Source: Clostridia bacterium
Lineage (GTDB): Bacteria > Bacillota > Clostridia > Oscillospirales > CAG-272
Length of the DNA stretch: 64,000 nt
Reading direction: 5' to 3'
Assembly: GCA_017407835.1 (NCBI GenBank)
Contig: JAFQVV010000027.1
Coordinates: 3,414-67,413 of the forward strand
In this document: piece after piece, positions 1-64,000 of the stretch
Position numbering within the stretch: the first letter of the stretch is position 1
Layout: the number at the start of each line of letters is the position of its first letter
Program-made: the position numbers and the translations under genes
The notes under the pieces: generated by a model
Databases searched by the model: none
Told to the model about the DNA's origin: nothing
Seen by the model: the letters and a program-made list of their open reading frames with translations, nothing else

Positions 1-2
1 CG

Positions 3-1673
3 GCCCAATTCCGACAGGATGGCCGATATACCGAGGCGTGGCGCATTGTGACGCGAACCGAGGAGATTTTGGCTGAGCTGACACGGCTGAAGGGGGAGCA
101 AAACCGCAGCGAAATGACGCTGATGCAGCTTCGTCCGTGGCGGGATTATGACCTTCCTCTTTCGTTGACGGCAACCGAACGGACAAATATCGTGTTGGGC
201 AGTTTTCCGCTTTCCGCTGATCCCGAATATTTGTGCGATTCGCTGGCCGGGGATGGTGCCTGCTGTGAGATAGTCAGCGCAGATTCCCGGATGCAGTATG
301 CGGTGCTGATCTATCATCGGGATGATGCGGACAAGCTCGGCGGGCGTTTGGCTGAGCTGGGATTTCTTCGTTCCCCGATCAAGGCTGAGGGGGCGTTGCC
401 GCGCGTTGAGTTGACAGCTGCTGCCCGTACACTGCGGTGGCTCATTGATGAGCAGAAGGTTCTGCAGGATGAGCTGATGGCTTTGGCACAAAAAACGCCG
501 ATGGTGGAAATTCTTTCGGATATCGAGCGAACAACGCTCACGGCAATTCGTACCCGTGGCGATCTGCTTTCCACGGCGAATTGCGTGATGCTTGTCGGTT
601 GGGTACCAGAGGGTGCCCGGCGGCGTGTGGAAGAGATGCTGGACAGCTTTTCCTGCGCCTATGCCCTCAGTGCGCCGGAGGAGGGGGAGGATGTCCCCAT
701 CCTTCTGCAGAATAATCGGTTTGCCGCCAATTTTGAGTGGGTGCTGGGGATGTATTCCTACCCCCGATACGGTGGATTTGACCCCACATTTGTGATGAGC
801 ATTTTCTATTTTCTGATTTTCGGTATTATGTTTGCCGATGTCGGATACGGCTTGCTTTTGGTGCTCGGTTGTTTTGGCGGCATTGCCCTCTTTAAGCCGG
901 GGCAGGGGATGAGACGTTTTCTTGCCATGTTTGGGCTGTGCGGTATTTCCAGTATTGTGTGGGGTATTGTGTTCGGCGCTTACTTTGGCGATCTGCCCCG
1001 CGTGTTTGCCGCCAATATGCTCGGCATTGCACTCCCTGAGCAGGCTGCGCTTTGGTTTGATCCTCTGCAGGATCCGATGTCCTTTCTCGTCTTCTCTCTG
1101 GCAGTCGGTGCCGTGCATCTGATCGCCGGCATGGCAGTACAGTTTTATCTGCTCTGCCATGCCGGAAAACCGCTTGATGCGCTGATGGACATCGGCAGCT
1201 GGTGGGTACTCTTCGCCGGTCTTGGCCTCCTTTTTGTTCGGCCGAAGCTTGGGGTTTGGATTGCCATCGGCGGCGTACTCTGTATTGTACTCACACAGGG
1301 ACGGGCGAAAAAAGGCATTGCCGGCAAGCTGTTCGGTGGTGTGGGCAAGCTGTATGATATCATCGGCTATATCTCGGATCTGCTGTCCTACTCGCGTATT
1401 CTTGCACTCGGTTTGGCGGCGGGGGTGATCGCGCAGGTTGTCAATATCCTCGGCACACTCAAAGGGGGCACCTTTGTGGGGTATCTGCTCTTTGTTCTTG
1501 TCTTCCTGATTGGACATCTGCTGAATCTGGCGATCAATGTGTTGGGGACTTTTGTGCATACCAGCCGCCTGCAGTATATCGAGTTTTTCAACAAATTCTA
1601 TGAGGATGGCGGACGTCCGTTCCGTCCCGCACTGCCGGTCGAGGAATATTCGGCATCGGATGAATCAAAGTAA
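3..1673 (+). CDS. ntpI: V-type ATPase subunit I (membrane a-type subunit), 5' end truncated by window edge
   Basis: The frame is open from nt 3 with no stop, so the GTG at 48 in the ORF track is probably internal. The C-terminal half is multi-TM and has the conserved LLSYSRILALGLA arginine helix. First gene of an I-K-E-C-F-A-B-D operon. Confidence 0.9.
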   Translation, partial: AQFRQDGRYTEAWRIVTRTEEILAELTRLKGEQNRSEMTLMQLRPWRDYDLPLSLTATERTNIVLGSFPLSADPEYLCDSLAGDGACCEIVSADSRMQYAVLIYHRDDADKLGGRLAELGFLRSPIKAEGALPRVELTAAARTLRWLIDEQKVLQDELMALAQKTPMVEILSDIERTTLTAIRTRGDLLSTANCVMLVGWVPEGARRRVEEMLDSFSCAYALSAPEEGEDVPILLQNNRFAANFEWVLGMYSYPRYGGFDPTFVMSIFYFLIFGIMFADVGYGLLLVLGCFGGIALFKPGQGMRRFLAMFGLCGISSIVWGIVFGAYFGDLPRVFAANMLGIALPEQAALWFDPLQDPMSFLVFSLAVGAVHLIAGMAVQFYLLCHAGKPLDALMDIGSWWVLFAGLGLLFVRPKLGVWIAIGGVLCIVLTQGRAKKGIAGKLFGGVGKLYDIIGYISDLLSYSRILALGLAAGVIAQVVNILGTLKGGTFVGYLLFVLVFLIGHLLNLAINVLGTFVHTSRLQYIEFFNKFYEDGGRPFRPALPVEEYSASDESK

Positions 1674-1726
1674 ATCGGCGCGTTCTGTATGTGCCGCCGA
1701 GATGATCAAAGAAATTATAGGATTAA

Positions 1727-2236
<510 letters not shown>

Positions 2237-2278
2237 TCATGATCCCGTGCGGGAATCCAAAGGAATCGAGGAATACCG

Positions 2279-2944
2279 ATGAACGGCGTCGATAAAATTA
2301 CCGAAAAAATTCTCTCGGAGGCGAGGGAAGCAGAGAAAGCGGCACTTGCCAATGCGCAAAAAAGAGCCGAGGAGATCTTGGCTGTGGCTGAAGCGGAAGC
2401 GGATGCCATTCGCAATCGTATCGCCGATGCTGCGGCAAGGGAAGGGGAGGAGATTGTTTCCCGTGCCAAGGCTGCGGCTTCGATGCATCGCAGACGTGCT
2501 GAGCTGGCTTTGCGTGCAGAACTGATTGATGAAGTGTTCGATGAGGCATTTGCCGCCATTTCGGCGCTCCCCCGTGAGGAATATCGACAGTTGCTCTGCC
2601 AACTGCTCTGCGATGCGCTCAGCGATCATCTGGAATCGCTGGCGCAGAGTGTCTCGCTTCACGGTGATGAGGTCGAGATGCCCGCCTTTTATGAAATTCA
2701 GCTCAATGCAGACGACCACCGTGCAATTGGCAAGGCACTGCTTGCCGATGCCCGTCGTGCATTGAAGGGACGTGCGGCGCGGTCGGAGCTGGACAAGCTG
2801 ACTTTATCCGCACAGACGGTGCCTATCTCGGGCGGACTTATCCTGCAGTGCGGAGATGTTTGCTGCAACTGTTCGCTGGAAACCTTATTTGCCCGTGCGC
2901 GTGTTGAGCATGAGGCAGATGTGGCAAATCTGCTCTTTGGTTGA
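2279..2944 (+). CDS. ntpE: V-type ATPase subunit E (peripheral stalk)
   Basis: 221 aa. Long charged A/E/K/R-rich N-terminal helix followed by a globular C-terminus. Position in the operon fits. Confidence 0.85.
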   Translation: MNGVDKITEKILSEAREAEKAALANAQKRAEEILAVAEAEADAIRNRIADAAAREGEEIVSRAKAAASMHRRRAELALRAELIDEVFDEAFAAISALPREEYRQLLCQLLCDALSDHLESLAQSVSLHGDEVEMPAFYEIQLNADDHRAIGKALLADARRALKGRAARSELDKLTLSAQTVPISGGLILQCGDVCCNCSLETLFARARVEHEADVANLLFG

Positions 2945-2952
2945 GGTGTACG

Positions 2953-3933
2953 ATGGGAATAAAATCAAGCGATTACCTCTATGCAACAGCGCGTATTCGT
3001 GCGATGGAGTCGACACGCATTAATCGAGAAAAATGCGAGCGTATGTTAGAAGCCAAAACGGCCGCTGAGGCAATGGCGCAGATCGGATTTGCGGAAGGCG
3101 GGATTCCCGCCGCACGGGAAGCGTGGTTTTCCGCTCGGCTCGGCGAAGCTTATTCCGGTGTGCTCGAGATGATGCCTTCCGCCGATGCCATTCGTTTTTT
3201 GCAGTATCCCTATGATTGTACCAATCTCAAAACGGCAATCAAATGCCATGTACGACGGATAGCCTGTACAGATATGCTCATCTCTTTCGCTTCTCTGCCG
3301 ATTGAACAGTATCCCCGTATGGTTGATAGCAGGGACTTTGGTGGGATGCCGGAACATATGGCCGCCGCTGCATCCGAGGCAATTGAGGCATATACCCGCA
3401 CAGCTGATCCCCAGCAGATTGATTTGATCCTTGATCGCGCTTGCTTTGCGGATATGTGTGCCGATGCCGATTGCGCTTTCTCGCAGATGCTGATTCGGGC
3501 AAAAATTGATCTGACCAATCTAATGACTTTTTTGCGTGTACTTCGCATGGGATTGACCGCTGCCAATCGTGCGATGTTGGAGGGCGCATTGCTTGAGGGT
3601 GGGGAGATCTTGCCCGGGGTTTTCCTTTCTGCCATGGCGGGAGGGGAGAGCAGGCTTGCCGAGCATCTTGGCGGATCAATTTGCGCCGAGGTGCTCGAGG
3701 AGTTTGATTCGTCTCAGCGAAATGAGCTGCCTGCCCTCGCGGAACTTGAGCGTGCTTGTGACGACGCATGGCTTGCCCGTGTACGAGGGGCAAAATATAT
3801 TGCGTTCGGTGCGGAGATTCCTGTGAGTTATTTGATTGAATGGGAATATGCCGTCAAAAATATGCGTATTATCTGCGCCGGTAAGGACGCAGGTCTGGAC
3901 AATGATACCATCCGCGCGCGTCTGCGCAGCTGA
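2953..3933 (+). CDS. ntpC: V-type ATPase subunit C (d-type)
   Basis: About 326 aa helical protein between E and F. ATG at 2953 follows GAGGTG; the track start at 2941 is a TTG alternative. Confidence 0.85.
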   Translation: MGIKSSDYLYATARIRAMESTRINREKCERMLEAKTAAEAMAQIGFAEGGIPAAREAWFSARLGEAYSGVLEMMPSADAIRFLQYPYDCTNLKTAIKCHVRRIACTDMLISFASLPIEQYPRMVDSRDFGGMPEHMAAAASEAIEAYTRTADPQQIDLILDRACFADMCADADCAFSQMLIRAKIDLTNLMTFLRVLRMGLTAANRAMLEGALLEGGEILPGVFLSAMAGGESRLAEHLGGSICAEVLEEFDSSQRNELPALAELERACDDAWLARVRGAKYIAFGAEIPVSYLIEWEYAVKNMRIICAGKDAGLDNDTIRARLRS

Positions 3934-3953
3934 TGGCGCAGGGAGGCAGAAGA

Positions 3954-4274
3954 ATGCACAAAATTGCGATGATCGGTGATCGGGACAGTGTGCTTGGGTT
4001 TATGGCACTTGGTTTTGCCGTGTATGAGGCGATCGATGCCGATGCTGCAGCGACACTGCTGCATACCCTCGCCCGCGATCCGGACAATGCCGTGATTTTT
4101 ATCAGCGAGCAGTATGCCGCGCAAATTGAGGCGGATATGGCACGCTACAAAGACACCCCTCTGCCTGCGATTGTGACCATTCCCGGGGCGAACGGCGCGA
4201 CGGGCTACGGTATGCGTGCCATTAAAAGTGCGGTGGAGCGTGCCGTTGGTGCGGATATTTTGTTCAAGGAATGA
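3954..4274 (+). CDS. ntpF: V-type ATPase subunit F
   Basis: N-terminus MHKIAMIGDRDSVLGF is typical of subunit F. GGGAGG lies 7 nt upstream of the ATG at 3954; the ATG at 3933 overlapping the ntpC stop is an alternative. Confidence 0.88.
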   Translation: MHKIAMIGDRDSVLGFMALGFAVYEAIDADAAATLLHTLARDPDNAVIFISEQYAAQIEADMARYKDTPLPAIVTIPGANGATGYGMRAIKSAVERAVGADILFKE

Positions 4275-4318
4275 CGGGTGTCGCTGGGACACACGGTTGA
4301 AAGAAAGGTCAAACGGTT

Positions 4319-6094
4319 ATGATAGAAGGAAAAATCTTAAAGGTCTCGGGGCCGCTGGTGATTGCCGAAGGTATGCGCCATGCCAATATGTTTGACGTGG
4401 TGCGGGTGGGGGAAAAACGACTGATCGGTGAGATCATTGAGATGCACGGTGACCGCGCATCGATTCAGGTTTATGAGGAAACGGCAGGAATCGGCCGCGG
4501 AGATATCGTTGTTTCGACTGAGGCACCGTTGTCGGTTGAGCTTGGCCCCGGGCTGATTACCAATATCTATGACGGAATCCAGCGCCCGCTTGAGGCGATG
4601 CGGATGGTTTCAGGTGCCAATATTACCAAAGGCATTGATGTGCCCGCGCTTGACCGTGATCGCGTATGGCATTTCACCGCAACGGCCGAGAAGGGGGCAA
4701 AGCTTTCTGCGGGAGATGTAGTGGGATATGTGGAGGAGACCGATGTAATTCGTCACAAAATCATGCTTCCGCCCAAATCAGGGGGGATATTGACGGAGAT
4801 TCGATCGGGCGATTTCCATGTAACCGATACCATTGGCCGTGTGCGGTTGGATAATGGCGATATCCTGTGCTTGTCACTGATGCAGAAGTGGCCTGTTCGT
4901 GTGGCACGCCCCTATGCCGAAAAGCTGCCCCCCGTTGAGCCGATGATCACGGGCCAGCGTGTCATTGATGCACTCTTCCCGATTGCCAAAGGCGGAACGG
5001 CATGTGTGCCCGGTCCTTTCGGTTCGGGGAAGACGGTTGTGCAGCATCAGTTGGCGAAATGGTCAGATGTGGACCTGGTGGTCTATATCGGCTGCGGTGA
5101 GCGAGGCAATGAAATGACAGATGTTCTGCGCGAGTTCCCCGAGCTACGCGATCCGCGCACAGATAAGTCGCTGATGGAGCGAACCGTGTTGATTGCCAAT
5201 ACCTCCGATATGCCGGTTGCCGCCCGTGAGGCATCGATCTATACGGGTATTACCATTGCCGAGTACTACCGCGATATGGGCTATTCGGTTGCGGTGATCG
5301 CCGATTCGACCTCGCGTTGGGCGGAAGCACTGCGCGAGATGTCGGGACGCCTGGAGGAAATGCCGGGCGAGGAGGGATATCCCGCTTACCTGACCTCACG
5401 TCTGGCGCAGTTCTATGAGCGGGCGGGCAAGGTGATCTGCCTGGGTTCCGACCGCCGACAAGGCGCGTTATCCGCCATCGGTGCCGTCTCACCGCAGGGC
5501 GGTGATATTTCGGAGCCGGTGACGCAGGCGACCTTGCGTATCGTTAAGGTTTTCTGGGGGCTTGATGCACAGCTTGCCTATCGCCGTCATTTCCCCGCGA
5601 TCAACTGGCTCAACTCCTATTCGCTCTACCGGGACCGTCTCTCTCCCTGGTTTTCAGAGAAGATTGCAAAGGATTGGATGGAGCTGACGGGACGCTGCAT
5701 GAAACTGCTGCAGATCGAGAGCGAACTTGAGGAAGTTGTGAAGCTGGTCGGCGTGGATGCACTGTCGGCCGAGGACAGACTGACGCTGGAAGCGGCGCGT
5801 TCTCTGCGTGAAGATTTTCTGCAGCAGAATGCCTTTGAGGGCGATGACAGCTACACGCAGCTGGATAAACAGTATGCGCTGATGTCACTGGTGTTTGATT
5901 TCTATGAACAGGCACGCCGGGCTGTCGCAGAGGGGGCTGATGTACAAAAGGTAAGTGATTTGCCCGTGCGCGAGCGGATCGGTCGTGCAAAATCTATCCC
6001 CTATGCCGAGTATGCCCATGAATATGCGGCAATTCGCCGTGCCGTGGGGGAACAACTTCAGACGCTGATTTCTGCCGCACAGGCAGAGATGTAA
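4319..6094 (+). CDS. ntpA: V-type ATPase catalytic subunit A
   Basis: 591 aa. Walker [10 protein letters not shown]. Strong overall A-subunit pattern, including the non-homologous insert region. Confidence 0.97.
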
Positions 6095-6106
6095 TGAGGG
6101 AAAACA

Positions 6107-7480
6107 ATGATTAAAGAGTATAAAACAATCGAAGAAGTTGCGGGTCCGCTGATGCTGGTGCGTCAGGTGGACGGTGTCAAATACGATGAATTGGGCGAGA
6201 TCGAGTTGCCCAACGGCGATGTCCGCCGCTGTCGTGTGTTGGAAGTCAACGGCAGAAATGTATTGGTACAACTCTTTGAAAGCTCTGCCGGAATCAATCT
6301 TGCCCAGAGCAAAGTGCGCTTTTCTGGACACGGTGTTGAGCTGCCCGCCTCCCCCGATATGCTGGGGCGTGTGTTCAACGGTATGGGTGAGTGCATTGAC
6401 GGCGGCGTGCGCATTATTCCCGAAAAATCCCTCGATATCAACGGAACGCCCATCAATCCTGCCGCCCGTTATTATCCCTCCGAGTTTATTCAGACCGGTA
6501 TCTCTACCATCGATGGGCTGAATACCCTTGTCCGCGGACAGAAGCTGCCCATCTTCTCGGGATCGGGGTTGCCCCATGCTGATCTGGCGGCACAAATTGC
6601 ACGTCAGGCAAAGGTTCGGGGGAGCGACAGTAAGTTTGCTGTTGTGTTTGCCGCCGTCGGCATTACCTTTGAGGAGGCAGATTTTTTTATCTCGGATTTC
6701 AAGAAAACAGGTGCCATCGATCGTACGGTGCTGTTCATCAATCTTGCCTCAGATCCTGCCATCGAGCGGATCTCCACCCCCCGCATGGCGCTGACGGCGG
6801 CAGAATATCTGGCGTTTGAATGCGATATGCATGTACTCGTGATCATCACCGATATTACCAATTATGCCGAGGCGCTGCGTGAGGTTTCAGCGGCGCGCAA
6901 GGAGGTGCCGGGACGCCGCGGATATCCAGGTTATCTCTATACCGACCTTGCTACCCTGTATGAGCGCGCGGGCAGAAAAATGGGCAGTGAGGGCTCGATT
7001 ACCATGATCCCCATCCTGACCATGCCCGAGGATGATAAGACCCATCCCATTCCCGACCTGACGGGCTATATCACCGAAGGGCAGATCATCCTCTCGCGGG
7101 AAATGTATCGCAAGGGGTATATGCCTCCCGTGGATGTTTTGCCTTCGCTCTCCCGTCTCAAGGATAAGGGAATCGGGGCAGGGAAGACCCGTGAGGATCA
7201 TGCAGGCACGATGAATCAGCTCTTCTCGGGCTATGCCCGCGGCCGTGAAGCCAAGGAGCTGATGGTGGTGCTCGGGGAGGCGGCGCTCTCTCCCATGGAT
7301 CGGCTTTATGCGCGGTTTGCAGATGCCTTTGAGGCCGAGTATATCAACCAGAGCTTTTATGAAAACCGTACCATTGAAGAAACCCTGGATTTGGGCTGGC
7401 GCTTGCTGTCCATTCTGCCCAAGAGTGAGATGAAGCGCATTAAACCCGAGTTGATCGAAAAATATTGGCCGAGAGACTGA
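6107..7480 (+). CDS. ntpB: V-type ATPase subunit B
   Basis: 457 aa with typical B-subunit sequence ([19 protein letters not shown]). Follows A. Confidence 0.97.
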
Positions 7481-7493
7481 GAGGTGAGAGCAT

Positions 7494-8171
7494 ATGGCGG
7501 AAATTCGGGTAAATCCTACCCGCATGGAGCTGAAAAAGCTGAAAACCCGCTATGCAACCGCCCGCCGCGGGCACAAATTGCTCAAGGACAAACGCGACGA
7601 GCTGATGAAGCAGTTTCTGGCCATTGTCCGCGCCGATAAAGAACTGCGCGAGAAGATCGAGGCGGGGCTTTCCCGTGCCTACGGAAGCTTTTCAGTGGCA
7701 GCGGCAGTCAGCAGTCCCGCGATGCTGGAGGAAGCGATGATCCTTCCGCGCCGTCAGGGCGAGCTGACAGTCGGATACCGTGACATGATGAGCGTGCGGG
7801 TGCCGACTTTTTCGGTGAAGATGGTTGGTGCCCGGGGGGGATACATCTATGGTTTTGCTTTCACATCGGGCGAACTTGATGGTGCTTTGCATGAACTGGG
7901 CGAGATGACAGAGGATTTGATTCGTTTGGCTGAACTTGAGAAAACGGCACAGCTGCTGGCAGAGGAAATCGAACGAACACGCCGCCGTGTCAATGCCCTT
8001 GAATATATCATGATGCCCCAACTGCAGGAGGGCATCAAACGCATCACCATGAAGCTTGACGAAAATGAGCGCGGCAATCTCACGCGGCTGATGAAGGTCA
8101 AGGATATGATGCTGGCGGCAGGCAGGGATATGGCGCAGGCTGAGGAGGATGAAGAGAAAGAAGCGGAATAG
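7494..8171 (+). CDS. ntpD: V-type ATPase subunit D (central stalk)
   Basis: 225 aa. N-terminus NPTRMELKKLKTRYATARRGHKLLKDKRDEL is diagnostic of subunit D. Confidence 0.93.
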   Translation: MAEIRVNPTRMELKKLKTRYATARRGHKLLKDKRDELMKQFLAIVRADKELREKIEAGLSRAYGSFSVAAAVSSPAMLEEAMILPRRQGELTVGYRDMMSVRVPTFSVKMVGARGGYIYGFAFTSGELDGALHELGEMTEDLIRLAELEKTAQLLAEEIERTRRRVNALEYIMMPQLQEGIKRITMKLDENERGNLTRLMKVKDMMLAAGRDMAQAEEDEEKEAE

Positions 8172-8221
8172 GGGTTTATTGTGTTTCTCTTCCAGGCATA
8201 GTAAGTGATATTTACCGTTGG

Positions 8222-8245
8222 GAGGACATGTGTCAGCATGTCCTC
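8222..8245 (+). terminator. Hairpin after the V-ATPase operon (9-bp stem GAGGACATG/CATGTCCTC, no U-tract)
   Basis: Perfect inverted repeat read directly, located 50 nt after the ntpD stop. There is no T-run, so termination efficiency is uncertain. Confidence 0.35.
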
Positions 8246-8269
8246 ACGACGGTATGCTTGAGATGTCTG

Positions 8270-8298
8270 TTGACTTTTGTTTTTTGCGATGGTATAAT
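8270..8298 (+). promoter_or_regulatory. Sigma-70-type promoter TTGACT-17-TATAAT for the MBOAT/DHHW pair
   Basis: Hexamers and 17-nt spacer read directly; TGG lies just upstream of the -10. Confidence 0.7.
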
Positions 8299-8392
8299 AT
8301 TACCAATACACCGTGGAGGAAAAAACTCTTTCGTGTGCGGTATATCCGTATGCCATGCAGTTTCGCATTGCCTGCGGAGGAAAGGATATCCT

Positions 8393-9790
8393 ATGGTCTT
8401 TTCAAGTCTTCTTTTTTTAGGACTTTTTTTGCCATTGCTGCTTGCTTTGTATTATTTGGGCCCCAAGCAGGTTACATACCGAAATTGGATATTGCTCATC
8501 GCTTCTTTGCTGTTTTATGCGTGGGGCGAGCCTGTGCGTATCCTGCTTTTGCTCTTGGGGGCGTTTGTCGGCTATCTCGGCGGAATATGGATTGAGCGGT
8601 ACCGCGGAACGAAGTGGGCAAAGGCCGGCTTGATTTTCGCCTTGGTGGTGGATATCGGTCTGCTTGTTCTTTTCAAGTATGCAGGATTTTTCGTCTCGAA
8701 TGTCAATGCCCTGTTTGGAAGTTCCATTGACTTTGCAGGCTTTGCTCTGCCTCTGGGAATATCCTTCTATACCTTCCAGATTCTTTCGTATGTGATTGAT
8801 GTCTATCGTGGAGAAACGGTGGGCCAGAGATCCTTTTCCAAGCTGCTTTTGTATGTTTCGCTTTTCCCGCAGCTGGTTGCGGGACCGATTGTTCGGTATG
8901 TGGACGTTGAGACGCAGATTGCCGAGCGTTCGGTGAGCCGCGAGAATTTTTCCTGCGGTGCGGTTCGGTTTACTCAGGGCTTGGTGAAGAAGGTGATCTT
9001 TGCCAACTTTGCCGGCAATGTTGTCGATTCACTGATCGGTGCTGACATGGGCAGACTCTCCGCTATGGGTGCGTGGCTGGGAATTCTGATGTTTGCTTTT
9101 CAGATTTATTTTGACTTTTCTGGTTATTCCGATATGGCAATCGGTCTGGGGCACTTCTTCGGTTTTACCTTTCTTGAAAATTTCGATTATCCCTACATTT
9201 CCAAAAGCGTCACCGAGTTCTGGCGGCGCTGGCATATGTCGCTTGGCACCTTCTTCAGAGACTATGTGTATATCCCCCTTGGGGGAAATCGGCGGCATCA
9301 GCTCTTCAATATCGCTGTGGTTTGGTTTTTGACCGGTTTTTGGCACGGTGCCAGTTGGAACTTTATCTTTTGGGGGCTGTATTACGGTGCTTTTCTTATC
9401 TTTGAGAAAAAGGTCATTTTCCGGTTTGCCGACAAGATTCCCTCGCTTTTCCGCCATCTTTATACTCTGCTTGTGGTGCTGGGGGGATGGGTGCTCTTCT
9501 ATTTCACCGATCTTGCCAGTCTGAAGTCCTTTGCCATTGCGGCGCTTGGACGAAATTTGGACGGCAACAACCTGCTTGCCTTCAATGCACTGACTTCCAA
9601 TTTGTGGCTGATCATTGCCATGGCACTTTTCTCCACCCCCCTGCTGCGTATTCTCCTGCGTCGGCTGCGCGAAAAAATGCCGCGAGTATACGGTGTGGTT
9701 CTGCCCGTTGGTACATTGATCGGTCTGTGGGCTTGCTTTATTCTGCTGATTTCGCAGTCCTATAATCCGTTCCTGTATTTCCGTTTTTGA
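8393..9790 (+). CDS. MBOAT-family membrane O-acyltransferase (AlgI/DltB/PatA-like)
   Basis: Multi-TM protein with the MBOAT histidine motif FWRRWHMSLGTFFRDYVYIPLGGNRR. The ATG at 8393 is preceded by GGAGGAAAGG; the 55-aa N-terminal extension in the ORF track runs across the promoter and is rejected. Confidence 0.9.
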   Translation: MVFSSLLFLGLFLPLLLALYYLGPKQVTYRNWILLIASLLFYAWGEPVRILLLLLGAFVGYLGGIWIERYRGTKWAKAGLIFALVVDIGLLVLFKYAGFFVSNVNALFGSSIDFAGFALPLGISFYTFQILSYVIDVYRGETVGQRSFSKLLLYVSLFPQLVAGPIVRYVDVETQIAERSVSRENFSCGAVRFTQGLVKKVIFANFAGNVVDSLIGADMGRLSAMGAWLGILMFAFQIYFDFSGYSDMAIGLGHFFGFTFLENFDYPYISKSVTEFWRRWHMSLGTFFRDYVYIPLGGNRRHQLFNIAVVWFLTGFWHGASWNFIFWGLYYGAFLIFEKKVIFRFADKIPSLFRHLYTLLVVLGGWVLFYFTDLASLKSFAIAALGRNLDGNNLLAFNALTSNLWLIIAMALFSTPLLRILLRRLREKMPRVYGVVLPVGTLIGLWACFILLISQSYNPFLYFRF

Positions 9791-9802
9791 GGAGGTGGAT
9801 CA

Positions 9803-10966
9803 ATGTACAAAAAAATTACTGCAGGTGCATTTGTCCTCAGCTTGATCCTGTTTTTTGTGCTGGTTTTCCTCTGCCCGACCGATGAGAGGGCATCTGTGCA
9901 GGAAAACCGACCGCTCAAGGAGATGCCTGCATTGACGCTGACCACCTTGTTTTCGGGGGAGTTCGGCGAAGAGTTTGAGGAATATTTGTCGGATAATGTC
10001 GGATACCGTTCGCGCTTCACTGCGCTTGGGGCAAAAATTGAGAAATTGCGCGGAATTGTCTCAAATCAGGACGGACAGATTATTGATTTGGCAAACGGAA
10101 CTCAGCTGGCCCTGCACGATGGCAAAATTATGGAAATCTTTCGGCAAAATTCCAGTGTGCAGACAGCGTATACTGCAGTTCTGAACAGTTATGCCGATAT
10201 CCTGCCGGCGGACACCAATATGTATTTGATGTTGGTTCCCACGCAGATTGAGTTTGATCAATCTTCCTACAGAACAGTCTCGGACAGCCAAAAGGAGACG
10301 ATTGATTCGATCTACGGGGCGCTGTCGGGCATTGCCTGTGTGAATGTGTATGATCGGCTGGCGGCCAATTCTGATGCATATATCTACTTCCGCACTGATC
10401 ATCACTGGACGCAGCGGGGGGCTTACCTGGGCTATGCGGCGTTGATGGAGGCTGTCGGTGAGCAGGCAATCCCTCTTTCTTCCATGGCGGCAGATCGGCG
10501 CGGCGGATTCCTCGGCTATCTTTACAACCAGGCAAACGTGTCAGAATATGCAAAATTTGTCGATGAGATTGAGTTTTTCTGCCCCGGTGAGAATTACGCA
10601 GTCCGGGCGCGTGCACTGGAAAACGGTGAGTTTGTAGATTATACGGCAAAACTCTACTCTGTTCCCGCCGAAGGCGCGCCAACCGTATATGCATTGTTTA
10701 TGGGGGGCGACCATGCCTTTGCCGAGATCAATACCGCAGTGGGGAATGGCAAAACGGCATTGGTGCTCAAAGATTCTTACGCCAATGCCCTGATTCCGCT
10801 GCTGACAAGCCATTATGAGACGATTCTCGTGCTTGATCCGCGCAGTTACTACGGGACGGTGAGTGATCTGCTTGCCGAACGCCGAATTGACGATATTTTT
10901 GTGATCAACTATACCATGACCACGACCTTCTCGGATTTTGTTGCTAATCTGGAGAGAATTCGGTGA
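9803..10966 (+). CDS. DHHW-family protein (AlgX/AlgJ/PatB-like SGNH-type partner of MBOAT)
   Basis: N-terminal signal anchor. Contains the literal motif FRTDHHWTQRGAY. Starts 12 nt after the MBOAT gene. Confidence 0.85.
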   Translation: MYKKITAGAFVLSLILFFVLVFLCPTDERASVQENRPLKEMPALTLTTLFSGEFGEEFEEYLSDNVGYRSRFTALGAKIEKLRGIVSNQDGQIIDLANGTQLALHDGKIMEIFRQNSSVQTAYTAVLNSYADILPADTNMYLMLVPTQIEFDQSSYRTVSDSQKETIDSIYGALSGIACVNVYDRLAANSDAYIYFRTDHHWTQRGAYLGYAALMEAVGEQAIPLSSMAADRRGGFLGYLYNQANVSEYAKFVDEIEFFCPGENYAVRARALENGEFVDYTAKLYSVPAEGAPTVYALFMGGDHAFAEINTAVGNGKTALVLKDSYANALIPLLTSHYETILVLDPRSYYGTVSDLLAERRIDDIFVINYTMTTTFSDFVANLERIR

Positions 10967-10972
10967 GTCGGA

Positions 10973-11015
10973 ACACAGATGGGTATGCCGTGCGGCATAC
11001 CCATCTGTGCCGTTT
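10973..11015 (+). terminator. Rho-independent terminator (17-bp perfect stem CACAGATGGGTATGCCG/CGGCATACCCATCTGTG)
   Basis: Inverted repeat followed by CCGTTTT, 7 nt after the DHHW stop. Confidence 0.8.
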
Positions 11016-11057
11016 TGTCGGAAACTGCCGCAAAATGAAAAAGGCGGCAAGTTTGCC

Positions 11058-11086
11058 TTGACAATGCCGAATTTTTGCGCTATAAT
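11058..11086 (+). promoter_or_regulatory. Consensus promoter TTGACA-17-TATAAT for transketolase genes
   Basis: Read directly. Confidence 0.75.
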
Positions 11087-11136
11087 AAAGTGTGAATAAT
11101 TTTCGGCTATGGCCGGATCAAAACAGGAGGATATTC

Positions 11137-11970
11137 ATGGAACAGGCTAAAATCAAAGCCCTGAAGCAGACCGCCGCCCAGGTGCGTCTCGGTGTGCTTG
11201 AGGCGGTTTTCAGTGCCAGCTCCGGCCATCCCGGCGGCTCGCTCTCGATTACCGATATTCTGACCTATCTCTATTTCGAAGAGATGAACATCGATCCCGC
11301 GAATCCCAAGATGGAGGGGCGCGACCGTCTGGTTCTTTCCAAGGGACATACCGCACCCGCACTGTACTCGGTGCTGGCAAACCGCGGCTACTTTGATGTG
11401 GAACTGCTTAAGACCTTCCGTCAGGTAGACAGTATTCTGCAGGGACATCCCGATATGAAGCACATTCCCGGCGTTGAGATGACCACCGGTTCTCTCGGCC
11501 TTGGTATTTCTGCCGCATGCGGCATGGCACTCGCCGCTAAAATCGACGGCAAGGATTACCGCACCTACGCTATGCTGGGTGACGGCGAGACGCAGGAAGG
11601 TCAGGTTTGGGAGGCACTGATGTTCGGTGCACACTACAAGCTGGACAATCTGTGCATCGTCATCGACTGGAACGGCCTTCAGATCGACGGTCGTATCACC
11701 GATCTTATGAACCCCACGCCCTATGACAAGAAGCTTGAAGCTTTCGGTTGGAACGTGATTTCCATCGACGGTCACGATTTTGAGCAGATCGCCGCTGCAT
11801 TCGATGCTGCCAAGACCTGCAAGGGTAAGCCTACCGCCATCATTGCCACCACCACCAAGGGCAAGGGCGTTTCCTTCATGGAAGATCAGGCTTCCTGGCA
11901 CGGTACCGCACCGAATGCCGAACAGTATGCACAGGCTGTTGCCGAAATCAAGGCATCAGTCGCAGAGTAA
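11137..11970 (+). CDS. Transketolase, N-terminal (TPP-binding) subunit
   Basis: SSGHPGGSLS and GDGETQEGQVWEA motifs. ATG at 11137 sits after AGGAGG. Split-transketolase arrangement. Confidence 0.93.
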   Translation: MEQAKIKALKQTAAQVRLGVLEAVFSASSGHPGGSLSITDILTYLYFEEMNIDPANPKMEGRDRLVLSKGHTAPALYSVLANRGYFDVELLKTFRQVDSILQGHPDMKHIPGVEMTTGSLGLGISAACGMALAAKIDGKDYRTYAMLGDGETQEGQVWEALMFGAHYKLDNLCIVIDWNGLQIDGRITDLMNPTPYDKKLEAFGWNVISIDGHDFEQIAAAFDAAKTCKGKPTAIIATTTKGKGVSFMEDQASWHGTAPNAEQYAQAVAEIKASVAE

Positions 11971-11993
11971 TCACGAAAGGAAGGTATTTGACA

Positions 11994-12938
11994 ATGGCTG
12001 AAAAGATTGCAACCAGAGAGGCCTACGGCAACGCGCTGGCAGAGTTTGGCGAAAAATATCCGAATTTTGTGGTGCTGGATGCTGACCTCGCCGCCGCGAC
12101 CAAGACCGGCGTTTTCAAGAAAAAGTTCCCCGAGCGTTTCTTCGACTGCGGAATTGCTGAGGGCAATATGATGTCGGTGGCAGCAGGTCTTGCCGCTGCC
12201 GGTAAGATTCCCTTCGCTTCCACCTTCGCGATGTTTGCCGCAGGCCGCGCATTTGAGCAGATCCGCAACTCGATCGGTTATCCTCACCTCAATGTAAAGA
12301 TCGGTGCAACCCACGCGGGTATCACCGTCGGCGAGGACGGCGCAACCCATCAGTGCAACGAGGACCTCGCAACCATGCGTTCCATTCCCGGCATGACCAT
12401 CATCAACCCCGCCGACGCCGTTGAGGCGCGCGCTGCGGTTGAGGCTGCCATCAATTATGTCGGCCCTGTATATATGCGCTTTGGACGTCTGGCTATTCCG
12501 GTATTCAATGATGCTGCTACTTACAAGTTTGAGTGGGGCAAGGGTGTTCAGCTGGCCGAGGGTAAGGATGTGACCATCATCGCCACCGGCGTTATGGTTG
12601 ACATGGCGCTCTCCGCTCGTGCAACCCTCGCTGCTGAGGGTATCGATGCTCGCGTCATCAACATCCATACCATCAAGCCCCTTGACCGTGAGATCGTTCT
12701 GGCTGCTGCCCGCGAGACGGGTGCACTGGTCGTCGCTGAGGAGCACAACATCATCGGCGGTCTTGGTTCTGCCGTGGCTGAGTGCCTCTGCGAGGCTTGC
12801 CCCGTGCCCATGATGCGTGTTGGCGTTGAGGATACCTTCGGCCGTTCCGGCAAGGTTCCCGCGCTCCTTGAGTACTACGGCCTGACTCCCGCAAACATTG
12901 TGGCAAAGGCTAAGGCTGCCATTGCACTCAAGAAATAA
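11994..12938 (+). CDS. Transketolase, C-terminal (pyrimidine-binding) subunit
   Basis: Sequence FFDCGIAEGNMMSVAAGLA and so on. ATG at 11994 follows GAAAGGAAGG. Confidence 0.93.
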   Translation: MAEKIATREAYGNALAEFGEKYPNFVVLDADLAAATKTGVFKKKFPERFFDCGIAEGNMMSVAAGLAAAGKIPFASTFAMFAAGRAFEQIRNSIGYPHLNVKIGATHAGITVGEDGATHQCNEDLATMRSIPGMTIINPADAVEARAAVEAAINYVGPVYMRFGRLAIPVFNDAATYKFEWGKGVQLAEGKDVTIIATGVMVDMALSARATLAAEGIDARVINIHTIKPLDREIVLAAARETGALVVAEEHNIIGGLGSAVAECLCEACPVPMMRVGVEDTFGRSGKVPALLEYYGLTPANIVAKAKAAIALKK

Positions 12939-12949
12939 ATTGATGCCAA

Positions 12950-12991
12950 ATGGGTGTCACGCGGCTGCGTGACACCCATTTTTGCTTTTTT
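12950..12991 (+). terminator. Rho-independent terminator (ATGGGTGTCACGC/GCGTGACACCCAT + T-run)
   Basis: 13-bp stem, GGCT loop, followed by TTTTTGCTTTTTT. Confidence 0.85.
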
Positions 12992-13072
12992 GGACATGGT
13001 GTGTTGGGGTAGGGAAGGGAATCGATTATCTTCTTCGTTTTTTCATTATAGAGGAGAAAATGTCAAAATATC

Positions 13073-13101
13073 TTGCAAAATATCCATGAAAGTGGTATAA
13101 T
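13073..13101 (+). promoter_or_regulatory. Promoter TTGCAA-17-TATAAT for paaK-iorAB
   Basis: Read directly. It lies inside the N-terminal extension of the track ORF, which supports the downstream ATG at 13133. Confidence 0.7.
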
Positions 13102-13132
13102 GGACAAAATACAAAAAAGCGAGGCAGCTGCA

Positions 13133-14434
13133 ATGCATTTTTTTCAGCGAGACATTGAAACGATGCCGCGTCGGGAGATCGAAGCGATCCAGCTCGAGCG
13201 GCTTCGTCATTTGGTCGATTATGTAGACCGCAATGTACCGTTCTATCACAAACGCCTGGCCCAGGCCGGTGTGACAGCGGATAAGATCAAGACGCTGTCG
13301 GATATCCAGTACATTCCCTATACGACCAAGGCCGATATTCGTGATACATATCCCTTCGGTCTTTTCGCCGTTGACCGCAAGAAGATCGTGCGTATTCACG
13401 CGTCGTCGGGGACCACCGGCAAGCCCACAGTAGTGGGCTATACCAAGCAGGATCTGGAGACCTGGAGCGAGTGTGTCGCCCGTCTGACCATGGCGGCAGG
13501 TGCCACCGAGGACGATATCGTGCAGATCTGTTTCGGCTATGGGCTCTTCACGGGTGCGCTGGGTTTGCACTACGGACTGGAGAAGATCGGCGCCACGGTG
13601 GTTCCGTCCTCATCAGGCAACACCGAGAAGCAGATCATGCTCATGAAGGATTTCGGCACCTCCGCGCTGGTTTCCACCCCCTCCTATGCTTACTACATCT
13701 CTGAGGTGGCAAGGGACATCGGTATTGATCCCCGCACTCTCAATGTGCGCCTCGGTCTCTTCGGCTCGGAGGGCTGCACGGTTGAGCTGCGCGAGAAGAT
13801 CGAGCAGGCGTGGAATCTCTTTGCCACCGACAACTATGGCATGAGCGAGCTCATGGGACCCGGCGTCTCTGGCGAGTGCCGTGAGCGCTGTGGTATGCAC
13901 TTTGCTGAGGATCACTTCCTGCCCGAGATTATCAATCCCGAAACGGGCGAGGTTCTGCCTCGCGGCGAGCAGGGTGAGCTGGTGGTGACCACTCTCACCA
14001 AGGAGGGCATTCCTCTCCTGCGCTACCGTACCAAGGATATTACCCGCATCCATTACGATACCTGCGCCTGCGGACGCACGCACGCGCGCATGGAAAAACC
14101 GACCGGCCGCAGTGATGATATGCTCAAGATCAAGGGTGTCAACGTCTTCCCGAGCCAGATTGAGAGCGTGCTGATCGCCATTCCGCAGGTTGGCGCGAAC
14201 TATCAGATTGTGCTGGGCACCAAGAACTACATGGACACCTTCGAGATCAACATTGAGGTGACCGATGCGGCGCTGCTTGACCACTTCGGCGAGCTGGAGA
14301 AGCTGCAGAAGCTGGTGCATCACAAGCTGCAGACGGTTCTGGGGTTGGATGCGAAGATCAATCTGGTGCAGCCCCGCTCGCTGGAGCGCTTCCAGGGCAA
14401 GGCAAAGCGGGTAATTGATAATCGTGTGCGATGA
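13133..14434 (+). CDS. paaK: Phenylacetate-CoA ligase family protein (PaaK-like adenylate-forming enzyme)
   Basis: Sequence IETMPRREIEAIQLERLRHLV..., AMP-binding motif SSGTTGKPTVV, and C-terminal KAKRVIDNR are typical of the PaaK family. Start chosen downstream of the promoter. Confidence 0.88.
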   Translation: MHFFQRDIETMPRREIEAIQLERLRHLVDYVDRNVPFYHKRLAQAGVTADKIKTLSDIQYIPYTTKADIRDTYPFGLFAVDRKKIVRIHASSGTTGKPTVVGYTKQDLETWSECVARLTMAAGATEDDIVQICFGYGLFTGALGLHYGLEKIGATVVPSSSGNTEKQIMLMKDFGTSALVSTPSYAYYISEVARDIGIDPRTLNVRLGLFGSEGCTVELREKIEQAWNLFATDNYGMSELMGPGVSGECRERCGMHFAEDHFLPEIINPETGEVLPRGEQGELVVTTLTKEGIPLLRYRTKDITRIHYDTCACGRTHARMEKPTGRSDDMLKIKGVNVFPSQIESVLIAIPQVGANYQIVLGTKNYMDTFEINIEVTDAALLDHFGELEKLQKLVHHKLQTVLGLDAKINLVQPRSLERFQGKAKRVIDNRVR

Positions 14435-14437
14435 GAG

Positions 14438-14507
14438 TTGGGGCTTTGCCCCAAACCCCACAAGGAAAACTTTTTGAAAAAAGTTTTCCTTGACCTTTCA
14501 AAAACTT
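14438..14507. repeat. Structured intergenic repeat, type 1, copy A (two hairpins)
   Basis: TTGGGGC-TTT-GCCCCAA, then the 32-nt palindrome CAAGGAAAACTTTTTGAAAAAAGTTTTCCTTG, then CAAAAACTT. Collinear with 30662-30733. Confidence 0.8.
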
Positions 14508-14534
14508 TATAACTTACATAAGGAAGTACAGATC

Positions 14535-16277
14535 ATGAAACAATTGATGTTGGGCAACGAGGCGGTGGCCCGCGGCCTTTGGGAGGCAGGGGTACGGTTG
14601 GTATCCAGCTATCCCGGGACGCCGAGCACCGAGATTACTGAGTTCGCCGCAAAATATGAGCAGGATATTTACGCCGAGTGGGCGCCCAATGAGAAGGTGG
14701 CGCTTGAAGTCGCGCTGGGTGCGGCTATCGGCGGTGGAAGATCCTTCTGCGCCATGAAGCACGTCGGTTTGAACGTGGCGGCAGATCCGCTGTTTGTATC
14801 GGCGTACACCGGGGTCAACGGCGGTATGCTGATCGCTGTTGCCGACGACCCGGGGATGCATTCCTCCCAGAATGAGCAGGACAGCCGGCATTACGCGATT
14901 GCCGCCAAGCTCCCCATGCTGGAGCCCTCCGACTCGGCGGATTGCCTGAATTTTACGAAGGCGGCATATGCGCTGTCCGAGCAGTTTGATACCCCCGTTT
15001 TGCTTCGCACCTCCACCCGTGTGGCGCATTCGCAGAGCGTGGTCGAGCTGTCGGACAGAGAAGAGGTTCCGGTGCGTGACTATGTGAAGGATCCCTCCAA
15101 GTATGTCATGATGCCCGCCTATGCCCGTGGCCGTCATGTCACGGTGGAGAAGCGTCTGGCTGCCCTGCGGGAATTTGCCGAGACCACCGAGCTCAACCGC
15201 ATCGAGCGCGGCACCGACAACAAGATCGGTATCATCACCGCCGGTACCTGCTACAACTACGCCCGCGAGTGCTTCGGCGACAGCGTTTCCTACCTCAAAC
15301 TGGGCTTGGTCAACCCCATGCCCGCCAAGAAGATTTTGGACTTCGCCGCGTCTGTTGAGCGGGTGATCGTCATTGAGGAGCTGGACGAGGTGATCGAGTC
15401 CTACTGCCGCGCGCTGGGGATTGCCGTTGACGGGCACAACATTCTGCCTAACATTGGCGAGTATTCCACCGAGCTGCTGGCCGAGAAGCTTTTGGGCAAG
15501 GTGCCCGAGTTTGACGTGCTGGAGGATGCCATTCCTCCCCGTCCCCCCGTGCTTTGCTCCGGATGCCCCCACCGCGGTGTGTTCTATGTGCTCTCCAAGC
15601 TTAAGCTTTATGTCAGTGGCGATATCGGTTGCTATACCTTGGGCGCCGGTCAGCCCCTTTGCGCCATGGATACCACCCTCTGCATGGGTGCCTCCATCTC
15701 GGCCCTTCATGGCTTCAACAAGGTCCGTGGGGAAGAGAACAAGTCGGTTGCCATTATCGGTGACTCTACCTTCATGCACTCCGGTATGACCGGTCTTGTG
15801 GATATCACCTACAACCAGGGCAAGTCCACTGTGATCGTGGTGGACAACTCCATCACCGGTATGACCGGTCACCAGCAGAACCCCTGCACCGGTCTGACCC
15901 TGCAGAACAAGCCCACTTATGCCGTTTCCATCGAGGCCATCTGCGCCGCTGCCGGCATTGCCGACGAGCACATCCGCGTGGTGGATCCCTACGATCTGGG
16001 CGAGGTGGAGCGTGTGCTCAAGGAAGAGCTGGCCGCTGAGTGCCCCTCGGTGATCATCTGCCGCCGTCCCTGCGCACTGCTCAAGTACGTCAAGGCTAAG
16101 CCGGCGCCCCGCGTGGATGCCGACAAGTGCCGCAGCTGCCGCGCCTGTATGAAGATCGGCTGCCCCTGCATTTCCATGCAGAACGGCAAGGCCGTTATCG
16201 ATGCCGCCCTCTGCGTGGGCTGTGGCGTGTGTAAACAGCTGTGCAAATTCGATGCGATCGGAGGTGCAGACGCATGA
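14535..16277 (+). CDS. iorA: Indolepyruvate:ferredoxin oxidoreductase alpha subunit (TPP + 2x[4Fe-4S])
   Basis: MKQLMLGNEAVARG N-terminus, TPP motif GDSTFMHSG, and C-terminal CxxCxxCxxxC ferredoxin clusters. ATG at 14535 follows AAGGAAG. Confidence 0.92.
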   Translation: MKQLMLGNEAVARGLWEAGVRLVSSYPGTPSTEITEFAAKYEQDIYAEWAPNEKVALEVALGAAIGGGRSFCAMKHVGLNVAADPLFVSAYTGVNGGMLIAVADDPGMHSSQNEQDSRHYAIAAKLPMLEPSDSADCLNFTKAAYALSEQFDTPVLLRTSTRVAHSQSVVELSDREEVPVRDYVKDPSKYVMMPAYARGRHVTVEKRLAALREFAETTELNRIERGTDNKIGIITAGTCYNYARECFGDSVSYLKLGLVNPMPAKKILDFAASVERVIVIEELDEVIESYCRALGIAVDGHNILPNIGEYSTELLAEKLLGKVPEFDVLEDAIPPRPPVLCSGCPHRGVFYVLSKLKLYVSGDIGCYTLGAGQPLCAMDTTLCMGASISALHGFNKVRGEENKSVAIIGDSTFMHSGMTGLVDITYNQGKSTVIVVDNSITGMTGHQQNPCTGLTLQNKPTYAVSIEAICAAAGIADEHIRVVDPYDLGEVERVLKEELAAECPSVIICRRPCALLKYVKAKPAPRVDADKCRSCRACMKIGCPCISMQNGKAVIDAALCVGCGVCKQLCKFDAIGGADA

Positions 16278-16849
16278 ATATTATGATCGTAGGCGTAGGC
16301 GGACAGGGCTCGCTCCTGGCCAGCCGCATTCTCGGCCGTGCCGCTCTTGATGCCGGCTACGCAGTCAAAGTATCCGAGGTCCACGGCATGTCCCAGCGAG
16401 GCGGCTCTGTGGTGACCTATGTGAAATACGGTGAGACGGTGGATGCTCCCCTGATCTGCCGGGGTGAAGCCGATGTAATTCTCAGCTTCGAGCAGCTGGA
16501 GGCTGCCCGTTGGCTGCCTTATCTGCGCCGCGGCGGTACTGTGGTGACCTCCACCCAGTCCATCAATCCCATGCCCGTGGTGACGGGGGCGTCGGTTTAT
16601 CCCGACGCGCTGGTGGAGAAGATCGCGGCTAAGGGCGTGCGGATCATTGCCGCAGATACCCTGGCCATTGCCCGCGAAGCAGGCAGTGAGAAGGCCGCCA
16701 ATGTGGCGCTCATCGGCCTGGCCGGCCAGGTGCTTGGCTTTAGTGATGAAGCAATCCGTGCTGCCATTACGGCCTGCGTTCCCCCGAAGTTTACCGAGGT
16801 CAACCTGAAGGCCTATTCCCTTGGTGCTGAGAATGCCGCTGCTCTGTAA
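16274..16849 (+). CDS. iorB: Indolepyruvate:ferredoxin oxidoreductase beta subunit
   Basis: MNIMIVGVGGQGSLLASRILG N-terminus. ATGA overlap with the iorA stop. Confidence 0.9.
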   Translation: MNIMIVGVGGQGSLLASRILGRAALDAGYAVKVSEVHGMSQRGGSVVTYVKYGETVDAPLICRGEADVILSFEQLEAARWLPYLRRGGTVVTSTQSINPMPVVTGASVYPDALVEKIAAKGVRIIAADTLAIAREAGSEKAANVALIGLAGQVLGFSDEAIRAAITACVPPKFTEVNLKAYSLGAENAAAL

Positions 16850-16919
16850 ATTTTGCAGAGTTTCGGCAAAGAAGCTGCCTGTCAGATCAAATCATCTCCC
16901 AAAATGTTTTATGCTTCCC

Positions 16920-16948
16920 TTGACGGGAAAAGCGCGATTTGATATAAT
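16920..16948 (+). promoter_or_regulatory. Promoter TTGACG-17-TATAAT for the ACT-domain gene
   Basis: Read directly. Confidence 0.65.
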
Positions 16949-17013
16949 ACAATCAGAAGATTGCTCCGCCCTTTGCGGTTTGAGCTTGTCTGATCAAATT
17001 TAGGAGGAACGGT

Positions 17014-17421
17014 ATGATTACGAAACAGATCTCGATTTTCATTGAAAACAGACGCGGCCGCCTGTCCGAGGTAACCGATATTATTGCGCAGAACGGCATC
17101 AATATTCGTGTACTGTCTGTGGCTGATACCACCAGTTTTGGTATTCTGCGTCTTATTGTTGATGATCCCGAGCGTCTGGAGACCATTCTGCGTGAGAACA
17201 GTATCACCGCTTCAATTACTTCGGTGCTCTCTGTCTGCATTGCCAATAAGCCCGGCGGATTGGTTGCCCTTCTGCGCCTGCTTGAGGATATTCAGATTGA
17301 GTATATGTATACCTACATTTCGCAGGAAGGTGACGATGCCTGCATTATTCTGCGTGTCGACCGCAATGAAGAGGCGGTAGCGCGCTTGACCGAGGCCGGC
17401 TATCACGGGCCTAAGATGTAA
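17014..17421 (+). CDS. ACT-domain protein (tandem ACT, small regulatory protein)
   Basis: 135 aa with two ACT-like beta-alpha-beta-beta-alpha-beta halves (ISIFIENRRGRLSEVTDIIAQNGINI; LSVCIANKPGGLVALLRLLED). Its position after paaK-iorAB matches my recollection of a recurrent arrangement in anaerobes. Confidence 0.8.
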   Translation: MITKQISIFIENRRGRLSEVTDIIAQNGINIRVLSVADTTSFGILRLIVDDPERLETILRENSITASITSVLSVCIANKPGGLVALLRLLEDIQIEYMYTYISQEGDDACIILRVDRNEEAVARLTEAGYHGPKM

Positions 17422-17430
17422 TGTGTAAGA

Positions 17431-17458
17431 GGATGCCGTTTTTGCACGGCATCCTTTT
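17431..17458 (+). terminator. Rho-independent terminator (GGATGCCGT/ACGGCATCC + TTTT)
   Basis: 9-bp stem 10 nt after the ACT gene stop. Confidence 0.8.
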
Positions 17459-17551
17459 GCTTTTTGAAAAAAATTTGCCGGCAGGGAACAATTTCGCTTT
17501 TTTTGCGTCTAATATACCAAGGATTTTTGACAGAAAAGGAGGATTTTCTCA

Positions 17552-18661
17552 ATGCGTCGATGGATTTCCCTTTGTTTGCTTGTACTTTTGCTTGCCGCCT
17601 GTGCACCGGTTGAGCAGAATCCCCCCGTGGACGGGGAGAGCATACCTCCCGTTACCACCGAGCCCGTGACCGATGCGCCCATAACTGAGGAGACATCCCC
17701 CATGACCACCACTGACTCTTTGACCATTACCCCCGTTACCACCGCCGCCCCCGAGACGACCACCCCCATCAACTGGGACAAAACGCTGGAGAAGTTCTTC
17801 GCTGAGCAGTTTGGAGAGGACAAAGCCGAGCCCAAAGCGGTGGAGATCCCCCGGGATGTGCTGTGGGATGGCTCCTTCTATACGCCGGGGAATTGTACCG
17901 GATTCACGGTGGAGGAGGGCAACACCGCCTACTGTGCCGTGGACGGCGTCCTTTATTCCGCGGATATGACCCGCCTGGTGGCCTATCCGGTTGCCTCTGA
18001 CGCGACCTCCTTCACCGTGCCCGACTCGGTGAAGAACATCTCGCAGGGCGCATTTGCCGGCAGCCGCAATCTTACCCGGGTGGAGCTGCCCGATGGGTTG
18101 GAGATCATCGGAACATTTGCCTTCGGCTATTGCCAGGCCCTCACTGAGATCCGCCTGCCGAACAGTCTTACCGAGATCTGGTCCATGGCCTTCAAGGATT
18201 GCGATGCCCTGACCATGGTGGCCATCCCCGGCAGTGTCACTTATCTTGGTGCGGCGGCCTTTTACTGCTGTGACAGCCTGACTACCGCCATTATCGGCGA
18301 GGGTGTCACCACCATAGAGCATAATGCCTTTGCCGACTGCCCCTCCCTGACCATGTTGATGATCCCCGGCACGGTGGAACGGATCCACGGCTATTACTAC
18401 GGGCATGAGCCCTTCAAAGATTCCCCCTGGTTCGCGTCCCAGACCGATGAGTTCGTCATCGTAGGCGACGGCGTTCTGATCGCCTACAACGGTACCGCCA
18501 CCGACGTGGTGCTCCCCGCCGAAGTCAAATCCATTGCCGGCGGCATTGTCTGGCCCGATACGGTGAAGTTCATCACCATGCCCAAAGCCATGTACGATCA
18601 GCTCTACACCATGCCCCACTGCCTCAATACCGCCGAGATCACCATTATCCCGGTGGAATAA
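17552..18661 (+). CDS. BspA-type leucine-rich-repeat surface lipoprotein
   Basis: Lipobox LLLAAC, T/P-rich linker, then repeated units of about 23 aa (IPxSVTxIGxxAFxxCxxLTxI) typical of LRR_5/BspA proteins. Confidence 0.85.
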   Translation: MRRWISLCLLVLLLAACAPVEQNPPVDGESIPPVTTEPVTDAPITEETSPMTTTDSLTITPVTTAAPETTTPINWDKTLEKFFAEQFGEDKAEPKAVEIPRDVLWDGSFYTPGNCTGFTVEEGNTAYCAVDGVLYSADMTRLVAYPVASDATSFTVPDSVKNISQGAFAGSRNLTRVELPDGLEIIGTFAFGYCQALTEIRLPNSLTEIWSMAFKDCDALTMVAIPGSVTYLGAAAFYCCDSLTTAIIGEGVTTIEHNAFADCPSLTMLMIPGTVERIHGYYYGHEPFKDSPWFASQTDEFVIVGDGVLIAYNGTATDVVLPAEVKSIAGGIVWPDTVKFITMPKAMYDQLYTMPHCLNTAEITIIPVE

Positions 18662-18665
18662 AAAG

Positions 18666-18702
18666 AAGCCGCGTGCTGAAATCACAGCACGCGGCTTGTT
18701 TT
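18666..18702 (+). terminator. Rho-independent terminator (13-bp stem AAGCCGCGTGCTG/CAGCACGCGGCTT + GTTTT)
   Basis: Read directly, 5 nt after the LRR gene stop. Confidence 0.85.
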
Positions 18703-18761
18703 ATGTGCCTTTCACAGAAAAGAGAATACATATTTGTGAAAGTTTTCGCGGGGAAGGGGGT

Positions 18762-18805
18762 GCGGGGGAGGGGGTGCCTTTTTCAAAAGGCTCCCCCTCC
18801 CCCGC
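18762..18805. repeat. Structured intergenic repeat, type 2 (21-nt G-rich/C-rich arms around CTTTTTCAAAAG)
   Basis: GCGGGGGAGGGGGTGCCTTTT-TC-AAAAGGCTCCCCCTCCCCCGC with a single T/T mismatch. It has the same ends and core as 30777-30811. It lies just past the 3' end of the minus-strand topoisomerase gene. Confidence 0.75.
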
Positions 18806-18818
18806 GTAAATTAAACAT

Positions 18819-20825
18819 TTAAATATCCGCTTCTGTCATATACTCGCTGCCGTGCTCGGCAATGAAGGCCTTGCGGGCGGGGAGATTGTCACCGAGCAGT
18901 GTGTCAAAGATAATCTCGGTTTCACGGGCGTCCGCGGGGGTGACTGCGATCAGACGGCGGGTGGCAGGGTTCATGGTTGTCTGCGACATCATGGTCGGTG
19001 TATTCTCACCCAAACCTTTTGACCGCTGAAGGGTGTATTTGGTATTGCCCAGACGGTGAAGTATCTCTGCCTTTTCGGGTTCGTTATAGGCAAAGAAGGT
19101 ATCATCCTTGGTGGTGATTTCAAAAAGCGGAGATTCGGCGATGAAAACCTTTCCTTCAGCCAGCAGCGTAGGCAGCAGACGATAGAAGAAGGTCAGCAGC
19201 AAGGTGCGAATCTGGAACCCATCCTCATCGGCATCGGTACAGATGATGATCTTTGACCAACGCAGGGAAGCAAGATCAAAGGGGACAATGTCACCCTTCA
19301 CCTTGCCTTTGAGCTCGACACCGCAGCCGATCACGCGCAGCAGATCAAGGATAATATCGCTTTTGAAGATCTTGTCATAGGTTGCCTTAAGACAGTTGAG
19401 GGTTTTTCCGCGCACGGGGATAACGGCTTGGAATTCAGCGTTGCGTGCCAGCTTGACCGAGGACAGCGCCGAGTCACCCTCCACAATATAAAGTTCGCGC
19501 AGCTCGGGATCCTTGGAGCGGCAGTTGACGAATTTCTCGACACGATTGGAAATATCCATGTTGCTCGACAGCTTCTTTTTGAGGTTGAGTCGAGCACTCT
19601 CTGCACTCTCGCGGCTGCGCTTGTTGACCAGAACCTGATTGGCGAAAACCTCGGCGGCGGTGGGATTCTCGATCAGATAAAGCTCAAGATTCTGCTTGAG
19701 ATAATCGGTCAGCGCCTCGGCGATGAAGCGGTTGTTGATGGCTTTTTTGGTTTGATTTTCGTAGGAGGTCTGGGTGGAGACCGAGTTGATGACCAGGACC
19801 AGACAGTCTTCGATATCGCTGAAGGTGATTTTGGATTCGTTTTTGTTATACTTTCCGTTCGCCTTCATGTATTTGTCCAGCGCGTACACAAAAGCAGAAC
19901 GCACTGCCTTATCGGGAGATCCGCCATGCTCCAAGTAGGAGGAGCAGTGATAATATTCCAGTGCATTGACGGTATTGGAGACACAGAAGGAGATTTCAGC
20001 ACGCAGCTTGTAGGGCTCCTTGTCCTCACGGTCGCGACCCTGCGCTTCCATTTTCCAGAGCACGGGGGCAGTCATAGCAGCTTCACCCGCCAACTCGGCG
20101 ATATAGTCGGAGATGCCGTTGGGGTAGCAGAAGCTTTGCTCGGTAAAGGAGCCGTCGCTCTGTTCAAGGCGAAGCTCAAAGTTCAGACCCGCAGTGGTGA
20201 CCGATGTGCGGCGAAGAGTGTTGTAGAAAAACTCATGGGGGATGGCAATGTCGGTGAATACCTCAAGATCTGGCTTCCATCGAATGACCGTACCCGTTCG
20301 GCGCTCGTTTTTGGCAAGCGGGATGGTTTCCAACTCACCGATCGGTTCTCCCTTGGCAAAGCTGATTTTGTGCAGATTTTCGCCGTCGTAGGAGCGCACT
20401 TCCATATATTCCGAGCTGTACTGCGTTGCGCAGGCGCCCAGACCGTTCAGTCCCAGTGAATATTCATAGGCAGCATCGGCATCGTTGTTGTTGTATTTTC
20501 CGCCCGCATAGAGTTCGCAGTAGACCAGCTCCCAGTTGAATTTCCCCTCGGCTTCGTTCCAACCGAGCGGGACGCCGCGGCCGTGGTCGTCCACTTCCAG
20601 CGAATGATCGGCGAAAGCGGTGACCTTGATGGTTGTACCGTAGCCCTCGCGCGCCTCGTCAACCGAGTTGGAGAGGATCTCAAAGAAGGAATGCTCACAA
20701 CCCTCAAGCCCGTCCGAGCCGAAGATGACGGCAGGGCGCTTGCGCACGCGGTCGGCACCTTTGAGCATGGTGATCGACTGGTTGTTATACTGTGCTTTGG
20801 CATTTTCAGTGGCTTTTTTTGCCAT
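18819..20825 (-). CDS. Type IIA topoisomerase subunit B (GyrB/ParE family)
   Basis: 668 aa. GHKL ATPase motif EILSNSVDEA, Toprim YIVEGDSA and ICTDADEDGFQI. No A subunit is adjacent. Confidence 0.88.
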   Translation of the reverse strand: MAKKATENAKAQYNNQSITMLKGADRVRKRPAVIFGSDGLEGCEHSFFEILSNSVDEAREGYGTTIKVTAFADHSLEVDDHGRGVPLGWNEAEGKFNWELVYCELYAGGKYNNNDADAAYEYSLGLNGLGACATQYSSEYMEVRSYDGENLHKISFAKGEPIGELETIPLAKNERRTGTVIRWKPDLEVFTDIAIPHEFFYNTLRRTSVTTAGLNFELRLEQSDGSFTEQSFCYPNGISDYIAELAGEAAMTAPVLWKMEAQGRDREDKEPYKLRAEISFCVSNTVNALEYYHCSSYLEHGGSPDKAVRSAFVYALDKYMKANGKYNKNESKITFSDIEDCLVLVINSVSTQTSYENQTKKAINNRFIAEALTDYLKQNLELYLIENPTAAEVFANQVLVNKRSRESAESARLNLKKKLSSNMDISNRVEKFVNCRSKDPELRELYIVEGDSALSSVKLARNAEFQAVIPVRGKTLNCLKATYDKIFKSDIILDLLRVIGCGVELKGKVKGDIVPFDLASLRWSKIIICTDADEDGFQIRTLLLTFFYRLLPTLLAEGKVFIAESPLFEITTKDDTFFAYNEPEKAEILHRLGNTKYTLQRSKGLGENTPTMMSQTTMNPATRRLIAVTPADARETEIIFDTLLGDNLPARKAFIAEHGSEYMTEADI

Positions 20826-20858
20826 GACAAATCTCTCTTTCGTACAATATTATTGGGA

Positions 20859-22199
20859 TTATTGCATTGCGGGGATAATCACGGTTACACGCAGCGTGCC
20901 GTCCAACAGAAGTTGGGTCTGCCAGACGGGGACCAGAAAGCCTTTGCTGTCGGTCCGCTGCGTAAGGGTAAGGGAAGTAATTTCCAGCGCGGAGAAGTCA
21001 AAACGGCCGAGTCCGGTACCGCTGCGGATGGCTTCAATTGCGTCATCGGCGGAGAGAATCGGGACTTCGGCGACCGCGCGCAGTTCACTCGGCTCGGCTT
21101 CGATGGTCCATCGCCCATCGGTGCGGATGGTGCAGCGAAGATGCCCGATTTGCCAAACCGCCTCATCTTCACTCGATACCGCAGCGGCGGTGTCGGCAGA
21201 CAGATCAAACCCAAGCGCGGTCAGCCACGTGCGGAGTTCAGTTTCGGTCGGATCCTCGGGGGCGGGATGTTTACCGTTTGCAGTGTGCGAGAGGGTGAAG
21301 CTTCCGTCAAGACGGTTGAATTGACACATCAGCCCGAGCGAGTTGGTGAACCAACTTTCGCTGTCGTAGTCGTCGGCGCGGAAATAGGTCATGTCGGCAC
21401 CGATTGCGGTGAAGATTGAGCGAGCGAAATCCGCTGCTTCGTCCGAGGTGTAACTGGGTGCGGCATAAACGGCGGCGGTTGCGGGAGAAGGTGTATCGGC
21501 AACCCCTTCGGCGACTGTGACGGTCACATTGCGCATCGCGTGCCTTGGGATGGCGGAGACCTCAAGATTGCCGTAAGGCTGTGCGGCATATGCGCCGAAA
21601 AGAGCAGCACAGGCAAGACCGCTTGCCAGCCAAGGCAGGAGGGGGCAGAATGCCGTGCGCGGTCGCTTTTGCCCCAGGGCACAGATGAACGAAATCAGTG
21701 TGCCGCCGAGCAGTCCGCCCAGCGTGTTGCAGAAAAGATCGTCCACATCAAACACGCCGCGGCGCAGAATCAGCTGTGTTACTTCAATCACCAGAGAGAA
21801 AGAAAAGGCGGTGAGTGCCATACGCCAAATCCGCCGAAGTGCAGGGAAGCGTATTGCAGTCAACAGACCGAAGGGGAGAAAGACTGCGATGTTCAAAAAC
21901 AATTGCTCGAAAAGCGAGGCTGACCAACTGTGCCATGCCTGCCGCCAGCTGAAAAAGGGAATCAACTGCAGGCTGAGGTGTTGCACATCGCGGTAGGTAA
22001 CCAGCGTCAAAATCAGTGTGACCAAAATATCTCCCGCAATGAGCAGGTCAAGAATCAACTTTGAAGGTGAGAGGGGAGCTACCGATTTTCCGCATCGGCG
22101 GCGAATATTGCGCATAAGAAGGAAAACCGAGAAGGCGATGATCAACAGCAGCAGAGCAGGGAGCGCGGCCTGCAAAAACCATACGATATACCCACTCAT
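20859..22199 (-). CDS. VanZ-like membrane protein with a C-terminal extracytoplasmic domain of about 260 aa and unknown function
   Basis: VanZ core FLNIAVFLPFGLL...VIEVTQLILRRGVFDVDDLFCNTLGGLLG. The ATG at 22199 forms an ATGA overlap with the ybaK stop. Confidence 0.75.
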   Translation of the reverse strand: MSGYIVWFLQAALPALLLLIIAFSVFLLMRNIRRRCGKSVAPLSPSKLILDLLIAGDILVTLILTLVTYRDVQHLSLQLIPFFSWRQAWHSWSASLFEQLFLNIAVFLPFGLLTAIRFPALRRIWRMALTAFSFSLVIEVTQLILRRGVFDVDDLFCNTLGGLLGGTLISFICALGQKRPRTAFCPLLPWLASGLACAALFGAYAAQPYGNLEVSAIPRHAMRNVTVTVAEGVADTPSPATAAVYAAPSYTSDEAADFARSIFTAIGADMTYFRADDYDSESWFTNSLGLMCQFNRLDGSFTLSHTANGKHPAPEDPTETELRTWLTALGFDLSADTAAAVSSEDEAVWQIGHLRCTIRTDGRWTIEAEPSELRAVAEVPILSADDAIEAIRSGTGLGRFDFSALEITSLTLTQRTDSKGFLVPVWQTQLLLDGTLRVTVIIPAMQ

Positions 22200-22681
22200 G
22201 TTTCGCTTTCCTGCCAACCGCGGCAGACATCCACCCATGCCGCCGCCCCCGATATGGTGAAAAGCGTATCACAATCAAGAGGAATTGCACTGTTGGATGA
22301 ACCGCAAGCGGGGTAAACCGTGTCAAAGCGGCGCAGGGAAACGTCCAGCCAGACCTCGACGCCTGTCTCGGGCAGAGCGAAGGGGCAGACACCGCCCACT
22401 GCATGACCGGTGGCGGCAATTACCTCCTCGGCAGAGAGCATTTTTGCCTTGCAGCCGAACTGCGATTTGAATTTTGCGTTATCAATTCTTGCATCTCCTG
22501 CGGTGACCAGCAGAATAGTATTCTCAGCACCGTGGAAGGTCAGAGATTTGGCGATGTGTGCACTGTCACACCCGATGGCTTCGGCAGCCAGTGCTACCGT
22601 TGCCGAGGAAACCGAAAACTCAATGATTTGCGTATCCAAGCCGTGTTGAGCCAGTGCATGACGCACATGTTCGATGGACAT
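22196..22681 (-). CDS. ybaK: YbaK/EbsC-type aminoacyl-tRNA (Cys-tRNA-Pro) deacylase
   Basis: About 161 aa with HIAKSLTF and GHAVGGVCPF motifs typical of the YbaK editing domain. The ATG at 22681 is preceded by GGAGG. Confidence 0.82.
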   Translation of the reverse strand: MSIEHVRHALAQHGLDTQIIEFSVSSATVALAAEAIGCDSAHIAKSLTFHGAENTILLVTAGDARIDNAKFKSQFGCKAKMLSAEEVIAATGHAVGGVCPFALPETGVEVWLDVSLRRFDTVYPACGSSNSAIPLDCDTLFTISGAAAWVDVCRGWQESET

Positions 22682-22828
22682 GATGAAAACCTCCGCAAAA
22701 AACACTTCGTATTATTTAATTATAGCACAAAAAACGCCAAAGTGCAAGTCATTTTGCGCATACATTCCCGCAAAGACCGCCGAAGATGTTAACATGATGT
22801 TAAAAGAGGAAAAAATGCATTTTTTCTC

Positions 22829-22857
22829 TTGCAATTTTGCAAAATATCGTGTATAAT
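22829..22857 (+). promoter_or_regulatory. Promoter TTGCAA-17-TATAAT for PEP carboxykinase
   Basis: Read directly. The -35 is part of TTGCAATTTTGCAA. Confidence 0.7.
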
Positions 22858-22929
22858 TAAAATGGATAACGAGGGGCTTACATATCCCTTTTTTCAATGA
22901 AAAATAATTTGCATGCAAGGAGATAGAAC

Positions 22930-24711
22930 ATGGAAATCAAAAATACTTATGTTCGCAACTGGGTTGAGGAGATGGCTCTTCTGACCCGTCCCGATCAGAT
23001 CGTTTGGATTGATGGCAGCGAGACGCAGGCTGAAGAACTGCGCAAGCAGGCAATCGCGACCGGCGAGATGATCAAGCTCAATCAGGATAAGCTTCCCGGC
23101 TGCTATCTGCACAGAACTGCAGTCAATGACGTTGCTCGCGTTGAGGGCAGAACCTTTATCTGCACCACCAACAAGGAAGATGCAGGCAACATCAACAACT
23201 GGATGGATCCCTACGAGTGCTACCACAAGCTCTCCAAGCTCTACCGCGGCTCGATGAAGGGCAGAACCATGTACGTTATCCCCTATTCCATGGGTATCGT
23301 CGGCTCTGACTTTGCCAAGTACGGCATCGAGCTCACCGACTCGATCTACGTCGTGCTCAACATGCTCATCATGACCCGCGTCGGCACCGAGGTGCTGGAG
23401 GCTATGGGTAATGATGCCGGCTTCATTAAGGGCTTGCATGCCAAGGCTGACATCGACGAGGAGAACCGCTATATCTGCCACTTCCCCCAGGACAACACCA
23501 TCTGGTCCATCAACTCGGGCTACGGCGGAAATGTTCTGCTGGGCAAGAAGTGCTTCGCACTCCGCATTGCTTCCTACCTCGGCCGCAAGGAAGGCTGGAT
23601 GGCTGAGCATATGCTCATCCTGGGTGTCGAGTATCCCAACGGTGAGACCAAGTACATCTGCGCCGCATTCCCCTCTGCCTGCGGTAAGACCAACCTTGCT
23701 ATGCTGATTCCTCCCACGGTTTATGCCGAGAAGGGCTACAAGGTATGGTGCGTGGGTGATGATATCGCATGGCTGCGCGTCGGCGAGGACGGCCGCCTGT
23801 GGGCAATGAACCCCGAGAACGGCTTCTTCGGCGTTGCGCCCGGTACCAACGAGAAGTCCAATCCCAACGCACTCCACACTACCATGAAGGACACCATCTT
23901 CACCAACGTGGTGCATGATCTTGACAACAACACCGTTTGGTGGGAAGGCCTGGACAACAATCCCCCCGCAAACGCGATCGACTGGAAGGGCAACAAGTGG
24001 GACTACACCAAGTATGACAAGAAGGATAAGTCCACCTGCGGCGCACATCCCAACAGCCGCTTCACCGCAAAGGCTGTCAACTGCCCCTGCCTGTCCGCTG
24101 AATTCGAGAACGCAAACGGCGTTCCGGTTTCCGCTATCGTCTTCGGTGGGCGCCGTGCGAAGACCGCTCCCCTGGTTTACCAGTCCTTCAACTGGCAGCA
24201 TGGTGCCTTCGTTGGCTCCATCATGGCCTCCGAGACCACTGCAGCTGCTGCAGGTGCTGTCGGCGTCGTTCGCCGCGATCCCATGGCAATGCGTCCCTTC
24301 GTTGGTTATGACATGGGCGACTACTTCCAGCATTGGATCGATATGGGCAAGAAGATTCCCAACGCACCCAAGATCTTCCACGTCAACTGGTTCCGTACCG
24401 ATGACGAGGGTCACTTCATCTGGCCCGGCTTCGGCGACAATATGCGCGTTCTGATGTGGATCCTCGCTCGCTGCGAGGGCAAGGTTGATGCCGTTGAGAC
24501 TGCCATCGGTTTCGTACCCAAGGCTGAGGACATCAACATCGAAGGTCTCGAGGATGTTACCCTTGATACCATTCGCGAGCTGGTTTCCATCGATACTGCT
24601 TCCTGGAAGGAAGATTTGGCCAACATCAAGGAGTTCTACACTCTGGTTGGTGACCGCGTTCCTGCAGAGATGAAGGAAGAGCTGGCTGCTCTGGAGAAGA
24701 GACTCGGCTGA
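22930..24711 (+). CDS. pck: Phosphoenolpyruvate carboxykinase (GTP)
   Basis: 593 aa. Kinase-1a motif FPSACGKTN and the overall GTP-PEPCK pattern. Confidence 0.95.
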   Translation: MEIKNTYVRNWVEEMALLTRPDQIVWIDGSETQAEELRKQAIATGEMIKLNQDKLPGCYLHRTAVNDVARVEGRTFICTTNKEDAGNINNWMDPYECYHKLSKLYRGSMKGRTMYVIPYSMGIVGSDFAKYGIELTDSIYVVLNMLIMTRVGTEVLEAMGNDAGFIKGLHAKADIDEENRYICHFPQDNTIWSINSGYGGNVLLGKKCFALRIASYLGRKEGWMAEHMLILGVEYPNGETKYICAAFPSACGKTNLAMLIPPTVYAEKGYKVWCVGDDIAWLRVGEDGRLWAMNPENGFFGVAPGTNEKSNPNALHTTMKDTIFTNVVHDLDNNTVWWEGLDNNPPANAIDWKGNKWDYTKYDKKDKSTCGAHPNSRFTAKAVNCPCLSAEFENANGVPVSAIVFGGRRAKTAPLVYQSFNWQHGAFVGSIMASETTAAAAGAVGVVRRDPMAMRPFVGYDMGDYFQHWIDMGKKIPNAPKIFHVNWFRTDDEGHFIWPGFGDNMRVLMWILARCEGKVDAVETAIGFVPKAEDINIEGLEDVTLDTIRELVSIDTASWKEDLANIKEFYTLVGDRVPAEMKEELAALEKRLG

Positions 24712-24725
24712 TTGGATTGATTTTC

Positions 24726-24760
24726 GGGGTGTCGTGCTGTGCACGACACCCCGTTCTTTC
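24726..24760 (+). terminator. Rho-independent terminator (12-bp stem GGGGTGTCGTGC/GCACGACACCCC)
   Basis: Read directly; followed by GTTCTTTC. Confidence 0.8.
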
Positions 24761-24777
24761 AATTCGCGCCAAAACAC

Positions 24778-24806
24778 TTGCATTTTTGCGGCTGATATGC
24801 TATACT
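24778..24806 (+). promoter_or_regulatory. Promoter TTGCAT-17-TATACT
   Basis: Read directly; 128 nt upstream of the 24935 start. Confidence 0.6.
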
Positions 24807-24837
24807 GTGTTTGTAGAGACACAGATCGTTCGACTGG

Positions 24838-24920
24838 AATCTAATTGAGATTGGGTATGGATTAGATTGTTCGAAAAAATGATGCCTAAATCAAAAACTC
24901 AATTAGACGGAAATCTAATT
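24838..24920 (+). promoter_or_regulatory. Leader with four mutually complementary 7-9-nt segments (AATCTAATT / ATTAGATT / AATTAGA / AATCTAATT)
   Basis: The segments are at 24838-46, 24861-68, 24901-07 and 24912-20. Pairings 1:2 + 3:4 or 2:4 + 1:3 are both possible. The last segment abuts the RBS. Confidence 0.45.
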
Positions 24921-24934
24921 TATGGGGGTCTATC

Positions 24935-25558
24935 ATGGGAGACGCTGTTGCTGGAATTGCCACTGTTGGCTTTTTGATTGTATATTTGATTATCCTTTTG
25001 GGCTGCCTTGCTGTTGGTGTGGTGATGTATGTGCTGCAAGGGCTTGCGATCAAGAACATGTCTGAGTCCTGTGGCCTGGGGCACACTTGGATGGGATTTG
25101 TTCCCTTCGCATCAAGCTATCGGCTGGGACAGCTGGCCGAGCAAAAACCGAAATTGGGCAAAAAGCCCTGGCCTTGGCGCCATTTGGCATTGGGCGGTGC
25201 TATTACGCTAATACTTGCTTTGTTTGTATTGGAGGGCGTTGTGCTTGTGCAGACGGTTTCGATGATATTGGAGAGCGGAAGTGAGCTTTCGGTGGGCGAT
25301 TCCCTGCAGGTCTACGGAACGTTTAGCGTGGGGATGATTTTCTATTATGTGATTGCCATCGCTTACAATGTTGTGATATATATAATATATTGGAAGATTT
25401 TCTCGCTGTTTGCTCCCGAGAATGCTGTGCTTTTCCTGCTGCTGAGTATTTTTTTCAGCATGGCTTTGCCGATTTTGCTTTTTGCCATCCGCAAACGCAC
25501 CCCCAACCTTGCGCCGGTCCCCCCTTCTGCGGGCGGGAGCGATGCTGACTGGACCTGA
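24935..25558 (+). CDS. Multi-pass membrane protein of unknown function
   Basis: 207 aa, four to five hydrophobic helices. GGGGG RBS 5 nt upstream. No motif recognised. Confidence 0.65.
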   Translation: MGDAVAGIATVGFLIVYLIILLGCLAVGVVMYVLQGLAIKNMSESCGLGHTWMGFVPFASSYRLGQLAEQKPKLGKKPWPWRHLALGGAITLILALFVLEGVVLVQTVSMILESGSELSVGDSLQVYGTFSVGMIFYYVIAIAYNVVIYIIYWKIFSLFAPENAVLFLLLSIFFSMALPILLFAIRKRTPNLAPVPPSAGGSDADWT

Positions 25559-25572
25559 TTTTACATCTTGAG

Positions 25573-25605
25573 AGCCGCCGATGTGCCCACATCGGCGGCT
25601 TTTTT
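25573..25605 (+). terminator. Rho-independent terminator (13-bp stem AGCCGCCGATGTG/CACATCGGCGGCT + TTTTTT)
   Basis: Read directly. Confidence 0.85.
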
Positions 25606-25668
25606 ACGCAATTTTTAATATTAAAGTGGGTTTAGTATTACACAAGCGTTACAAATGCGGAATATGTC

Positions 25669-25697
25669 TTGCAAAAAATCCCTTGATAGGGTATCAT
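25669..25697 (+). promoter_or_regulatory. Promoter TTGCAA-17-TATCAT for the S-layer gene, followed by a structured leader of about 160 nt
   Basis: Hexamers read directly. The leader contains ATCGGGTA / TACCCGAT / ATCGGGTAT at 25740-25775. Confidence 0.6.
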
Positions 25698-25863
25698 ATG
25701 CTCACAGGGAAATCTCTGTGGGATGCTGTGCATCCGTGGATCGGGTAGATACCCGATACTGGCTACATCGGGTATGAGCGAACTGCTCGGACCCCGGAAG
25801 TGCAGTTGAACGCAGAGCAGTTTCACCTGAAAAAATAATTATTTTTGAAGGAGAAAACCAACC

Positions 25864-28800
25864 ATGAGAAATTTCAAGAAATTTCTTGCACTCGTCCTCG
25901 CCATGATGATGGTCGTGGGCGGCATGGTCACGGTATCTGCTGCAGAAGAGACTGCTGCTACGTATGATTACACCGCAGCAGCTGAGGCGCTTGCCGAGCT
26001 CGGCATCGTCAAGGGGACTTCTGATGACGTAATCGACTTTGCCCTCGAGGACAAGGTTGTTCGTTACCAGATGGCTCTTCTGGTTGCACGTATCATGACC
26101 GGTGAAGTAGACGACTCTTACTGGAATAAGGTCGTTGAGAACACCACTCCCTTCGATGACGTTACCAAGTACTACGGTGCAATCGCATACGTAGCTGATA
26201 ACGAAATCGTAGAGGGTAAGGGCTGGATCGCAGGCGTTGGCGACAACTGCTTCGATCCCGAAGGCCCCATCACCTATGAGCAGGCTCTGACCATGGCAGT
26301 TCGCGCCCTCGGTTACAAGCAGCTCGTATACCCCACCGGCTTTGTTAACACCGCTGAAGAACTCGGCCTGACCGAAGGTCTGGAAGAGCTCGCAGGTGAC
26401 ACTCAGCTGACCCGTGGCCAGATGTTCCAGATCATCTACAACCTGTTCTTCACTGCAGGCAAGGATGGCTCTGACTTCGCCACCAAGGCATTCGGTCTTC
26501 AGACCGAGACCTACGTCGTAGTTGCTACCGAGCTGCAGGCGCTGCTTGGTGCAGAGCGTGTTTACCGCGTTGACTACGAGGGCAAGGGCAGAAAGTACGA
26601 CAAGTACGTTGCTCTGGCTCCCATCAACGAGGACGGCACCTACAACCTCGACGCAGTTATCCACATGACCGAGAAGGAACTCGGCATGGACCAGAAGGAA
26701 TCCGAGTACAGACTCGGCTACTCCTATGTTGTTAAGTCTTTCGACAAGTTTGCTAACGCCTACATTGTTGAGCCTTGCAAGTCCACCGTTCTTCAGAACT
26801 ACGGTGATGACAAGCAGATCACTGCAGGTGCTCTGTACCACAACATGGGCAGCAACCTTATCAAGCTTGACGGTACCACCTACAAGCTCGTTGATGAGTA
26901 CACCAACCTCAACAACAAGACCTACGCAAACCGTAACCCTGAGATCATCGTTCACTCGATGTATGAGGGCGAGACCAGCACCACCGGCGGTTACTACATC
27001 TACGACGAGATGTTCAACATTCTCGATCCCGAGAGCGCAACCGGTGAGATCGCTCTGCTGTACAACCAGTGGACCAACACCTACTATGTAAAGGTTGGCA
27101 CCGGCTACCGTGTAGCTACCGACGCTGACTTTGCAAAGTACGCAGTTGGCAATGACATCAACACCTCTTTCTTCGGTGTTGTTACCGATGTCAGCAAGCT
27201 TCTCAATGATGTTGAGTTCTGCGAAATCACCCTGTTCGACGACAACGATGACGGCGTTTGGGATCGTGGTATCTACATCCCCTACTCCTTCGGTTCTTAC
27301 TACACCTATGATAAGAACGCTAACACCTTTGATTTCGATACCGTTACCACTGTAAAGGGCAACGATATTCAGATCAACAACAAGTGCCTTGACGGTTGGG
27401 GTGAAGTCTCCGACGGTACTTATGGCTACAAGACTTATGTTGCTCAGTCCAGCGTTGACTTTATCGGCGACGGTCGTCCGAAGACCGGCGATTACCTCGT
27501 TTACTGGTACAATCCTCAGGGTCGTGTATTCTGCACGATCGAGAAGACTGCCATGACCTATGCAAAGGTCACCGCTCTCAACCAGGGCACCTATTCCTAT
27601 GACAGCAAGACCGAGACCTACTACTGGAAGAACGCTACCGTAACCCTCGAGGGTGAGGAAGCTCCTCTGGTACTGGGCTATCGTCCTTATGTAACTGACA
27701 GCCGCTATGTTGAGACCAAGTCTGAGTATGACCTCGTATACTTCGACAAGGATCTCGCACTGTACGGTTACAACAGCGTTATCTACGAGTGCCTTGCAAA
27801 CAGCACTTACCTGAATCTGGGTTATGTTGTTCTTGCAGGTCGCGTTGTTGACGTTGCAAAGCAGGATACCCGCGCTGTCTCCGGCAGCTGGATGTTCTTT
27901 GACTACGGCGTAGAAGGCCTTGACACTGACAAGACCTACACTTATTACACCTACGAAGGTGATATCCTCGGTGTTGACGAAGATGGCAACATCCTCGTAA
28001 ACGCTTGGGTTGACGGCGAGACCACTGAGGTCGTTGCTAAGATCGGCTCCATCAACGGTTTCGACACCTTTGGCGAACTCGTTGCTGACTATGCTGCTCT
28101 CAACTTCCAGTTCACCGGTATCGGTATTCTGGGCGCAGGCCAGTATGAGACTCTCCAGAAGATCATCGTTGCACGCTTCTTCGAGACTCTTACCTATGAC
28201 CTTGACAACGGCAATCGTCAGATGCTCTACACTGTAACCGACGTTGATGATGACGGCGTTTACAGCATCCGCACCGACGTTGCTATCTACTGGGGTAGCA
28301 AGAATGTAAACACCTACATTCAGCCTCAGTACATCTATACTCCCCGCTCTGTTTCCGGTAACTACGCTTCCAACCGTATTTACTACAACGGCCGTTCCAC
28401 CAACTACAATGCTCCCGGCGGCAGCGCACCCATGCAGCTCCATGAGGAGTCCATCATCGTTTGCATCGGTAACGATGGCGTTGGTACCGCTACCGGTATT
28501 CCTACCGACGGCGCAGTTGTAAACAGCGAAGCTGCTTACGTATTCGAGTACAACAATGACATCATCCTCCTCTTCGCTCCCAACGCTTCGTACAAGACTC
28601 TGTACACCGGCAAGTGGGATGACGACCACAGAGCTGAGGGTTACACCTACTACATGGTATCCGGTAAGCATATGTCTGCTGGCGCTCTCGCTGACTGCAC
28701 CACCGGTACCGTTACTTGGGATGCTAATGGCGTAGGCACCTACACCTACAAGAACCTGTTCAACCTGAATTCCGGTGAATTCGAAACCAAGACCGTTGTT

Positions 28801-30603
28801 GGCGGTCTGGAAGAGTTCAGAACCACCGAAAATGTTCTGTCCTACAACGTTATCACTCCTCTGGGCGCAATCTACGCCGAGAAGAATGGTAAGTGGACTC
28901 TGATCAACGAAGTTGTTACCGGCGATCTCGCTGTTGAGAACAACATCAAGACTGTTAAGTACGCTCCCAATGTAACCGATGACCTCGCTGCCATCGTTTA
29001 CAACACCGATCCTGAGGCTCCTTACGCTCCTGTCATGGATACCTACGGTATCGTTGACAGCCCGAAGGCAGGTACCGTTGGTTCCTTCTTCTACAAGGAC
29101 GAGAACGGTGTATCCCGCAAGATCGTTGACACCAAGATCGCTCTGAGCAACAACGACCTGCTCTACACCTACACCGACATTAACGGTGCAGTTATCTGGG
29201 TTCAGGTTAACACCACCGGTAACGCTCACAGCTACGGCTCCGGCGGTACTGTTTACTTCGAGTACAAGGCCGGTGAGTACTGGCACTCCATCTACCTTGG
29301 CTCTTGCGACAAGTACAAGGGCGTTAAGGCAATCAATGAGTATGCAGCTCTCGACAAGTTCGACATTGACGGCCTTGATCTGACCGATCTCGTTGCTGAG
29401 TACATTGCTAAGGTTGATGCACAGAGCAACACCGCTAACGTAATGGCACAGGCTGAGGCATTCAAGGCTGCTGCTGACAAGGCTCTGGCTGACAAGATCG
29501 CTGCTGATCTGGCTGCTACCGAGCAGGAACTTGCTGACGCTAAGACCGCTGCTATCGCAAAGATCGCAGCTATTGCTGACAAGTACGACGACGCTCTGGT
29601 TCTCTCAAACGGCACCACCGTTGCTAACCAGGAAGCTGCTTTCGTTAATGCCATCAACGCTTGCACGCTCGAGGATCAGGCTTACCTGACCCAGATCGAT
29701 GCTAAGGCTGAGTGGTTCGAAGGCGCTTGCGCAGCTGCTAAGACTGCTGCTGACAAGGCTGCTGCTGATGCTGCTGAGCTTACTGCCGCTAAGACCGCTG
29801 CTCTGGCAGCGATCGATGCTGCTGTAGAAAAGACTGCTGATGCTGCCGGTTATTCCACCAGCGCATTCAAGTCTTCCTCTACTAAGTACACCATCGCTGA
29901 GTGGTACACCAGAATCACCAATGCAATCAACGCTCAGACCGTTGCTGCTGACGTTGATCCTCTGACTATTGGTACCATCACCAAGTCCATCGAGGATTGG
30001 GCTACTTACATGGCTGATTACGTTGCTGAGGCTGTTGCTGCTGAGCTGGCTGCTTACAAGACCACTAAGACCGCAGAGATCGTAGCTTACCTGCCTGATT
30101 ACGCAACCGGTCTGGATGCTGCTAAGACTGCTGTAGCTGACGCTGCTGATAAGGCTGCTGTTGATGCTGCTGTTGCAGCTTACAAGGCTGCTGTTGACGC
30201 TGCAAAGGCTGAGGCTGAGAAGCCCGCTTACGTTAAGAGCGCTGACGCTAAGACCGTTGCTGTCAAGAACATTGTTGACGGTGAAACCGCTACCAAGTTC
30301 AACTCCCTGACCATTTACAAGATGGTTAACGGCAAGTACGAAGCAGTTGGTACTTGGACTCCTGCTTCCATGATCACCATTACCTTCACTCCCGGTAGCG
30401 AGCTGGCATTCAATCCTGCTATCCGCACCGACGATCTGAAGATTAACATGGCTTATGACGGTGATCGTACCATCACCCTTACCTTCGAACACTTCGACGG
30501 TATGGAGTGGGTTGATGGTTACCTCGCAGAGGGCGAAACCTATGGTGTCGAGTTCAACCTCGCTACCGGCAAGACCCTTCTGAAGGACATCACCATCGGC
30601 TAA
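25864..30603 (+). CDS. Giant SLH-domain cell-surface (S-layer) protein
   Basis: Signal peptide ending in VSAAEE. Three SLH repeats within the first 215 aa or so (LAELGIVKGTS..., FDDVTKYYGAIAYVADNEIVEGKG, TYEQALTMAVRALGY, TRGQMFQIIYNLF). Long T/Y/N/D/G-rich beta-type body. Ala/Lys/Asp-rich low-complexity segment at about nt 29390-30230. Strong codon bias. Confidence 0.9.
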   Translation: MRNFKKFLALVLAMMMVVGGMVTVSAAEETAATYDYTAAAEALAELGIVKGTSDDVIDFALEDKVVRYQMALLVARIMTGEVDDSYWNKVVENTTPFDDVTKYYGAIAYVADNEIVEGKGWIAGVGDNCFDPEGPITYEQALTMAVRALGYKQLVYPTGFVNTAEELGLTEGLEELAGDTQLTRGQMFQIIYNLFFTAGKDGSDFATKAFGLQTETYVVVATELQALLGAERVYRVDYEGKGRKYDKYVALAPINEDGTYNLDAVIHMTEKELGMDQKESEYRLGYSYVVKSFDKFANAYIVEPCKSTVLQNYGDDKQITAGALYHNMGSNLIKLDGTTYKLVDEYTNLNNKTYANRNPEIIVHSMYEGETSTTGGYYIYDEMFNILDPESATGEIALLYNQWTNTYYVKVGTGYRVATDADFAKYAVGNDINTSFFGVVTDVSKLLNDVEFCEITLFDDNDDGVWDRGIYIPYSFGSYYTYDKNANTFDFDTVTTVKGNDIQINNKCLDGWGEVSDGTYGYKTYVAQSSVDFIGDGRPKTGDYLVYWYNPQGRVFCTIEKTAMTYAKVTALNQGTYSYDSKTETYYWKNATVTLEGEEAPLVLGYRPYVTDSRYVETKSEYDLVYFDKDLALYGYNSVIYECLANSTYLNLGYVVLAGRVVDVAKQDTRAVSGSWMFFDYGVEGLDTDKTYTYYTYEGDILGVDEDGNILVNAWVDGETTEVVAKIGSINGFDTFGELVADYAALNFQFTGIGILGAGQYETLQKIIVARFFETLTYDLDNGNRQMLYTVTDVDDDGVYSIRTDVAIYWGSKNVNTYIQPQYIYTPRSVSGNYASNRIYYNGRSTNYNAPGGSAPMQLHEESIIVCIGNDGVGTATGIPTDGAVVNSEAAYVFEYNNDIILLFAPNASYKTLYTGKWDDDHRAEGYTYYMVSGKHMSAGALADCTTGTVTWDANGVGTYTYKNLFNLNSGEFETKTVVGGLEEFRTTENVLSYNVITPLGAIYAEKNGKWTLINEVVTGDLAVENNIKTVKYAPNVTDDLAAIVYNTDPEAPYAPVMDTYGIVDSPKAGTVGSFFYKDENGVSRKIVDTKIALSNNDLLYTYTDINGAVIWVQVNTTGNAHSYGSGGTVYFEYKAGEYWHSIYLGSCDKYKGVKAINEYAALDKFDIDGLDLTDLVAEYIAKVDAQSNTANVMAQAEAFKAAADKALADKIAADLAATEQELADAKTAAIAKIAAIADKYDDALVLSNGTTVANQEAAFVNAINACTLEDQAYLTQIDAKAEWFEGACAAAKTAADKAAADAAELTAAKTAALAAIDAAVEKTADAAGYSTSAFKSSSTKYTIAEWYTRITNAINAQTVAADVDPLTIGTITKSIEDWATYMADYVAEAVAAELAAYKTTKTAEIVAYLPDYATGLDAAKTAVADAADKAAVDAAVAAYKAAVDAAKAEAEKPAYVKSADAKTVAVKNIVDGETATKFNSLTIYKMVNGKYEAVGTWTPASMITITFTPGSELAFNPAIRTDDLKINMAYDGDRTITLTFEHFDGMEWVDGYLAEGETYGVEFNLATGKTLLKDITIG

Positions 30604-30628
30604 TTGAAAAATTAACCACAATAAAAAA

Positions 30629-30657
30629 GGGGCCCCCGTAAGGGGGCTTCTTTTTTT
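30629..30657 (+). terminator. Rho-independent terminator (GCCCCC-GTAA-GGGGGC + T-run)
   Basis: GNRA-like tetraloop hairpin followed by TTCTTTTTTT, 26 nt after the S-layer stop. Confidence 0.85.
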
Positions 30658-30661
30658 GCGT

Positions 30662-30733
30662 TTGGGGCGCTGCCCCAAGCCCTGCCTAAGGGTTCTTTTT
30701 GAAAAAAGAACCCTTAGGAAACCCGAAAAACTT
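30662..30733. repeat. Structured intergenic repeat, type 1, copy B
   Basis: TTGGGGC-GCT-GCCCCAA, then the 34-nt palindrome CCTAAGGGTTCTTTTTGAAAAAAGAACCCTTAGG, then GAAAAACTT. Collinear with 14438-14507. Confidence 0.8.
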
Positions 30734-30776
30734 CCCACATATTGCCGATCGAAATGCGGCAGTTTTTTGAAGGGGG

Positions 30777-30811
30777 GCGGGGGAAACTTTTTTTCAAAAA
30801 AGTTCCCCCGC
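30777..30811. repeat. Structured intergenic repeat, type 2, second copy
   Basis: GCGGGGGAAACTTTTTTTCAAAAAAGTTCCCCCGC. It has the same GCGGGGGA...CCCCCGC ends and T-run/A-run core as 18762-18805. Confidence 0.7.
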
Positions 30812-30840
30812 ATATCCTGTCCCGTTGCCGCATATCCTGT
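30808..30840 (+). promoter_or_regulatory. Two direct copies of CCGCATATCCTGT spaced 20 bp start-to-start; possible sporulation-sigma-type promoter or operator
   Basis: Copies are at 30808-30820 and 30828-30840. ATA(30812-14)-16 nt-CATATCCT(30831-38) resembles the ATA/CATAcanT pattern I recall for sigma-E-type promoters. The gene start is 36 nt downstream. Confidence 0.35.
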
Positions 30841-30875
30841 ACCACAATACATCTGCCCGACGAAAGGAATATGCC

Positions 30876-32441
30876 ATGGAAAAACAAGCTGCCAACTTTA
30901 CGCTGTCGCCCCCCGCCGCTCTCTGCCCGACCACCTTGGTCGATCGCACCGCCGCCACCGAGCTGACCGCCGATTTTTCACTGCCCGACTACCTCCCCGA
31001 GATCAAACGTCTGCTCCGCGTCACCGCCACCCCACACACCGAGTCGCGCTACCTCTCCGCCAACGCCGCCGAGTTTGACGGCGCGGTGGATTTCCTTGTC
31101 TGCTACGCGGGCGGGGACGGCGGGATGTACTCGACACGGCTGGCGCGCGACTACTCGATCAGTATGCCCGTTGATCCCGATCTGGCGGCGCGGGGGATTG
31201 ATCCATTCCTCGATACCCGCGTGGAGTCGCTGACCAGCCGCGTCACAGCGCCCCGCAAACTCAACGTCCGCCTGCGCTTGCGCACCCGTATGCGCGCCTA
31301 CGGCGAGGAGGACCTCACCCCCACGGTGGAAGCCGCCCCCGCCCACCTCGAACAGCTGATCAAGCATACCCATACCATGCAAATCCTGCGCGCCGATGAT
31401 CAGCCCCTCGACCTCGCCGAGGATATCCCGCTTGCCGACGCCGAGGGTGAGACGCGCATTGTCAGCACCGAGGGCGCGGTTGCAATCACCGACGTCACGC
31501 CCGAGGATGGAGCGGTCATGTGCCGTGGTGAGCTGATCCTGACGCTGATCACCTGCGCCGAGCCGATGGGGGGGCAGGGCGAGAGCGAACGCCGCGTCTG
31601 CCGCATTCCCTTCACCCGCACCGTGCCGCTGGAGGGCGCGCGTGGAGACATGTCGGCGCGCGCATGGGGCATTTGCTGTGATCTTTCCGCCGCCGTTGAG
31701 GAGGATCGCATTCTCTGCGACGCGGCGATTCGCCTGACAGTGGAGGCGGCAGCCGAGCGTCCCCTTGCCACAGTTGCCGATCTCTACGCCCTTGACGGCG
31801 AGATCGAGAATGCCGCCTACCGCGAGATTGCGCCCGAATCTCTGCTCTGCTGTGGCAACTACGCGGTGCCGATGACAGCCACCAATCCCGTGGCATCTCT
31901 GGGGATTGATCCCGCCGCGCGCATCGAGGACGTGAGCGCGGTGCCCCAGCCGGATGAGATCACTTGGGCGCATGGGCGCGCAGCTCTCTCTGGCAGCTGC
32001 CGCGTGACTTTGGTCTATGCGCTGGGCGGCGAATACAGCACGGCTGAGGTGGTAATCCCGTGGAAAAAGGAGATTGAGTGCGCGGCAGAGCCGACCGCGC
32101 GTGAGCTTGAGATGACCGTCACCCGCGCGTTGGCACGGATCGACGGGGAAGGGGAGCGCGCAGTTGTGACGATCGACGCCGAGCTTTGTGCCGCTCTCCG
32201 CCTGGGGCGCGCCGAGCGGAGGAGAATCCTCTCGCATGCCGCCTATTCTCCGCGCGACGGGAAGAAGGGCGGCGCTGTTACCGTCTGCTATCCAGAATCC
32301 GATGAATCTCTGTGGTCGATCGCTCGCCGTTATCACGTCAGTACGAGCGCGCTCGCCGAGGCTAATGACCTGCGTGTCGATGAAAATTGCGACACACCCG
32401 CGTCGCTGGGCGGCTTGCGCTATTTGCTGATTTCGCACTGA
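30876..32441 (+). CDS. SPOCS (DUF3794) repeat + C-terminal LysM protein, SpoVID/SipL-like
   Basis: LPDYLPEIKRLLRV-type SPOCS signature, with two further similar segments. C-terminal LysM (ESLWSIARRYHVSTSALAEANDL). The ATG at 30876 follows GAAAGGAA. Confidence 0.7.
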   Translation: MEKQAANFTLSPPAALCPTTLVDRTAATELTADFSLPDYLPEIKRLLRVTATPHTESRYLSANAAEFDGAVDFLVCYAGGDGGMYSTRLARDYSISMPVDPDLAARGIDPFLDTRVESLTSRVTAPRKLNVRLRLRTRMRAYGEEDLTPTVEAAPAHLEQLIKHTHTMQILRADDQPLDLAEDIPLADAEGETRIVSTEGAVAITDVTPEDGAVMCRGELILTLITCAEPMGGQGESERRVCRIPFTRTVPLEGARGDMSARAWGICCDLSAAVEEDRILCDAAIRLTVEAAAERPLATVADLYALDGEIENAAYREIAPESLLCCGNYAVPMTATNPVASLGIDPAARIEDVSAVPQPDEITWAHGRAALSGSCRVTLVYALGGEYSTAEVVIPWKKEIECAAEPTARELEMTVTRALARIDGEGERAVVTIDAELCAALRLGRAERRRILSHAAYSPRDGKKGGAVTVCYPESDESLWSIARRYHVSTSALAEANDLRVDENCDTPASLGGLRYLLISH

Positions 32442-32444
32442 CGC

Positions 32445-32473
32445 TTGCAATTTTCCCTCGTTTGTGATATAAT
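32445..32473 (+). promoter_or_regulatory. Promoter TTGCAA-17-TATAAT for the methyltransferase gene
   Basis: Read directly. Confidence 0.65.
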
Positions 32474-32503
32474 AGGCGAGAAAAACGATTACAAACGAGG
32501 AAA

Positions 32504-33748
32504 ATGATGGAAATACAGCTTACACCGTCCATGGCGGTTTTCAAAATCAGCGAAAAAGCCGAAAAATCACTGCGCGCGGGGCATCCGTGGGTGTTCGCCG
32601 AAGAGGTGCGGGCCGTGGAGGGCGAGTACGAAAACGGCGCGCTTGTGCAGGTGCGCTCGATGAAAGGACGCTTCCTTGGAACGGGATTTGTCTGCGAGCA
32701 GTCGAAGATCCGCGTGCGCGTGATCTCAACCAACGCAAACGATCGCTTTGACGAGGCCTTTTGGGCGCGCCGCATCAAATATGCAATTGATTATCGCCGC
32801 ACAGTGATGGCGAGCGATGCCGATTTTGCCTGCTGCCGCTTGATTTTCGGCGAGGCGGATTCCTTCCCGGGGCTGACGGTTGACCGCTTTGGACCGGTGA
32901 TTGTCACGCAGTGCCTCTCGCGGGGGATTGAGGGCATCAAGCCGATGCTCTATCGTCTGCTGATCGCCGATCTGCGCGCCCGTGGCGAGCGCATTGATGT
33001 GCTCTATGAGCGAAACGATGTCAAAATTCGCGAGCTTGAGGGGCTGGAGCAGTACACAGGCTTCTGGGCGGGTGACGGTCTTTTGACCGATACCGACGGT
33101 ACGGTGGAGATCGTTGAGAACGGGGTGCGCTATACGGTGGACTATTTTACCGGGCAGAAAACCGGATTTTTCCTTGATCAGAAGTATAATCGCGCTGCTG
33201 TTGCCTGCCTTGCGCGCGGCCGCCGTGTGCTGGATTGCTTTACCCATACGGGGGCGTTTGCCCTCAACGCGGCAGCAGGCGGAGCGGCACACGTGACGGC
33301 TGTCGATGTGTCACAGCACGCCATCGATTGTGCCCGCGCCAATGCCGAGCGCAACGGGCTGACCGAGCGAATGGATTTCCTCTGTGCGGATGTGTTTGCT
33401 CTTCTGACCGAGATGGGCGAGCGCAAAAGCTGCGATTATGATATGATCATTCTCGATCCGCCCGCCTTTACCAAGAGCCGCGACACGGTCAAAAGTGCCA
33501 TCCGTGGTTATCGGGAGATCAATCGCCGTGCCATGCAGCTGCTTCCGCGTGGCGGATATCTGGCGACCTGTTCCTGCTCGCATTTCATGCGGGACGACTA
33601 CTTCCGTGCCATGCTGCGTGAAGCGGCGGCCGATGCGCAGGTCACGCTCCGCCAAATCGAGGCGCGCCAGCAATCCCCAGACCATCCTATCCTGCCCACT
33701 GTTCCCGAGACCGATTATCTGAAATTCTATACCTTTCAAGTGGTCTGA
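32504..33748 (+). CDS. Class I SAM-dependent rRNA methyltransferase (RlmI/RlmK-like, PUA + MTase)
   Basis: Sequences LRAGHPWVFAEEV, LDCFTHTGAFAL and IILDPPAFTKS. Confidence 0.85.
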   Translation: MMEIQLTPSMAVFKISEKAEKSLRAGHPWVFAEEVRAVEGEYENGALVQVRSMKGRFLGTGFVCEQSKIRVRVISTNANDRFDEAFWARRIKYAIDYRRTVMASDADFACCRLIFGEADSFPGLTVDRFGPVIVTQCLSRGIEGIKPMLYRLLIADLRARGERIDVLYERNDVKIRELEGLEQYTGFWAGDGLLTDTDGTVEIVENGVRYTVDYFTGQKTGFFLDQKYNRAAVACLARGRRVLDCFTHTGAFALNAAAGGAAHVTAVDVSQHAIDCARANAERNGLTERMDFLCADVFALLTEMGERKSCDYDMIILDPPAFTKSRDTVKSAIRGYREINRRAMQLLPRGGYLATCSCSHFMRDDYFRAMLREAAADAQVTLRQIEARQQSPDHPILPTVPETDYLKFYTFQVV

Positions 33749-33796
33749 ACAACAAAAAAACGACACAATCTGAGATTGTGTCGTTTTTTTGTTGTA
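33749..33796. terminator. Bidirectional terminator (about 22-bp stem AACAACAAAAAAACGACACAATC/GATTGTGTCGTTTTTTTGTTGT)
   Basis: Lies between convergent genes; A-run and T-run on both sides. Confidence 0.85.
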
Positions 33797-33799
33797 TGT

Positions 33800-34768
33800 T
33801 TAGTTTTGCATACCCAGCAGAGCGGCACCGATGATGCCTGCGTCGTTGCCGAGCTTGGCGATGCGAAATTCGGTCTGGGGCACAACGCCACCGCCGTATT
33901 GCTGTTTCTGAATCAAGGGAAGAAGCGGGTTAAGCAGGTTGTCACGCTCGTTCGAGATGCCGCCGCCGATGGAGATGACTTCGGGCTGGAAGATGTTGAC
34001 AATATTGATCAGCCCGCAGGCGAGATAATCGATATAGGTGTCAACCACCTCACGGCCGGCCTCGTCTCCTGCGCGCATGGCGTTGAAGGCGGTTCGCCCG
34101 GAGACAGGGGCGTTTGCTGCCATTTCGATCATGACGCTCTTGCGCCCGGTTTTGATGCATTCCTCAATTTTGTCGCGTGTGAGGTTGATCAGGCCTGTTG
34201 CCGAGCTGTAAGCTTCCCAGCAGCCCTTGCGTCCGCAGGAGCAGGGGCGTCCGTTGTGTTCGATGACGATATGGCCCAGCTCACCGCCCGCGGCGTTGAA
34301 GCCCGAGTATACGCGATTGTCGATGATGATACCACCGCCGACGCCGGTACCGAGGGTGATCATGACCGAGTTTTTCGTACCCTGTGCGGCACCTGCAACA
34401 GCCTCGCCCCAGGCAGCAGCGTTGGCATCATTGTCCAGACAGATGTTCCGGATGCCGGTATGCTTGGCGAGCATGGCGCAGATGGGGGTTTTGTGAAAGG
34501 GGAGATTGTTTGCATACATAACCATTCCTGTTTTTCCGTCTGCAATACCAGGGGAAGCGATACCTGCAGAACGGATATCGGCAGGAGTGAGATGGTTTGC
34601 TTTCAGCAGATCCAAGCAAAGATCGCCCATATCAGCGATGATAGCTTCGGCAGAGCGGCTTGCATTGGTGGGAACACTTTTTTTGGCTAACAGACGGTAG
34701 CTGTCATCGACAAGACCGGCGGCAATGTTGGTTCCGCCCAGGTCGATGCCAAGATAATAGGCAGACAT
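33800..34768 (-). CDS. glcK: ROK-family glucokinase
   Basis: YYLGIDLGGTNIAAGLV N-terminus, ROK zinc motif CSCGRKGCWE, and no N-terminal HTH. Confidence 0.9.
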   Translation of the reverse strand: MSAYYLGIDLGGTNIAAGLVDDSYRLLAKKSVPTNASRSAEAIIADMGDLCLDLLKANHLTPADIRSAGIASPGIADGKTGMVMYANNLPFHKTPICAMLAKHTGIRNICLDNDANAAAWGEAVAGAAQGTKNSVMITLGTGVGGGIIIDNRVYSGFNAAGGELGHIVIEHNGRPCSCGRKGCWEAYSSATGLINLTRDKIEECIKTGRKSVMIEMAANAPVSGRTAFNAMRAGDEAGREVVDTYIDYLACGLINIVNIFQPEVISIGGGISNERDNLLNPLLPLIQKQQYGGGVVPQTEFRIAKLGNDAGIIGAALLGMQN

Positions 34769-34813
34769 AATTTACACCTCGTTTGATCATTTGATGTGGG
34801 AAAAGGTAAGATA

Positions 34814-34842
34814 ATTATAAAACATAATGATGAATTTGTCAA
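34814..34842 (-). promoter_or_regulatory. Consensus promoter TTGACA-17-TATAAT for glcK (minus strand)
   Basis: Read on the reverse complement. Confidence 0.7.
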
Positions 34843-35408
34843 GGTGTTTGGAGAAATACGTAGGGGTGCTTTGAGATAAATCTTGTGCAGAATGGGGAAC
34901 TTGTGTTTGGGATTTGCGATGGTTTTTCAAATGAAAATTCATTATGGGAAAAATAGGTTTAACTGTAAAAAATCTACATATGTTGCGTGTCCATGTCGAA
35001 ATAACCGCAGTTTTTCGGAGAATTTTTTCAAAAAAAGTGCAATTTGTCTATTTTGTATAGGTGTAGAATTTTTAGTCTCAAATTTGTGCAAATTGACCAT
35101 GCTTCTCAAGATTACACAAAGACTTAGACGCAGAAGAAGGCAAATTGGAAGGGTAAATAGAATTAACATCTTTATTTTGTATGGTTGCAAAGTGGAGAAA
35201 TATGCGAGAAAAACTCCGAAAACATGCCAATTCACAAGGGGATGTTTGCAAAATAACGTAAATGATATTTACTAATCAAAAAAAGCGTTGATCCCTCCTC
35301 TTTTTGCTGAAAATATGACGACTTTTTCTTCTCCGTTTGAACGTGAAAAAGAGCAAAATTATGGGTAAATGAAGCTGAAGTGACAGAAGTGTGTATATAT
35401 TGCCGCCC

Positions 35409-35437
35409 TTGACAATTTTGGAGGGCTGTGCTATTAT
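35409..35437 (+). promoter_or_regulatory. Promoter TTGACA-17-TATTAT for the ABC cassette, followed by a leader of about 480 nt
   Basis: Read directly. It is the only strong promoter-like element I found between 34843 and 35916 on the plus strand. Confidence 0.6.
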
Positions 35438-35915
35438 ATTTGTATGAAAAATTAGGGTATTTTGCGATGTCTTGTTTGTGTCGCGTCGTAAACCCCTGGT
35501 TTTTCTTTCTGTGGAAAGGGAAAAATGGGCCTTTTCCCAGACAAATTGCATACCAATAATGCTGTGCGCTTTGGCATCTCAGGGCGTATAGGTAATGTTA
35601 TTGCGTGCTCGCTTTTCGCTTAAATATGGCCTCCGGTGAATCTGCGTCTCGGGTGGTCGGCGGCGAGGACGCAACAAATAACACGGCTTATTCTTTCATA
35701 TAAATAGTATGCGCAGGACAGTGCCACTGCATTGTTGAGCGGAGCTATTGAACAGAAAGGTGGAAATGCCCGGTTCTCGGTTTCCGCGCGAAAGAATAAA
35801 CTTGGACATGGTGCGGAAAACCGCAGGGCATTGTTGATGGCAAGTTTTTGTCCCCCATTCGCAGCTTATCGCCTGCGGTGAGTTTGCGGAAAAATCTTGG
35901 TAGGAGGAAAAGTGA

Positions 35916-38882
35916 ATGATGAAAGCGAAATTCAGAAAATTAACAGCTCTTCTTCTGGCTATTCTTACGGTCTTGGGCAGTTCGGTTCTCGGTGTCAGCG
36001 CAGTTGACGGTGAGACTTCGGTTACTGACCAGACGATTGATGAAGTCAGAGAGCTGCTTAATGCGATTTCGTATGCGGAGTACTTGGAAGCAAACGCAGA
36101 TGTTCCGAGAGCTTCAAAGAATATCGTGATCAATGCGGTTGATTACGATAAAGAAAATACGGATGCCGAGGTGTCTGAGAAGACATGGGACGGCCAGACA
36201 GGATTGCATTTGCCGAGTTCGGGCACTGTATCCTGGAAGGTTAATATCCCTTCTACGGCAAAGTACAGTATCGTGCTTGAGTATTATCCCGATGAAGGAA
36301 AGGTAGCCTCCATTGAGCGTATCTTTATGATCAATGGTAAGGTTCCGTTTAAGGAAGCTCGATATCTGACCATGACCAAAGTGTGGGTAAATGAATATGA
36401 AGAGCCCGATGAAGAAGGACGTCTCTTCGTTGCGGATATCGACGGAAATGAGCTTCGTCCGACGATGAATCAGATGCCTGAATGGAGAACATATGAGCTC
36501 CACGATGCAGATGGCTTCTATACCGAGTCGTTTGAGTTTGTGCTCGAAGAGGGGGAGAATATCCTCTCGCTGGAGGCAGTCAACGAGCCAATGACGGTTA
36601 AGTCCATCTCGCTGGTTGTTCATGAGGATTTGACGCCTTATGCTGAAATTCAGGCTGAGTATGAAGCCAAGGGCTATCAGCCCGCATCTTCTGACAGTGT
36701 TGTTACATTGCAGGCAGAGCATCCTACCGCGACGTCGTCGCAGACGATCTATCCCATCGAGGATAGAACTTCTGCCATCACGGTTCCGCAGGATGCTTCA
36801 CGCAGTCTGCTGAATACCATCGGCGGTGATAAGTGGCAGAACGCAGGTCAGTGGATTCGCTATGAGTTTGAAGTGCCCGAGAGCGGTCTGTATCAGATCG
36901 TCCCTCGTTTCAAGCAGGATCTGCTTGACGGTATGTTTGTCTCGCGTACCCTTCGTATCAACGGAGAAATTCCGTTTAAAGAAGCAACTGAGCTTCGCTT
37001 CAATTATTCGACCGAATGGCAGGTTGAGCCGCTCAATGACGGCGAGACTGCATTTGAGTTCTATTTTGAGGCAGGCAAAACCTATACCATCGAATTTGAG
37101 GTTGCCCTTGGTGAGATGGGCGAGGTTATCCGCGATATCGATGCTTCTCTTGCAAGCATTAACGCTGACTATCTTGAAATTCTGAAGCTGACGGGTGCTA
37201 CGCCTGACGAATACCGTGACTACGGTTTCTCGCGTATCATGCCCGATACGATCATCGACCTGATCATTCAGTCGAGAACCATTGAGGGCGTTTCGGAAAT
37301 GCTTACCGAGTTGGCGGGAACCAAGGGTTCCAACACCGCAACACTGGATAAGGTTGCGTTCCTGCTTGACCGTATGGGCGGCAATGAAGATGAGGTCGCA
37401 AAGAATCTTGAACAGTTGAAATCTTATATCGGTTCGCTGGGTACTTGGGTTGGCGATATGAAGTCACAGCCCCTGCGTCTCGATTACATCGTTATTCAGC
37501 CCGCAGAAAATGAACTGCCTAAGGCAGAAGCCGGTTTCTTTGCTGCATTTGGCTTTGAGGTACAGTCCTTCATTCAGTCCTTCTTCCGTAACTATAACCG
37601 TATGGGCGCAATTACCGATACGACTAACGATGCGGATGCGGTTGAAGTATGGTTGGCTTACGGTCGTGACCAGACACAGGTTATCCGTAACCTGATCAAT
37701 AACGATTTCACTCCCAAGACGGGGATATCCGTTAACCTGAAGCTGGTTGCAGGCGGTACGCTGCTTCCCTCGGTTTTGGCCAACATGGGTCCTGATGTTT
37801 ACATCGGTCTCGGCCAGAGTGATGTTATCAACTATGCAATCCGAAGCGCAATCAAACCCATCGAAGGCTTTGAAGATTTTGAGGAAACGCTGGTCGACTT
37901 CAATGATGCAGCAATGCTGCCTCTGGGTATTGAAGATGCCGAAGGCGTCTTCCATTACTACGGTCTGCCCGAGACGCAAAGCTTCCCGATGATGTTCTAT
38001 CGCAAGGACATTCTTGCTGAGCTTGGCATCGATATTCCGAAGACCTGGGATGATATTCTTGCCGCGGTTCCTGTATTGCAGGCAAACAATATGACCATCG
38101 GTCTTTCCAAGGACTATAAGATGTTCCTGTATCAGATGGGCGGCGAACTCTTTGCCGATAACGGCATGCGCATCAATCTTGATTCGAATGTTGCACTTGA
38201 ATCCTTTGAGATGATGTGTAATATGTTTACCATGTATTCCTTCCCCTATAAGTATGACTTTGCAAACCGCTTCCGTACCGGTGAGATGCCGATCGGTATC
38301 GCTGCTTATAACGGTACATATAACCAGCTGATCGTCTTTGCAACAGAAATCCGCGGTCTGTGGGAATTTGTTCCGCTGCCCGGTATTATGGATGAAGACG
38401 GCAACATCAATAACGTTTCGGTTTCCACGGTTTCTGCTATCGTTATGATGGCCGGCTGTGAGAACGAAGAGGCTGCTTGGGAATTTATGAAGTGGCATGT
38501 CGATGAACAGTGCCAGACAGACTACTCCAATGAAATGGTTGCAATCCTTGGTCCTTCGGCTAAGCATGCAACGGCAAATGAGACGGCGCTGAAGTCGCTG
38601 CCTTGGACTACCGCCGAATTGGAAAATCTGGAGCTGCAGTTCAATAACCTTGCCTCCATCCCGAACTATCCCGGCTCTTACATTTTGGATCGTTATACCA
38701 ACTTCGCGTTCCTGGCTGCTTACAACAGCAAAGCAGACCCCGTGGAGCAGCTGTTGAGCTACATCCCGACGATCAATAAGGAGATCACACGTAAGAGAAG
38801 CGAGTTCGGTCTGCCGACCCTTGAGCTTGGTCAGACGTTGGCCGATCTTCAGGCAGAGCAGCAAGGCACTCCTGCTGAATAA
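35916..38882 (+). CDS. Giant extracellular solute-binding protein: signal peptide, two CBM-like beta-sandwich modules, helical linker, family-1 sugar SBP domain
   Basis: 988 aa. Internal duplication (GTVSWKVNIPSTAKYSIVLEYYPDEG...INGKVPFKEA versus GQWIRYEFEVPESGLYQIVPRFKQD...INGEIPFKEA). The C-terminal 430 aa or so look like a sugar-ABC binding protein. AGGAGG RBS. Confidence 0.8.
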   Translation: MMKAKFRKLTALLLAILTVLGSSVLGVSAVDGETSVTDQTIDEVRELLNAISYAEYLEANADVPRASKNIVINAVDYDKENTDAEVSEKTWDGQTGLHLPSSGTVSWKVNIPSTAKYSIVLEYYPDEGKVASIERIFMINGKVPFKEARYLTMTKVWVNEYEEPDEEGRLFVADIDGNELRPTMNQMPEWRTYELHDADGFYTESFEFVLEEGENILSLEAVNEPMTVKSISLVVHEDLTPYAEIQAEYEAKGYQPASSDSVVTLQAEHPTATSSQTIYPIEDRTSAITVPQDASRSLLNTIGGDKWQNAGQWIRYEFEVPESGLYQIVPRFKQDLLDGMFVSRTLRINGEIPFKEATELRFNYSTEWQVEPLNDGETAFEFYFEAGKTYTIEFEVALGEMGEVIRDIDASLASINADYLEILKLTGATPDEYRDYGFSRIMPDTIIDLIIQSRTIEGVSEMLTELAGTKGSNTATLDKVAFLLDRMGGNEDEVAKNLEQLKSYIGSLGTWVGDMKSQPLRLDYIVIQPAENELPKAEAGFFAAFGFEVQSFIQSFFRNYNRMGAITDTTNDADAVEVWLAYGRDQTQVIRNLINNDFTPKTGISVNLKLVAGGTLLPSVLANMGPDVYIGLGQSDVINYAIRSAIKPIEGFEDFEETLVDFNDAAMLPLGIEDAEGVFHYYGLPETQSFPMMFYRKDILAELGIDIPKTWDDILAAVPVLQANNMTIGLSKDYKMFLYQMGGELFADNGMRINLDSNVALESFEMMCNMFTMYSFPYKYDFANRFRTGEMPIGIAAYNGTYNQLIVFATEIRGLWEFVPLPGIMDEDGNINNVSVSTVSAIVMMAGCENEEAAWEFMKWHVDEQCQTDYSNEMVAILGPSAKHATANETALKSLPWTTAELENLELQFNNLASIPNYPGSYILDRYTNFAFLAAYNSKADPVEQLLSYIPTINKEITRKRSEFGLPTLELGQTLADLQAEQQGTPAE

Positions 38883-38935
38883 ACTGTTCGATTCGATCAT
38901 TTAATAAAGAAATCTGAAATAAGGAGAGAGCGCAA

Positions 38936-39883
38936 ATGTCACAAAAAACGGCAGCACCGAAAGCGGTTTCCCGCAAGGACATGACACGTGCGCAGTGGAC
39001 GTGGAAGGAGATTAAGCGCAATAAAGTTGCATACTTTATGGTCGCACCTTATGTCATCCTCTTTACCATCTTTACTGTTGTTCCCGTTGTCTTCTCAATG
39101 TTCTTGAGTCTGACCGAATTTAACCTCCTCGAGCCTCCGAGATTCCTGTTCTTGGATAACTACATCCGTCTGTTTCTGGATGATGACATTTTCATTTTGG
39201 CTTGCCAGAATACCTTCATTTTCGCCGTTATCGTCGGTCCGGCATCTTACTTGATGTCGCTGATGGTTGCATGGTTTATCAACGAGCTGTCCCCCAAGAT
39301 CCGCGCAGTTGTTACGCTGATCTTCTACGCACCGTCTATCTCGGGTCAGGTTTACCTGATTTGGGGTACCCTTTTCTCGGGTGACGCTTACGGTTGGGTC
39401 AACGGTACTCTGCTTAAGCTCGGTTTGATTACCCAGGAGATCCAGTTCTTCGAGTCGGCAAAGTGGGTTATGCCCCTTTGTATCGTCGTTGCCCTCTGGA
39501 CCTCGCTTGGTACCTCCTTCCTGTCCTTCATCGCCGGTCTTCAGGGTATCGACCGCTCGATGTACGAGGCAGGTGCGGTTGACGGTATCCGCAACCGTTG
39601 GCAAGAGCTTTGGTATGTCACCCTCCCCTCCATGAAGCCCCAGCTGATGTTCGGTGCAATCATGTCGATTACCAGTACCTTCGGTTTCGGCGGCGTTGTT
39701 ACCGCACTCTGCGGATTTCCCTCGGTTGACTACGCAGCACATACCATTATGCACTGTCTGGAAGACTACGGCAGCCAGCGTTTCGAGGTTGGTTATGCGT
39801 CGGCCATCGCGGTCGTACTCTTCGCCATCATGATTGGTGCAAATATGCTGGTCAAGAAAATACTCTCAAAGGTGGGACAATAA
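38936..39883 (+). CDS. Sugar ABC transporter permease (MalF/UgpA-type), pair 1
   Basis: Six TM helices. EAA loop MYEAGAVDGIRNRWQELWYVTLPSMKP. Confidence 0.9.
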   Translation: MSQKTAAPKAVSRKDMTRAQWTWKEIKRNKVAYFMVAPYVILFTIFTVVPVVFSMFLSLTEFNLLEPPRFLFLDNYIRLFLDDDIFILACQNTFIFAVIVGPASYLMSLMVAWFINELSPKIRAVVTLIFYAPSISGQVYLIWGTLFSGDAYGWVNGTLLKLGLITQEIQFFESAKWVMPLCIVVALWTSLGTSFLSFIAGLQGIDRSMYEAGAVDGIRNRWQELWYVTLPSMKPQLMFGAIMSITSTFGFGGVVTALCGFPSVDYAAHTIMHCLEDYGSQRFEVGYASAIAVVLFAIMIGANMLVKKILSKVGQ

Positions 39884-39884
39884 T

Positions 39885-40757
39885 ATGGCAAAACTGAGAA
39901 CAAGAAAACATAAAGTTGTCCTGAACCGCTCGGCCGGCGGTGATGCAGGTATCGTATTCCTGCTCGTTATCCTGGGTGCATTCATGTTCCTGCCGATGCT
40001 TTATGTCATCATGCAGTCGCTGAAGCCTCTGGATGAGCTGTGGATGTTCCCCCCTCGCTTCTATGTGGTTAAGCCCACCTTCAAGAACTTCAAAGATTTG
40101 TTCACTCTGATGAATGACTCTTGGGTTCCGTTCTCCCGCTACATCTTCAATACCGTGTTCATTTCGGTAGTCGGTACCGCAGGTCACCTGTTCTTCGCTT
40201 CTCTGGCTGCATACGCTTTTGCGAAGATCAAGTTCCCCGGCGGAAAGCTGATGTTCACCACCATCCGTACCTCGCTGATGTTCCACGCCACCGTTACTTC
40301 GCTGGTTAACTTCATCGTTATGTCCTGGTTTGGTTGGATTGATACTTATGCGGCTGTGATTATCCCCGGCTTTGCATCAACGCTTGGCCTTTACCTGATG
40401 AAGCAGTTCATGGACACCAACGTATCGGGTGCGGTGCTTGAGTCCTCCCGACTCGACGGTGCAAGTGAGCTGAAGACCTTCTGGGTTATTGCAATGCCGA
40501 TGGTTAAGCCTGCCTGGCTCACCCTTATCATCTACCGTTTCAAGGATCTTTGGAACGAGGGTGCATCGATCTACATTCACTCGGAGCAGTTGAAAACCTT
40601 CAACTATGCAATCCAGCAGATTATGGCGGGCGGTATCAAGCGCGCAGGTGCAAGTGCTGCCTCTACCGTTGTTATGATGTTGGTTCCGATTCTCGTTTTC
40701 GTTATTTCGCAGTCGAACATTATCGAGACCATGGGCTCGAGCGGCATGAAGGATTAA
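39885..40757 (+). CDS. Sugar ABC transporter permease (MalG/UgpE-type), pair 1
   Basis: EAA loop LESSRLDGASELKTFWVIAMPMVKP. The ATG is 1 nt after the upstream stop. Confidence 0.9.
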   Translation: MAKLRTRKHKVVLNRSAGGDAGIVFLLVILGAFMFLPMLYVIMQSLKPLDELWMFPPRFYVVKPTFKNFKDLFTLMNDSWVPFSRYIFNTVFISVVGTAGHLFFASLAAYAFAKIKFPGGKLMFTTIRTSLMFHATVTSLVNFIVMSWFGWIDTYAAVIIPGFASTLGLYLMKQFMDTNVSGAVLESSRLDGASELKTFWVIAMPMVKPAWLTLIIYRFKDLWNEGASIYIHSEQLKTFNYAIQQIMAGGIKRAGASAASTVVMMLVPILVFVISQSNIIETMGSSGMKD

Positions 40758-40768
40758 GGAGGAAACCA

Positions 40769-42898
40769 ATGAAAAATATCATTCGAGTAATTGCATTGGT
40801 TTTCGCTGCAATGATGCTTTTCGCAGTGCCGATCAGTGCGGCTAAGCCCTACCAGACATACACCTATTCCATCGACGGTATGCCGCTGAATTCTCCTGAT
40901 GCATATACGCCTGTTATGACGGTTGACTCTGCATACATGGGACTTTCCAAGGCATTTGATGATCCGCGTGATCTCTTTGTTGACGATGAGAACAATGTTT
41001 ATCTTGTCGATGCAAAGAATAACCGCGTAATCGTTCTCGACCGCTACTATAAGCTGAAGTTTACTATCGGTGAGAAGACTTTCATCAACGACCAGGGTGT
41101 TCCGGATGAATTGACCGCGCCTTCCGGCGTGTTTGTCACCGAGGATATCATTTATGTTTGTGATACCGATGCAAACCGAATCGTAACTTTCGACCGTGAG
41201 GGTAATTTCATCAAGATTATTCCTCAGCCTGAATCGGAGCTCTTTTCCGAGGGAGCTGTCTACAAGCCCGTTGCGGTGGCGGTTGACCAGTACAATCGAC
41301 TTTACGTTGTTTCATCGACGACTTATCAGGGTATTATTGTTATGACCGATGAAGGCACGTTTACCGGTTTTATCGGTGCACAGAAGGTTGATGCCAATCC
41401 GCTGGAAATTCTGTGGAGACGCTTCCAGACCAAGGAGCAGCGTGAATTGACCGCGGAGATTATTCCGACCGAGTTTAACAATATTACCATCAACGACGAG
41501 GGTTTCATTTATGTAACCACTTCGTCGATTGATTCCAGCAAACAGCAGTCCGCAATCACATCCAAGAGTGGTGACTATGCGCCTGTTAAGATGCTGAACG
41601 CGTCCGGTGCTGAGATCATGCGTCGTAACGGCTTCTTCGCTCCTTCGGGTGAAGTACAGGTTTCGAACAGCGTGACTTCGGATATTACCGGTGCATCTAA
41701 GATTATAGATGTTGCTGTCGGTCCCGAGGGGACTTGGTCTATTATCGATGAAAAGCGCCAGAAGATCTTTACCTACGACTTTGATGGTAATCTTCTCTTT
41801 GCATTCGGAGATAAAGGTCAGCAGCTTGGCAACCTTTCCTCTATCGAGGCGGTTGTTTATCAGGGAAGTACCATGCTTGTGCTGGACAAGACAGCAGATA
41901 ACATTACCGTCTTCAAGCGCACCGAGTACGGCGATATCCTTATCCGAGCTCTGGAGCACCAGAACAACCGTCAGTATGAGTTGGCTGTCGATGACTGGAC
42001 GGAGATTCTGAAGAGAAACTCCAACTTCGATACCGCTTATATCGGCATCGGCCAGGCACTCTATCGCAATGCGGAATATGAGGAAGCCATTGAATATTAT
42101 AAGTCTGCATACGATACTGCCAACTATTCCAATGCGTATAAAGAATTGCGCAAGGCATGGATTGAGAAATATGTTCTGCTGATTCCTGTGATTGCAATCG
42201 TGTTGATTGTGGCCTTCGTGCTCTTCTTCCGTTATGCAGCGAAAGTGAATCTGCGTACCGCGACCAAGGGCGGCAAGCGTACACTTAAGGAGGAGCTGCT
42301 CTTCGGCTTCCACCTGATGCTGCATCCGTTTGACGGTTTCTGGGATTTGAAGCACGAAAAACGCGGTTCTGTACGCGCATCTGTTATTTATCTGGTGGTT
42401 GTCATTTTGACATTCTTCTATCAGGCAATCGGTACAGGCTATGTGATGAACCCCCGCGGTACATACACCACAGTTTTCTCGCAGGCGATCGCAGTATTGG
42501 TCCCCCTCTTCCTGTGGGTGACTGCAAACTGGTGCTTGACTACGCTGTTTGACGGCGAGGGCAGCTTTAAGGATATCTTCATCGCAACTTCCTATTCCCT
42601 TGTTCCCCTGCCGCTGCTGATTATCCCTGCTACGATTGCTTCCAACTTCGTCACCACGAGCGAAACCGCGATGATCAACTTGCTCTCGAGCTTCTCCTTC
42701 ATTTGGGCAATTCTGTTGATCTTCTTCGGTATGATGGTAACGCACGATTACACGCTGACCAAGAACCTGGTTATCTCACTGTGTACGGTTGTGGGTATGG
42801 TCTTCATTATGTTCGTGGGTATCCTGTTCACGACGCTGTTGGGTAAGATCGTCAGCTTTATTTCGAATATCGTTATCGAAATTAACTACCGACTATAA
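40769..42898 (+). CDS. Signal peptide + six-bladed NHL-repeat beta-propeller + TPR + C-terminal Yip1-family 5-TM domain
   Basis: Six NHL-like blades (for example NNVYLVDAKNNRVIVLD, IIYVCDTDANRIVTFDREGNF, NRLYVVSS, GFIYVTTS). TPR (AYIGIGQALYRNAEYEEAIEYYKSAYD). Then TM helices with a Yip1-like LMLHPFDGFWDLKHEKRGS segment. AAGGAGG RBS. Confidence 0.75.
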   Translation: MKNIIRVIALVFAAMMLFAVPISAAKPYQTYTYSIDGMPLNSPDAYTPVMTVDSAYMGLSKAFDDPRDLFVDDENNVYLVDAKNNRVIVLDRYYKLKFTIGEKTFINDQGVPDELTAPSGVFVTEDIIYVCDTDANRIVTFDREGNFIKIIPQPESELFSEGAVYKPVAVAVDQYNRLYVVSSTTYQGIIVMTDEGTFTGFIGAQKVDANPLEILWRRFQTKEQRELTAEIIPTEFNNITINDEGFIYVTTSSIDSSKQQSAITSKSGDYAPVKMLNASGAEIMRRNGFFAPSGEVQVSNSVTSDITGASKIIDVAVGPEGTWSIIDEKRQKIFTYDFDGNLLFAFGDKGQQLGNLSSIEAVVYQGSTMLVLDKTADNITVFKRTEYGDILIRALEHQNNRQYELAVDDWTEILKRNSNFDTAYIGIGQALYRNAEYEEAIEYYKSAYDTANYSNAYKELRKAWIEKYVLLIPVIAIVLIVAFVLFFRYAAKVNLRTATKGGKRTLKEELLFGFHLMLHPFDGFWDLKHEKRGSVRASVIYLVVVILTFFYQAIGTGYVMNPRGTYTTVFSQAIAVLVPLFLWVTANWCLTTLFDGEGSFKDIFIATSYSLVPLPLLIIPATIASNFVTTSETAMINLLSSFSFIWAILLIFFGMMVTHDYTLTKNLVISLCTVVGMVFIMFVGILFTTLLGKIVSFISNIVIEINYRL

Positions 42899-42921
42899 CG
42901 GACAGATAGGAGAAAGATTTA

Positions 42922-45900
42922 ATGAAAAAATTTAGAATTATATCGGCCCTCTTAGCTGCGTTGATGTTGGTCGGTTCTCTTACGGTTTTTGAAGTAAGTG
43001 CAGTCACCATGGTTGACGAGGATACTTATCTCGGCAAAAATGGTGTTGAGCATGAAGTTATCAATTACACTACACAGAAACATGCAACCGACGAAGAAAA
43101 GCTGAAGACGATGGATGTAATGGTAGAAAATCTTTACGGCTACCGACTTTACGCCGATTATTATTCAGGTGAAGTTGCATGTACCAATCTGGCATCCGGC
43201 CAGACGATTTTTACCAATCCTTACAACATTGGTGATTCCAACGGCTCCGCTTCTATCAAACAGCAGCTGATGTCACAGGTTATTATCAAATATACCGATA
43301 ATGACCAGGAAAAATATTTCTACAGTTATGAAGAAGCCGCTCTTCGCGGACAGATCAATGTAGAAAGCATTAAAAACGGTGTGCGCGTTGAGTACACCAT
43401 CGGTCGTGAGGAAACTCGTATGCTGGTTCCTCGTATGATCAAAAAGGAGCGTCTGGAAAACGAAATTCTCGCCTACATCGATAATGAGTGGGCGTATGAT
43501 AAGGTTAAAGCGTTCTACGATTTGCTTGATCCTTCTAAGGAGGAAACCGAAAAGGCGGCAACCGAGCTGCAGAGTAAATTCCCCATCACCAAAAAGATGG
43601 CAGTTTACATTTTCGATGTCAGTGCCTCCATGGGTGAGCTGAGAACCGTTGAGGAATACATCAAAGAGTACTGCCCGCTCTTCACTTACGAAGTGCTTGA
43701 TGATGTACATGCACAGGTTGAGTATGAAGGTGCCGACCGCGCTCCCGCACTCTTCCGTCTGGCTATCGAGTATACCCTCGATGAGGACGGTCTGATGATT
43801 CGTGTTCCTTTCAATGGTCTGCGTTTCGATGAATCCGAGTATAAGCTGACGGATGTACAGATTCTTCCTTACCTGGGAGCAGGTGCAAGCCCGAATACCG
43901 GTTATACTTTCCTGCCTGATGGTTCGGGTACGACAATCAAATTTGAGGATATCGCCAAAGTTTCCTCAACTACCCTGACCAGTAAGCTTTATGGCTTGGA
44001 TTATGCTTATCACAATATTTCAGGTGCGCATTTTGAGCAGATGACTCTGCCGATTTACGGCTTGGTCGAGAATGTTGAGAAAACCATCTCCAAGCAGGTT
44101 GACAACATCGTTGAAACAGTAGATCCCGAGACCGGCGAGACAATTCAGACGGTGGACGGAACAAAGACGGTTCGTGAGGAATATAAGGAAGACCGAGGCT
44201 TTGCCGTTCTCATTGAAGAAGGCGAAGCATTGGCGGAGATTTCCTCTATCCACGGCGGATCACTGCATATGTACCATTCGGTTACCACGCGAATCGTTCC
44301 TCGCCCGAAAGATTCGTATAACCTCCGTGATGCAATTTCGGTTGGTTCCAATGCAACTTGGACGGTTGTTTCCGAGCGTAAGTATGTTGGTAACTTGAAG
44401 CTTCGTGTCTTTATGCTGACCGATCAGACGATCGCAGAAGAGAAGGGGCTGGAAGATACCTATGAACCTACCCATTACGGTATCCTTGCTGCTGTTCGTG
44501 ACTATTGGTTTAAGACGGGTGTACTCACTCGCTTGACCGAAGAAGATGTAAAAGAAGATATCCCGCTTTACATCGAATCGTTCGGCGCACTGGAGACGCT
44601 GGAAAAGGTCTTGTCCGTTCCTGTCTGGGTAATGACTCCCCTGACCACCTTTGACAATATCAAGACGATGTATGATGAACTCTCGGCTGAGGGTATTACC
44701 AACATCAACTTCCGTTTGACCGGTTTTGCCAACGGCGGTTTGTACAGTGAAATTCCCTCTGATCTGAAGTGGGAAAAAGTGGTTGGTGGCAGCGAAGGCT
44801 TTGAAGATCTTGTCGCGTATGCGAAGGAAAAAGATTTCGGCATTTTCCCCGACTTTGATTTCTCGTATTCCGATTACAACACACTCTTCGACTCGCTCAA
44901 TCTCAAGAAGCATGCAGTCAAGACCATCAACAATCAGTATACCTCTAAGCGCTACTACAGTGCGACCTACCAGTCCTTTGAGTCGTACGGCGAGCTGGCA
45001 ATCTCCCCTGCATATTTCGATTATTTCTATACCAAGCTGAATGCAAAATATCAGGAATACAATCCCGTTGGTATTTCGGTATCCACATTGGCATCCGATT
45101 TGAATTCAGACTTTGATGAGGATGAGCCTTACAACCGTGAGGATAACAAGGAATTTACGGTTGATCTTCTCAAGAAGCTTGACGAGGACTATGATCAGGT
45201 TATGTCGGATGTCGGTAATGCTTATGCACTGCCTTATGTTGACCACCTGCTTAATGTTCCTCTGGATTCCAGCCGTTTCCTGAAGGCCAGCAATTCAATT
45301 CCGGCAACGGGTATTCTGCTCCATGGCTCGATTAGCTTTGCCGGTACGCCGATCAATATGGCGGGCGATATTGCCTACGATTTCCTGAAAGCAATTGAAA
45401 ACGGTGCAAGCCTCTACTTTACGCTTTCTTATCAGAATACCGATGAACTCAAGGAAGATTTCCAGTTCAGTAAGTATTATTCGATTCGTTATGACATTTG
45501 GTTTGATGAAGTGGTTGAACGCTACAACGAACTCAATGCAATTACCAAGGATTTGCAAACTAAGCTGATCGTTGGTCATGAGTTCCTGATCGGTGAGCGT
45601 GTACCCGATGCGGACGAAATTGAAGCAGATAAGCAGGCGGTTCTCGACGCCGAAGCAGCACAAAAGGCCAAGGAAGAGGAAGCTGCCCGTAAAGCTGCAC
45701 TGGAAGAAGAGCGCGCAAAGCGTAAGGCCGAGGAAAACGGTGAGGAGTATATTCCTCCTGTTTCTGAGGAGGTTCCGGAAGAGAATACCGATTCTACCGA
45801 GTCTGTGAAACCCGAAGGCTATGTCTACACCAAGTACACCTCTGATGATGGCAGCATCGTTAAGGTAACGTACGAGGGTGGCATCATCTTCTACCTCAAC

Positions 45901-45981
45901 TATAACAACTTTGCCGTCACGATTGAAGATAACGGTCAGACCTATACGCTGTCTGCGTACGGCTATGTTAGAGTAAACTAA
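42922..45981 (+). CDS. Large secreted or anchored protein of unknown function (recalled as DUF5696-like)
   Basis: 1019 aa. N-terminal signal/anchor MKKFRIISALLAALMLVGSLTVFEVSA. No catalytic motif recognised by eye. Charged E/K/A-rich segment near nt 45605-45820. The family assignment is from memory of similar gene neighbourhoods and has not been verified. Confidence 0.6.
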   Translation: MKKFRIISALLAALMLVGSLTVFEVSAVTMVDEDTYLGKNGVEHEVINYTTQKHATDEEKLKTMDVMVENLYGYRLYADYYSGEVACTNLASGQTIFTNPYNIGDSNGSASIKQQLMSQVIIKYTDNDQEKYFYSYEEAALRGQINVESIKNGVRVEYTIGREETRMLVPRMIKKERLENEILAYIDNEWAYDKVKAFYDLLDPSKEETEKAATELQSKFPITKKMAVYIFDVSASMGELRTVEEYIKEYCPLFTYEVLDDVHAQVEYEGADRAPALFRLAIEYTLDEDGLMIRVPFNGLRFDESEYKLTDVQILPYLGAGASPNTGYTFLPDGSGTTIKFEDIAKVSSTTLTSKLYGLDYAYHNISGAHFEQMTLPIYGLVENVEKTISKQVDNIVETVDPETGETIQTVDGTKTVREEYKEDRGFAVLIEEGEALAEISSIHGGSLHMYHSVTTRIVPRPKDSYNLRDAISVGSNATWTVVSERKYVGNLKLRVFMLTDQTIAEEKGLEDTYEPTHYGILAAVRDYWFKTGVLTRLTEEDVKEDIPLYIESFGALETLEKVLSVPVWVMTPLTTFDNIKTMYDELSAEGITNINFRLTGFANGGLYSEIPSDLKWEKVVGGSEGFEDLVAYAKEKDFGIFPDFDFSYSDYNTLFDSLNLKKHAVKTINNQYTSKRYYSATYQSFESYGELAISPAYFDYFYTKLNAKYQEYNPVGISVSTLASDLNSDFDEDEPYNREDNKEFTVDLLKKLDEDYDQVMSDVGNAYALPYVDHLLNVPLDSSRFLKASNSIPATGILLHGSISFAGTPINMAGDIAYDFLKAIENGASLYFTLSYQNTDELKEDFQFSKYYSIRYDIWFDEVVERYNELNAITKDLQTKLIVGHEFLIGERVPDADEIEADKQAVLDAEAAQKAKEEEAARKAALEEERAKRKAEENGEEYIPPVSEEVPEENTDSTESVKPEGYVYTKYTSDDGSIVKVTYEGGIIFYLNYNNFAVTIEDNGQTYTLSAYGYVRVN

Positions 45982-45998
45982 GAAAGAGAGGTGTGCAT

Positions 45999-46964
45999 AT
46001 GACGAATACAAAACCCGCGGTTAAGTCCGCAAAGAAAAAAAAGCGTTACGCTTCTCTTGATAAGCGCAAGGCGCGTGCGGGGTGGTTCTTTGTCCTCCCG
46101 TTCGTACTTAGCTTCCTCATCATTTATGTGCCCATCATTTTTGAGTCCATCCGTCTCAGCTTTTTCCGCATTAAGCCGGTTATCGGCGGCGGATTTGAGT
46201 TGATTCCTGTTGGCTTCCAAAACTACCAAGAGGCACTTTTCGTCGATCCTGACTTTGCTCAAACGCTTCTGACCGGTCTGCAGCAGCTCGCGTTTGACAT
46301 TCCCGCAATCGTTATTTTCTCGCTGTTTATGGCAGTGCTGCTGAACCAGAAGATGGTTGGTCGTGCGGCTTTTCGTGCAATCTTCTTTATCCCGGTTATT
46401 CTGTCCACCGGTTTGATCGAATCGATTGATGCACAAAACACCATGACCGAGTATATGGATTCGGCAAGCGGTATCAACGACGGTTCGGGTGAGAGTGTTG
46501 CCTCAGACCTTGTATCGGCCATTGATGTCGAACGGCTCTTCGCCAACATGAAGGTCGGTAAAGACCTTGTTAAATATGTTGCGGATATGATTAACAATAT
46601 TTATAATATTGTTAATCGCTCCGGCGTACAGATGCTGATCTTCCTCGCCGGTTTGCAGTCTATTTCTGCCGCGATCTATGAGTCCTGCCAGATTGACGGC
46701 GCAAGCGCATGGGAAACCTTCTGGAAGATTACCTTCCCGATGATCAGCCCCATGATCCTGGTAAACGGCATTTATACCATCATCGACTCCTTCACCTCTG
46801 AATCAAATCAGGTTATGACGTTCATTGCAAAGGTATATACCCAGACAGACGGTAATGTGCTGTCCTCGGCAATGTCGTGGATGTACTTCCTGATTGTCAT
46901 GCTGATTATTGCAGCGGTCGCAGGTGTCATGTCGGCATATGTCTTCTACCAGAGAAGGGATTAA
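45999..46964 (+). CDS. Sugar ABC transporter permease (MalF-type), pair 2, with an extra loop of about 70 aa
   Basis: EAA loop YESCQIDGASAWETFWKITFPMISP. Insertion STGLIESIDAQNTMTEYMDSASG...NIVNRSG lies before the EAA-bearing helices. The ATG at 45999 is 7 nt after GAGAGG; the GTG at 45993 is an alternative. Confidence 0.85.
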   Translation: MTNTKPAVKSAKKKKRYASLDKRKARAGWFFVLPFVLSFLIIYVPIIFESIRLSFFRIKPVIGGGFELIPVGFQNYQEALFVDPDFAQTLLTGLQQLAFDIPAIVIFSLFMAVLLNQKMVGRAAFRAIFFIPVILSTGLIESIDAQNTMTEYMDSASGINDGSGESVASDLVSAIDVERLFANMKVGKDLVKYVADMINNIYNIVNRSGVQMLIFLAGLQSISAAIYESCQIDGASAWETFWKITFPMISPMILVNGIYTIIDSFTSESNQVMTFIAKVYTQTDGNVLSSAMSWMYFLIVMLIIAAVAGVMSAYVFYQRRD

Positions 46965-46976
46965 GGAGGGGAAAAA

Positions 46977-48035
46977 ATGGACGCACAAAATATGCAAAAA
47001 GCCCCCACGGTAATGAAGGAATCCAAGAACAAAATCAGAGTTGAGTTTGAGAGAACTCCGCTCAAGGAAAGATTGAAAGCGAAATTTATTTCGACCTTCT
47101 TCCTGCAGAAGTTTGTCTGGTTTATCTTCCGTCTTGTTCTTCTGATCGGTATTTCTTATGTTATCCTGTTCCCGTTCTTCTCGAAGATTTCCGGTTCCTT
47201 CATGGCACCGGAGGACTTCGTTGATGTTACGGTCCGCCTGATTCCGAAGCATTTTACTCTGGATACCTACAAGGCTATTGTCAATGATCTTGGATATTGG
47301 GATGCATTTATCAACACATTCCTTCTTTCCCTGTCCACAGCTCTGATCCAGACCTTCGTCTGCTGCCTGATTGCTTACGGTCTTGCAAAGTTTAAGTTCA
47401 AGGGCAATGGCATCGTATTCCTTGCTGTTATCCTGACGATGATTGTTCCTCACGAAACGCTTCGTCTCTCGCTGTTTATGGAGTTCCGCTATTTCGATAT
47501 CCTCGGCATCTTCAAGCTGCTTGGCGGTGGTGTAATCGAGTCGCTGAATGTTCTGCCTTTCACCGACATCAACCTCACCAATACCTTCTGGCCCTTGATT
47601 GTTCTGTCGATCGGTGGTCTGGGCTTCAAGAACGGTCTGTATATCTTTATGCTTCGTCAGTTCTTCCGCGGTGTGCCGGATGAGCTGGAGGAGTCGGCTT
47701 ACATCGACGGTTCGGGTACGCTTCGTACATTTATCCAGATTATTCTCCCGCTTTCCATTCCGATGATGATCACGGTGTTCCTCTTTGCCTTCTCTTGGCA
47801 GTGGACCGACGACTTCTACACCACGCTGTTCTTTACCACGCAGAAGACGACGTTGATGCCCGACATTATCAGCATTCCGAAATCCCTGCAAACCAACTAC
47901 GCAGGTCAGAACTTGTATTACTCGGCAATCCGTAATACTTGCGGTCTGATGATCATCTTCCCGTTGATCATTATGTACCTCTTCGGCCAGCGCTATCTCA
48001 TTCAGGGTATCGAGCGCTCGGGTATCACCGGCTAA
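46977..48035 (+). CDS. Sugar ABC transporter permease (MalG-type), pair 2, with an N-terminal extension of about 45 aa
   Basis: EAA loop EESAYIDGSGTLRTFIQIILPLSIP. Lys-rich N-terminal cytoplasmic extension. Confidence 0.85.
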   Translation: MDAQNMQKAPTVMKESKNKIRVEFERTPLKERLKAKFISTFFLQKFVWFIFRLVLLIGISYVILFPFFSKISGSFMAPEDFVDVTVRLIPKHFTLDTYKAIVNDLGYWDAFINTFLLSLSTALIQTFVCCLIAYGLAKFKFKGNGIVFLAVILTMIVPHETLRLSLFMEFRYFDILGIFKLLGGGVIESLNVLPFTDINLTNTFWPLIVLSIGGLGFKNGLYIFMLRQFFRGVPDELEESAYIDGSGTLRTFIQIILPLSIPMMITVFLFAFSWQWTDDFYTTLFFTTQKTTLMPDIISIPKSLQTNYAGQNLYYSAIRNTCGLMIIFPLIIMYLFGQRYLIQGIERSGITG

Positions 48036-48069
48036 TCGAAACTTGTCGCAGGATTTATTCTGCACCCCG

Positions 48070-48101
48070 ACAGGGCGGACTTTGGTCCGCCCTGTTTTTT
48101 T
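48070..48101 (+). terminator. Rho-independent terminator of the ABC cassette (ACAGGGCGGAC-TTTG-GTCCGCCCTGT + T7)
   Basis: Read directly, 35 nt after the last permease stop. Confidence 0.88.
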
Positions 48102-48144
48102 ACATTGGCAGCTAATCTCCTTGGTAATGGGGTGGGCTTGGATG

Positions 48145-48196
48145 CAAATAGAAAAAGGGCCTCGAAACATTCATTTCGAGGCTCTTTTTCTATTTG
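48145..48196 (-). terminator. Long hairpin terminator after alaS (about 22-bp stem with one bulge, A/T runs on both sides)
   Basis: CAAATAGAAAAAGGGCCTCGAAA / TTTCGAGGCTCTTTTTCTATTTG. Confidence 0.8.
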
Positions 48197-48213
48197 TTTG
48201 GGACAGAACTGAA

Positions 48214-50844
<2,631 letters not shown>

Positions 50845-50888
50845 AATTGTATACCATAACCTTTCTGGTTGATATTCATAGATATCAT

Positions 50889-50917
50889 ATTATATCATTT
50901 TTACCGAAAAAAGTCAA
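50889..50917 (-). promoter_or_regulatory. Promoter TTGACT-17-TATAAT for alaS (minus strand)
   Basis: Read on the reverse complement; short leader. Confidence 0.65.
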
Positions 50918-51112
50918 GTAATTGCGGGAAATATCCCAATTATCTTCGGTAAAGCAGGAGATGGTTTTCAATAGAATCTGTTTTTATGTGATGTGTGGAA
51001 TGTCCGTCAACACTGCAGGTTATGGGATCGGCGCAGATACTGCGGACTGTACCGGTGCTTGTGGAGTTCTTTTTGCAAAAATGCCAATATCTGCTGAAAA
51101 ATTAAATCTTCC

Positions 51113-51141
51113 TTGCAAAAAGACGAAAAATATGGTATACT
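51113..51141 (+). promoter_or_regulatory. Promoter TTGCAA-17-TATACT for the LysR/formyltransferase pair
   Basis: Read directly. Confidence 0.6.
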
Positions 51142-51199
51142 AAATATACATATTACCTATGTGTTGGACTACATATTACGCAAGAGGCAGGATGTTTTT

Positions 51200-52120
51200 A
51201 TGAATTTACTTCAATTGAAATATGCGGTTGAGGTTGAGCGCACCGGATCTGTAACCCGTGCGGCAGAGAATCTTTTTATGGGACAGCCAAACCTTTCCCG
51301 CAGCATTAAAGAACTGGAAGAATCGCTCGGCATGGTTATTTTTCGCCGGACGGCAAAAGGGCTTACCCCCACACCTGAGGGGGAAGAGTTTTTGGCGGAA
51401 GCCAAAACGCTTCTTGAACAATTTGATGAGTTTGAGGAACGCTTCTCGGGCGGGGGAGAATCGGTGGCCTCGCGCATGAATATTTCGGTGCCGCGCTCGG
51501 ATTATATCGTTGAGGCATTTACCCGTGTGATGCGGGATGCTCCGCCTGTTCCTGCCTGTGCGCTTCGTTTCCGCGAAACAAATTCAATGCGTGCAATCAA
51601 TAATTTAGTCGAAGGAAATTATACGCTTGCGATTGTGCGATATTACCTCAATTTTGAGCCGCAATATTTGTCGATGCTCAATGATCGCGAACTGAGCCAT
51701 GAAGAGATTTTTACCTATCATCCTGTGTTGCTGGTTTCTGCCGAAAGTCCTTTGGCCAAGCTTGAGCCCGATATGCCCCTGCCGGATGATTTGATTGAGT
51801 TGGCGTATGGGGATCCGTATGCGCCGGGAGTGCCTTTTTCGCAGACGAAACGCACGATTTTCACCGATCGTCCGCGGCGTATTTTTGTCTATTCCCGTGC
51901 CAGCCGCGATGATGTACTGCACGCCATGCCCAACAGTTTCATTTGGGATACACCCGCTCCTGCTGCCGTGCTGGCACGACACGGTTTGGTTGCCCTCAAT
52001 CGCCCCACCGAGCGTCGTTATCGCGATCTGCTGATCTATCGCCGCGGGTATCACCGCAGTGAAGTGGAACAGGGATTTTTTGCCGAGCTTGATCGAATTA
52101 AAGCAGAGATGGGACAATGA
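51200..52120 (+). CDS. LysR-family transcriptional regulator
   Basis: N-terminal wHTH MNLLQLKYAVEVERTGSVTRAAENLFMGQPNLSRSIKELEESLG. Start chosen downstream of the promoter. Confidence 0.88.
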   Translation: MNLLQLKYAVEVERTGSVTRAAENLFMGQPNLSRSIKELEESLGMVIFRRTAKGLTPTPEGEEFLAEAKTLLEQFDEFEERFSGGGESVASRMNISVPRSDYIVEAFTRVMRDAPPVPACALRFRETNSMRAINNLVEGNYTLAIVRYYLNFEPQYLSMLNDRELSHEEIFTYHPVLLVSAESPLAKLEPDMPLPDDLIELAYGDPYAPGVPFSQTKRTIFTDRPRRIFVYSRASRDDVLHAMPNSFIWDTPAPAAVLARHGLVALNRPTERRYRDLLIYRRGYHRSEVEQGFFAELDRIKAEMGQ

Positions 52121-52896
52121 AAATTGTTTATTTTGGCTACGATTTGTTTGCCGATTGTTTGGAGATGCTGCCTTCTCTCGGCGTTGAGGTGATGGCGATC
52201 TACAGTTTTCCTTCCGATGGCGTTTGTGATTTCCACGACCGCGTGCGAAGTTTTGCCGAGCGGAGAGGGATTCCGTTTACGGTGAATCGTGTGACCGAAC
52301 AGGCGTTGGAGCGGCTTGCAGACGAAGGATGCACACTGATGGTCAGTGCCGGCTATGCCTATCGTATTCCGATGCGCGAAGGCGGTTTGCGCGGGATTAA
52401 CCTGCACCCTGCGCTTCTGCCTTGCGGACGGGGCGCATGGCCGATGCCCATCACCATTTTGCGCGGACTGACCGAGAGTGGAGTTACTCTGCACAAATTG
52501 GCGCCTCGCTTTGACGAAGGGGATATTTTGGCGCAGGAACGCTTTGCCCTTGCACCCAATGAGACGCTGATTACGTTGACAAAAAAGCTGCAGGCGGCGG
52601 CACCTCCGCTTTTGCGGGAATTTTTTGCCGCCCCCGAAGCGATGTGGAGAAACGCACGCGAACAGGGGGAGGGGGAGTATTGGCAGCAGCCGAGTATTTC
52701 CGATATGACAATCACCCCCTCCATGACACTGGCGGAAGCAGATCGCATTTTGCGAGCGTTCGCCGGTGCCGAATGCTTTTGGTGTGACGGGGAGATTTCC
52801 CCGCGGCGAATTCGTTCTGCGCGAGTGATGCCAGAGAAACCGTCGATATCCTCTGCGCATCGTTTGCGCGATGGATATTTAGAGATCCTTTCGTGA
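52117..52896 (+). CDS. Formyltransferase-family protein (Fmt/PurN-like catalytic domain only)
   Basis: 259 aa with GINLHPALLPCGRG and LHKLAPRFDEGDIL motifs. ATGA overlap with the LysR stop. Confidence 0.75.
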   Translation: MKIVYFGYDLFADCLEMLPSLGVEVMAIYSFPSDGVCDFHDRVRSFAERRGIPFTVNRVTEQALERLADEGCTLMVSAGYAYRIPMREGGLRGINLHPALLPCGRGAWPMPITILRGLTESGVTLHKLAPRFDEGDILAQERFALAPNETLITLTKKLQAAAPPLLREFFAAPEAMWRNAREQGEGEYWQQPSISDMTITPSMTLAEADRILRAFAGAECFWCDGEISPRRIRSARVMPEKPSISSAHRLRDGYLEILS

Positions 52897-52946
52897 GTGG
52901 TCTGCACGATCCGTGCAGGAGCGAAAAAGCTATTTTGCGGATAACA

Positions 52947-52987
52947 AAAGAAAAAGCTCTCGATGATGTTGGGAGAGCTTTTTCTTT
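52947..52987. terminator. Bidirectional terminator (AAAGAAAAAGCTCTC / GAGAGCTTTTTCTTT)
   Basis: 15-bp stem between convergent genes. Confidence 0.8.
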
Positions 52988-53011
52988 ATGTCCCTTTTGA
53001 CCGAGAAAAGA

Positions 53012-54742
53012 TTAGTAACTTGTGCCGATCCGATAGGGAAGATTGAGTGTGATATTTTTGGAGCCCGCTACTAAAAGTTCCTTTGTGGAGCTTGCATTCT
53101 GCAGATATGCACTAAATGTGCGGGTATACATGGTGGCATAATCTTTATCGCCAACCGGCCACAGAACAACGGGAGCAGCGGCAAGTCGATATGCTGCCAC
53201 AACGCCGGCATAAGCGCTGGAGCCGGTTGTGTAGCCGTGATGTGCAGTCTGAACAAAATCACTTTCGAGATAATCATCGAACATTTCGGTGGTAATGGTC
53301 AGGGCATCATTTGAGGCGTCACCGAGGAAAAGGAAACGCTGATCGGCGATGTCCACGGTAAAGACAAGCGAAGAGGTGTTAAAGTAGCTCAATACATTCG
53401 GGGCATAGCTTTCCAGCGTGTAAAGAATCTCGATTTCCGCATCGCGCAAATAAAATTTTTGACCGACATGCGCCTTGATGATTTTGCACCCCGAGAAGCG
53501 TTTGGCACAGGAGATCAAGGTCGCACCGTAGCCACCTTCGTCTGCCAGTCCTCCTTCAATGCGTGCATCATCACTGGGGAAGTTTGCAATAAAGTTTTCT
53601 AAGGTCACACGCTTGGAAAAGGCCTTGGCAAAATAGGCAAAAGCACCGTAGTGGTCGCTGTGTGAGTGGGTAATAATCCAAGCTGCAATGGTAATATTAT
53701 TCGGATCGGGGGCGTTTTTGCGCATGAAAGAATAAATCTGTCCGACATCGCGTCCGCGATTGAAGCCGCCGTCAATGACAATATAACTGCCGTCCGCGAG
53801 TTGGAAGATAAAGCTCATCCCGTTTTCTGTGGTTGAGCCTCCGGCGGTAAACTCTAAGCCGATCATGGTAAGCTTTGGTTCAACAAGCCGGTTGTAGGTG
53901 TTTTCTGTTTCGCGTATGGGCAGTGACGTTTGATTCAAGGATTCAACCGTAATTCGTGTCTCCTTGTAAGCCGCGTAATAGCCGACATTGACCACATATC
54001 TGTTATCGGTATAGGTGACAAAAAGATTGGAGACGATTTCGTTGTCTGCGTAGAGGGTATATCCGTTTTGCTCAAGCCGTTTGCGATATGCCGAATATTC
54101 TTTTGCCGATGTAGCGGAGATCACAATAAGTGTGCATCCCGTTCCTGCATCGTAAATGGAGCTCAGCTCCCCTCCCGCATAGAGAGGAAGTGCACTGGCT
54201 GCTTTGTTGGACGATGCGGTAATGTTGAAATCGGCAGGCACAGCAAGAGAATTTTCGTCAGCGAGTCTCTTGATTTGCTTGATCAGGACATCAACCGCTT
54301 TGTCCAGTGCAGTATCGGATGCGGCATTGATGACCAGTTTGTTACCGACAAAACAGATAATGTAATCTCCGTAACCAAGACCGGTCAATGCTTGCTTGGA
54401 TTCAGCATAGGAGGTATTGCCCAGCAAAATTTCCAGCGAACTGTGATCCGGCTCGGCCCCCGCACGCTTGAAGTCGGTTTTGGTACTTGGCGTGCTTCCA
54501 AACTGTGTATGGAATGCTTTGCTTAATTTTTCCGCGGCATCAAGCACATTCTGGGATGCGGAACTGCTTCGAACAATGGTAAAGTTTATCTTGCCATTGT
54601 TTACCATGAGAATGTTTCCATCTGTCCCGGCAACAGTTGTCGGAAAATTCGATGTGTCTGCAAAAATGAAGATTGTGCTGCAGCAGATCAAAAAAATAAG
54701 GGAAAGAAGCAGCGCAAGCAAAGGGCGAGAATACTTTTTCAT
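53012..54742 (-). CDS. Secreted MBL-fold protein, paralog 1 of 4 (most divergent)
   Basis: 576 aa. Same three-part architecture as the other three paralogs. Motifs THSHSDHYGAF, FLGDAS and AHHGY. Atypical signal sequence (LICC). Lacks the C-terminal G(Y/F)(E/D)(S/T)I(L/I)K tail. Confidence 0.8.
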   Translation of the reverse strand: MKKYSRPLLALLLSLIFLICCSTIFIFADTSNFPTTVAGTDGNILMVNNGKINFTIVRSSSASQNVLDAAEKLSKAFHTQFGSTPSTKTDFKRAGAEPDHSSLEILLGNTSYAESKQALTGLGYGDYIICFVGNKLVINAASDTALDKAVDVLIKQIKRLADENSLAVPADFNITASSNKAASALPLYAGGELSSIYDAGTGCTLIVISATSAKEYSAYRKRLEQNGYTLYADNEIVSNLFVTYTDNRYVVNVGYYAAYKETRITVESLNQTSLPIRETENTYNRLVEPKLTMIGLEFTAGGSTTENGMSFIFQLADGSYIVIDGGFNRGRDVGQIYSFMRKNAPDPNNITIAAWIITHSHSDHYGAFAYFAKAFSKRVTLENFIANFPSDDARIEGGLADEGGYGATLISCAKRFSGCKIIKAHVGQKFYLRDAEIEILYTLESYAPNVLSYFNTSSLVFTVDIADQRFLFLGDASNDALTITTEMFDDYLESDFVQTAHHGYTTGSSAYAGVVAAYRLAAAPVVLWPVGDKDYATMYTRTFSAYLQNASSTKELLVAGSKNITLNLPYRIGTSY

Positions 54743-54789
54743 GAAAGAATCCTTTCGTTATTGATTAGCGCAGGGAGATTTGTAAATTC

Positions 54790-54816
54790 ATTATATCATG
54801 ATGATATGTTTGTCAA
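54790..54816 (-). promoter_or_regulatory. Promoter TTGACA-15-TATAAT with TG extension, for paralog 1
   Basis: Read on the reverse complement; the spacer is short. Confidence 0.5.
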
Positions 54817-54833
54817 GGCAGATAAATATAAGA

Positions 54834-54871
54834 CGACAGGGCACCGTGTCGATTGACACGGTGCCCTGTCG
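54834..54871 (-). terminator. 17-bp perfect hairpin after paralog 2 (CGACAGGGCACCGTGTC-GATT-GACACGGTGCCCTGTCG)
   Basis: Read directly; a weak U-rich tail on the minus strand. Confidence 0.65.
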
Positions 54872-54882
54872 CGGTTGAGCGT

Positions 54883-56640
54883 CTATTTCAAAATGGACTC
54901 ATACCCGCTGGTCCCAACGGTGTAGGGCAGAAGAAGGGTAATCTTTCTCGCACCTGCGACAAAGATTTCTTTTGTGGATTCCAGATCCTGCAAATACTTG
55001 CTTTGCGGACGCTTTTCCATGCTGGCGTAGTCTTTATCGCCGACCGGCCAGAGAACAACGGGGGCAGCGGCCAAGGAATAGAGTTTTTGTACGCCGGCAG
55101 AGGTGTTGTTGGCGATGCTGACCTGATAACCATGGTGAGCCACCTGAATAAAGTCACTCTTGAGATAATCGCCATACATGGCGGAGATAATCGCACAAGA
55201 ATCGTTGGAGGCATCACCCGTGATCAGGAATCGCTGTCCTGCGATATCTACGGTAAATACAAGGGAGGTGGTGTTGAAATAATTATCCAACGATCTGGGT
55301 AAAAAGCTCTCGATGGTGTAAAGGATTTCGATTTCTGCGTCGGCAATGAAGAACTTTTGGCCGACATGTGCCTGAATTACTTCGCAGTTTTCATAGTGAT
55401 CGGCATATTGCAGTACATAGACATAACCGCCTCCTTCGGTCATGTTGTCCATTTCACGTCCCTCGTCACTGAGAAAGTTGACGATGATTCGTTCCAGTGT
55501 AACATATTTGCTGTACTGGGCGTTGAATTGTGCGAAAGCACCGTAATGGTCGCCGTGTGCGTGGGTGATAATCCATGCGGCGATGACAATATTTTTGCGG
55601 TCGGGCGCATTTTTCTGCATGAAGTTAAGAATTTGGCTTGCATCGATGGAACGGCCGAATCCGCCATCTACGACAATGAATCTGCCGTCAGAGAGCTGCC
55701 AGACACCGCACTGACCGTTCTGTGATAGGTAGTTTTCACCGGAATCATACTCAAGACCAAGCTGGGCAAATTTGGGTTCTGTTACCTTTTCATACTGATT
55801 TTCTGCTTCCAGACCGGGGAGCGTGGTTTTGGGTTCAATGATGACACGAACTTCGTTGTTATAATCATAGTACCCCACACTGAGGAGATATTGATCATTG
55901 ATATAGGTTGCAAATTTGTTATCGGTAATATCATTGCTGGTGTACAGTGAGAAGCCTTTTTGCTCGATTGCCTGAAGGTAGGTATTGTATTCGTTAACAT
56001 CGGTATCGGAGAAAAGGAGGAGCTGGCTGTCATTGCCGGAAGGATAAATCGAACTGAGTGTTGCCTTTTCATAGAGAGGGAGAACATTCAGCTCTTCCTG
56101 CTCGGCGCCGGTGATCAAAATATCACCGGGAAGCGAGAAGTTTCCCTCAGTGGCATTTTCCTTAATGTTGCTGACCAACAGTGTGATGGCACGCTCGAGT
56201 GCTTTGGGTGCCCACGCATTGATGACGAGCTTATTGCCGACTTTTTTGATGATATAATCACCGTAAGCAAGGCCTTCCAGAGCTTCTGCTGATTCCTTGT
56301 AATTGGTATTGCCTACTAAGATCTCAAGGGTGTTGGGATCATGCTCTTCGCCCTTTTTGATCCAGTCTGTGGTGATTTTGGGTGAGACACCTGTTTGTTT
56401 GGCTAAGTACTGCAGCAGAACGGTTGCGGCATTGACGGTGGTTTCATCCGCATCTTCACTGCGGACGATGATATAATTGGCAACACCGTCCTTGATCACA
56501 TCAATGTCTGTGAGGATTGCTTCAGTTTCGGGTGCTTCTGTAGTTTCGCTAATATCGTCAGAGATCGGTGCATCGTTGCAGGCGATCAGTACAGTTGCCG
56601 CAAGGAGAAGGGTGAGCAGCAATAAGAGAAATCGTTTCAT
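54883..56640 (-). CDS. MBL-fold lipoprotein, paralog 2 of 4
   Basis: 585 aa. Lipobox VLIAC. Motifs THAHGDHYGAF, ITGDAS and AHHGY. Confidence 0.82.
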   Translation of the reverse strand: MKRFLLLLLTLLLAATVLIACNDAPISDDISETTEAPETEAILTDIDVIKDGVANYIIVRSEDADETTVNAATVLLQYLAKQTGVSPKITTDWIKKGEEHDPNTLEILVGNTNYKESAEALEGLAYGDYIIKKVGNKLVINAWAPKALERAITLLVSNIKENATEGNFSLPGDILITGAEQEELNVLPLYEKATLSSIYPSGNDSQLLLFSDTDVNEYNTYLQAIEQKGFSLYTSNDITDNKFATYINDQYLLSVGYYDYNNEVRVIIEPKTTLPGLEAENQYEKVTEPKFAQLGLEYDSGENYLSQNGQCGVWQLSDGRFIVVDGGFGRSIDASQILNFMQKNAPDRKNIVIAAWIITHAHGDHYGAFAQFNAQYSKYVTLERIIVNFLSDEGREMDNMTEGGGYVYVLQYADHYENCEVIQAHVGQKFFIADAEIEILYTIESFLPRSLDNYFNTTSLVFTVDIAGQRFLITGDASNDSCAIISAMYGDYLKSDFIQVAHHGYQVSIANNTSAGVQKLYSLAAAPVVLWPVGDKDYASMEKRPQSKYLQDLESTKEIFVAGARKITLLLPYTVGTSGYESILK

Positions 56641-56692
56641 TTTTTACCTCCTGAAAATCGTGATACTTCGCAAGGAATTTGTTCCTTCTTCA

Positions 56693-56721
56693 ATTATACG
56701 AAGTGGGCGGGGGAATGTCAA
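56693..56721 (-). promoter_or_regulatory. Consensus promoter TTGACA-17-TATAAT for paralog 2
   Basis: Read on the reverse complement. Confidence 0.7.
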
Positions 56722-56781
56722 GTCGATTTGGTCGAATTCGACGAATTGCCCAATAAATGATATATTTTTCAGAGTGCAATA

Positions 56782-56810
56782 TAAGTGCCGCGTGTTGTAC
56801 GCGGCACTTA
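56782..56810 (-). terminator. 12-bp hairpin after paralog 3 (TAAGTGCCGCGT/ACGCGGCACTTA)
   Basis: Read directly; no clear U-tract. Confidence 0.5.
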
Positions 56811-56825
56811 TCGATATAGGGATAA

Positions 56826-58565
56826 TTATTTCAAAATGGTGTCAAATCCGCTTGTTCCATAAGTATAGGGCAGAGAAATTGTAAATGTGCGAGAACCGGC
56901 GACCACAATTTCTTTGGTTGTTTCAGCTTCCTGCAGATATTTGCTGTAGGAGTAGGCGCCGACCACGTGCTTATAGTTGTAGTCGCCGACAGGCCAAAGG
57001 ACAACGGGGGCGGCGGCGGCTTTGTAAACACTAAGCGTACCATAGGAGCCGGAAGAGCCATTGCTGTATCCATGATGCGAGGTTTGGATAAAATCACTCT
57101 TGAGATAGTCGCCAAATGCGTGATAAAGGATAGCGCAGGCCAGTTCATCCGCATCGCCCAAAATCAGGAAACGCTGACCGCCCAACGTGATGGAGAACGC
57201 AAGTGAAGCGGTATTAAGATCGGAAAAGGTTTGAGGAAGGATATCTTCCTGTGTGTAAAGAATTTCAAGTACGGCATCGCGCAGGTAGAGCTTTTGACCG
57301 GTGTGCGCGGTCAGGAATTTTGATCCTGCAAAGTACTTTTGGGCATTGGTTACAATGGATGAAACCCCATTGGGGGAGACACCTCCCTCAATAAAATCGG
57401 ACGTGGGGAAATTGCCAATGACCAGTTCAACATTGACTTTTTTTCCGTAAACTTCACTGAAGCGGTAATAAGCACCGTGATGGTCGCCGTGTCCGTGAGT
57501 AATGAGCCATGCGGCGATGGTGATGTTTTCGGGATCGGGTGCATTGTTCTTCATATATCGGTAGAGTGTTTGCGTGTCATGCACATTGTTGAAGCCGCCG
57601 TCAACGATAATGTAGCTGCCATCGGCGAGCTGCCATACAAAAGACATACCGTTTTGCAGATCAGATTGGGACTCCAAGCCGATCATGGTAAATTTCGGTT
57701 CAACTGCCTTCTGATAGGTGTTTTCCGCTTCGGTAATCGGCAATGTGGTGCGAGGTTCGATGGTGATGCGGGTTTCTTCCTTGTGTGCATAATAAGCCAG
57801 GTTAACCACATACGCATCGGTAACATATGTAGAGAACTTGTTCTCGGCAATGTTGTTCTGTGCGTACTCGGTATAGCCGTTCGCCTTCAGTGCATTAAGA
57901 TATGTGTCGTAGGCAGAAGCATTGGTTTCTTCAAAAATCAAAAGTCGAACATCCTTGGTGGAGGTATAGATGGAATCCAAGCTGCCGTTGGGATAAATAG
58001 GCAGGGTGTTTACCCCTTCAATTGCGGTGTCGGTTACTTGAAAATTACCCGGCAATGAGAAATTCCCATCGGTAGCGGAAGCGATCATTTCATCGGCCAG
58101 TTCGGTGATGGCGCGGGACAGACCGTCGGCACTCCATGCGTTGATGACGAGCTTGTTGCCATCTGCCTTGATAATGAAGTCACCGTAGGTGAGGGTATCC
58201 AGTGCATTGCTCGATTCGCTGTATGCAGTCCGACCGATCAGAATTTCGAATGTAGAATGATCGTAGTCGCTTCCGGGCTTAATCCAGTCGGTTGCCAGTA
58301 TCGGTGACACACCGGTGTACTGTGCGATGAGTTTGCGGAGCCGCGAAGCGGCTTCGACCGTGGCCTGGTCGGCATTATCGGGGCGAACAATCGTATAGTT
58401 GGCAACTCCGTCCTTGACAATATCGATTTCGGAAGGAATCGGAGGAGTTGTTTCCGTTGCTGTCGTATCGGTGGTGTCGGGGGGATTGGGGGTGTCGCCG
58501 TTACATGCAGAGAGAGCCAAAGCAGCAATCAGCAGAAGGGCGAGCAGGGTAAACAAGCGCTTCAT
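56826..58565 (-). CDS. MBL-fold lipoprotein, paralog 3 of 4
   Basis: 579 aa. Lipobox ALSAC. Motifs THGHGDHHGAY, ILGDAD and SHHGY. Confidence 0.82.
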   Translation of the reverse strand: MKRLFTLLALLLIAALALSACNGDTPNPPDTTDTTATETTPPIPSEIDIVKDGVANYTIVRPDNADQATVEAASRLRKLIAQYTGVSPILATDWIKPGSDYDHSTFEILIGRTAYSESSNALDTLTYGDFIIKADGNKLVINAWSADGLSRAITELADEMIASATDGNFSLPGNFQVTDTAIEGVNTLPIYPNGSLDSIYTSTKDVRLLIFEETNASAYDTYLNALKANGYTEYAQNNIAENKFSTYVTDAYVVNLAYYAHKEETRITIEPRTTLPITEAENTYQKAVEPKFTMIGLESQSDLQNGMSFVWQLADGSYIIVDGGFNNVHDTQTLYRYMKNNAPDPENITIAAWLITHGHGDHHGAYYRFSEVYGKKVNVELVIGNFPTSDFIEGGVSPNGVSSIVTNAQKYFAGSKFLTAHTGQKLYLRDAVLEILYTQEDILPQTFSDLNTASLAFSITLGGQRFLILGDADELACAILYHAFGDYLKSDFIQTSHHGYSNGSSGSYGTLSVYKAAAAPVVLWPVGDYNYKHVVGAYSYSKYLQEAETTKEIVVAGSRTFTISLPYTYGTSGFDTILK

Positions 58566-58613
58566 AAGGGATCCTCCTGAGTTTTTTGTGCAAATATAAG
58601 GAAAGTACTCTAA

Positions 58614-58642
58614 TTATAGCAAACATGATCATGTTTGTCAAT
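58614..58642 (-). promoter_or_regulatory. Consensus promoter TTGACA-17-TATAAT for paralog 3
   Basis: Read on the reverse complement. Confidence 0.7.
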
Positions 58643-58701
58643 GCCTTTGGTTTAACATCATTATGTTTGTTTTTTAACGATGTAAGCTTTCTTTAACAGC
58701 G

Positions 58702-58735
58702 AAGCGGTGCTTGGCAAAGATGCCAAGCACCGCTT
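58702..58735 (-). terminator. 15-bp hairpin after paralog 4 (AAGCGGTGCTTGGCA-AAGA-TGCCAAGCACCGCTT)
   Basis: Read directly. The T-run is on the plus-strand side only. Confidence 0.5.
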
Positions 58736-58743
58736 TTGGGGGA

Positions 58744-60495
58744 TTATTTGATGATGGATTCATAGCCGCTGGTACCGACGGTGTAGGGGAGTATGAATCG
58801 AATATTGCGTGAACCGGCAACGAAGATCTCTTTCGTAGTACCCAATTCCTGTAGATGCAGGCTCTGTGCGCGTGTGTTCATGCCGGCATAATCCAGTGCG
58901 CCGAGCGGCCAGAGGACAACGGGGGAGGCGGCAAGATCATAGACTGCCGTTACGCCCTGGTAGGCCGAGGAGCCGGTGGTGTAGCCGTGATGTGCTGCGT
59001 GAATGATGTCGCTTTTGAGATAGTCGCCGTACATTTGAGATGTGATTGTGCAGGCATCATTGGAAGCATCGCCCAAAATTAAGAATTGCTGACCGCCGAT
59101 TTTCATGGTGAAAATCAGCGATGAGGTGTTGAAATAGGAGAGAACACCCGGAGCGAAGCTTTCGAGCGTATAGAGTATCTCAATTTCGGCATCGCGAATG
59201 TAGAACTTGTGTCCCACATGGGTTTTGATAAATTCCGCATCTTGGTAGTTGTCAAGATACTTCATGATTTTGTGGCCGAGGTTGCCTTCGGTGCCGAGAC
59301 CGCCTTCTTCACGTGCTTCGTCACTGGGGAAATTGCCGATCACGCACTCTAACGTCACACGGTTGGCATAGGTTTCGCTGAATGCAAAGTAGGCGCCGCT
59401 GTGGTCACCATGAGAATGGGTAAAAATCCATGCGGCGATGGTGATGTTGTTTTTGTCGGGGGCGTGCTCGTACATATAGTCATAGAGCGCTTTGGCATCT
59501 CGCGCACGGTTGAAGCCGCCGTCGGCGATAATATAGCTGCCGTCGGCGAGCTGCCAGATAAAGCAGAGGCCGTTTTGCGCAAGTTCTTCTTCGTACATGT
59601 ACTCAAGTCCAAGCATGGCAAAGCTGGGGTCCATCACCTTTGTATATTGATTGTCGGCCGAAAGCGCGGGCAGGGTGCTTCGAGGCTCGATGATGCTGCG
59701 TGATTCTGTGGCGTAATCATAGTAACCTGCGTTGATCACATAATCATCGGTAATATAGGTGGCAAATTTGTTGTCGGTAATTTCATTTTCGGTATAAAGC
59801 GAAAAACCCTCTTTTACCAGTTTGGCGCAGTAAGCATCGTATGCTTCACGCGTGGTATCCCTGATGAGAAGCAGTTGGTTGTCATCGCCTGCGTGATAAA
59901 CCGTGCTGAATGTACCTCCTTCATAGAAGGGAAGGGCGTTTGCTGTTTCGCTGTCGGTTCCGGTCATTCGGATATTGGAAGGAAGCGAGAAGCTGCCGTC
60001 TGAAGCCGTTTTGATGAGCTGTACCGTAAATTCCGAGATTGCCCGATCAAGCGCCGGCTGACTCCAGGCGTTGATGACAATTTTGTTGCCGATCGCCGTA
60101 ATGATGTAGTCCCCGTAAGGGATTCCTTCCAGTGCCTGTGCAGATTCGGGATGAAGGGTATTGCCGATCAGAATTTCATGTGCGGCGGCATCCGGTTCTT
60201 CGCCGCGTTTGGTCCAGTCGGTGGAAATCTTAGGGAAGATGCCGGTATATTCCTTGATGCTTTGGGCGACAAGTACAGCGGCATCAATGGTGTTTTGGTT
60301 TGCATTTTCGGGACGTACGACGGTATAATTGGCAACGCCGTCTTGGACAATTGCAATATCCCTGACAGGCGTTTCGGTTTCGTTGATGAGGGGAGATGAA
60401 GTGTCGGGGGGATGGGGATGATTGCTGTCTCCGCATGCGGCCAGAAGAGACAGGCACAAGGCAAGCAGAATGAGCAGGGTGTGTGTACGGTTCAT
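58744..60495 (-). CDS. MBL-fold lipoprotein, paralog 4 of 4
   Basis: 583 aa. Lipobox LLAAC. Motifs THSHGDHSGAY, ILGDAS and AHHGY. Confidence 0.82.
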   Translation of the reverse strand: MNRTHTLLILLALCLSLLAACGDSNHPHPPDTSSPLINETETPVRDIAIVQDGVANYTVVRPENANQNTIDAAVLVAQSIKEYTGIFPKISTDWTKRGEEPDAAAHEILIGNTLHPESAQALEGIPYGDYIITAIGNKIVINAWSQPALDRAISEFTVQLIKTASDGSFSLPSNIRMTGTDSETANALPFYEGGTFSTVYHAGDDNQLLLIRDTTREAYDAYCAKLVKEGFSLYTENEITDNKFATYITDDYVINAGYYDYATESRSIIEPRSTLPALSADNQYTKVMDPSFAMLGLEYMYEEELAQNGLCFIWQLADGSYIIADGGFNRARDAKALYDYMYEHAPDKNNITIAAWIFTHSHGDHSGAYFAFSETYANRVTLECVIGNFPSDEAREEGGLGTEGNLGHKIMKYLDNYQDAEFIKTHVGHKFYIRDAEIEILYTLESFAPGVLSYFNTSSLIFTMKIGGQQFLILGDASNDACTITSQMYGDYLKSDIIHAAHHGYTTGSSAYQGVTAVYDLAASPVVLWPLGALDYAGMNTRAQSLHLQELGTTKEIFVAGSRNIRFILPYTVGTSGYESIIK

Positions 60496-60553
60496 TTTAA
60501 CCTCCTGAAGGGATAAATTGCGGCATATTGTTTTATTTTCCTACATAATAAAT

Positions 60554-60582
60554 ATTATACTAAATAAGCGTTTTACTGTCAA
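60554..60582 (-). promoter_or_regulatory. Consensus promoter TTGACA-17-TATAAT for paralog 4
   Basis: Read on the reverse complement. Confidence 0.7.
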
Positions 60583-60645
60583 CCGTTCATGCGCAAAATC
60601 TTTAATTCAGCATTTTTATATTTGAAAGGAAATTTGCAAAAAAGC

Positions 60646-60674
60646 TTGCAATCTGTCGGAATTTACTGTATAAT
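60646..60674 (+). promoter_or_regulatory. Promoter TTGCAA-17-TATAAT for the zinc-ribbon membrane protein gene
   Basis: Read directly. Confidence 0.65.
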
Positions 60675-60721
60675 AAATTTGCATATATTGCAAAAATCGA
60701 TTCAATCAGGAGGAACTCACG

Positions 60722-61177
60722 ATGGCTTTTTGTACGAAATGCGGTACCGAATTGCCGGCTGAAGCGAAGGCTTGTCCCAACTGCGGAACAATGATTGCCG
60801 AAGAAGGGGTACAGTCCAATCCCGTCCCCCAACCCGAAGCACCTGCTTCGCCCGCGGCCGCCGATCATACGGCGGAGTTTGATGCAAAGGACATTGCAGA
60901 CAACAAGGTGATGGCGGTGCTTGCGTATATTGGGATCCTTGTTTTGATTCCTCTTCTGGTTTCGCCTGCCAAGGATTCGCCTTTTGTCCGATATCATGTC
61001 AACTTTGGTCTGATTCTTTGGATCGGCGGGATGATTTCGGGTTTGCTGTCCGTGGTATGCATTGGTGTAATCACGGGGATCATTTGCCTTGTTCTTGCCA
61101 TTATGGGCATTGTCAACGCGGCGAACGGTACGGCAAAGGACTTGCCTATCATCGGGAAAATCCGTCTGCTTAAATAA
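60722..61177 (+). CDS. Zinc-ribbon + DUF4870-like small membrane protein
   Basis: N-terminal CTKCG...CPNCG zinc ribbon. C-terminal AVLAYIGILVLIPLL...FVRYHVNFGL membrane module. Confidence 0.75.
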   Translation: MAFCTKCGTELPAEAKACPNCGTMIAEEGVQSNPVPQPEAPASPAAADHTAEFDAKDIADNKVMAVLAYIGILVLIPLLVSPAKDSPFVRYHVNFGLILWIGGMISGLLSVVCIGVITGIICLVLAIMGIVNAANGTAKDLPIIGKIRLLK

Positions 61178-61183
61178 GCGGAC

Positions 61184-61220
61184 AAAAACGGGCGACTGCT
61201 TTGTGCAGTTGCCCGTTTTT
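61184..61220. terminator. Bidirectional terminator (ACGGGCGACTGC/GCAGTTGCCCGT flanked by A5 and T5)
   Basis: Lies between convergent genes; one G-U pair. Confidence 0.8.
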
Positions 61221-61226
61221 GTGTTG

Positions 61227-62069
61227 TTATTTGTATCGACGCCCGGTCTGCTCCAGATAGAGGTGCGCAGGCAGTGTCCAGTCGGTTTGGATGATATCAT
61301 AGCCGCGATCAGCCAGCCACCCCCAACCAAGGTCGGGATCTTTGGTCATCGAGATGTCATCCGAGTGTCCGGCGGCGAGAACGGCAGTGTAGTTGTAAAC
61401 GATTGCATTTGCCCAAAGCAGCAGCCCTTTTCGGTGCATGGCTTCAATATATTCAGGCTGTGCGGTCGGACTTTGCTCGGTACGGAAAAGCACTTCTGCT
61501 CCTACCAGATTGATGTTCATTTCGCGCAGCAGATCGGTGCATTCATCAATTTCGCTGATGATGGGCATGTAGGGCAGGTCGGGGGCGATTTCTTCGACCA
61601 TCTTAAACCATTTTTCCTGTGCCGATGTTTTCACGATGACCTGATCGCGTAATCCGTGACGGCGGATAGCGGCTGTAATTTCGGGCATGGCGGTCCAGAA
61701 TTTGTCGATGTTAATGATACAGCGCCCCTTGAGCAGCTCAAACACATCATCAATGCTGCTGACGCTGTATGCGGTTGGCGTTTGATCCTGATTGACATAA
61801 GTGAGATGGGCGGCTTCCTCTGCCTGCATATCTTTAATCTGTACGTCGGATTTCAGATGTGCTCGCTCCATACCCGGGTGGAATACATAGAGCTGACGGT
61901 CGGCAGTGACGGCGATATCGATTTCAACGATATCCGCTCCTTGACGAAGTGCGATTTCGTATGCTTCGAGGGTATTGCAGGGAATGTTTCCTCCCGCCAC
62001 GCCGCGGTGTGCTGCCAAAAGTACGCGTTCGGCAGCGGCAGTACGCAAATCTGTTTTGTTCATGATCAC
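61227..62069 (-). CDS. Glycerophosphodiester phosphodiesterase family protein
   Basis: LLAAHRGVAGGNIPCNTLEAYEIALRQGADIVEIDIAVTADRQLYVFH is a typical GDPD N-terminal motif. Confidence 0.85.
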   Translation of the reverse strand: MIMNKTDLRTAAAERVLLAAHRGVAGGNIPCNTLEAYEIALRQGADIVEIDIAVTADRQLYVFHPGMERAHLKSDVQIKDMQAEEAAHLTYVNQDQTPTAYSVSSIDDVFELLKGRCIINIDKFWTAMPEITAAIRRHGLRDQVIVKTSAQEKWFKMVEEIAPDLPYMPIISEIDECTDLLREMNINLVGAEVLFRTEQSPTAQPEYIEAMHRKGLLLWANAIVYNYTAVLAAGHSDDISMTKDPDLGWGWLADRGYDIIQTDWTLPAHLYLEQTGRRYK

Positions 62070-62147
62070 ACCTCTTTTTCGGTTGATGAATAAATCGTTG
62101 CGTTTGGTTAATTCTATCTATAAGCATAGCATAAACTTTTTCCAAAG

Positions 62148-62162
62148 TCCATAATTTATGGA
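62148..62162. promoter_or_regulatory. Perfect 7-1-7 palindrome TCCATAA-T-TTATGGA upstream of the rubrerythrin promoter
   Basis: Read directly. It ends 18 nt before the -35. The 7-1-7 layout is that of Fur/PerR-family boxes, but the sequence differs from the consensus boxes I recall. Confidence 0.4.
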
Positions 62163-62180
62163 AATATTTTTCGAATTTCC

Positions 62181-62209
62181 TTGACAATATGATATTTATT
62201 CTATATAAT
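62181..62209 (+). promoter_or_regulatory. Consensus promoter TTGACA-17-TATAAT for rubrerythrin
   Basis: Read directly. Confidence 0.72.
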
Positions 62210-62264
62210 CAGAGTGGAACAATCCCCAAATTATAATACAACAATTTTTTAGGAGGAAGTTACT

Positions 62265-62804
62265 ATGGAATTCAAAGGAAGCAGAACCGAAGCAAATCTT
62301 ATGGCCGCATTTGCAGGCGAATCCCAGGCACGCAACAAGTACACCTACTACGCATCCAAGGCCAAGAAGGATGGCTATGAGCAGATCGCCGCACTCTTTA
62401 CCGAGACTGCCGAAAATGAGAAGGAGCACGCAAAGATCTGGTTCAAGCTGCTCCATGACGGCGGCATTCCCGACACCATGGCCAACTTGGCCGACGCTGC
62501 CGCCGGCGAGCACTACGAGTGGACCGATATGTACGCTACCTTCGCCCGTGAGGCAAAGGAAGAGGGCTTCGATCACATCGCGTTCCTGTTCGAAGAGGTT
62601 GCCAAGATCGAGAAAGAACACGAGGAGCGCTATCGCCGCCTGCTGGCCAACATCGAGGAGGGCATCGTCTTCTCCCGTGATGGCGACACCATCTGGAAGT
62701 GCCGCAACTGCGGTCACATCGTGATCGGTAAGCAGGCCCCCGAGGTTTGCCCCGTCTGCGCGCATCCCAAGTCCTACTTCGAGATCAAGGCTGAGAACTA
62801 TTGA
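62265..62804 (+). CDS. rbr: Rubrerythrin
   Basis: Di-iron ExxH motifs ([16 protein letters not shown]) and a C-terminal rubredoxin CRNCG...CPVC. Confidence 0.95.
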
Positions 62805-62822
62805 TTTTATCTGCTGATCCTG

Positions 62823-62860
62823 ATGGCGTGCCGTGCTTTTTTGCACGGTACGCCATTTTG
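62823..62860 (+). terminator. Rho-independent terminator (14-bp stem ATGGCGTGCCGTGC/GCACGGTACGCCAT + TTTT)
   Basis: Read directly. Confidence 0.85.
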
Positions 62861-62952
62861 TATGATTTACAAACTATCCATATTTGCGGGGCAAACATAT
62901 TGTATAATGGAGACAGAAGGATTTGACTTGCGTTGAAAGGGGATGGAGGCGG

Positions 62953-63465
62953 ATGAAGAAATTTGTGATATGGGTAATGATCGGCGTACTGCTGTTGTCC
63001 GCTGCCGTGGCTACTGCCATGTGTACGAGAGATAATGACGATGTCCGTCGGACATACGATGAACTGCAGGCAATTGCGGCGAATTGTCAGGCGAATATTT
63101 CCGATCAATATTTTAGCGGCTGCTATTTTGAAGATGCGCAGACCGATCCGCGACTCTATGTTCTGCTGACCGATTTGTCCGCTGCCCCCGAGATCAAAAA
63201 CGAGCGGGTCAAATTTTGCGAAGTGAAATATTCACTGAAAGAACTCGAAGCGTATCAGGATGCAGTTTGGTCGTATTATCTGGATAAAGGCTGTTGCGAA
63301 GCATGGATCGCAGTGAAAGAAAATAAGGTGCAATTTGGTTTTGAAAAAGGAACCGATGTAAGCGCGTTGTATGCGTTGATTCCGAAGGATGCGGTTGAAT
63401 ATCATTTTCCGGGGGAAGGGGACAGGATTGAGCTTGTATCCGACACCACAAAAGATGGAAATTGA
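62953..63465 (+). CDS. Small secreted or lipid-anchored protein of unknown function
   Basis: MKKFVIWVMIGVLLLSAAVATAMC signal sequence. The ATG at 62953 follows GGAGGC. No motif recognised. Confidence 0.6.
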   Translation: MKKFVIWVMIGVLLLSAAVATAMCTRDNDDVRRTYDELQAIAANCQANISDQYFSGCYFEDAQTDPRLYVLLTDLSAAPEIKNERVKFCEVKYSLKELEAYQDAVWSYYLDKGCCEAWIAVKENKVQFGFEKGTDVSALYALIPKDAVEYHFPGEGDRIELVSDTTKDGN

Positions 63466-63541
63466 TGTAAAATAGGGGAGCCAGGCGAGGGCGCACGGCT
63501 TCCCTTTTGGCATTTCTGACCGATGAACCTTATGCGGCATC

Positions 63542-63570
63542 TTGACAAAAAAGCGGGATAATGGTACAAT
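63542..63570 (+). promoter_or_regulatory. Promoter TTGACA-17-TACAAT with TGn extension
   Basis: Read directly. Confidence 0.65.
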
Positions 63571-63600
63571 GCAGGAAGAGATCGATAAAGGAGTGATATT

Positions 63601-64000
63601 GTGCTGACCGAAACCGCGCCTGCATCATCCCCGGGCATGACTGCCGATTATATCCTGTGCACCGCCCTTGACGTGGGAGAGGGATTGCTCAAAAACGGCG
63701 CTACCGTTCATCGCACCGAGGATACGGTGGAGCGAATTTGCCGCGCTTTCGGTGCTGTGCACGTGGAGGTGTTCTGTATTCCTTCGCTGATTCTTGCCGC
63801 TGTGCGCATGGCGGACGGTACATATTCCTCACAAAACCGCCGAATTCATGCCAGCGCAAATAATTTCTATCGTTTGGATCGCTTCAATACCGTGTCCCGC
63901 GGGCTGTGCAGCGGTCAGATTACACTTGAGCAAGCACAGGCGGAAATGCAGGCTATCAAGCGCAGTGATGCCTATCCCGCATGGATGCAGTACATAGGTA
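63601..64000 (+). CDS. Threonine/serine exporter (ThrE/YjjP, DUF1212) family protein, 3' end beyond the window
   Basis: Absent from the ORF track because no stop is reached. The frame is open from the GTG at 63601 (AAGGAG 7 nt upstream) to the window end. LDVGEGLLKNGATVHRTEDTVERICRAFG matches the ThrE N-terminal module. Confidence 0.7.
   Translation, partial: MLTETAPASSPGMTADYILCTALDVGEGLLKNGATVHRTEDTVERICRAFGAVHVEVFCIPSLILAAVRMADGTYSSQNRRIHASANNFYRLDRFNTVSRGLCSGQITLEQAQAEMQAIKRSDAYPAWMQYIG

Follow-up and report, generated by a model that had tools for sequence, protein, structure and literature searches.

We report that seven genes in the 64-kb stretch of DNA analysed here (the window) constitute one operon, headed by a conserved sigma-A promoter and closed by a strong terminator. 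The gene order, i.e. giant binding protein (SBP), permease pair, NHL/Yip1 protein, DUF5696 protein and second permease pair, is kept in 62 of 62 related species-level loci that are sufficiently long; the other 18 related loci are cut by contig ends and are not included in this count. The layout, which an earlier note on this DNA had set apart from that of textbook sugar importers, is thus a conserved unit. We consider it probable that the operon represents a generic core with which Gram-positive bacteria capture glycans at the cell surface and take them up by ABC import, served by a distal ATPase. Overall, what the earlier note observed is confirmed, and its interpretation is partly supported.

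Operon structure and conservation

According to the ORF listing of the window, the seven genes (G1 to G7) are all located on the plus strand and span positions 35916-48035, with intergenic gaps from G1 to G7 of 53, 1, 11, 23, 17 and 12 nt, and an independent gene caller applied to the public contig, which has the identical sequence, gave the same seven product lengths. GGAGG-like Shine-Dalgarno sequences are present upstream of every ATG (7/7 genes), and in other taxa start and stop codons overlap between module genes. The features discussed are:

33800-34768, minus strand: divergent ROK-family gene, 322 aa (Pfam ROK 1e-65; no HTH domain)
35031-35110, plus strand: upstream non-coding element p2, two ATTTGTGCA copies spaced by approximately 44 nt, with an invariant TGTAGAA between them
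35409-35437, plus strand: sigma-A-type promoter, TTGACA, 17-nt spacer, TG-n-TATTAT (11/12 matches plus the upstream TG)
35438-35915, plus strand: long 5' leader, approximately 478 nt, predicted to be structured (MFE -172.7 kcal/mol, z = -5.4 versus shuffles)
35916-38882, plus strand: G1, extracellular binding protein, 988 aa (Pfam SBP_bac_1/SBP_bac_8 at residues 589-887, AF2 model, Foldseek)
38936-39883, plus strand: G2, MalF/UgpA-like permease of pair 1, 315 aa (BPD_transp_1, UgpA-like matches; EAA-type loop EAGAVDG...LP)
39885-40757, plus strand: G3, MalG/UgpE-like permease of pair 1, 290 aa (BPD_transp_1, UgpE/MalG matches; EAA loop ESSRLDGAS)
40769-42898, plus strand: G4, membrane protein, 709 aa (Pfam Yip1 8e-14, NHL, TPR and SGL; PDB NHL and TPR matches; hydropathy profile)
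42922-45981, plus strand: G5, DUF5696 protein, 1019 aa (Pfam DUF5696 1e-122; AF2 pLDDT 81, pTM 0.76; Foldseek)
45999-46964, plus strand: G6, MalF-like permease of pair 2, 321 aa (BPD_transp_1 4.8e-10; EAA-type loop YESCQIDGAS)
46977-48035, plus strand: G7, MalG-like permease of pair 2, 352 aa (BPD_transp_1 2.7e-11, UgpE/MalG matches; canonical EAA motif at residue 239)
48069-48104, plus strand: intrinsic terminator, 12-bp stem with 8 G-C pairs, 4-nt loop and T-run (placed at 48069-48096 in the terminator scan)

The promoter, 478 nt from the first start codon (G1), is conserved at every base in 10 other orthologous loci, where the -35 box and the extended -10 box are followed by ATTTGTATGAAAAA downstream; promoter-like sites in the window as a whole are not above chance (23 sites versus 18.9 expected). 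The p2 element was found using blastn and nhmmer in 11 other orthologous loci, in which the proteins are only approximately 50% identical, and shows invariant blocks in the alignment; it is possibly an operator or a second promoter. Sequence blocks of the 5' leader are kept in loci L001-L003 and in a second subclade of eight loci, and the leader gave no match to Rfam. Transcription would generate one mRNA of approximately 12.6 kb, from the promoter at 35409 via the leader to the terminator at 48069. The single seven-gene operon put forward in the earlier note is confirmed with the same ORFs and exactly the same gaps.

Using the window proteins in tblastn searches, one-to-one orthologues of all seven genes were identified, with the order unchanged, in nine loci that come from Lachnospiraceae, Paenibacillaceae and metagenomes and show identities of 30-40% along nearly the whole length of the giant SBP, 35-60% for permease pair 1, 25-43% for pair 2, 27-44% for NHL/Yip1 and 22-27% for DUF5696. 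The gene tables of two further loci (the tenth and eleventh) have the same layout; gene tables displaying it cover ten distant loci. Moreover, the neighbourhood of DUF5696, YIP1, large SBP and permeases that the earlier note mentioned is present in Butyrivibrio, Roseburia, Acetatifactor, Paenibacillus and Gorillibacterium.

Predicted properties of the encoded proteins

Pfam searches returned the domains that had been called from the sequence, namely SBP_bac_1, BPD_transp_1 in four proteins, NHL/TPR/Yip1 and DUF5696. G1, G4 and G5 carry predicted Sec signal sequences and would act outside the membrane. G1 has a signal peptide and lacks a lipobox Cys, and in its predicted layout two CBM35-like beta-sandwiches at about residues 60-235 and 260-397 precede a helical bundle at 401-516, while residues 520-988 make up a CUT1-type solute-binding domain; the Pfam SBP_bac_1 match is limited to residues 589-887. 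A profile of its N-terminal part matched the CBM35 module of CITase 5x7g (E 2e-4) and the CsxA CBM35 (E 0.35), and the Foldseek matches of the model are oligosaccharide-binding proteins (CUT1 fold), model confidence being low in the SBP domain (AF2 pLDDT 40-70). Judged from fold and homology, the two CBM35-like modules would bind the glycan and the CUT1 domain would pass the oligosaccharide to a permease dimer.

EAA coupling loops are present in 4/4 permeases. Compared to orthologues in distant Firmicutes G2 and G3 show 43-58% and 35-60% identity, respectively, and the BPD_transp_1 score of G2 is slightly under the curated Pfam cut-off; G6 contains a hydrophilic stretch of approximately 70 aa and is only locally similar to G2 (~34%). 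G2/G3 and G6/G7 may represent two ancient, distinct MalF/MalG-type heterodimers. As the earlier note had it, the window encodes no ABC ATPase, i.e. neither an LSGGQ signature nor an ABC-type Walker A motif was detected in any frame of the 64 kb, and in the orthologous cluster of Paenibacillus cellulosilyticus an MsmX/UgpC-type ATPase gene is located 37 nt upstream. Both pairs would be driven by a common ATPase of this type encoded elsewhere in the genome. The fusion of CBM35-like modules to a CUT1 domain, the EAA loops and the Paenibacillus ATPase gene support the capture and uptake role suggested previously; export, suggested as an option, finds no support, all four permeases being of the importer type BPD_transp_1. 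The idea that four permeases share one binding protein has to be revised, since one or two extra conventional binding-protein genes adjoin the module in at least seven of ten distant loci (an eighth has an unannotated lipoprotein in their place), and because of these genes the second permease pair may normally have its own binding partner. A type I importer that combines two permease dimers with a Yip1 partner would be without known precedent.

In G4 a signal peptide is followed by an NHL beta-propeller outside the membrane, TPR repeats, a single TM helix and, at the C-terminus, a multi-pass Yip1 domain. NHL and Yip1 are fused in the window's clade and in two Paenibacillus loci, whereas elsewhere, Lachnospiraceae included, NHL and Yip1 each have their own gene and the two genes overlap; the fusion in some lineages argues that the two parts work together. 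Speculatively, G4 might hold the parts of the system together, with the NHL propeller and TPR outside and Yip1 within the membrane.

The G5 model starts with a signal/anchor at the N-terminus, followed by a beta-sandwich and a (beta/alpha)8 barrel. Residues 897-938 form a helical stalk, which an acidic linker joins to a small, conserved beta domain at the C-terminus (973-1018). Foldseek matched it to 5opq (E 9e-27), 5wzr (E 5e-20) and GH101 (~1e-13), with target-normalised TM-scores of 0.69-0.72 for GH129, followed by GH101, GH36 and GH31, and a sub-threshold profile match to NagBb falls in the barrel. Thus, the statement that the window has no recognisable glycoside hydrolase is revised in that DUF5696 is predicted to have a GH129/GH101-like fold, while no GH Pfam model matched DUF5696 even at E ≤ 10. 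The Asp of the clan-D-like DGW motif in NagBb aligns with Thr, Ser or Ala, and the candidate acid/base residues D763 and D782 are not invariant. Among 18 members 23-28% identical to the window protein, D333, D360, E432, R739, N766, N812, D730 and other polar residues in the barrel and the N-terminal domain are invariant or nearly so, and such conservation among divergent members is what active sites or ligand-binding sites typically show. We put the chances that G5 is catalytic at about even; it might be a membrane-tethered, stalk-borne barrel that holds or trims glycan beside the transporter.

The stalk of G5 varies in length among homologues and co-varies with the C-terminal tail of G1. SBP length correlates with DUF5696 length (Spearman 0.83, n=61), and the classes of G1 tail increase monotonically as DUF5696 becomes longer (rho 0.76, n=45), both values being inflated by shared ancestry and without phylogenetic correction.

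Gene neighbourhoods and alternative readings

In some distant loci the module is accompanied by GH43 with a histidine kinase or an HK/RR pair. Others have GH43, GH35, GH42 and LacI; two GH53 and LacI; GH26, a GDSL esterase, a GH2 mannosidase and LacI; GH113 and LacI; or GH16, GH3 and AraC. In other Firmicutes the same core is embedded in galactan, arabinogalactan, mannan and beta-glucan loci, and since it stands beside GH43, GH53, GH26/GH2, GH113 or GH16/GH3 it looks generic and not, as proposed earlier, dedicated to one polymeric substrate. In the window's clade no CAZyme, regulator or ATPase gene adjoins the operon; its neighbours are housekeeping genes (alaS, rlmI-like, ROK and a gene resembling a cysteine desulfurase), surroundings atypical for a nutrient locus. 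The ROK gene probably encodes a sugar kinase and precedes the module in at least 10 related loci, its tie to the module being uncertain. A surface protein of 1579 aa with an SLH domain is encoded in the window as well.

A point against the capture and import reading is that the structural relatives of DUF5696 cleave alpha-linkages, while the partner enzymes elsewhere act on beta-glycans. It is possible, at a lower probability, that the uptake core is the same and DUF5696 is non-enzymatic, its glycosidase fold being reused in a surface glycan-binding or structural stalk protein that tethers the non-lipoprotein binding protein and presents glycan chains to the transporter, with separate enzymes alone responsible for cleavage. 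An identical core beside GH43, GH53, GH26, GH113 and GH16 is hard to reconcile with a single catalytic specificity, and the missing GH signature at the sequence level, the variable acid/base positions, the stalk length co-varying with the SBP tail and a G1 without lipobox Cys (also in the consensus), which would need another tether, are consistent with this; the conserved polar residues across the 18 divergent members and the lack of another candidate enzyme nearby in the window's clade argue for an enzyme.

That the operon trims and recycles the cell's own secondary cell-wall polymer, capsule or S-layer glycan, with DUF5696 as an alpha-glycosidase and the ABC systems re-importing the fragments, appears unlikely. 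The housekeeping neighbourhood (alaS, rlmI-like, ROK kinase) devoid of regulators and CAZymes would fit such a role, as would the alpha-glycosidase fold relatives, stalks varying as if fitted to envelope thickness and the SLH-domain protein; however, plant-glycan enzymes, extra sugar-binding proteins and LacI/AraC/HK/RR regulators flank the core in all distant loci examined (exceptions are P. cellulosilyticus and the frameshifted L090), and CBM35-like modules are typical of plant-glycan enzymes. Very improbable, finally, is a functionally uncoupled set of two ordinary sugar ABC importers beside two unrelated surface-protein genes: each permease pair alone does resemble a normal MalF/MalG pair, and the module of other taxa is bordered by extra binding-protein genes of the conventional kind, but gene order does not differ among the 62 complete loci or between two bacterial classes at 22-60% identity, the genes here are separated by 1-23 nt and have overlapping start/stop codons elsewhere, NHL and Yip1 are fused or split depending on lineage, and the lengths of G1 and G5 co-vary.

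Relation to known systems

CUT1 importers with a shared MsmX/MsmK ATPase include GanSPQ-MsmX and AraNPQ-MsmX of B. subtilis, with E. coli MalEFGK2 as structural model. Like those of Firmicutes, the module has an SBP_bac_1-type domain, MalF- and MalG-like permeases with EAA loops and no ATPase gene in the operon, one adjoining the orthologous Paenibacillus cluster; unlike them, it has two divergent permease pairs, two large obligatory accessory surface/membrane proteins and a binding protein more than twice the normal size, with two CBM35-like modules, a helical bundle and no lipid-anchor cysteine. The GH129 relatives of DUF5696 are the Bifidobacterium alpha-N-acetylgalactosaminidase NagBb and the Zobellia 3,6-anhydro-D-galactosidase ZgGH129, and GH101 members are endo-alpha-GalNAc-ases. 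The modelled N-terminal beta-sandwich and (beta/alpha)8 barrel are shared with these (Foldseek E 9e-27 to 1e-13), whereas sequence identity is only ~10%, catalytic residues are not identifiable, a helical stalk and a C-terminal beta domain are added, and the DUF5696 gene lies within an ABC permease operon in every case.

B. subtilis YknWXYZ combines an ABC system with YknW, a protein of the Yip1 family, YknYZ being a MacB-type exporter with a membrane-fusion protein. As for YknW, a Yip1-domain membrane protein is here encoded together with ABC transporter genes, but its partners are importer-type BPD_transp_1 permeases and Yip1 is fused or adjacent to an NHL propeller. The SusC/SusD-centred PULs ("utilisomes") of Bacteroidota import via a TonB-dependent outer-membrane transporter; a generic capture and import core reused beside variable substrate-specific enzymes and regulators would be an analogy and not homology, the module proteins being entirely unrelated and the ABC importers residing in a single membrane.

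Gram-positive polysaccharide utilisation loci (gpPULs) are present in Roseburia, Eubacterium and Butyrivibrio, and the Lachnospiraceae/Paenibacillaceae module resembles them in being surrounded by GH genes, genes for additional binding proteins and regulators of the LacI, AraC or HK/RR type. It differs in that it recurs beside different GH families and, in the window's clade, stands alone without regulator or classical CAZyme. Neither DUF5696 nor the seven-gene layout is described in the literature as far as searched, and the possibility of an already characterised transporter therefore does not apply. The module recurs across distant gut and soil Firmicutes and appears to be an unstudied core for the capture and import of plant sugars.

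Structure and conservation of the seven-gene operon

Seven genes on the + strand (35916-48035) are separated by gaps of 53, 1, 11, 23, 17 and 12 nt in the ORF listing, and an independent gene caller applied to the identical sequence on the public contig gave the same product lengths (988, 315, 290, 709, 1019, 321 and 352 aa), which bears out the gene count, strand and gaps of the earlier note, a reading of the sequence alone. All seven start codons are preceded by a GGAGG-like ribosome-binding site. The products are, in order, a giant binding protein (G1), a MalF-/MalG-like permease pair (pair 1; G2 and G3), an NHL/TPR/Yip1 membrane protein (G4), a DUF5696 protein (G5) and a second MalF-/MalG-like pair (pair 2; G6 and G7). 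Pfam reproduced the domain calls of the earlier note, with SBP_bac_1 confined to the C-terminal 40% of G1, BPD_transp_1 in four proteins, NHL, TPR and Yip1 in G4, and DUF5696 in G5. Long antisense ORFs on the - strand (e.g. 37464-38900, 41312-42745 and 46803-48170) are absent from the independent gene calls and were rejected as mechanical ORFs.

Non-coding elements and the divergent gene at the operon
33800-34842 (region), - strand: divergent ROK gene, 322 aa, no HTH domain
35031-35110: second conserved non-coding patch, ~350 nt upstream of the promoter
35409-35437, + strand: promoter-like site, TTGACA-17-TATTAT preceded by TG
35438-35915, + strand: 5' leader of 478 nt, folding far better than shuffled sequence (z = -5.4)
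48069-48096, + strand: terminator, 12-bp stem with 8 G-C pairs, followed by a T-run

Overall the promoter scan returned 23 sites against 18.9 expected, i.e. not above chance. The site at 35409 was accepted as functional because it lies in a patch with nearly every base conserved in ten orthologous loci, where protein identity is only ~50%; the strong promoter and terminator proposed from sequence inspection stand. Several blocks of the leader are 100% conserved in three related loci (L001-L003), and members of a second subclade (L057, L062, L063, L068, L071, L073, L076 and L078) keep both segments of a 20-bp long-range helix, for which pairing is predicted between AAUUGCAUAsCAAUAAUGCUG and GCAUkGUwUUrUUGGCAAG. 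The covariation test across the two subclades used an alignment that is poor in the central part of the leader. Rfam gave no match to the promoter and leader region beyond a chance snoRNA hit (E 0.65), and the leader may be a new, putative cis-regulatory RNA. The patch at 35031-35110 holds two ATTTGTGCA repeats ~44 nt apart with an invariant TGTAGAA between them, and one repeat copy makes the palindrome AATTTGTGCAAATT. Since its distance to the promoter is unchanged in loci with ~50% protein identity, this patch is a candidate operator or alternative promoter.

The divergent ROK gene probably encodes a sugar kinase; its promoter has a perfect 12/12 consensus (34842-34814), and the gene is found upstream of the module in ten or more related loci. 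No linked transcriptional regulator was found in the window; the neighbours are this ROK gene and, in convergent orientation, an rlmI-like methyltransferase gene and alaS, with a LysR gene beyond alaS. The G+C content of the cassette (35916-48035) is 47.9% compared with 52.9% in the remaining window, a small difference, and the synteny with alaS, which is conserved, speaks against a recent horizontal transfer.

The conservation scan covered one genome per species, with a relative of G5 in 490 genomes. The best 80 loci all come from Clostridia MAGs, with labels such as Oscillospiraceae, 'Flemingiibacterium' and Eubacteriales. Using tblastn with the seven window proteins, the full order (binding protein, pair 1, Yip1 protein, DUF5696 protein, pair 2) was recovered in 62 of the 80, and the remaining 18, truncated at contig ends, keep the order in the surviving part. 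The related loci have no inserted gene, and their size differences lie in the DUF5696 stalk. Within this clade there are no conserved CAZyme neighbours and the flanks are housekeeping genes.

Elsewhere in the window, genes for V-type ATPase subunits (48-7480) precede an MBOAT and DHHW/AlgX-like pair (8228-10966) that resembles a surface-polymer O-acylation system. Four tandem genes on the - strand (53012-60495) encode proteins of ~580 aa; the three that were scanned all have a metallo-beta-lactamase-fold domain C-terminally and an unannotated N-terminal half.

Transport proteins, Yip1 protein and DUF5696 protein

The binding domain of G1 (residues 589-887) matches SBP_bac_1 (3e-21) and SBP_bac_8 (4e-20), and G1 is thereby a binding protein of the class found in CUT1 importers. 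Its sequence matches in the PDB are maltodextrin-, sophoro- and cycloisomalto-oligosaccharide-binding proteins, and Foldseek returned CUT1 binding proteins (E ~1e-10). The whole-model search was dominated by this domain, and the N-terminal modules were therefore tested by profile search. The model, moderate overall (pLDDT 69) and of high confidence in the N-terminal half, has two beta-sandwiches (~60-235 and 260-397) and a helical bundle (401-516) ahead of the binding domain. In the profile search the second module matched the CBM35 module of the cycloisomaltooligosaccharide glucanotransferase CITase (5x7g, E 2e-4), and the first gave weak CBM35 matches (2vzp, E 0.35; 2w47, E 0.8); Pfam on the isolated N-terminal modules gave nothing useful. 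G1 has a signal peptide and lacks a lipobox cysteine, as does the clade consensus.

BPD_transp_1 is present in G2, G3, G6 and G7 (in G2 slightly under the curated cut-off), with UgpA/UgpE/MalF/MalG-like NCBIfam matches and an EAA-type coupling loop in all four, so that the MalF-like and MalG-like subunits of a CUT1 importer are present twice over. The two pairs share only ~22-35% local identity, which rules out a recent duplication and indicates that the two-pair arrangement is ancient. As the earlier note had remarked, an ABC ATPase is absent, there being no ABC-ATPase signature in any frame of the 64-kb window. Among the 80 related loci no ATPase adjoins the module except an unrelated SufC; in the orthologous cluster of Paenibacillus cellulosilyticus a ugpC/msmX-type gene precedes the giant binding protein gene by 37 nt. 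The core has the defining transporter features of CUT1 type I importers apart from the ATPase, which was not located in the window.

G4 carries a Yip1 domain (Pfam 8e-14, residues 515-683), a feature of YknWXYZ-type systems, and the parallel with YknWXYZ is limited to this domain: the operon has no FtsX/MacB or HlyD-type gene that would make up a MacB-type exporter with its membrane-fusion protein, and the partners are all BPD_transp_1 importer permeases. Export, which the earlier note had left as an option, finds no support and was rejected, since the four permeases are all importer-type. NHL and Yip1 are encoded by two overlapping genes in most loci outside the clade, and are fused in the window's clade and in two Paenibacillus loci.

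For G5, NCBIfam has no DUF5696 model and a single-sequence PDB search returned no meaningful relative. An AlphaFold2 model built on 40 homologues (pLDDT 81, pTM 0.76) was best matched in Foldseek by GH129 enzymes (ZgGH129, 5opq, E 9e-27; NagBb, 5wzr, E 5e-20; target-normalised TM-score 0.69-0.72), then by GH101 endo-alpha-GalNAc-ases (E ~1e-13; 5a58, E 4e-13), GH36 and GH31, and it has the overall GH129/GH101 fold, an N-terminal beta-sandwich and a (beta/alpha)8 barrel. This fold is common to G5 and GH129/GH101, whereas the sequence family is not: 18 diverse DUF5696 members matched no GH Pfam model even at E <= 10, and the DUF5696 family profile aligned sensibly with the NagBb barrel in the PDB but below threshold (E 0.53). 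Because the fold matches and the sequence models do not, the structural model points to DUF5696 as a probable new and remote glycosidase-fold family outside GH129/GH101. The earlier note saw no recognisable glycoside hydrolase; a glycosidase-like protein is present, and DUF5696 is, by fold alone, the only CAZyme candidate in the window. A Foldseek search of DUF5696 against viral structures was uninformative. In a full profile search the family comprised 6,859 clusters (50% identity) at E <= 1e-3 and 4,063 at E <= 1e-30.

GH129 and GH101 enzymes have an Asp nucleophile on beta-4 and a Glu acid/base on beta-6. D730 of G5, which follows beta-4, is at least 90% conserved, and D763 and D782 are variable. 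Past the barrel, one long helix (897-938) leads through an acidic linker to a small, conserved C-terminal beta domain; Pfam on this domain, taken in isolation, gave nothing useful. In homologues of 1200-2000 aa the sequences show that the extra length is a helical stalk rich in Ala, Glu and Lys; Pfam found no domain in these long inserts.

The length of the binding protein follows that of DUF5696 (Spearman 0.83 across 61 loci, shared ancestry left in). Likewise, DUF5696 length increases monotonically from one class of the binding protein's C-terminal helical tail to the next (rho 0.76, n = 45, shared ancestry left in).

C-terminal tail of the binding protein and length of DUF5696
Tail <= 35 aa: DUF5696 median ~1,015 aa
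Tail 86-91 aa: median ~1,016 aa, range 968-1,530 (mixed class)
Tail 98-106 aa: median ~1,250 aa
Tail 125-127 aa: median ~1,445 aa
Tail 148-186 aa: median ~2,000 aa

This co-variation, the lack of a lipid anchor on G1 and the fusion and splitting of NHL and Yip1 suggest that the extracellular parts act as one assembly. At 25864-32441 the window encodes a 1579-aa SLH (S-layer homology) domain protein and then a SipL/LysM sporulation-type protein; their sequences suggest an S-layer-bearing and spore-forming organism, and an S-layer may have a bearing on how long the stalks of these surface proteins are.

Orthologous loci outside the clade

Distant loci were found in two steps, a tblastn search of annotated plasmids and then look-ups of distant DUF5696 proteins. 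The layout was read in ten loci with gene tables and in one frameshifted long-read contig (L090).

Layout of the ten distant loci with gene tables (core, the seven genes)
L083, Butyrivibrio fibrisolvens: HK/RR, GH43, core, two SBPs
L084, Paenibacillus cellulosilyticus: ugpC/msmX-type ATPase 37 nt upstream of the giant SBP
L085, Paenibacillus aceti: SBP, core, SBP, HK/RR
L086, Acetatifactor: HK, GH43, core, two SBPs
L087, Roseburia: LacI, GH53, core, SBP, GH53
L088, metagenome contig: GH43, core, SBP, GH35, LacI, GH42
L089, Gorillibacterium: LacI, unannotated 456-aa lipoprotein, core, GH26, GDSL esterase, GH2 mannosidase
L091, metagenome contig: HK, GH43, core, two SBPs
L092, metagenome contig: GH9, LacI, SBP, core, GH113
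L093, metagenome contig: AraC, core, GH16, SBP, GH3

In nine of the distant loci (L083-L091) tblastn identified one-to-one orthologues of all seven window proteins, with identities of 30-40% over nearly the whole length of the giant binding protein, 35-60% for pair 1, 25-43% for pair 2, 27-44% for NHL/Yip1 and 22-27% for DUF5696. The same gene order is thus found in 62 loci of the clade and in distant Lachnospiraceae and Paenibacillaceae, an outcome of the neighbourhood comparison that the earlier note had proposed. Many gene junctions in the distant loci have overlapping start and stop codons. On L090 (3191-7896) the giant binding protein and first permease genes are split into many short ORFs and the other module genes are intact; the breaks more likely reflect a series of frameshift errors in the assembly than decay of this copy.

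The distant loci carry regulators (LacI, AraC, HK/RR) and CAZymes (GH43, GH53, GH26, GH113, GH16, GH3, GH35, GH42 and GH2), and fall under the usual definition of a gpPUL, i.e. a transporter, a polysaccharide-degrading enzyme and a regulator, whereas the window locus, with neither a regulator nor a classical CAZyme, does not. In L086, L087 and L089 lipoprotein signal peptides are present on the extra conventional binding proteins and on the large enzymes of families GH43 and GH53, and the GH26 (349 aa) and small GH53 (346 aa) have no signal; as a sequence pattern this fits extracellular endo-cleavage and subsequent intracellular breakdown of imported oligosaccharides.

Proposed mechanism and significance

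Our favoured mechanism, which we consider somewhat better than an even bet, is that the operon encodes a generic capture-and-import core. The CBM35-like modules of G1 would bind glycan, and oligosaccharide would be passed on to a permease dimer; a distal MsmX-type ATPase would energise two distinct MalF/MalG-type dimers, of which the second probably also serves the adjoining conventional lipoprotein binding proteins in other taxa. G5, with its glycosidase fold, would sit tethered on a stalk and trim or hold the glycan, and G4 would be a scaffold with a membrane part and an ectodomain. The analysis establishes the gene structure, the assigned domains and folds, the synteny, the contexts in the genomes and the joint variation in length; binding, catalysis, transport and assembly are inferred. 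The earlier interpretation as a capture, processing and uptake machine is supported in outline; its dedication to one polymer gives way to a generic core beside different GH families, and its single shared binding protein to additional binding protein genes in other taxa.

The enzymes that adjoin the core act on at least four different beta-glycans, and those structurally related to G5 cut alpha-linkages; for these reasons we do not think that G5 cleaves the polysaccharide backbone. The chances that it is catalytic at all appear about even, and a variant of the main model in which G5 is a non-catalytic binding or scaffold protein is possible, if the less probable form. Recycling of the cell's own envelope glycan would agree with the housekeeping neighbourhood in the window's clade, but it is contradicted by the sugar-locus contexts in other taxa and we regard it as improbable. 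Still less credible, given the conserved synteny, is the accidental adjacency of two unrelated importers.

The capture-and-import core could, tentatively, go further and form one cell-surface supercomplex of all seven proteins. Here a Yip1 membrane hub, with an NHL propeller as its ectodomain, would link both ABC permease dimers to a GH129-like enzyme on a stalk and to a CBM-bearing binding protein whose helical tail is tethered to that stalk, such that long glycans would be captured, cleaved and imported in one machine reused for many polysaccharides. For the core itself, the closest analogy in logic is the SusC/SusD PUL core of Bacteroidota, with which there is no homology. We consider it conceivable, though doubtful, that such a supercomplex, a Firmicute counterpart of the SusCD 'utilisome', is formed.

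In the guts of humans and animals, Firmicutes rank among the major degraders of fibre, and their glycan uptake is usually framed as 'an ABC transporter plus some enzymes'. To our knowledge DUF5696 and bacterial NHL-Yip1 proteins are families never studied. The earlier note had asked whether the set is a characterised system with a known substrate; full-text literature searches turned up nothing relevant on DUF5696, PF18952, or Yip1/NHL proteins in sugar-uptake loci (a GH53 match was an unrelated T-cell antigen paper). The core is an undescribed, deeply conserved seven-gene set in ABC-based Gram-positive glycan utilisation, reused in fixed form beside enzymes for galactan, arabinogalactan, mannan and beta-glucan, and it can be tested directly in culturable carriers such as Butyrivibrio fibrisolvens D1, Paenibacillus aceti, P. 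cellulosilyticus and Gorillibacterium. If the proposals hold, DUF5696 might define a new glycoside hydrolase family, the core would provide a handle for predicting or engineering fibre use by butyrate producers, and a physical machine would represent a new organisational principle for Gram-positive polysaccharide utilisation.

Follow-up and report, generated by a model that had tools for sequence, protein, structure and literature searches.

What do four similar, consecutive genes encode, and on which substrate would their products act? The question is raised by a 64-kb stretch of DNA (the window) whose list of open reading frames holds, on the minus strand, four tandem ORFs of 576–585 amino acids. 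The source genome belongs to uncultured ruminant-gut Clostridia. A first, sequence-only reading had proposed that the four proteins share one architecture and that about half of their positions are identical between copies, and both points are borne out: paralogs 1–4 can be aligned end to end, with measured pairwise identities of 46–55%, and the shared layout is upheld by the alignment, the motifs and an AlphaFold2 model. No fifth copy was found within the 64-kb window. The genes are predicted, from their sequences, to encode exported metallo-hydrolases.

Transcription units and export

In all four genes a consensus promoter precedes the coding sequence and a hairpin follows it (Table 1). Three perfect TTGACA-17-TATAAT promoters had been noted earlier and are now located upstream of paralogs 2–4, with a 14-bp palindrome, AACATGATCATGTT, inside the spacer of that of paralog 3; the count needs correcting in that paralog 1 also has perfect hexamers, separated by a 15-nt spacer. 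Across the 64 kb only seven perfect-hexamer promoter sites occur, where chance would give 0.01, and no obvious regulatory leader was found at the consensus promoters. The hairpins, likewise seen from the start as one per copy, follow each stop codon and are all strong (about -22 to -38.6 kcal/mol, z -5 to -10); a clear T-rich tail is present only at those of paralogs 1 and 2, and the hairpin of paralog 1 is common to a convergent formyltransferase gene.

The sole hydrophobic segment of the window proteins is the signal peptide, and they have no transmembrane channel domains. Paralogs 2–4 match the lipobox pattern [LVI][ASTVI][GAS]C (as LIAC, LSAC and LAAC) and also fit the strict G+LPP pattern with which homologues were counted; the signal peptide of paralog 1, which runs through LICC, fails the lipobox pattern and is probably cleaved by signal peptidase I between IFA and D. 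The expectation of a signal or lipoprotein peptide can thus be divided among the copies: three are predicted lipoproteins on the outer face of the membrane, held there by a disordered, Thr/Pro/Glu-rich linker of ~25 residues that follows the signal peptide, and the fourth is predicted to be secreted with a signal peptide of the signal-peptidase-I type. The strict pattern is found in 45 of 59 homologues, the rest being mostly lipobox-like, with about five of the signal-peptidase-I type. Paralog 1, rightly singled out as the outlier, also ends in GTSY, the GTSG(Y/F)(E/D)(S/T)I(L/I)K tail being missing; its Shine-Dalgarno sequence is weaker (GAAAGGA), and no clear orthologue of it was found in related arrays.

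Table 1. Coordinates, within the window, of the array genes, their transcription signals, the domains of paralog 2 and a neighbouring gene.
Feature	Position	Strand	Remarks
Hairpin 3' of paralog 1	52947..52987	-	15-bp stem, U tail, -21.9 kcal/mol, z -5.0
Paralog 1 CDS	53012..54742	-	576 aa; outlier; no lipobox, no C-terminal tail
Promoter, paralog 1	54790..54816	-	TTGACA-15-TGaTATAAT; perfect hexamers, short spacer, extended -10
Hairpin 3' of paralog 2	54833..54872	-	18-bp stem, -38.6 kcal/mol, z -10.3, T-rich tail
Paralog 2 CDS	54883..56640	-	585 aa; predicted lipoprotein, lipobox VLIAC; copy modelled with AF2
MBL-fold catalytic domain, paralog 2 residues 286-585	54886..55785	-	Pfam, Foldseek, motifs
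Middle alpha+beta domain, paralog 2 residues 181-285	55786..56100	-	beta-beta-alpha-beta4
N-terminal alpha/beta domain, paralog 2 residues 44-180	56101..56511	-	GH115/GH84/GH20 accessory-domain fold
Promoter, paralog 2	56693..56721	-	TTGACA-17-TATAAT, 12/12 match
Hairpin 3' of paralog 3	56781..56811	-	13-bp stem, -22.0 kcal/mol, z -7.2
Paralog 3 CDS	56826..58565	-	579 aa; predicted lipoprotein, lipobox ALSAC; motif HGHGDH
Promoter, paralog 3	58613..58641	-	TTGACA-17-TGcTATAAT, 12/12 match plus extended -10
Hairpin 3' of paralog 4	58702..58735	-	15-bp stem, -29.5 kcal/mol, z -6.5, weak T tail
Paralog 4 CDS	58744..60495	-	583 aa; predicted lipoprotein, lipobox LLAAC; Shine-Dalgarno AGGAGG; motif HSHGDH
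Promoter, paralog 4	60554..60582	-	TTGACA-17-TATAAT, 12/12 match
GDPD+DUF4996 glycerophosphodiester phosphodiesterase, cytoplasmic	61227..62069	-	context gene

Domains, metal site and relatives

The AlphaFold2 models (pLDDT about 92–95; for paralog 2, pLDDT 91.8 and pTM 0.87) place the three domains that had been proposed after the signal peptide and a disordered linker. The N-terminal domain folds like the accessory domain that GH115, GH84 and GH20 enzymes carry at their N-terminus and like NAGLU_N of GH89, with Foldseek matches to 7pxq (E 4e-6), 2v5c, 3gh7 and 7dva (E 4e-6 to 1e-3, ~130–165 aligned columns) and, in one homologue, a weak Pfam match to NAGLU_N; on the four window proteins, no Pfam model of a GH N-terminal domain of this kind was significant. 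In the glycosidases this domain is followed by a TIM barrel, whereas here an alpha+beta domain and the MBL domain come after it. Membership of the GH115/GH84/GH20 glycosidases was rejected, there being no GH Pfam match and similarity in the accessory domain alone. To our knowledge, a sugar-binding role of the GH-type N-terminal domain has never been demonstrated in the glycosidases. For the middle domain no significant structural or family match was obtained, DUF6591 appearing below threshold in 10 of the 59 homologues. In the model the two upstream domains pack rigidly on the catalytic domain, and it is probable that they shape the substrate site or lend it support. The N-terminal domain also occurs in other fusions, with an EEP phosphoesterase domain and SGNH in one protein (P0259) and with a PHP/CehA-like metallohydrolase in another (P0258).

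The C-terminal domain, of alpha-beta/beta-alpha fold, scores above the gathering threshold of Pfam Lactamase_B (PF00753) in all four copies (25.4–42.9 bits against 22.7) and matches it in 59/59 homologues at E<=0.05. Every copy carries DGGF, H(A/S/G)H(G/S)DH, (A/T)H(V/T)G, NTxSL, GDA(S/D) and HHGY, corresponding in paralog 2 to D325, H360-x-H362-x-D364-H365, H425, N456, D476 and H502-H503, a set that is invariant or at least 90% conserved among the 59 homologues. With these ligand motifs intact in all four copies, the domain is predicted to retain a Pce/ComEC-type binuclear metal site in full, and the four copies do not look like pseudo-enzymes. The domain is most variable at residues 391–420, between motif II and H425. 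It is also acidic (net charge -8 to -17; pI of the mature proteins 4.5–5.3). At a level of 90% or more of the 59 homologues its conserved residues include W356, Y441, Y521, W531 and Y573 but not a single Lys or Arg, a pattern more in keeping with a Pce-like pocket than with a groove for DNA.

The earlier view that the ComEC/Rec2-type clade is closest holds for the fold and gives way to Pce at the level of sequence. Of 107 PDB fold matches at E<=1e-3, the listed ones nearly all MBL-fold, the top is the ComEC MBL domain 9ic4 (E 1.5e-13, TM 0.75 on the target), followed by Pce (2bib/1wra, E 5e-12 to 2e-11, TM 0.62) and, as third distinct protein, the MBL-type arylsulfatase 8gyg (E 8e-9, TM 0.56). 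A family profile searched against PDB sequences found only Pce/CbpE, first (1.6e-6, motifs II–V), and ComEC, second (9e-5); the Pce alignment shares tHxHsDH, N-x-x-S-L, GD and HH. The invariant N456 aligns with the N-x-x-S position of both. Motif II is of the Pce type, HxHxDH, whereas ComEC has Asp in place of one of its His (PMC8579336).

Pce/CbpE, the teichoic-acid phosphorylcholine esterase of Streptococcus pneumoniae, is like the array proteins an extracellular, wall-proximal MBL-fold protein, and is a binuclear-metal phosphodiesterase, but the homology is distant (identity about 15–17%). Pce, the product of a single gene, is attached through choline-binding repeats at its C-terminus, whereas the diversified tandem copies have an N-terminal lipid anchor and two extra N-terminal domains, end directly after the MBL domain without any choline-binding repeat family among Pfam matches at E<=1, and carry an additional near-invariant His, H425, that Pce lacks. 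With the ComEC/Rec2 nuclease domain (9ic4, 9vc6), which likewise faces the membrane exterior, they share the N...GD...HHG string but neither the competence channel nor the OB-fold (DUF4131). The best NCBIfam matches, ComEC_Rec2 and the Avs1a defence MBL, lie far under cut-off; membership of ComEC/Rec2 (TIGR00361) was rejected at 15–31 bits against 190, with the MBL part alone aligned, and that of the class B beta-lactamases at 16–27 bits against 100 for bla_class_B_core and 13–14 against 200 for the subclass models. Type III aryl/alkyl-sulfatases (8gyg) are also ester-cleaving hydrolases with the MBL fold and HxHxDH, but their fold match is weaker and there is no match at the sequence level. 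As anticipated, no specific family of known function covers the full-length protein: searches of Pfam, NCBIfam, PDB sequences and structures, and the literature found none.

A large family, often beside catabolic genes

This is a very large family, and the best of the loci retrieved all come from uncultured gut Clostridia. Tandem arrays of 2–7 copies are frequent, with birth-and-death turnover; at the syntenic locus of related genomes the copy number runs from 1 to 7, the paralogue lineages are old, and selection is purifying overall (dN/dS <= ~0.2 where estimable). Glycosidases, SGNH esterases, GDPD and metallophosphoesterases recur beside the family genes in independent lineages, each of them at a minority of loci; within the window, GDPD alone among these types adjoins the array. 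GDPD neighbours arrays in two diverged lineages, being directly upstream in four loci (L021, L022, L026, L047) and nearby in three (L001, L005, L008). Elsewhere a family gene lies in an apparent operon with Metallophos and GDSL genes (L086), GH20 is found in L088 and L089, and PHP, GH35, GH38, GH78 and AraC regulators are further neighbours. An orphan, solute-binding-like lipoprotein of ~500 amino acids is a neighbour in 22 loci.

The likely substrate

The answer that we prefer, at a probability of roughly 40%, is that the array encodes Pce-like surface phosphodiesterases for extracellular glycopolymers decorated or linked by phosphodiesters, with diversified copies and uptake of the products. 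Such enzymes would hydrolyse phosphodiester bonds in extracellular glycoconjugates, either removing phospho-linked substituents (phosphocholine, phosphoethanolamine, glycerol-phosphate) or cutting sugar-phosphate linkages in teichoic-acid-like, capsular or phosphoglycan polymers. Import of the products would follow, and cytoplasmic enzymes of the kinds that adjoin the arrays (GDPD, metallophosphoesterase, SGNH esterase, glycosidases) would complete their breakdown; old duplication and divergence into 2–7 tandem copies could have yielded different specificities for chemically diverse substrates. That the nearest characterised relatives, Pce and ComEC, are both phosphodiesterases counts for this chemistry; were it correct, the cleavage of phosphate esters in extracellular polymers would make this a promising enzyme family.

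The main rival, appreciably less probable but serious, is that these are surface or secreted nucleases, ComEC-like, which act on extracellular DNA or RNA in nucleotide and phosphate scavenging or in biofilm remodelling. The top fold match and the best sub-cut-off NCBIfam models point that way, as do the MBL, EEP and PHP domains joined to the same N-domain, all from superfamilies that include nucleases, and lipoprotein nucleases are known from other bacteria (PMC11729948). Of the three branches of this MBL clade that have been characterised, two are experimentally DNases, ComEC (PMC8579336) and the defence MBLs (bioRxiv 10.1101/2025.09.03.673762), so homology alone gives glycopolymers no edge. 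However, the predicted catalytic face of ComEC is strongly positive (PMC5031224), unlike the acidic MBL domain here with its lack of conserved basic residues, and motif II has the Pce form; moreover, a chemically uniform substrate hardly accounts for 4–7 old, diverged paralogues, and most neighbouring genes encode enzymes for carbohydrates and esters, not for nucleoside or nucleotide salvage. The first reading had proposed hydrolases of diversified specificity for DNA or for teichoic-acid-like or phosphoglycan polymers; we lean, short of proof, towards glycoconjugate phosphodiesters over DNA on account of the GH-type N-domain, the acidity, the absence of conserved Lys/Arg in the MBL domain and neighbours that include glycosidases, esterases and GDPD.

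The chemistry of an MBL enzyme is unreadable from its motifs, which sulfatases, lactonases and thioesterases have as well. It is doubtful, though conceivable, that the array proteins are esterases of another kind (type III sulfatases on sulfated glycans, lactonases, carboxyl- or thio-esterases) for glycan decorations or small molecules. The arylsulfatase match would suit a GH20, GH35 and GH38 context typical of host-glycan degradation, which needs sulfate removal, and the co-occurring SGNH esterases suggest a set of enzymes stripping decorations from glycans. Set against this are the order of the TM scores, a profile search that reaches only Pce and ComEC through a common N-x-x-S-L...GD...HH string, the low class B scores, and the absence from the Pfam results of alkyl-sulfatase dimerisation and C-terminal SCP2-like domains.

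Pce trims phosphocholine off pneumococcal teichoic acids, and a slightly less probable proposal again would make the array proteins housekeeping enzymes that remodel the cell's own envelope rather than harvest nutrients. Pce being the closest sequence-profile relative, a membrane anchor that places the proteins beside the wall, and consensus promoters with no obvious regulatory leader would all agree with such a role, but rapid birth and death between one and seven copies at one syntenic locus is unusual for housekeeping genes, Pfam finds no wall-binding repeats, and catabolic genes, AraC regulators and the solute-binding-like lipoprotein are frequently adjacent. Very improbable, finally, is a non-catalytic surface binding protein or adhesin on a dead MBL scaffold: motif II is altered in some distant members of the family (for example QNDGDH in P0252 and HPD(E/V)DH in P0167), but the four copies keep every metal-ligand motif, and across the 59 homologues these motifs are invariant or nearly so.

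Catalytic site, fold and family placement

The proteins encoded by the four genes are exported, mostly with a lipid anchor, and have a complete binuclear-metal metallo-beta-lactamase (MBL) site; each gene is individually promoted, and the nearest characterised relatives of the proteins are all phosphodiester hydrolases. The ORF listing confirms the sequence-only reading of four consecutive minus-strand genes of 576-585 aa, and its estimate by eye that about half of the positions are identical between copies becomes 46-55% pairwise identity upon full-length alignment; tblastn found no fifth copy in the 64-kb window. The four copies agree best in the MBL domain (55% identity) and least in the signal peptide and linker (32%), with the N-domain (47%) and the middle domain (45%) in between; the least conserved stretch of the MBL domain is residues 391-420 (paralog 2 numbering throughout), which separate motif II from H425. 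As had been noticed, paralog 1 is the outlier: its signal sequence (…FLICCSTIFIFA/DT) has no lipobox and is probably cleaved by signal peptidase I, its C-terminus is GTSY in place of the family tail GTSG(Y/F)(E/D)(S/T)I(L/I)K, and its Shine-Dalgarno sequence is the weaker GAAAGGA rather than AGGAGG. At a homologous locus from one metagenome sample (L004:1164-2897), the paralog 3 gene is identical to about residue 515 and then carries a few indels, so that the final ~60 residues of its 577-aa product are out of frame; the difference reflects either pseudogenisation by a frameshift at strain level or an error in the assembly.

All four copies score above the Pfam gathering threshold for Lactamase_B and, upon alignment, have intact metal-binding motifs: DGGF, H(A/S/G)H(G/S)DH, (A/T)H(V/T)G, NTxSL, GDA(S/D) and HHGY. 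Among 59 homologues with 38-73% identity to paralog 2, residues D325, H360, D364, H365, N456, S459, D476, H502 and H503 are invariant and H362 and H425 are conserved in at least 90%, so the paralogs are not pseudo-enzymes.

The AlphaFold2 model of paralog 2, built from an alignment of these 59 sequences, is confident (pLDDT 91.8, pTM 0.87) and bears out the proposed order of N-terminal, middle and C-terminal MBL modules; its sole disordered part is the linker, rich in Thr, Pro and Glu, that follows the lipobox cysteine (residues 21-35). When compared with the PDB, the MBL domain matches that of the competence protein ComEC first (9ic4, E 1.5e-13, target TM 0.75) and then the pneumococcal teichoic-acid phosphorylcholine esterase Pce/CbpE (2bib and 1wra, E 5e-12 to 2e-11), with an MBL arylsulfatase (8gyg), YhfI/ElaC-like proteins and RNase J/CPSF73 ranking lower. 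A separate model of residues 44-290 (pLDDT 94.6) shows that the N-domain (44-180) resembles the N-terminal accessory domain of GH115, GH84 and GH20 glycosidases (7pxq, E 4e-6; 2v5c, 3gh7, 7dva). The middle domain (181-285) has a beta-beta-alpha-beta4 topology and no match of its own among the Foldseek matches listed, which are dominated by those to the N-domain; its Pfam matches, DUF6591 (in 10 of the 59 homologues) and SPOR, are all sub-threshold.

Pce and ComEC are reached among PDB sequences only by a family profile: a single-sequence search gave no match below E 0.05, whereas the profile placed Pce/CbpE on top (E 1.6e-6, with aligned motifs tHxHsDH, N-x-x-S-L, GD and HH) and ComEC proteins second (9e-5 to 2.5e-3). 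ComEC differs from Pce in having Asp in place of one motif II His, and Asn at motif III (PMC8579336); the window proteins, like Pce and unlike ComEC, keep HxHxDH. The earlier assignment to a ComEC/Rec2-type clade therefore stands at the level of fold, but Pce/ComEC is the better name. Scores lie far below the cut-offs of ComEC_Rec2 (15-31 bits against 190), Avs1a (at most 27 against 420) and the class B beta-lactamase core (at most 27 against 100).

A large family in dynamic tandem arrays

For the full-length protein, database and literature searches found no solved structure, curated family (Pfam, NCBIfam) or paper, and no match to a family of established function. The sequences themselves are public under a generic name, and the superfamily and its likely chemistry are familiar. 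The window is identical to a scaffold from a ruminant-gut metagenome, and its proteins are on record (P0001; P0045 and P0056 equal paralogs 3 and 1 in length), named, where a name is given, 'MBL fold metallo-hydrolase' or 'hypothetical protein' of Clostridia or Ruminococcaceae MAGs. What is new is the combination of a glycosidase-type N-domain, an unmatched middle domain and a Pce/ComEC-type MBL domain, the family's size and its confinement to gut Clostridia (among the best 80 of at least 517 relatives), and its dynamic tandem arrays.

A word-indexed search returned 539 homologues, and in a collection where each bacterial or archaeal species is represented by a single genome, a scan confirmed at least 517 encoded relatives, the best 80 of which all belong to uncultured Clostridia, Oscillospiraceae or 'Eubacteriales' from ruminants, deer, horse, rabbit and humans. 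Searching 1.84 billion representative proteins with a profile of the N- and middle domains matched 3565 clusters (50% identity) at E<=1e-3 and 1635 at E<=1e-10. Most top matches have the canonical ~580-630 aa form, or a ~700-750 aa form with a duplicated N-domain and an MBL domain. Among other retrieved homologues, P0259 (3270 aa) has seven N-domain matches and Pfam matches to one EEP (endonuclease/exonuclease/phosphatase) and one SGNH esterase domain, and its EEP unit may itself be repeated, since the stretches between N-domain matches look repetitive; P0258 (640 aa) has two N-domains and a PHP/CehA-McbA-like metallohydrolase domain. Such combinations make the N-domain a portable module ahead of varied extracellular hydrolase domains, several of them phosphoesterases. 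Motif II itself varies, to HPD(E/V)DH in a double-MBL protein (P0167, 1103 aa) and to QNDGDH in P0252 (868 aa).

By tblastn on the best 80 loci of at least 517, tandem arrays are the norm. There are seven copies in the syntenic locus of Oscillospiraceae SIG693 (L008), six each in L027, L048, L065 and L067 and two to four in many others, and several genomes have further loci. Arrays, that of the window included, commonly mix lipoproteins with one or two secreted copies of signal-peptidase-I type. The syntenic order is GDPD, zinc-ribbon membrane protein, array, formyltransferase … alaS, with 1, 2, 4 or 7 copies at this position in related genomes. In a neighbour-joining tree, paralog 2 pairs with L008_3 (69% identity), paralog 4 with L008_5 and L005_2 (60-63%), and paralog 3 falls into a loose group with L008_4, 6 and 7; for paralog 1 that tree shows no orthologue. 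Such pairings across species point to duplications older than these species and to birth-and-death evolution of the arrays. In the four copies and their orthologues, synonymous sites have reached saturation (pS 0.70-0.79), so that dN/dS is meaningful solely as an upper bound of ~0.1-0.2; it is 0.11-0.22 where dS is estimable, and 0.36 in a younger pair in L005.

The zinc-ribbon and GDPD genes that flank the array (see table) keep adjoining it in related genomes with one to seven MBL copies. A GDPD gene lies nearby in the window's own lineage (L001, L005, L008) and directly upstream of arrays in a lineage just ~35% identical to the window proteins (L021, L022, L026, L047). When all flanking ORFs were clustered, the commonest neighbour was a ~500-aa lipoprotein (23 members in 22 loci) with only sub-threshold SBP_bac_1/SBP_bac_8 matches, usually encoded immediately upstream of an MBL gene and in the same orientation; the 64-kb window has no copy of it, and it has no NCBIfam match. 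Next come AP_endonuc_2 proteins (8 loci), AraC regulators, GH78 and PHP proteins, and other loci include GH20 (twice), GH35, GH38, GH10, SGNH esterases and AP_endonuc_2 TIM barrels. One locus (L086:7209-12440) has a cytoplasmic GDSL esterase, two MBL lipoproteins and a cytoplasmic metallophosphoesterase at operon-like spacing, a set that would pair exported with intracellular ester hydrolases. Elsewhere in the window is a lower-GC ABC sugar-transport locus with an unusually large 988-aa solute-binding protein, four permeases, a 1019-aa DUF5696 protein and a 782-aa NHL/TPR/Yip1 membrane protein; we excluded it from the feature because alaS and regulators intervene and its adjacency to arrays is not conserved elsewhere.

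Substrate and possible role

The proteins would hydrolyse phosphodiesters at the cell surface, and we favour phosphodiester-decorated or -linked glycopolymers, in a Pce-like role, over nucleic acids as their substrate. This preference rests on the glycosidase-type N-domain, on a context rich in glycosidase, esterase, GDPD and solute-binding-like genes, and on the retention of many old, diverged paralogues, which would suit chemically diverse substrates. It rests also on the acidity of the mature proteins (pI 4.5-5.3; MBL domain net charge -8 to -17) and on the MBL domain itself, in which no Lys or Arg but five aromatic residues are at least 90% conserved among the 59 homologues; the nuclease face of ComEC is predicted to be strongly positive (PMC5031224). 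Cleavage of nucleic acids is nevertheless a serious alternative, because ComEC and defence-system MBLs of the Pce/ComEC clade are DNases by experiment (PMC8579336; bioRxiv 10.1101/2025.09.03.673762). Sulfatase or other esterase chemistry, a Pce-like function on the wall of the producing cell itself, and a role without catalysis rank lower; neither a sulfatase accessory domain nor a choline-binding repeat family appears among Pfam matches at E<=1. An anti-phage defence role, prompted by weak Avs1a and 6A-MBL matches, was rejected because these scores are far under their cut-offs (6A-MBL reaches no more than 15 bits, its cut-off being 220) and the proteins are exported.

It is tempting to speculate, with a probability of roughly 0.3, that the arrays are the core of an unrecognised nutrient-harvesting strategy, in which uncultured gut Oscillospirales and other Clostridia use diversified, highly expressed surface phosphodiesterases to dismantle phosphodiester-linked glycopolymers. 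The new architecture, a glycosidase-type N-domain joined to a Pce/ComEC-type MBL domain, would be directed at teichoic acids, capsules, phosphomannans and phospho-decorated glycans of other microbes or of the host, with the orphan solute-binding-like lipoprotein and cytoplasmic GDPD, metallophosphoesterase and SGNH enzymes as frequent partners, and the arrays would be to phosphoglycans what polysaccharide utilisation loci are to polysaccharides. Should such polymers prove to be the substrate of surface phosphodiesterases, a very large family with up to seven tandem copies per genome, labelled only 'MBL fold metallo-hydrolase' in databases, would explain how abundant uncultured gut Firmicutes gain access to the carbon and phosphorus of teichoic acids, capsules and phosphoglycans; it would also pair the glycosidase-type N-terminal domain with a catalytic domain new to it, and be a source of enzymes to cleave phosphate-linked glycopolymers. 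The paralogs are a good target for biochemistry rather than a categorical surprise, and with their simple promoters and clear domain boundaries the four window copies are ready-made constructs for a substrate test.

Transcription signals of the array

The three perfect TTGACA-17-TATAAT promoters that had been noticed precede paralogs 4, 3 and 2 by 40-60 nt, but the hexamers of paralog 1 are perfect too. Perfect-hexamer sites with 15-19-nt spacers number seven in the whole window, against 0.01 expected from shuffles, and four of them belong to the paralogs. A strong hairpin directly 3' of every stop codon upholds the claim that each copy has its own, with clear T-rich tails only after paralogs 1 and 2. 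A promoter with perfect hexamers and a hairpin for each copy make four monocistronic units the reading best supported by the sequence, and their transcription is probably strong. An Rfam scan of 52800-60800 gave no leader or riboswitch, just two chance-level matches on a terminal hairpin. The promoter of paralog 3 contains in its spacer a perfect 14-bp palindrome, AACATGATCATGTT, and a second copy (2 mismatches) lies shortly before the -35. It could be an operator, but none precedes paralogs 1, 2 and 4 and the motif is not significantly enriched in the window, so we set this reading aside.

Features of the array, its signals and its surroundings (window positions unless a homologous locus is named)
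Feature	Position	Strand	Remarks
Paralog 1 CDS	53012-54742	-	576 aa, ORF listing
Paralog 2 CDS	54883-56640	-	585 aa, ORF listing
Paralog 3 CDS	56826-58565	-	579 aa, ORF listing
Paralog 4 CDS	58744-60495	-	583 aa, ORF listing
Paralog 1 promoter	54790-54816		Both hexamers perfect, 15-nt spacer, TGn extended -10
Hairpin after paralog 4			-29.5 kcal/mol, z -6.5
Hairpin after paralog 3			-22.0 kcal/mol, z -7.2
Hairpin after paralog 2			-38.6 kcal/mol, z -10.3
Hairpin after paralog 1			-21.9 kcal/mol, z -5.0
Palindrome, perfect copy	58622-58635
Palindrome, second copy	58654-58667
Other TTGACA-N17-TATAAT promoter	11058-11086	+	Perfect, motif match
Other TTGACA-N17-TATAAT promoter	34814-34842	-	Perfect, motif match
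Other TTGACA-N17-TATAAT promoter	62181-62209	+	Perfect; precedes rubrerythrin gene 62265-62804
Zinc-ribbon/MamF_MmsF membrane protein	60722-61177	+	Flanks array
Cytoplasmic GDPD+DUF4996 protein	61227-62069	-	Flanks array
ABC/DUF5696 sugar-transport locus	35916-48035
~500-aa solute-binding-like lipoprotein	L069:5489-6961; L005:3093-4601; L057:8443-9936		19 more loci

In related arrays, many copies have promoters matching at 11-12 of 12 positions ~30-50 nt upstream; some copies are just 16-24 nt apart and are probably co-transcribed.
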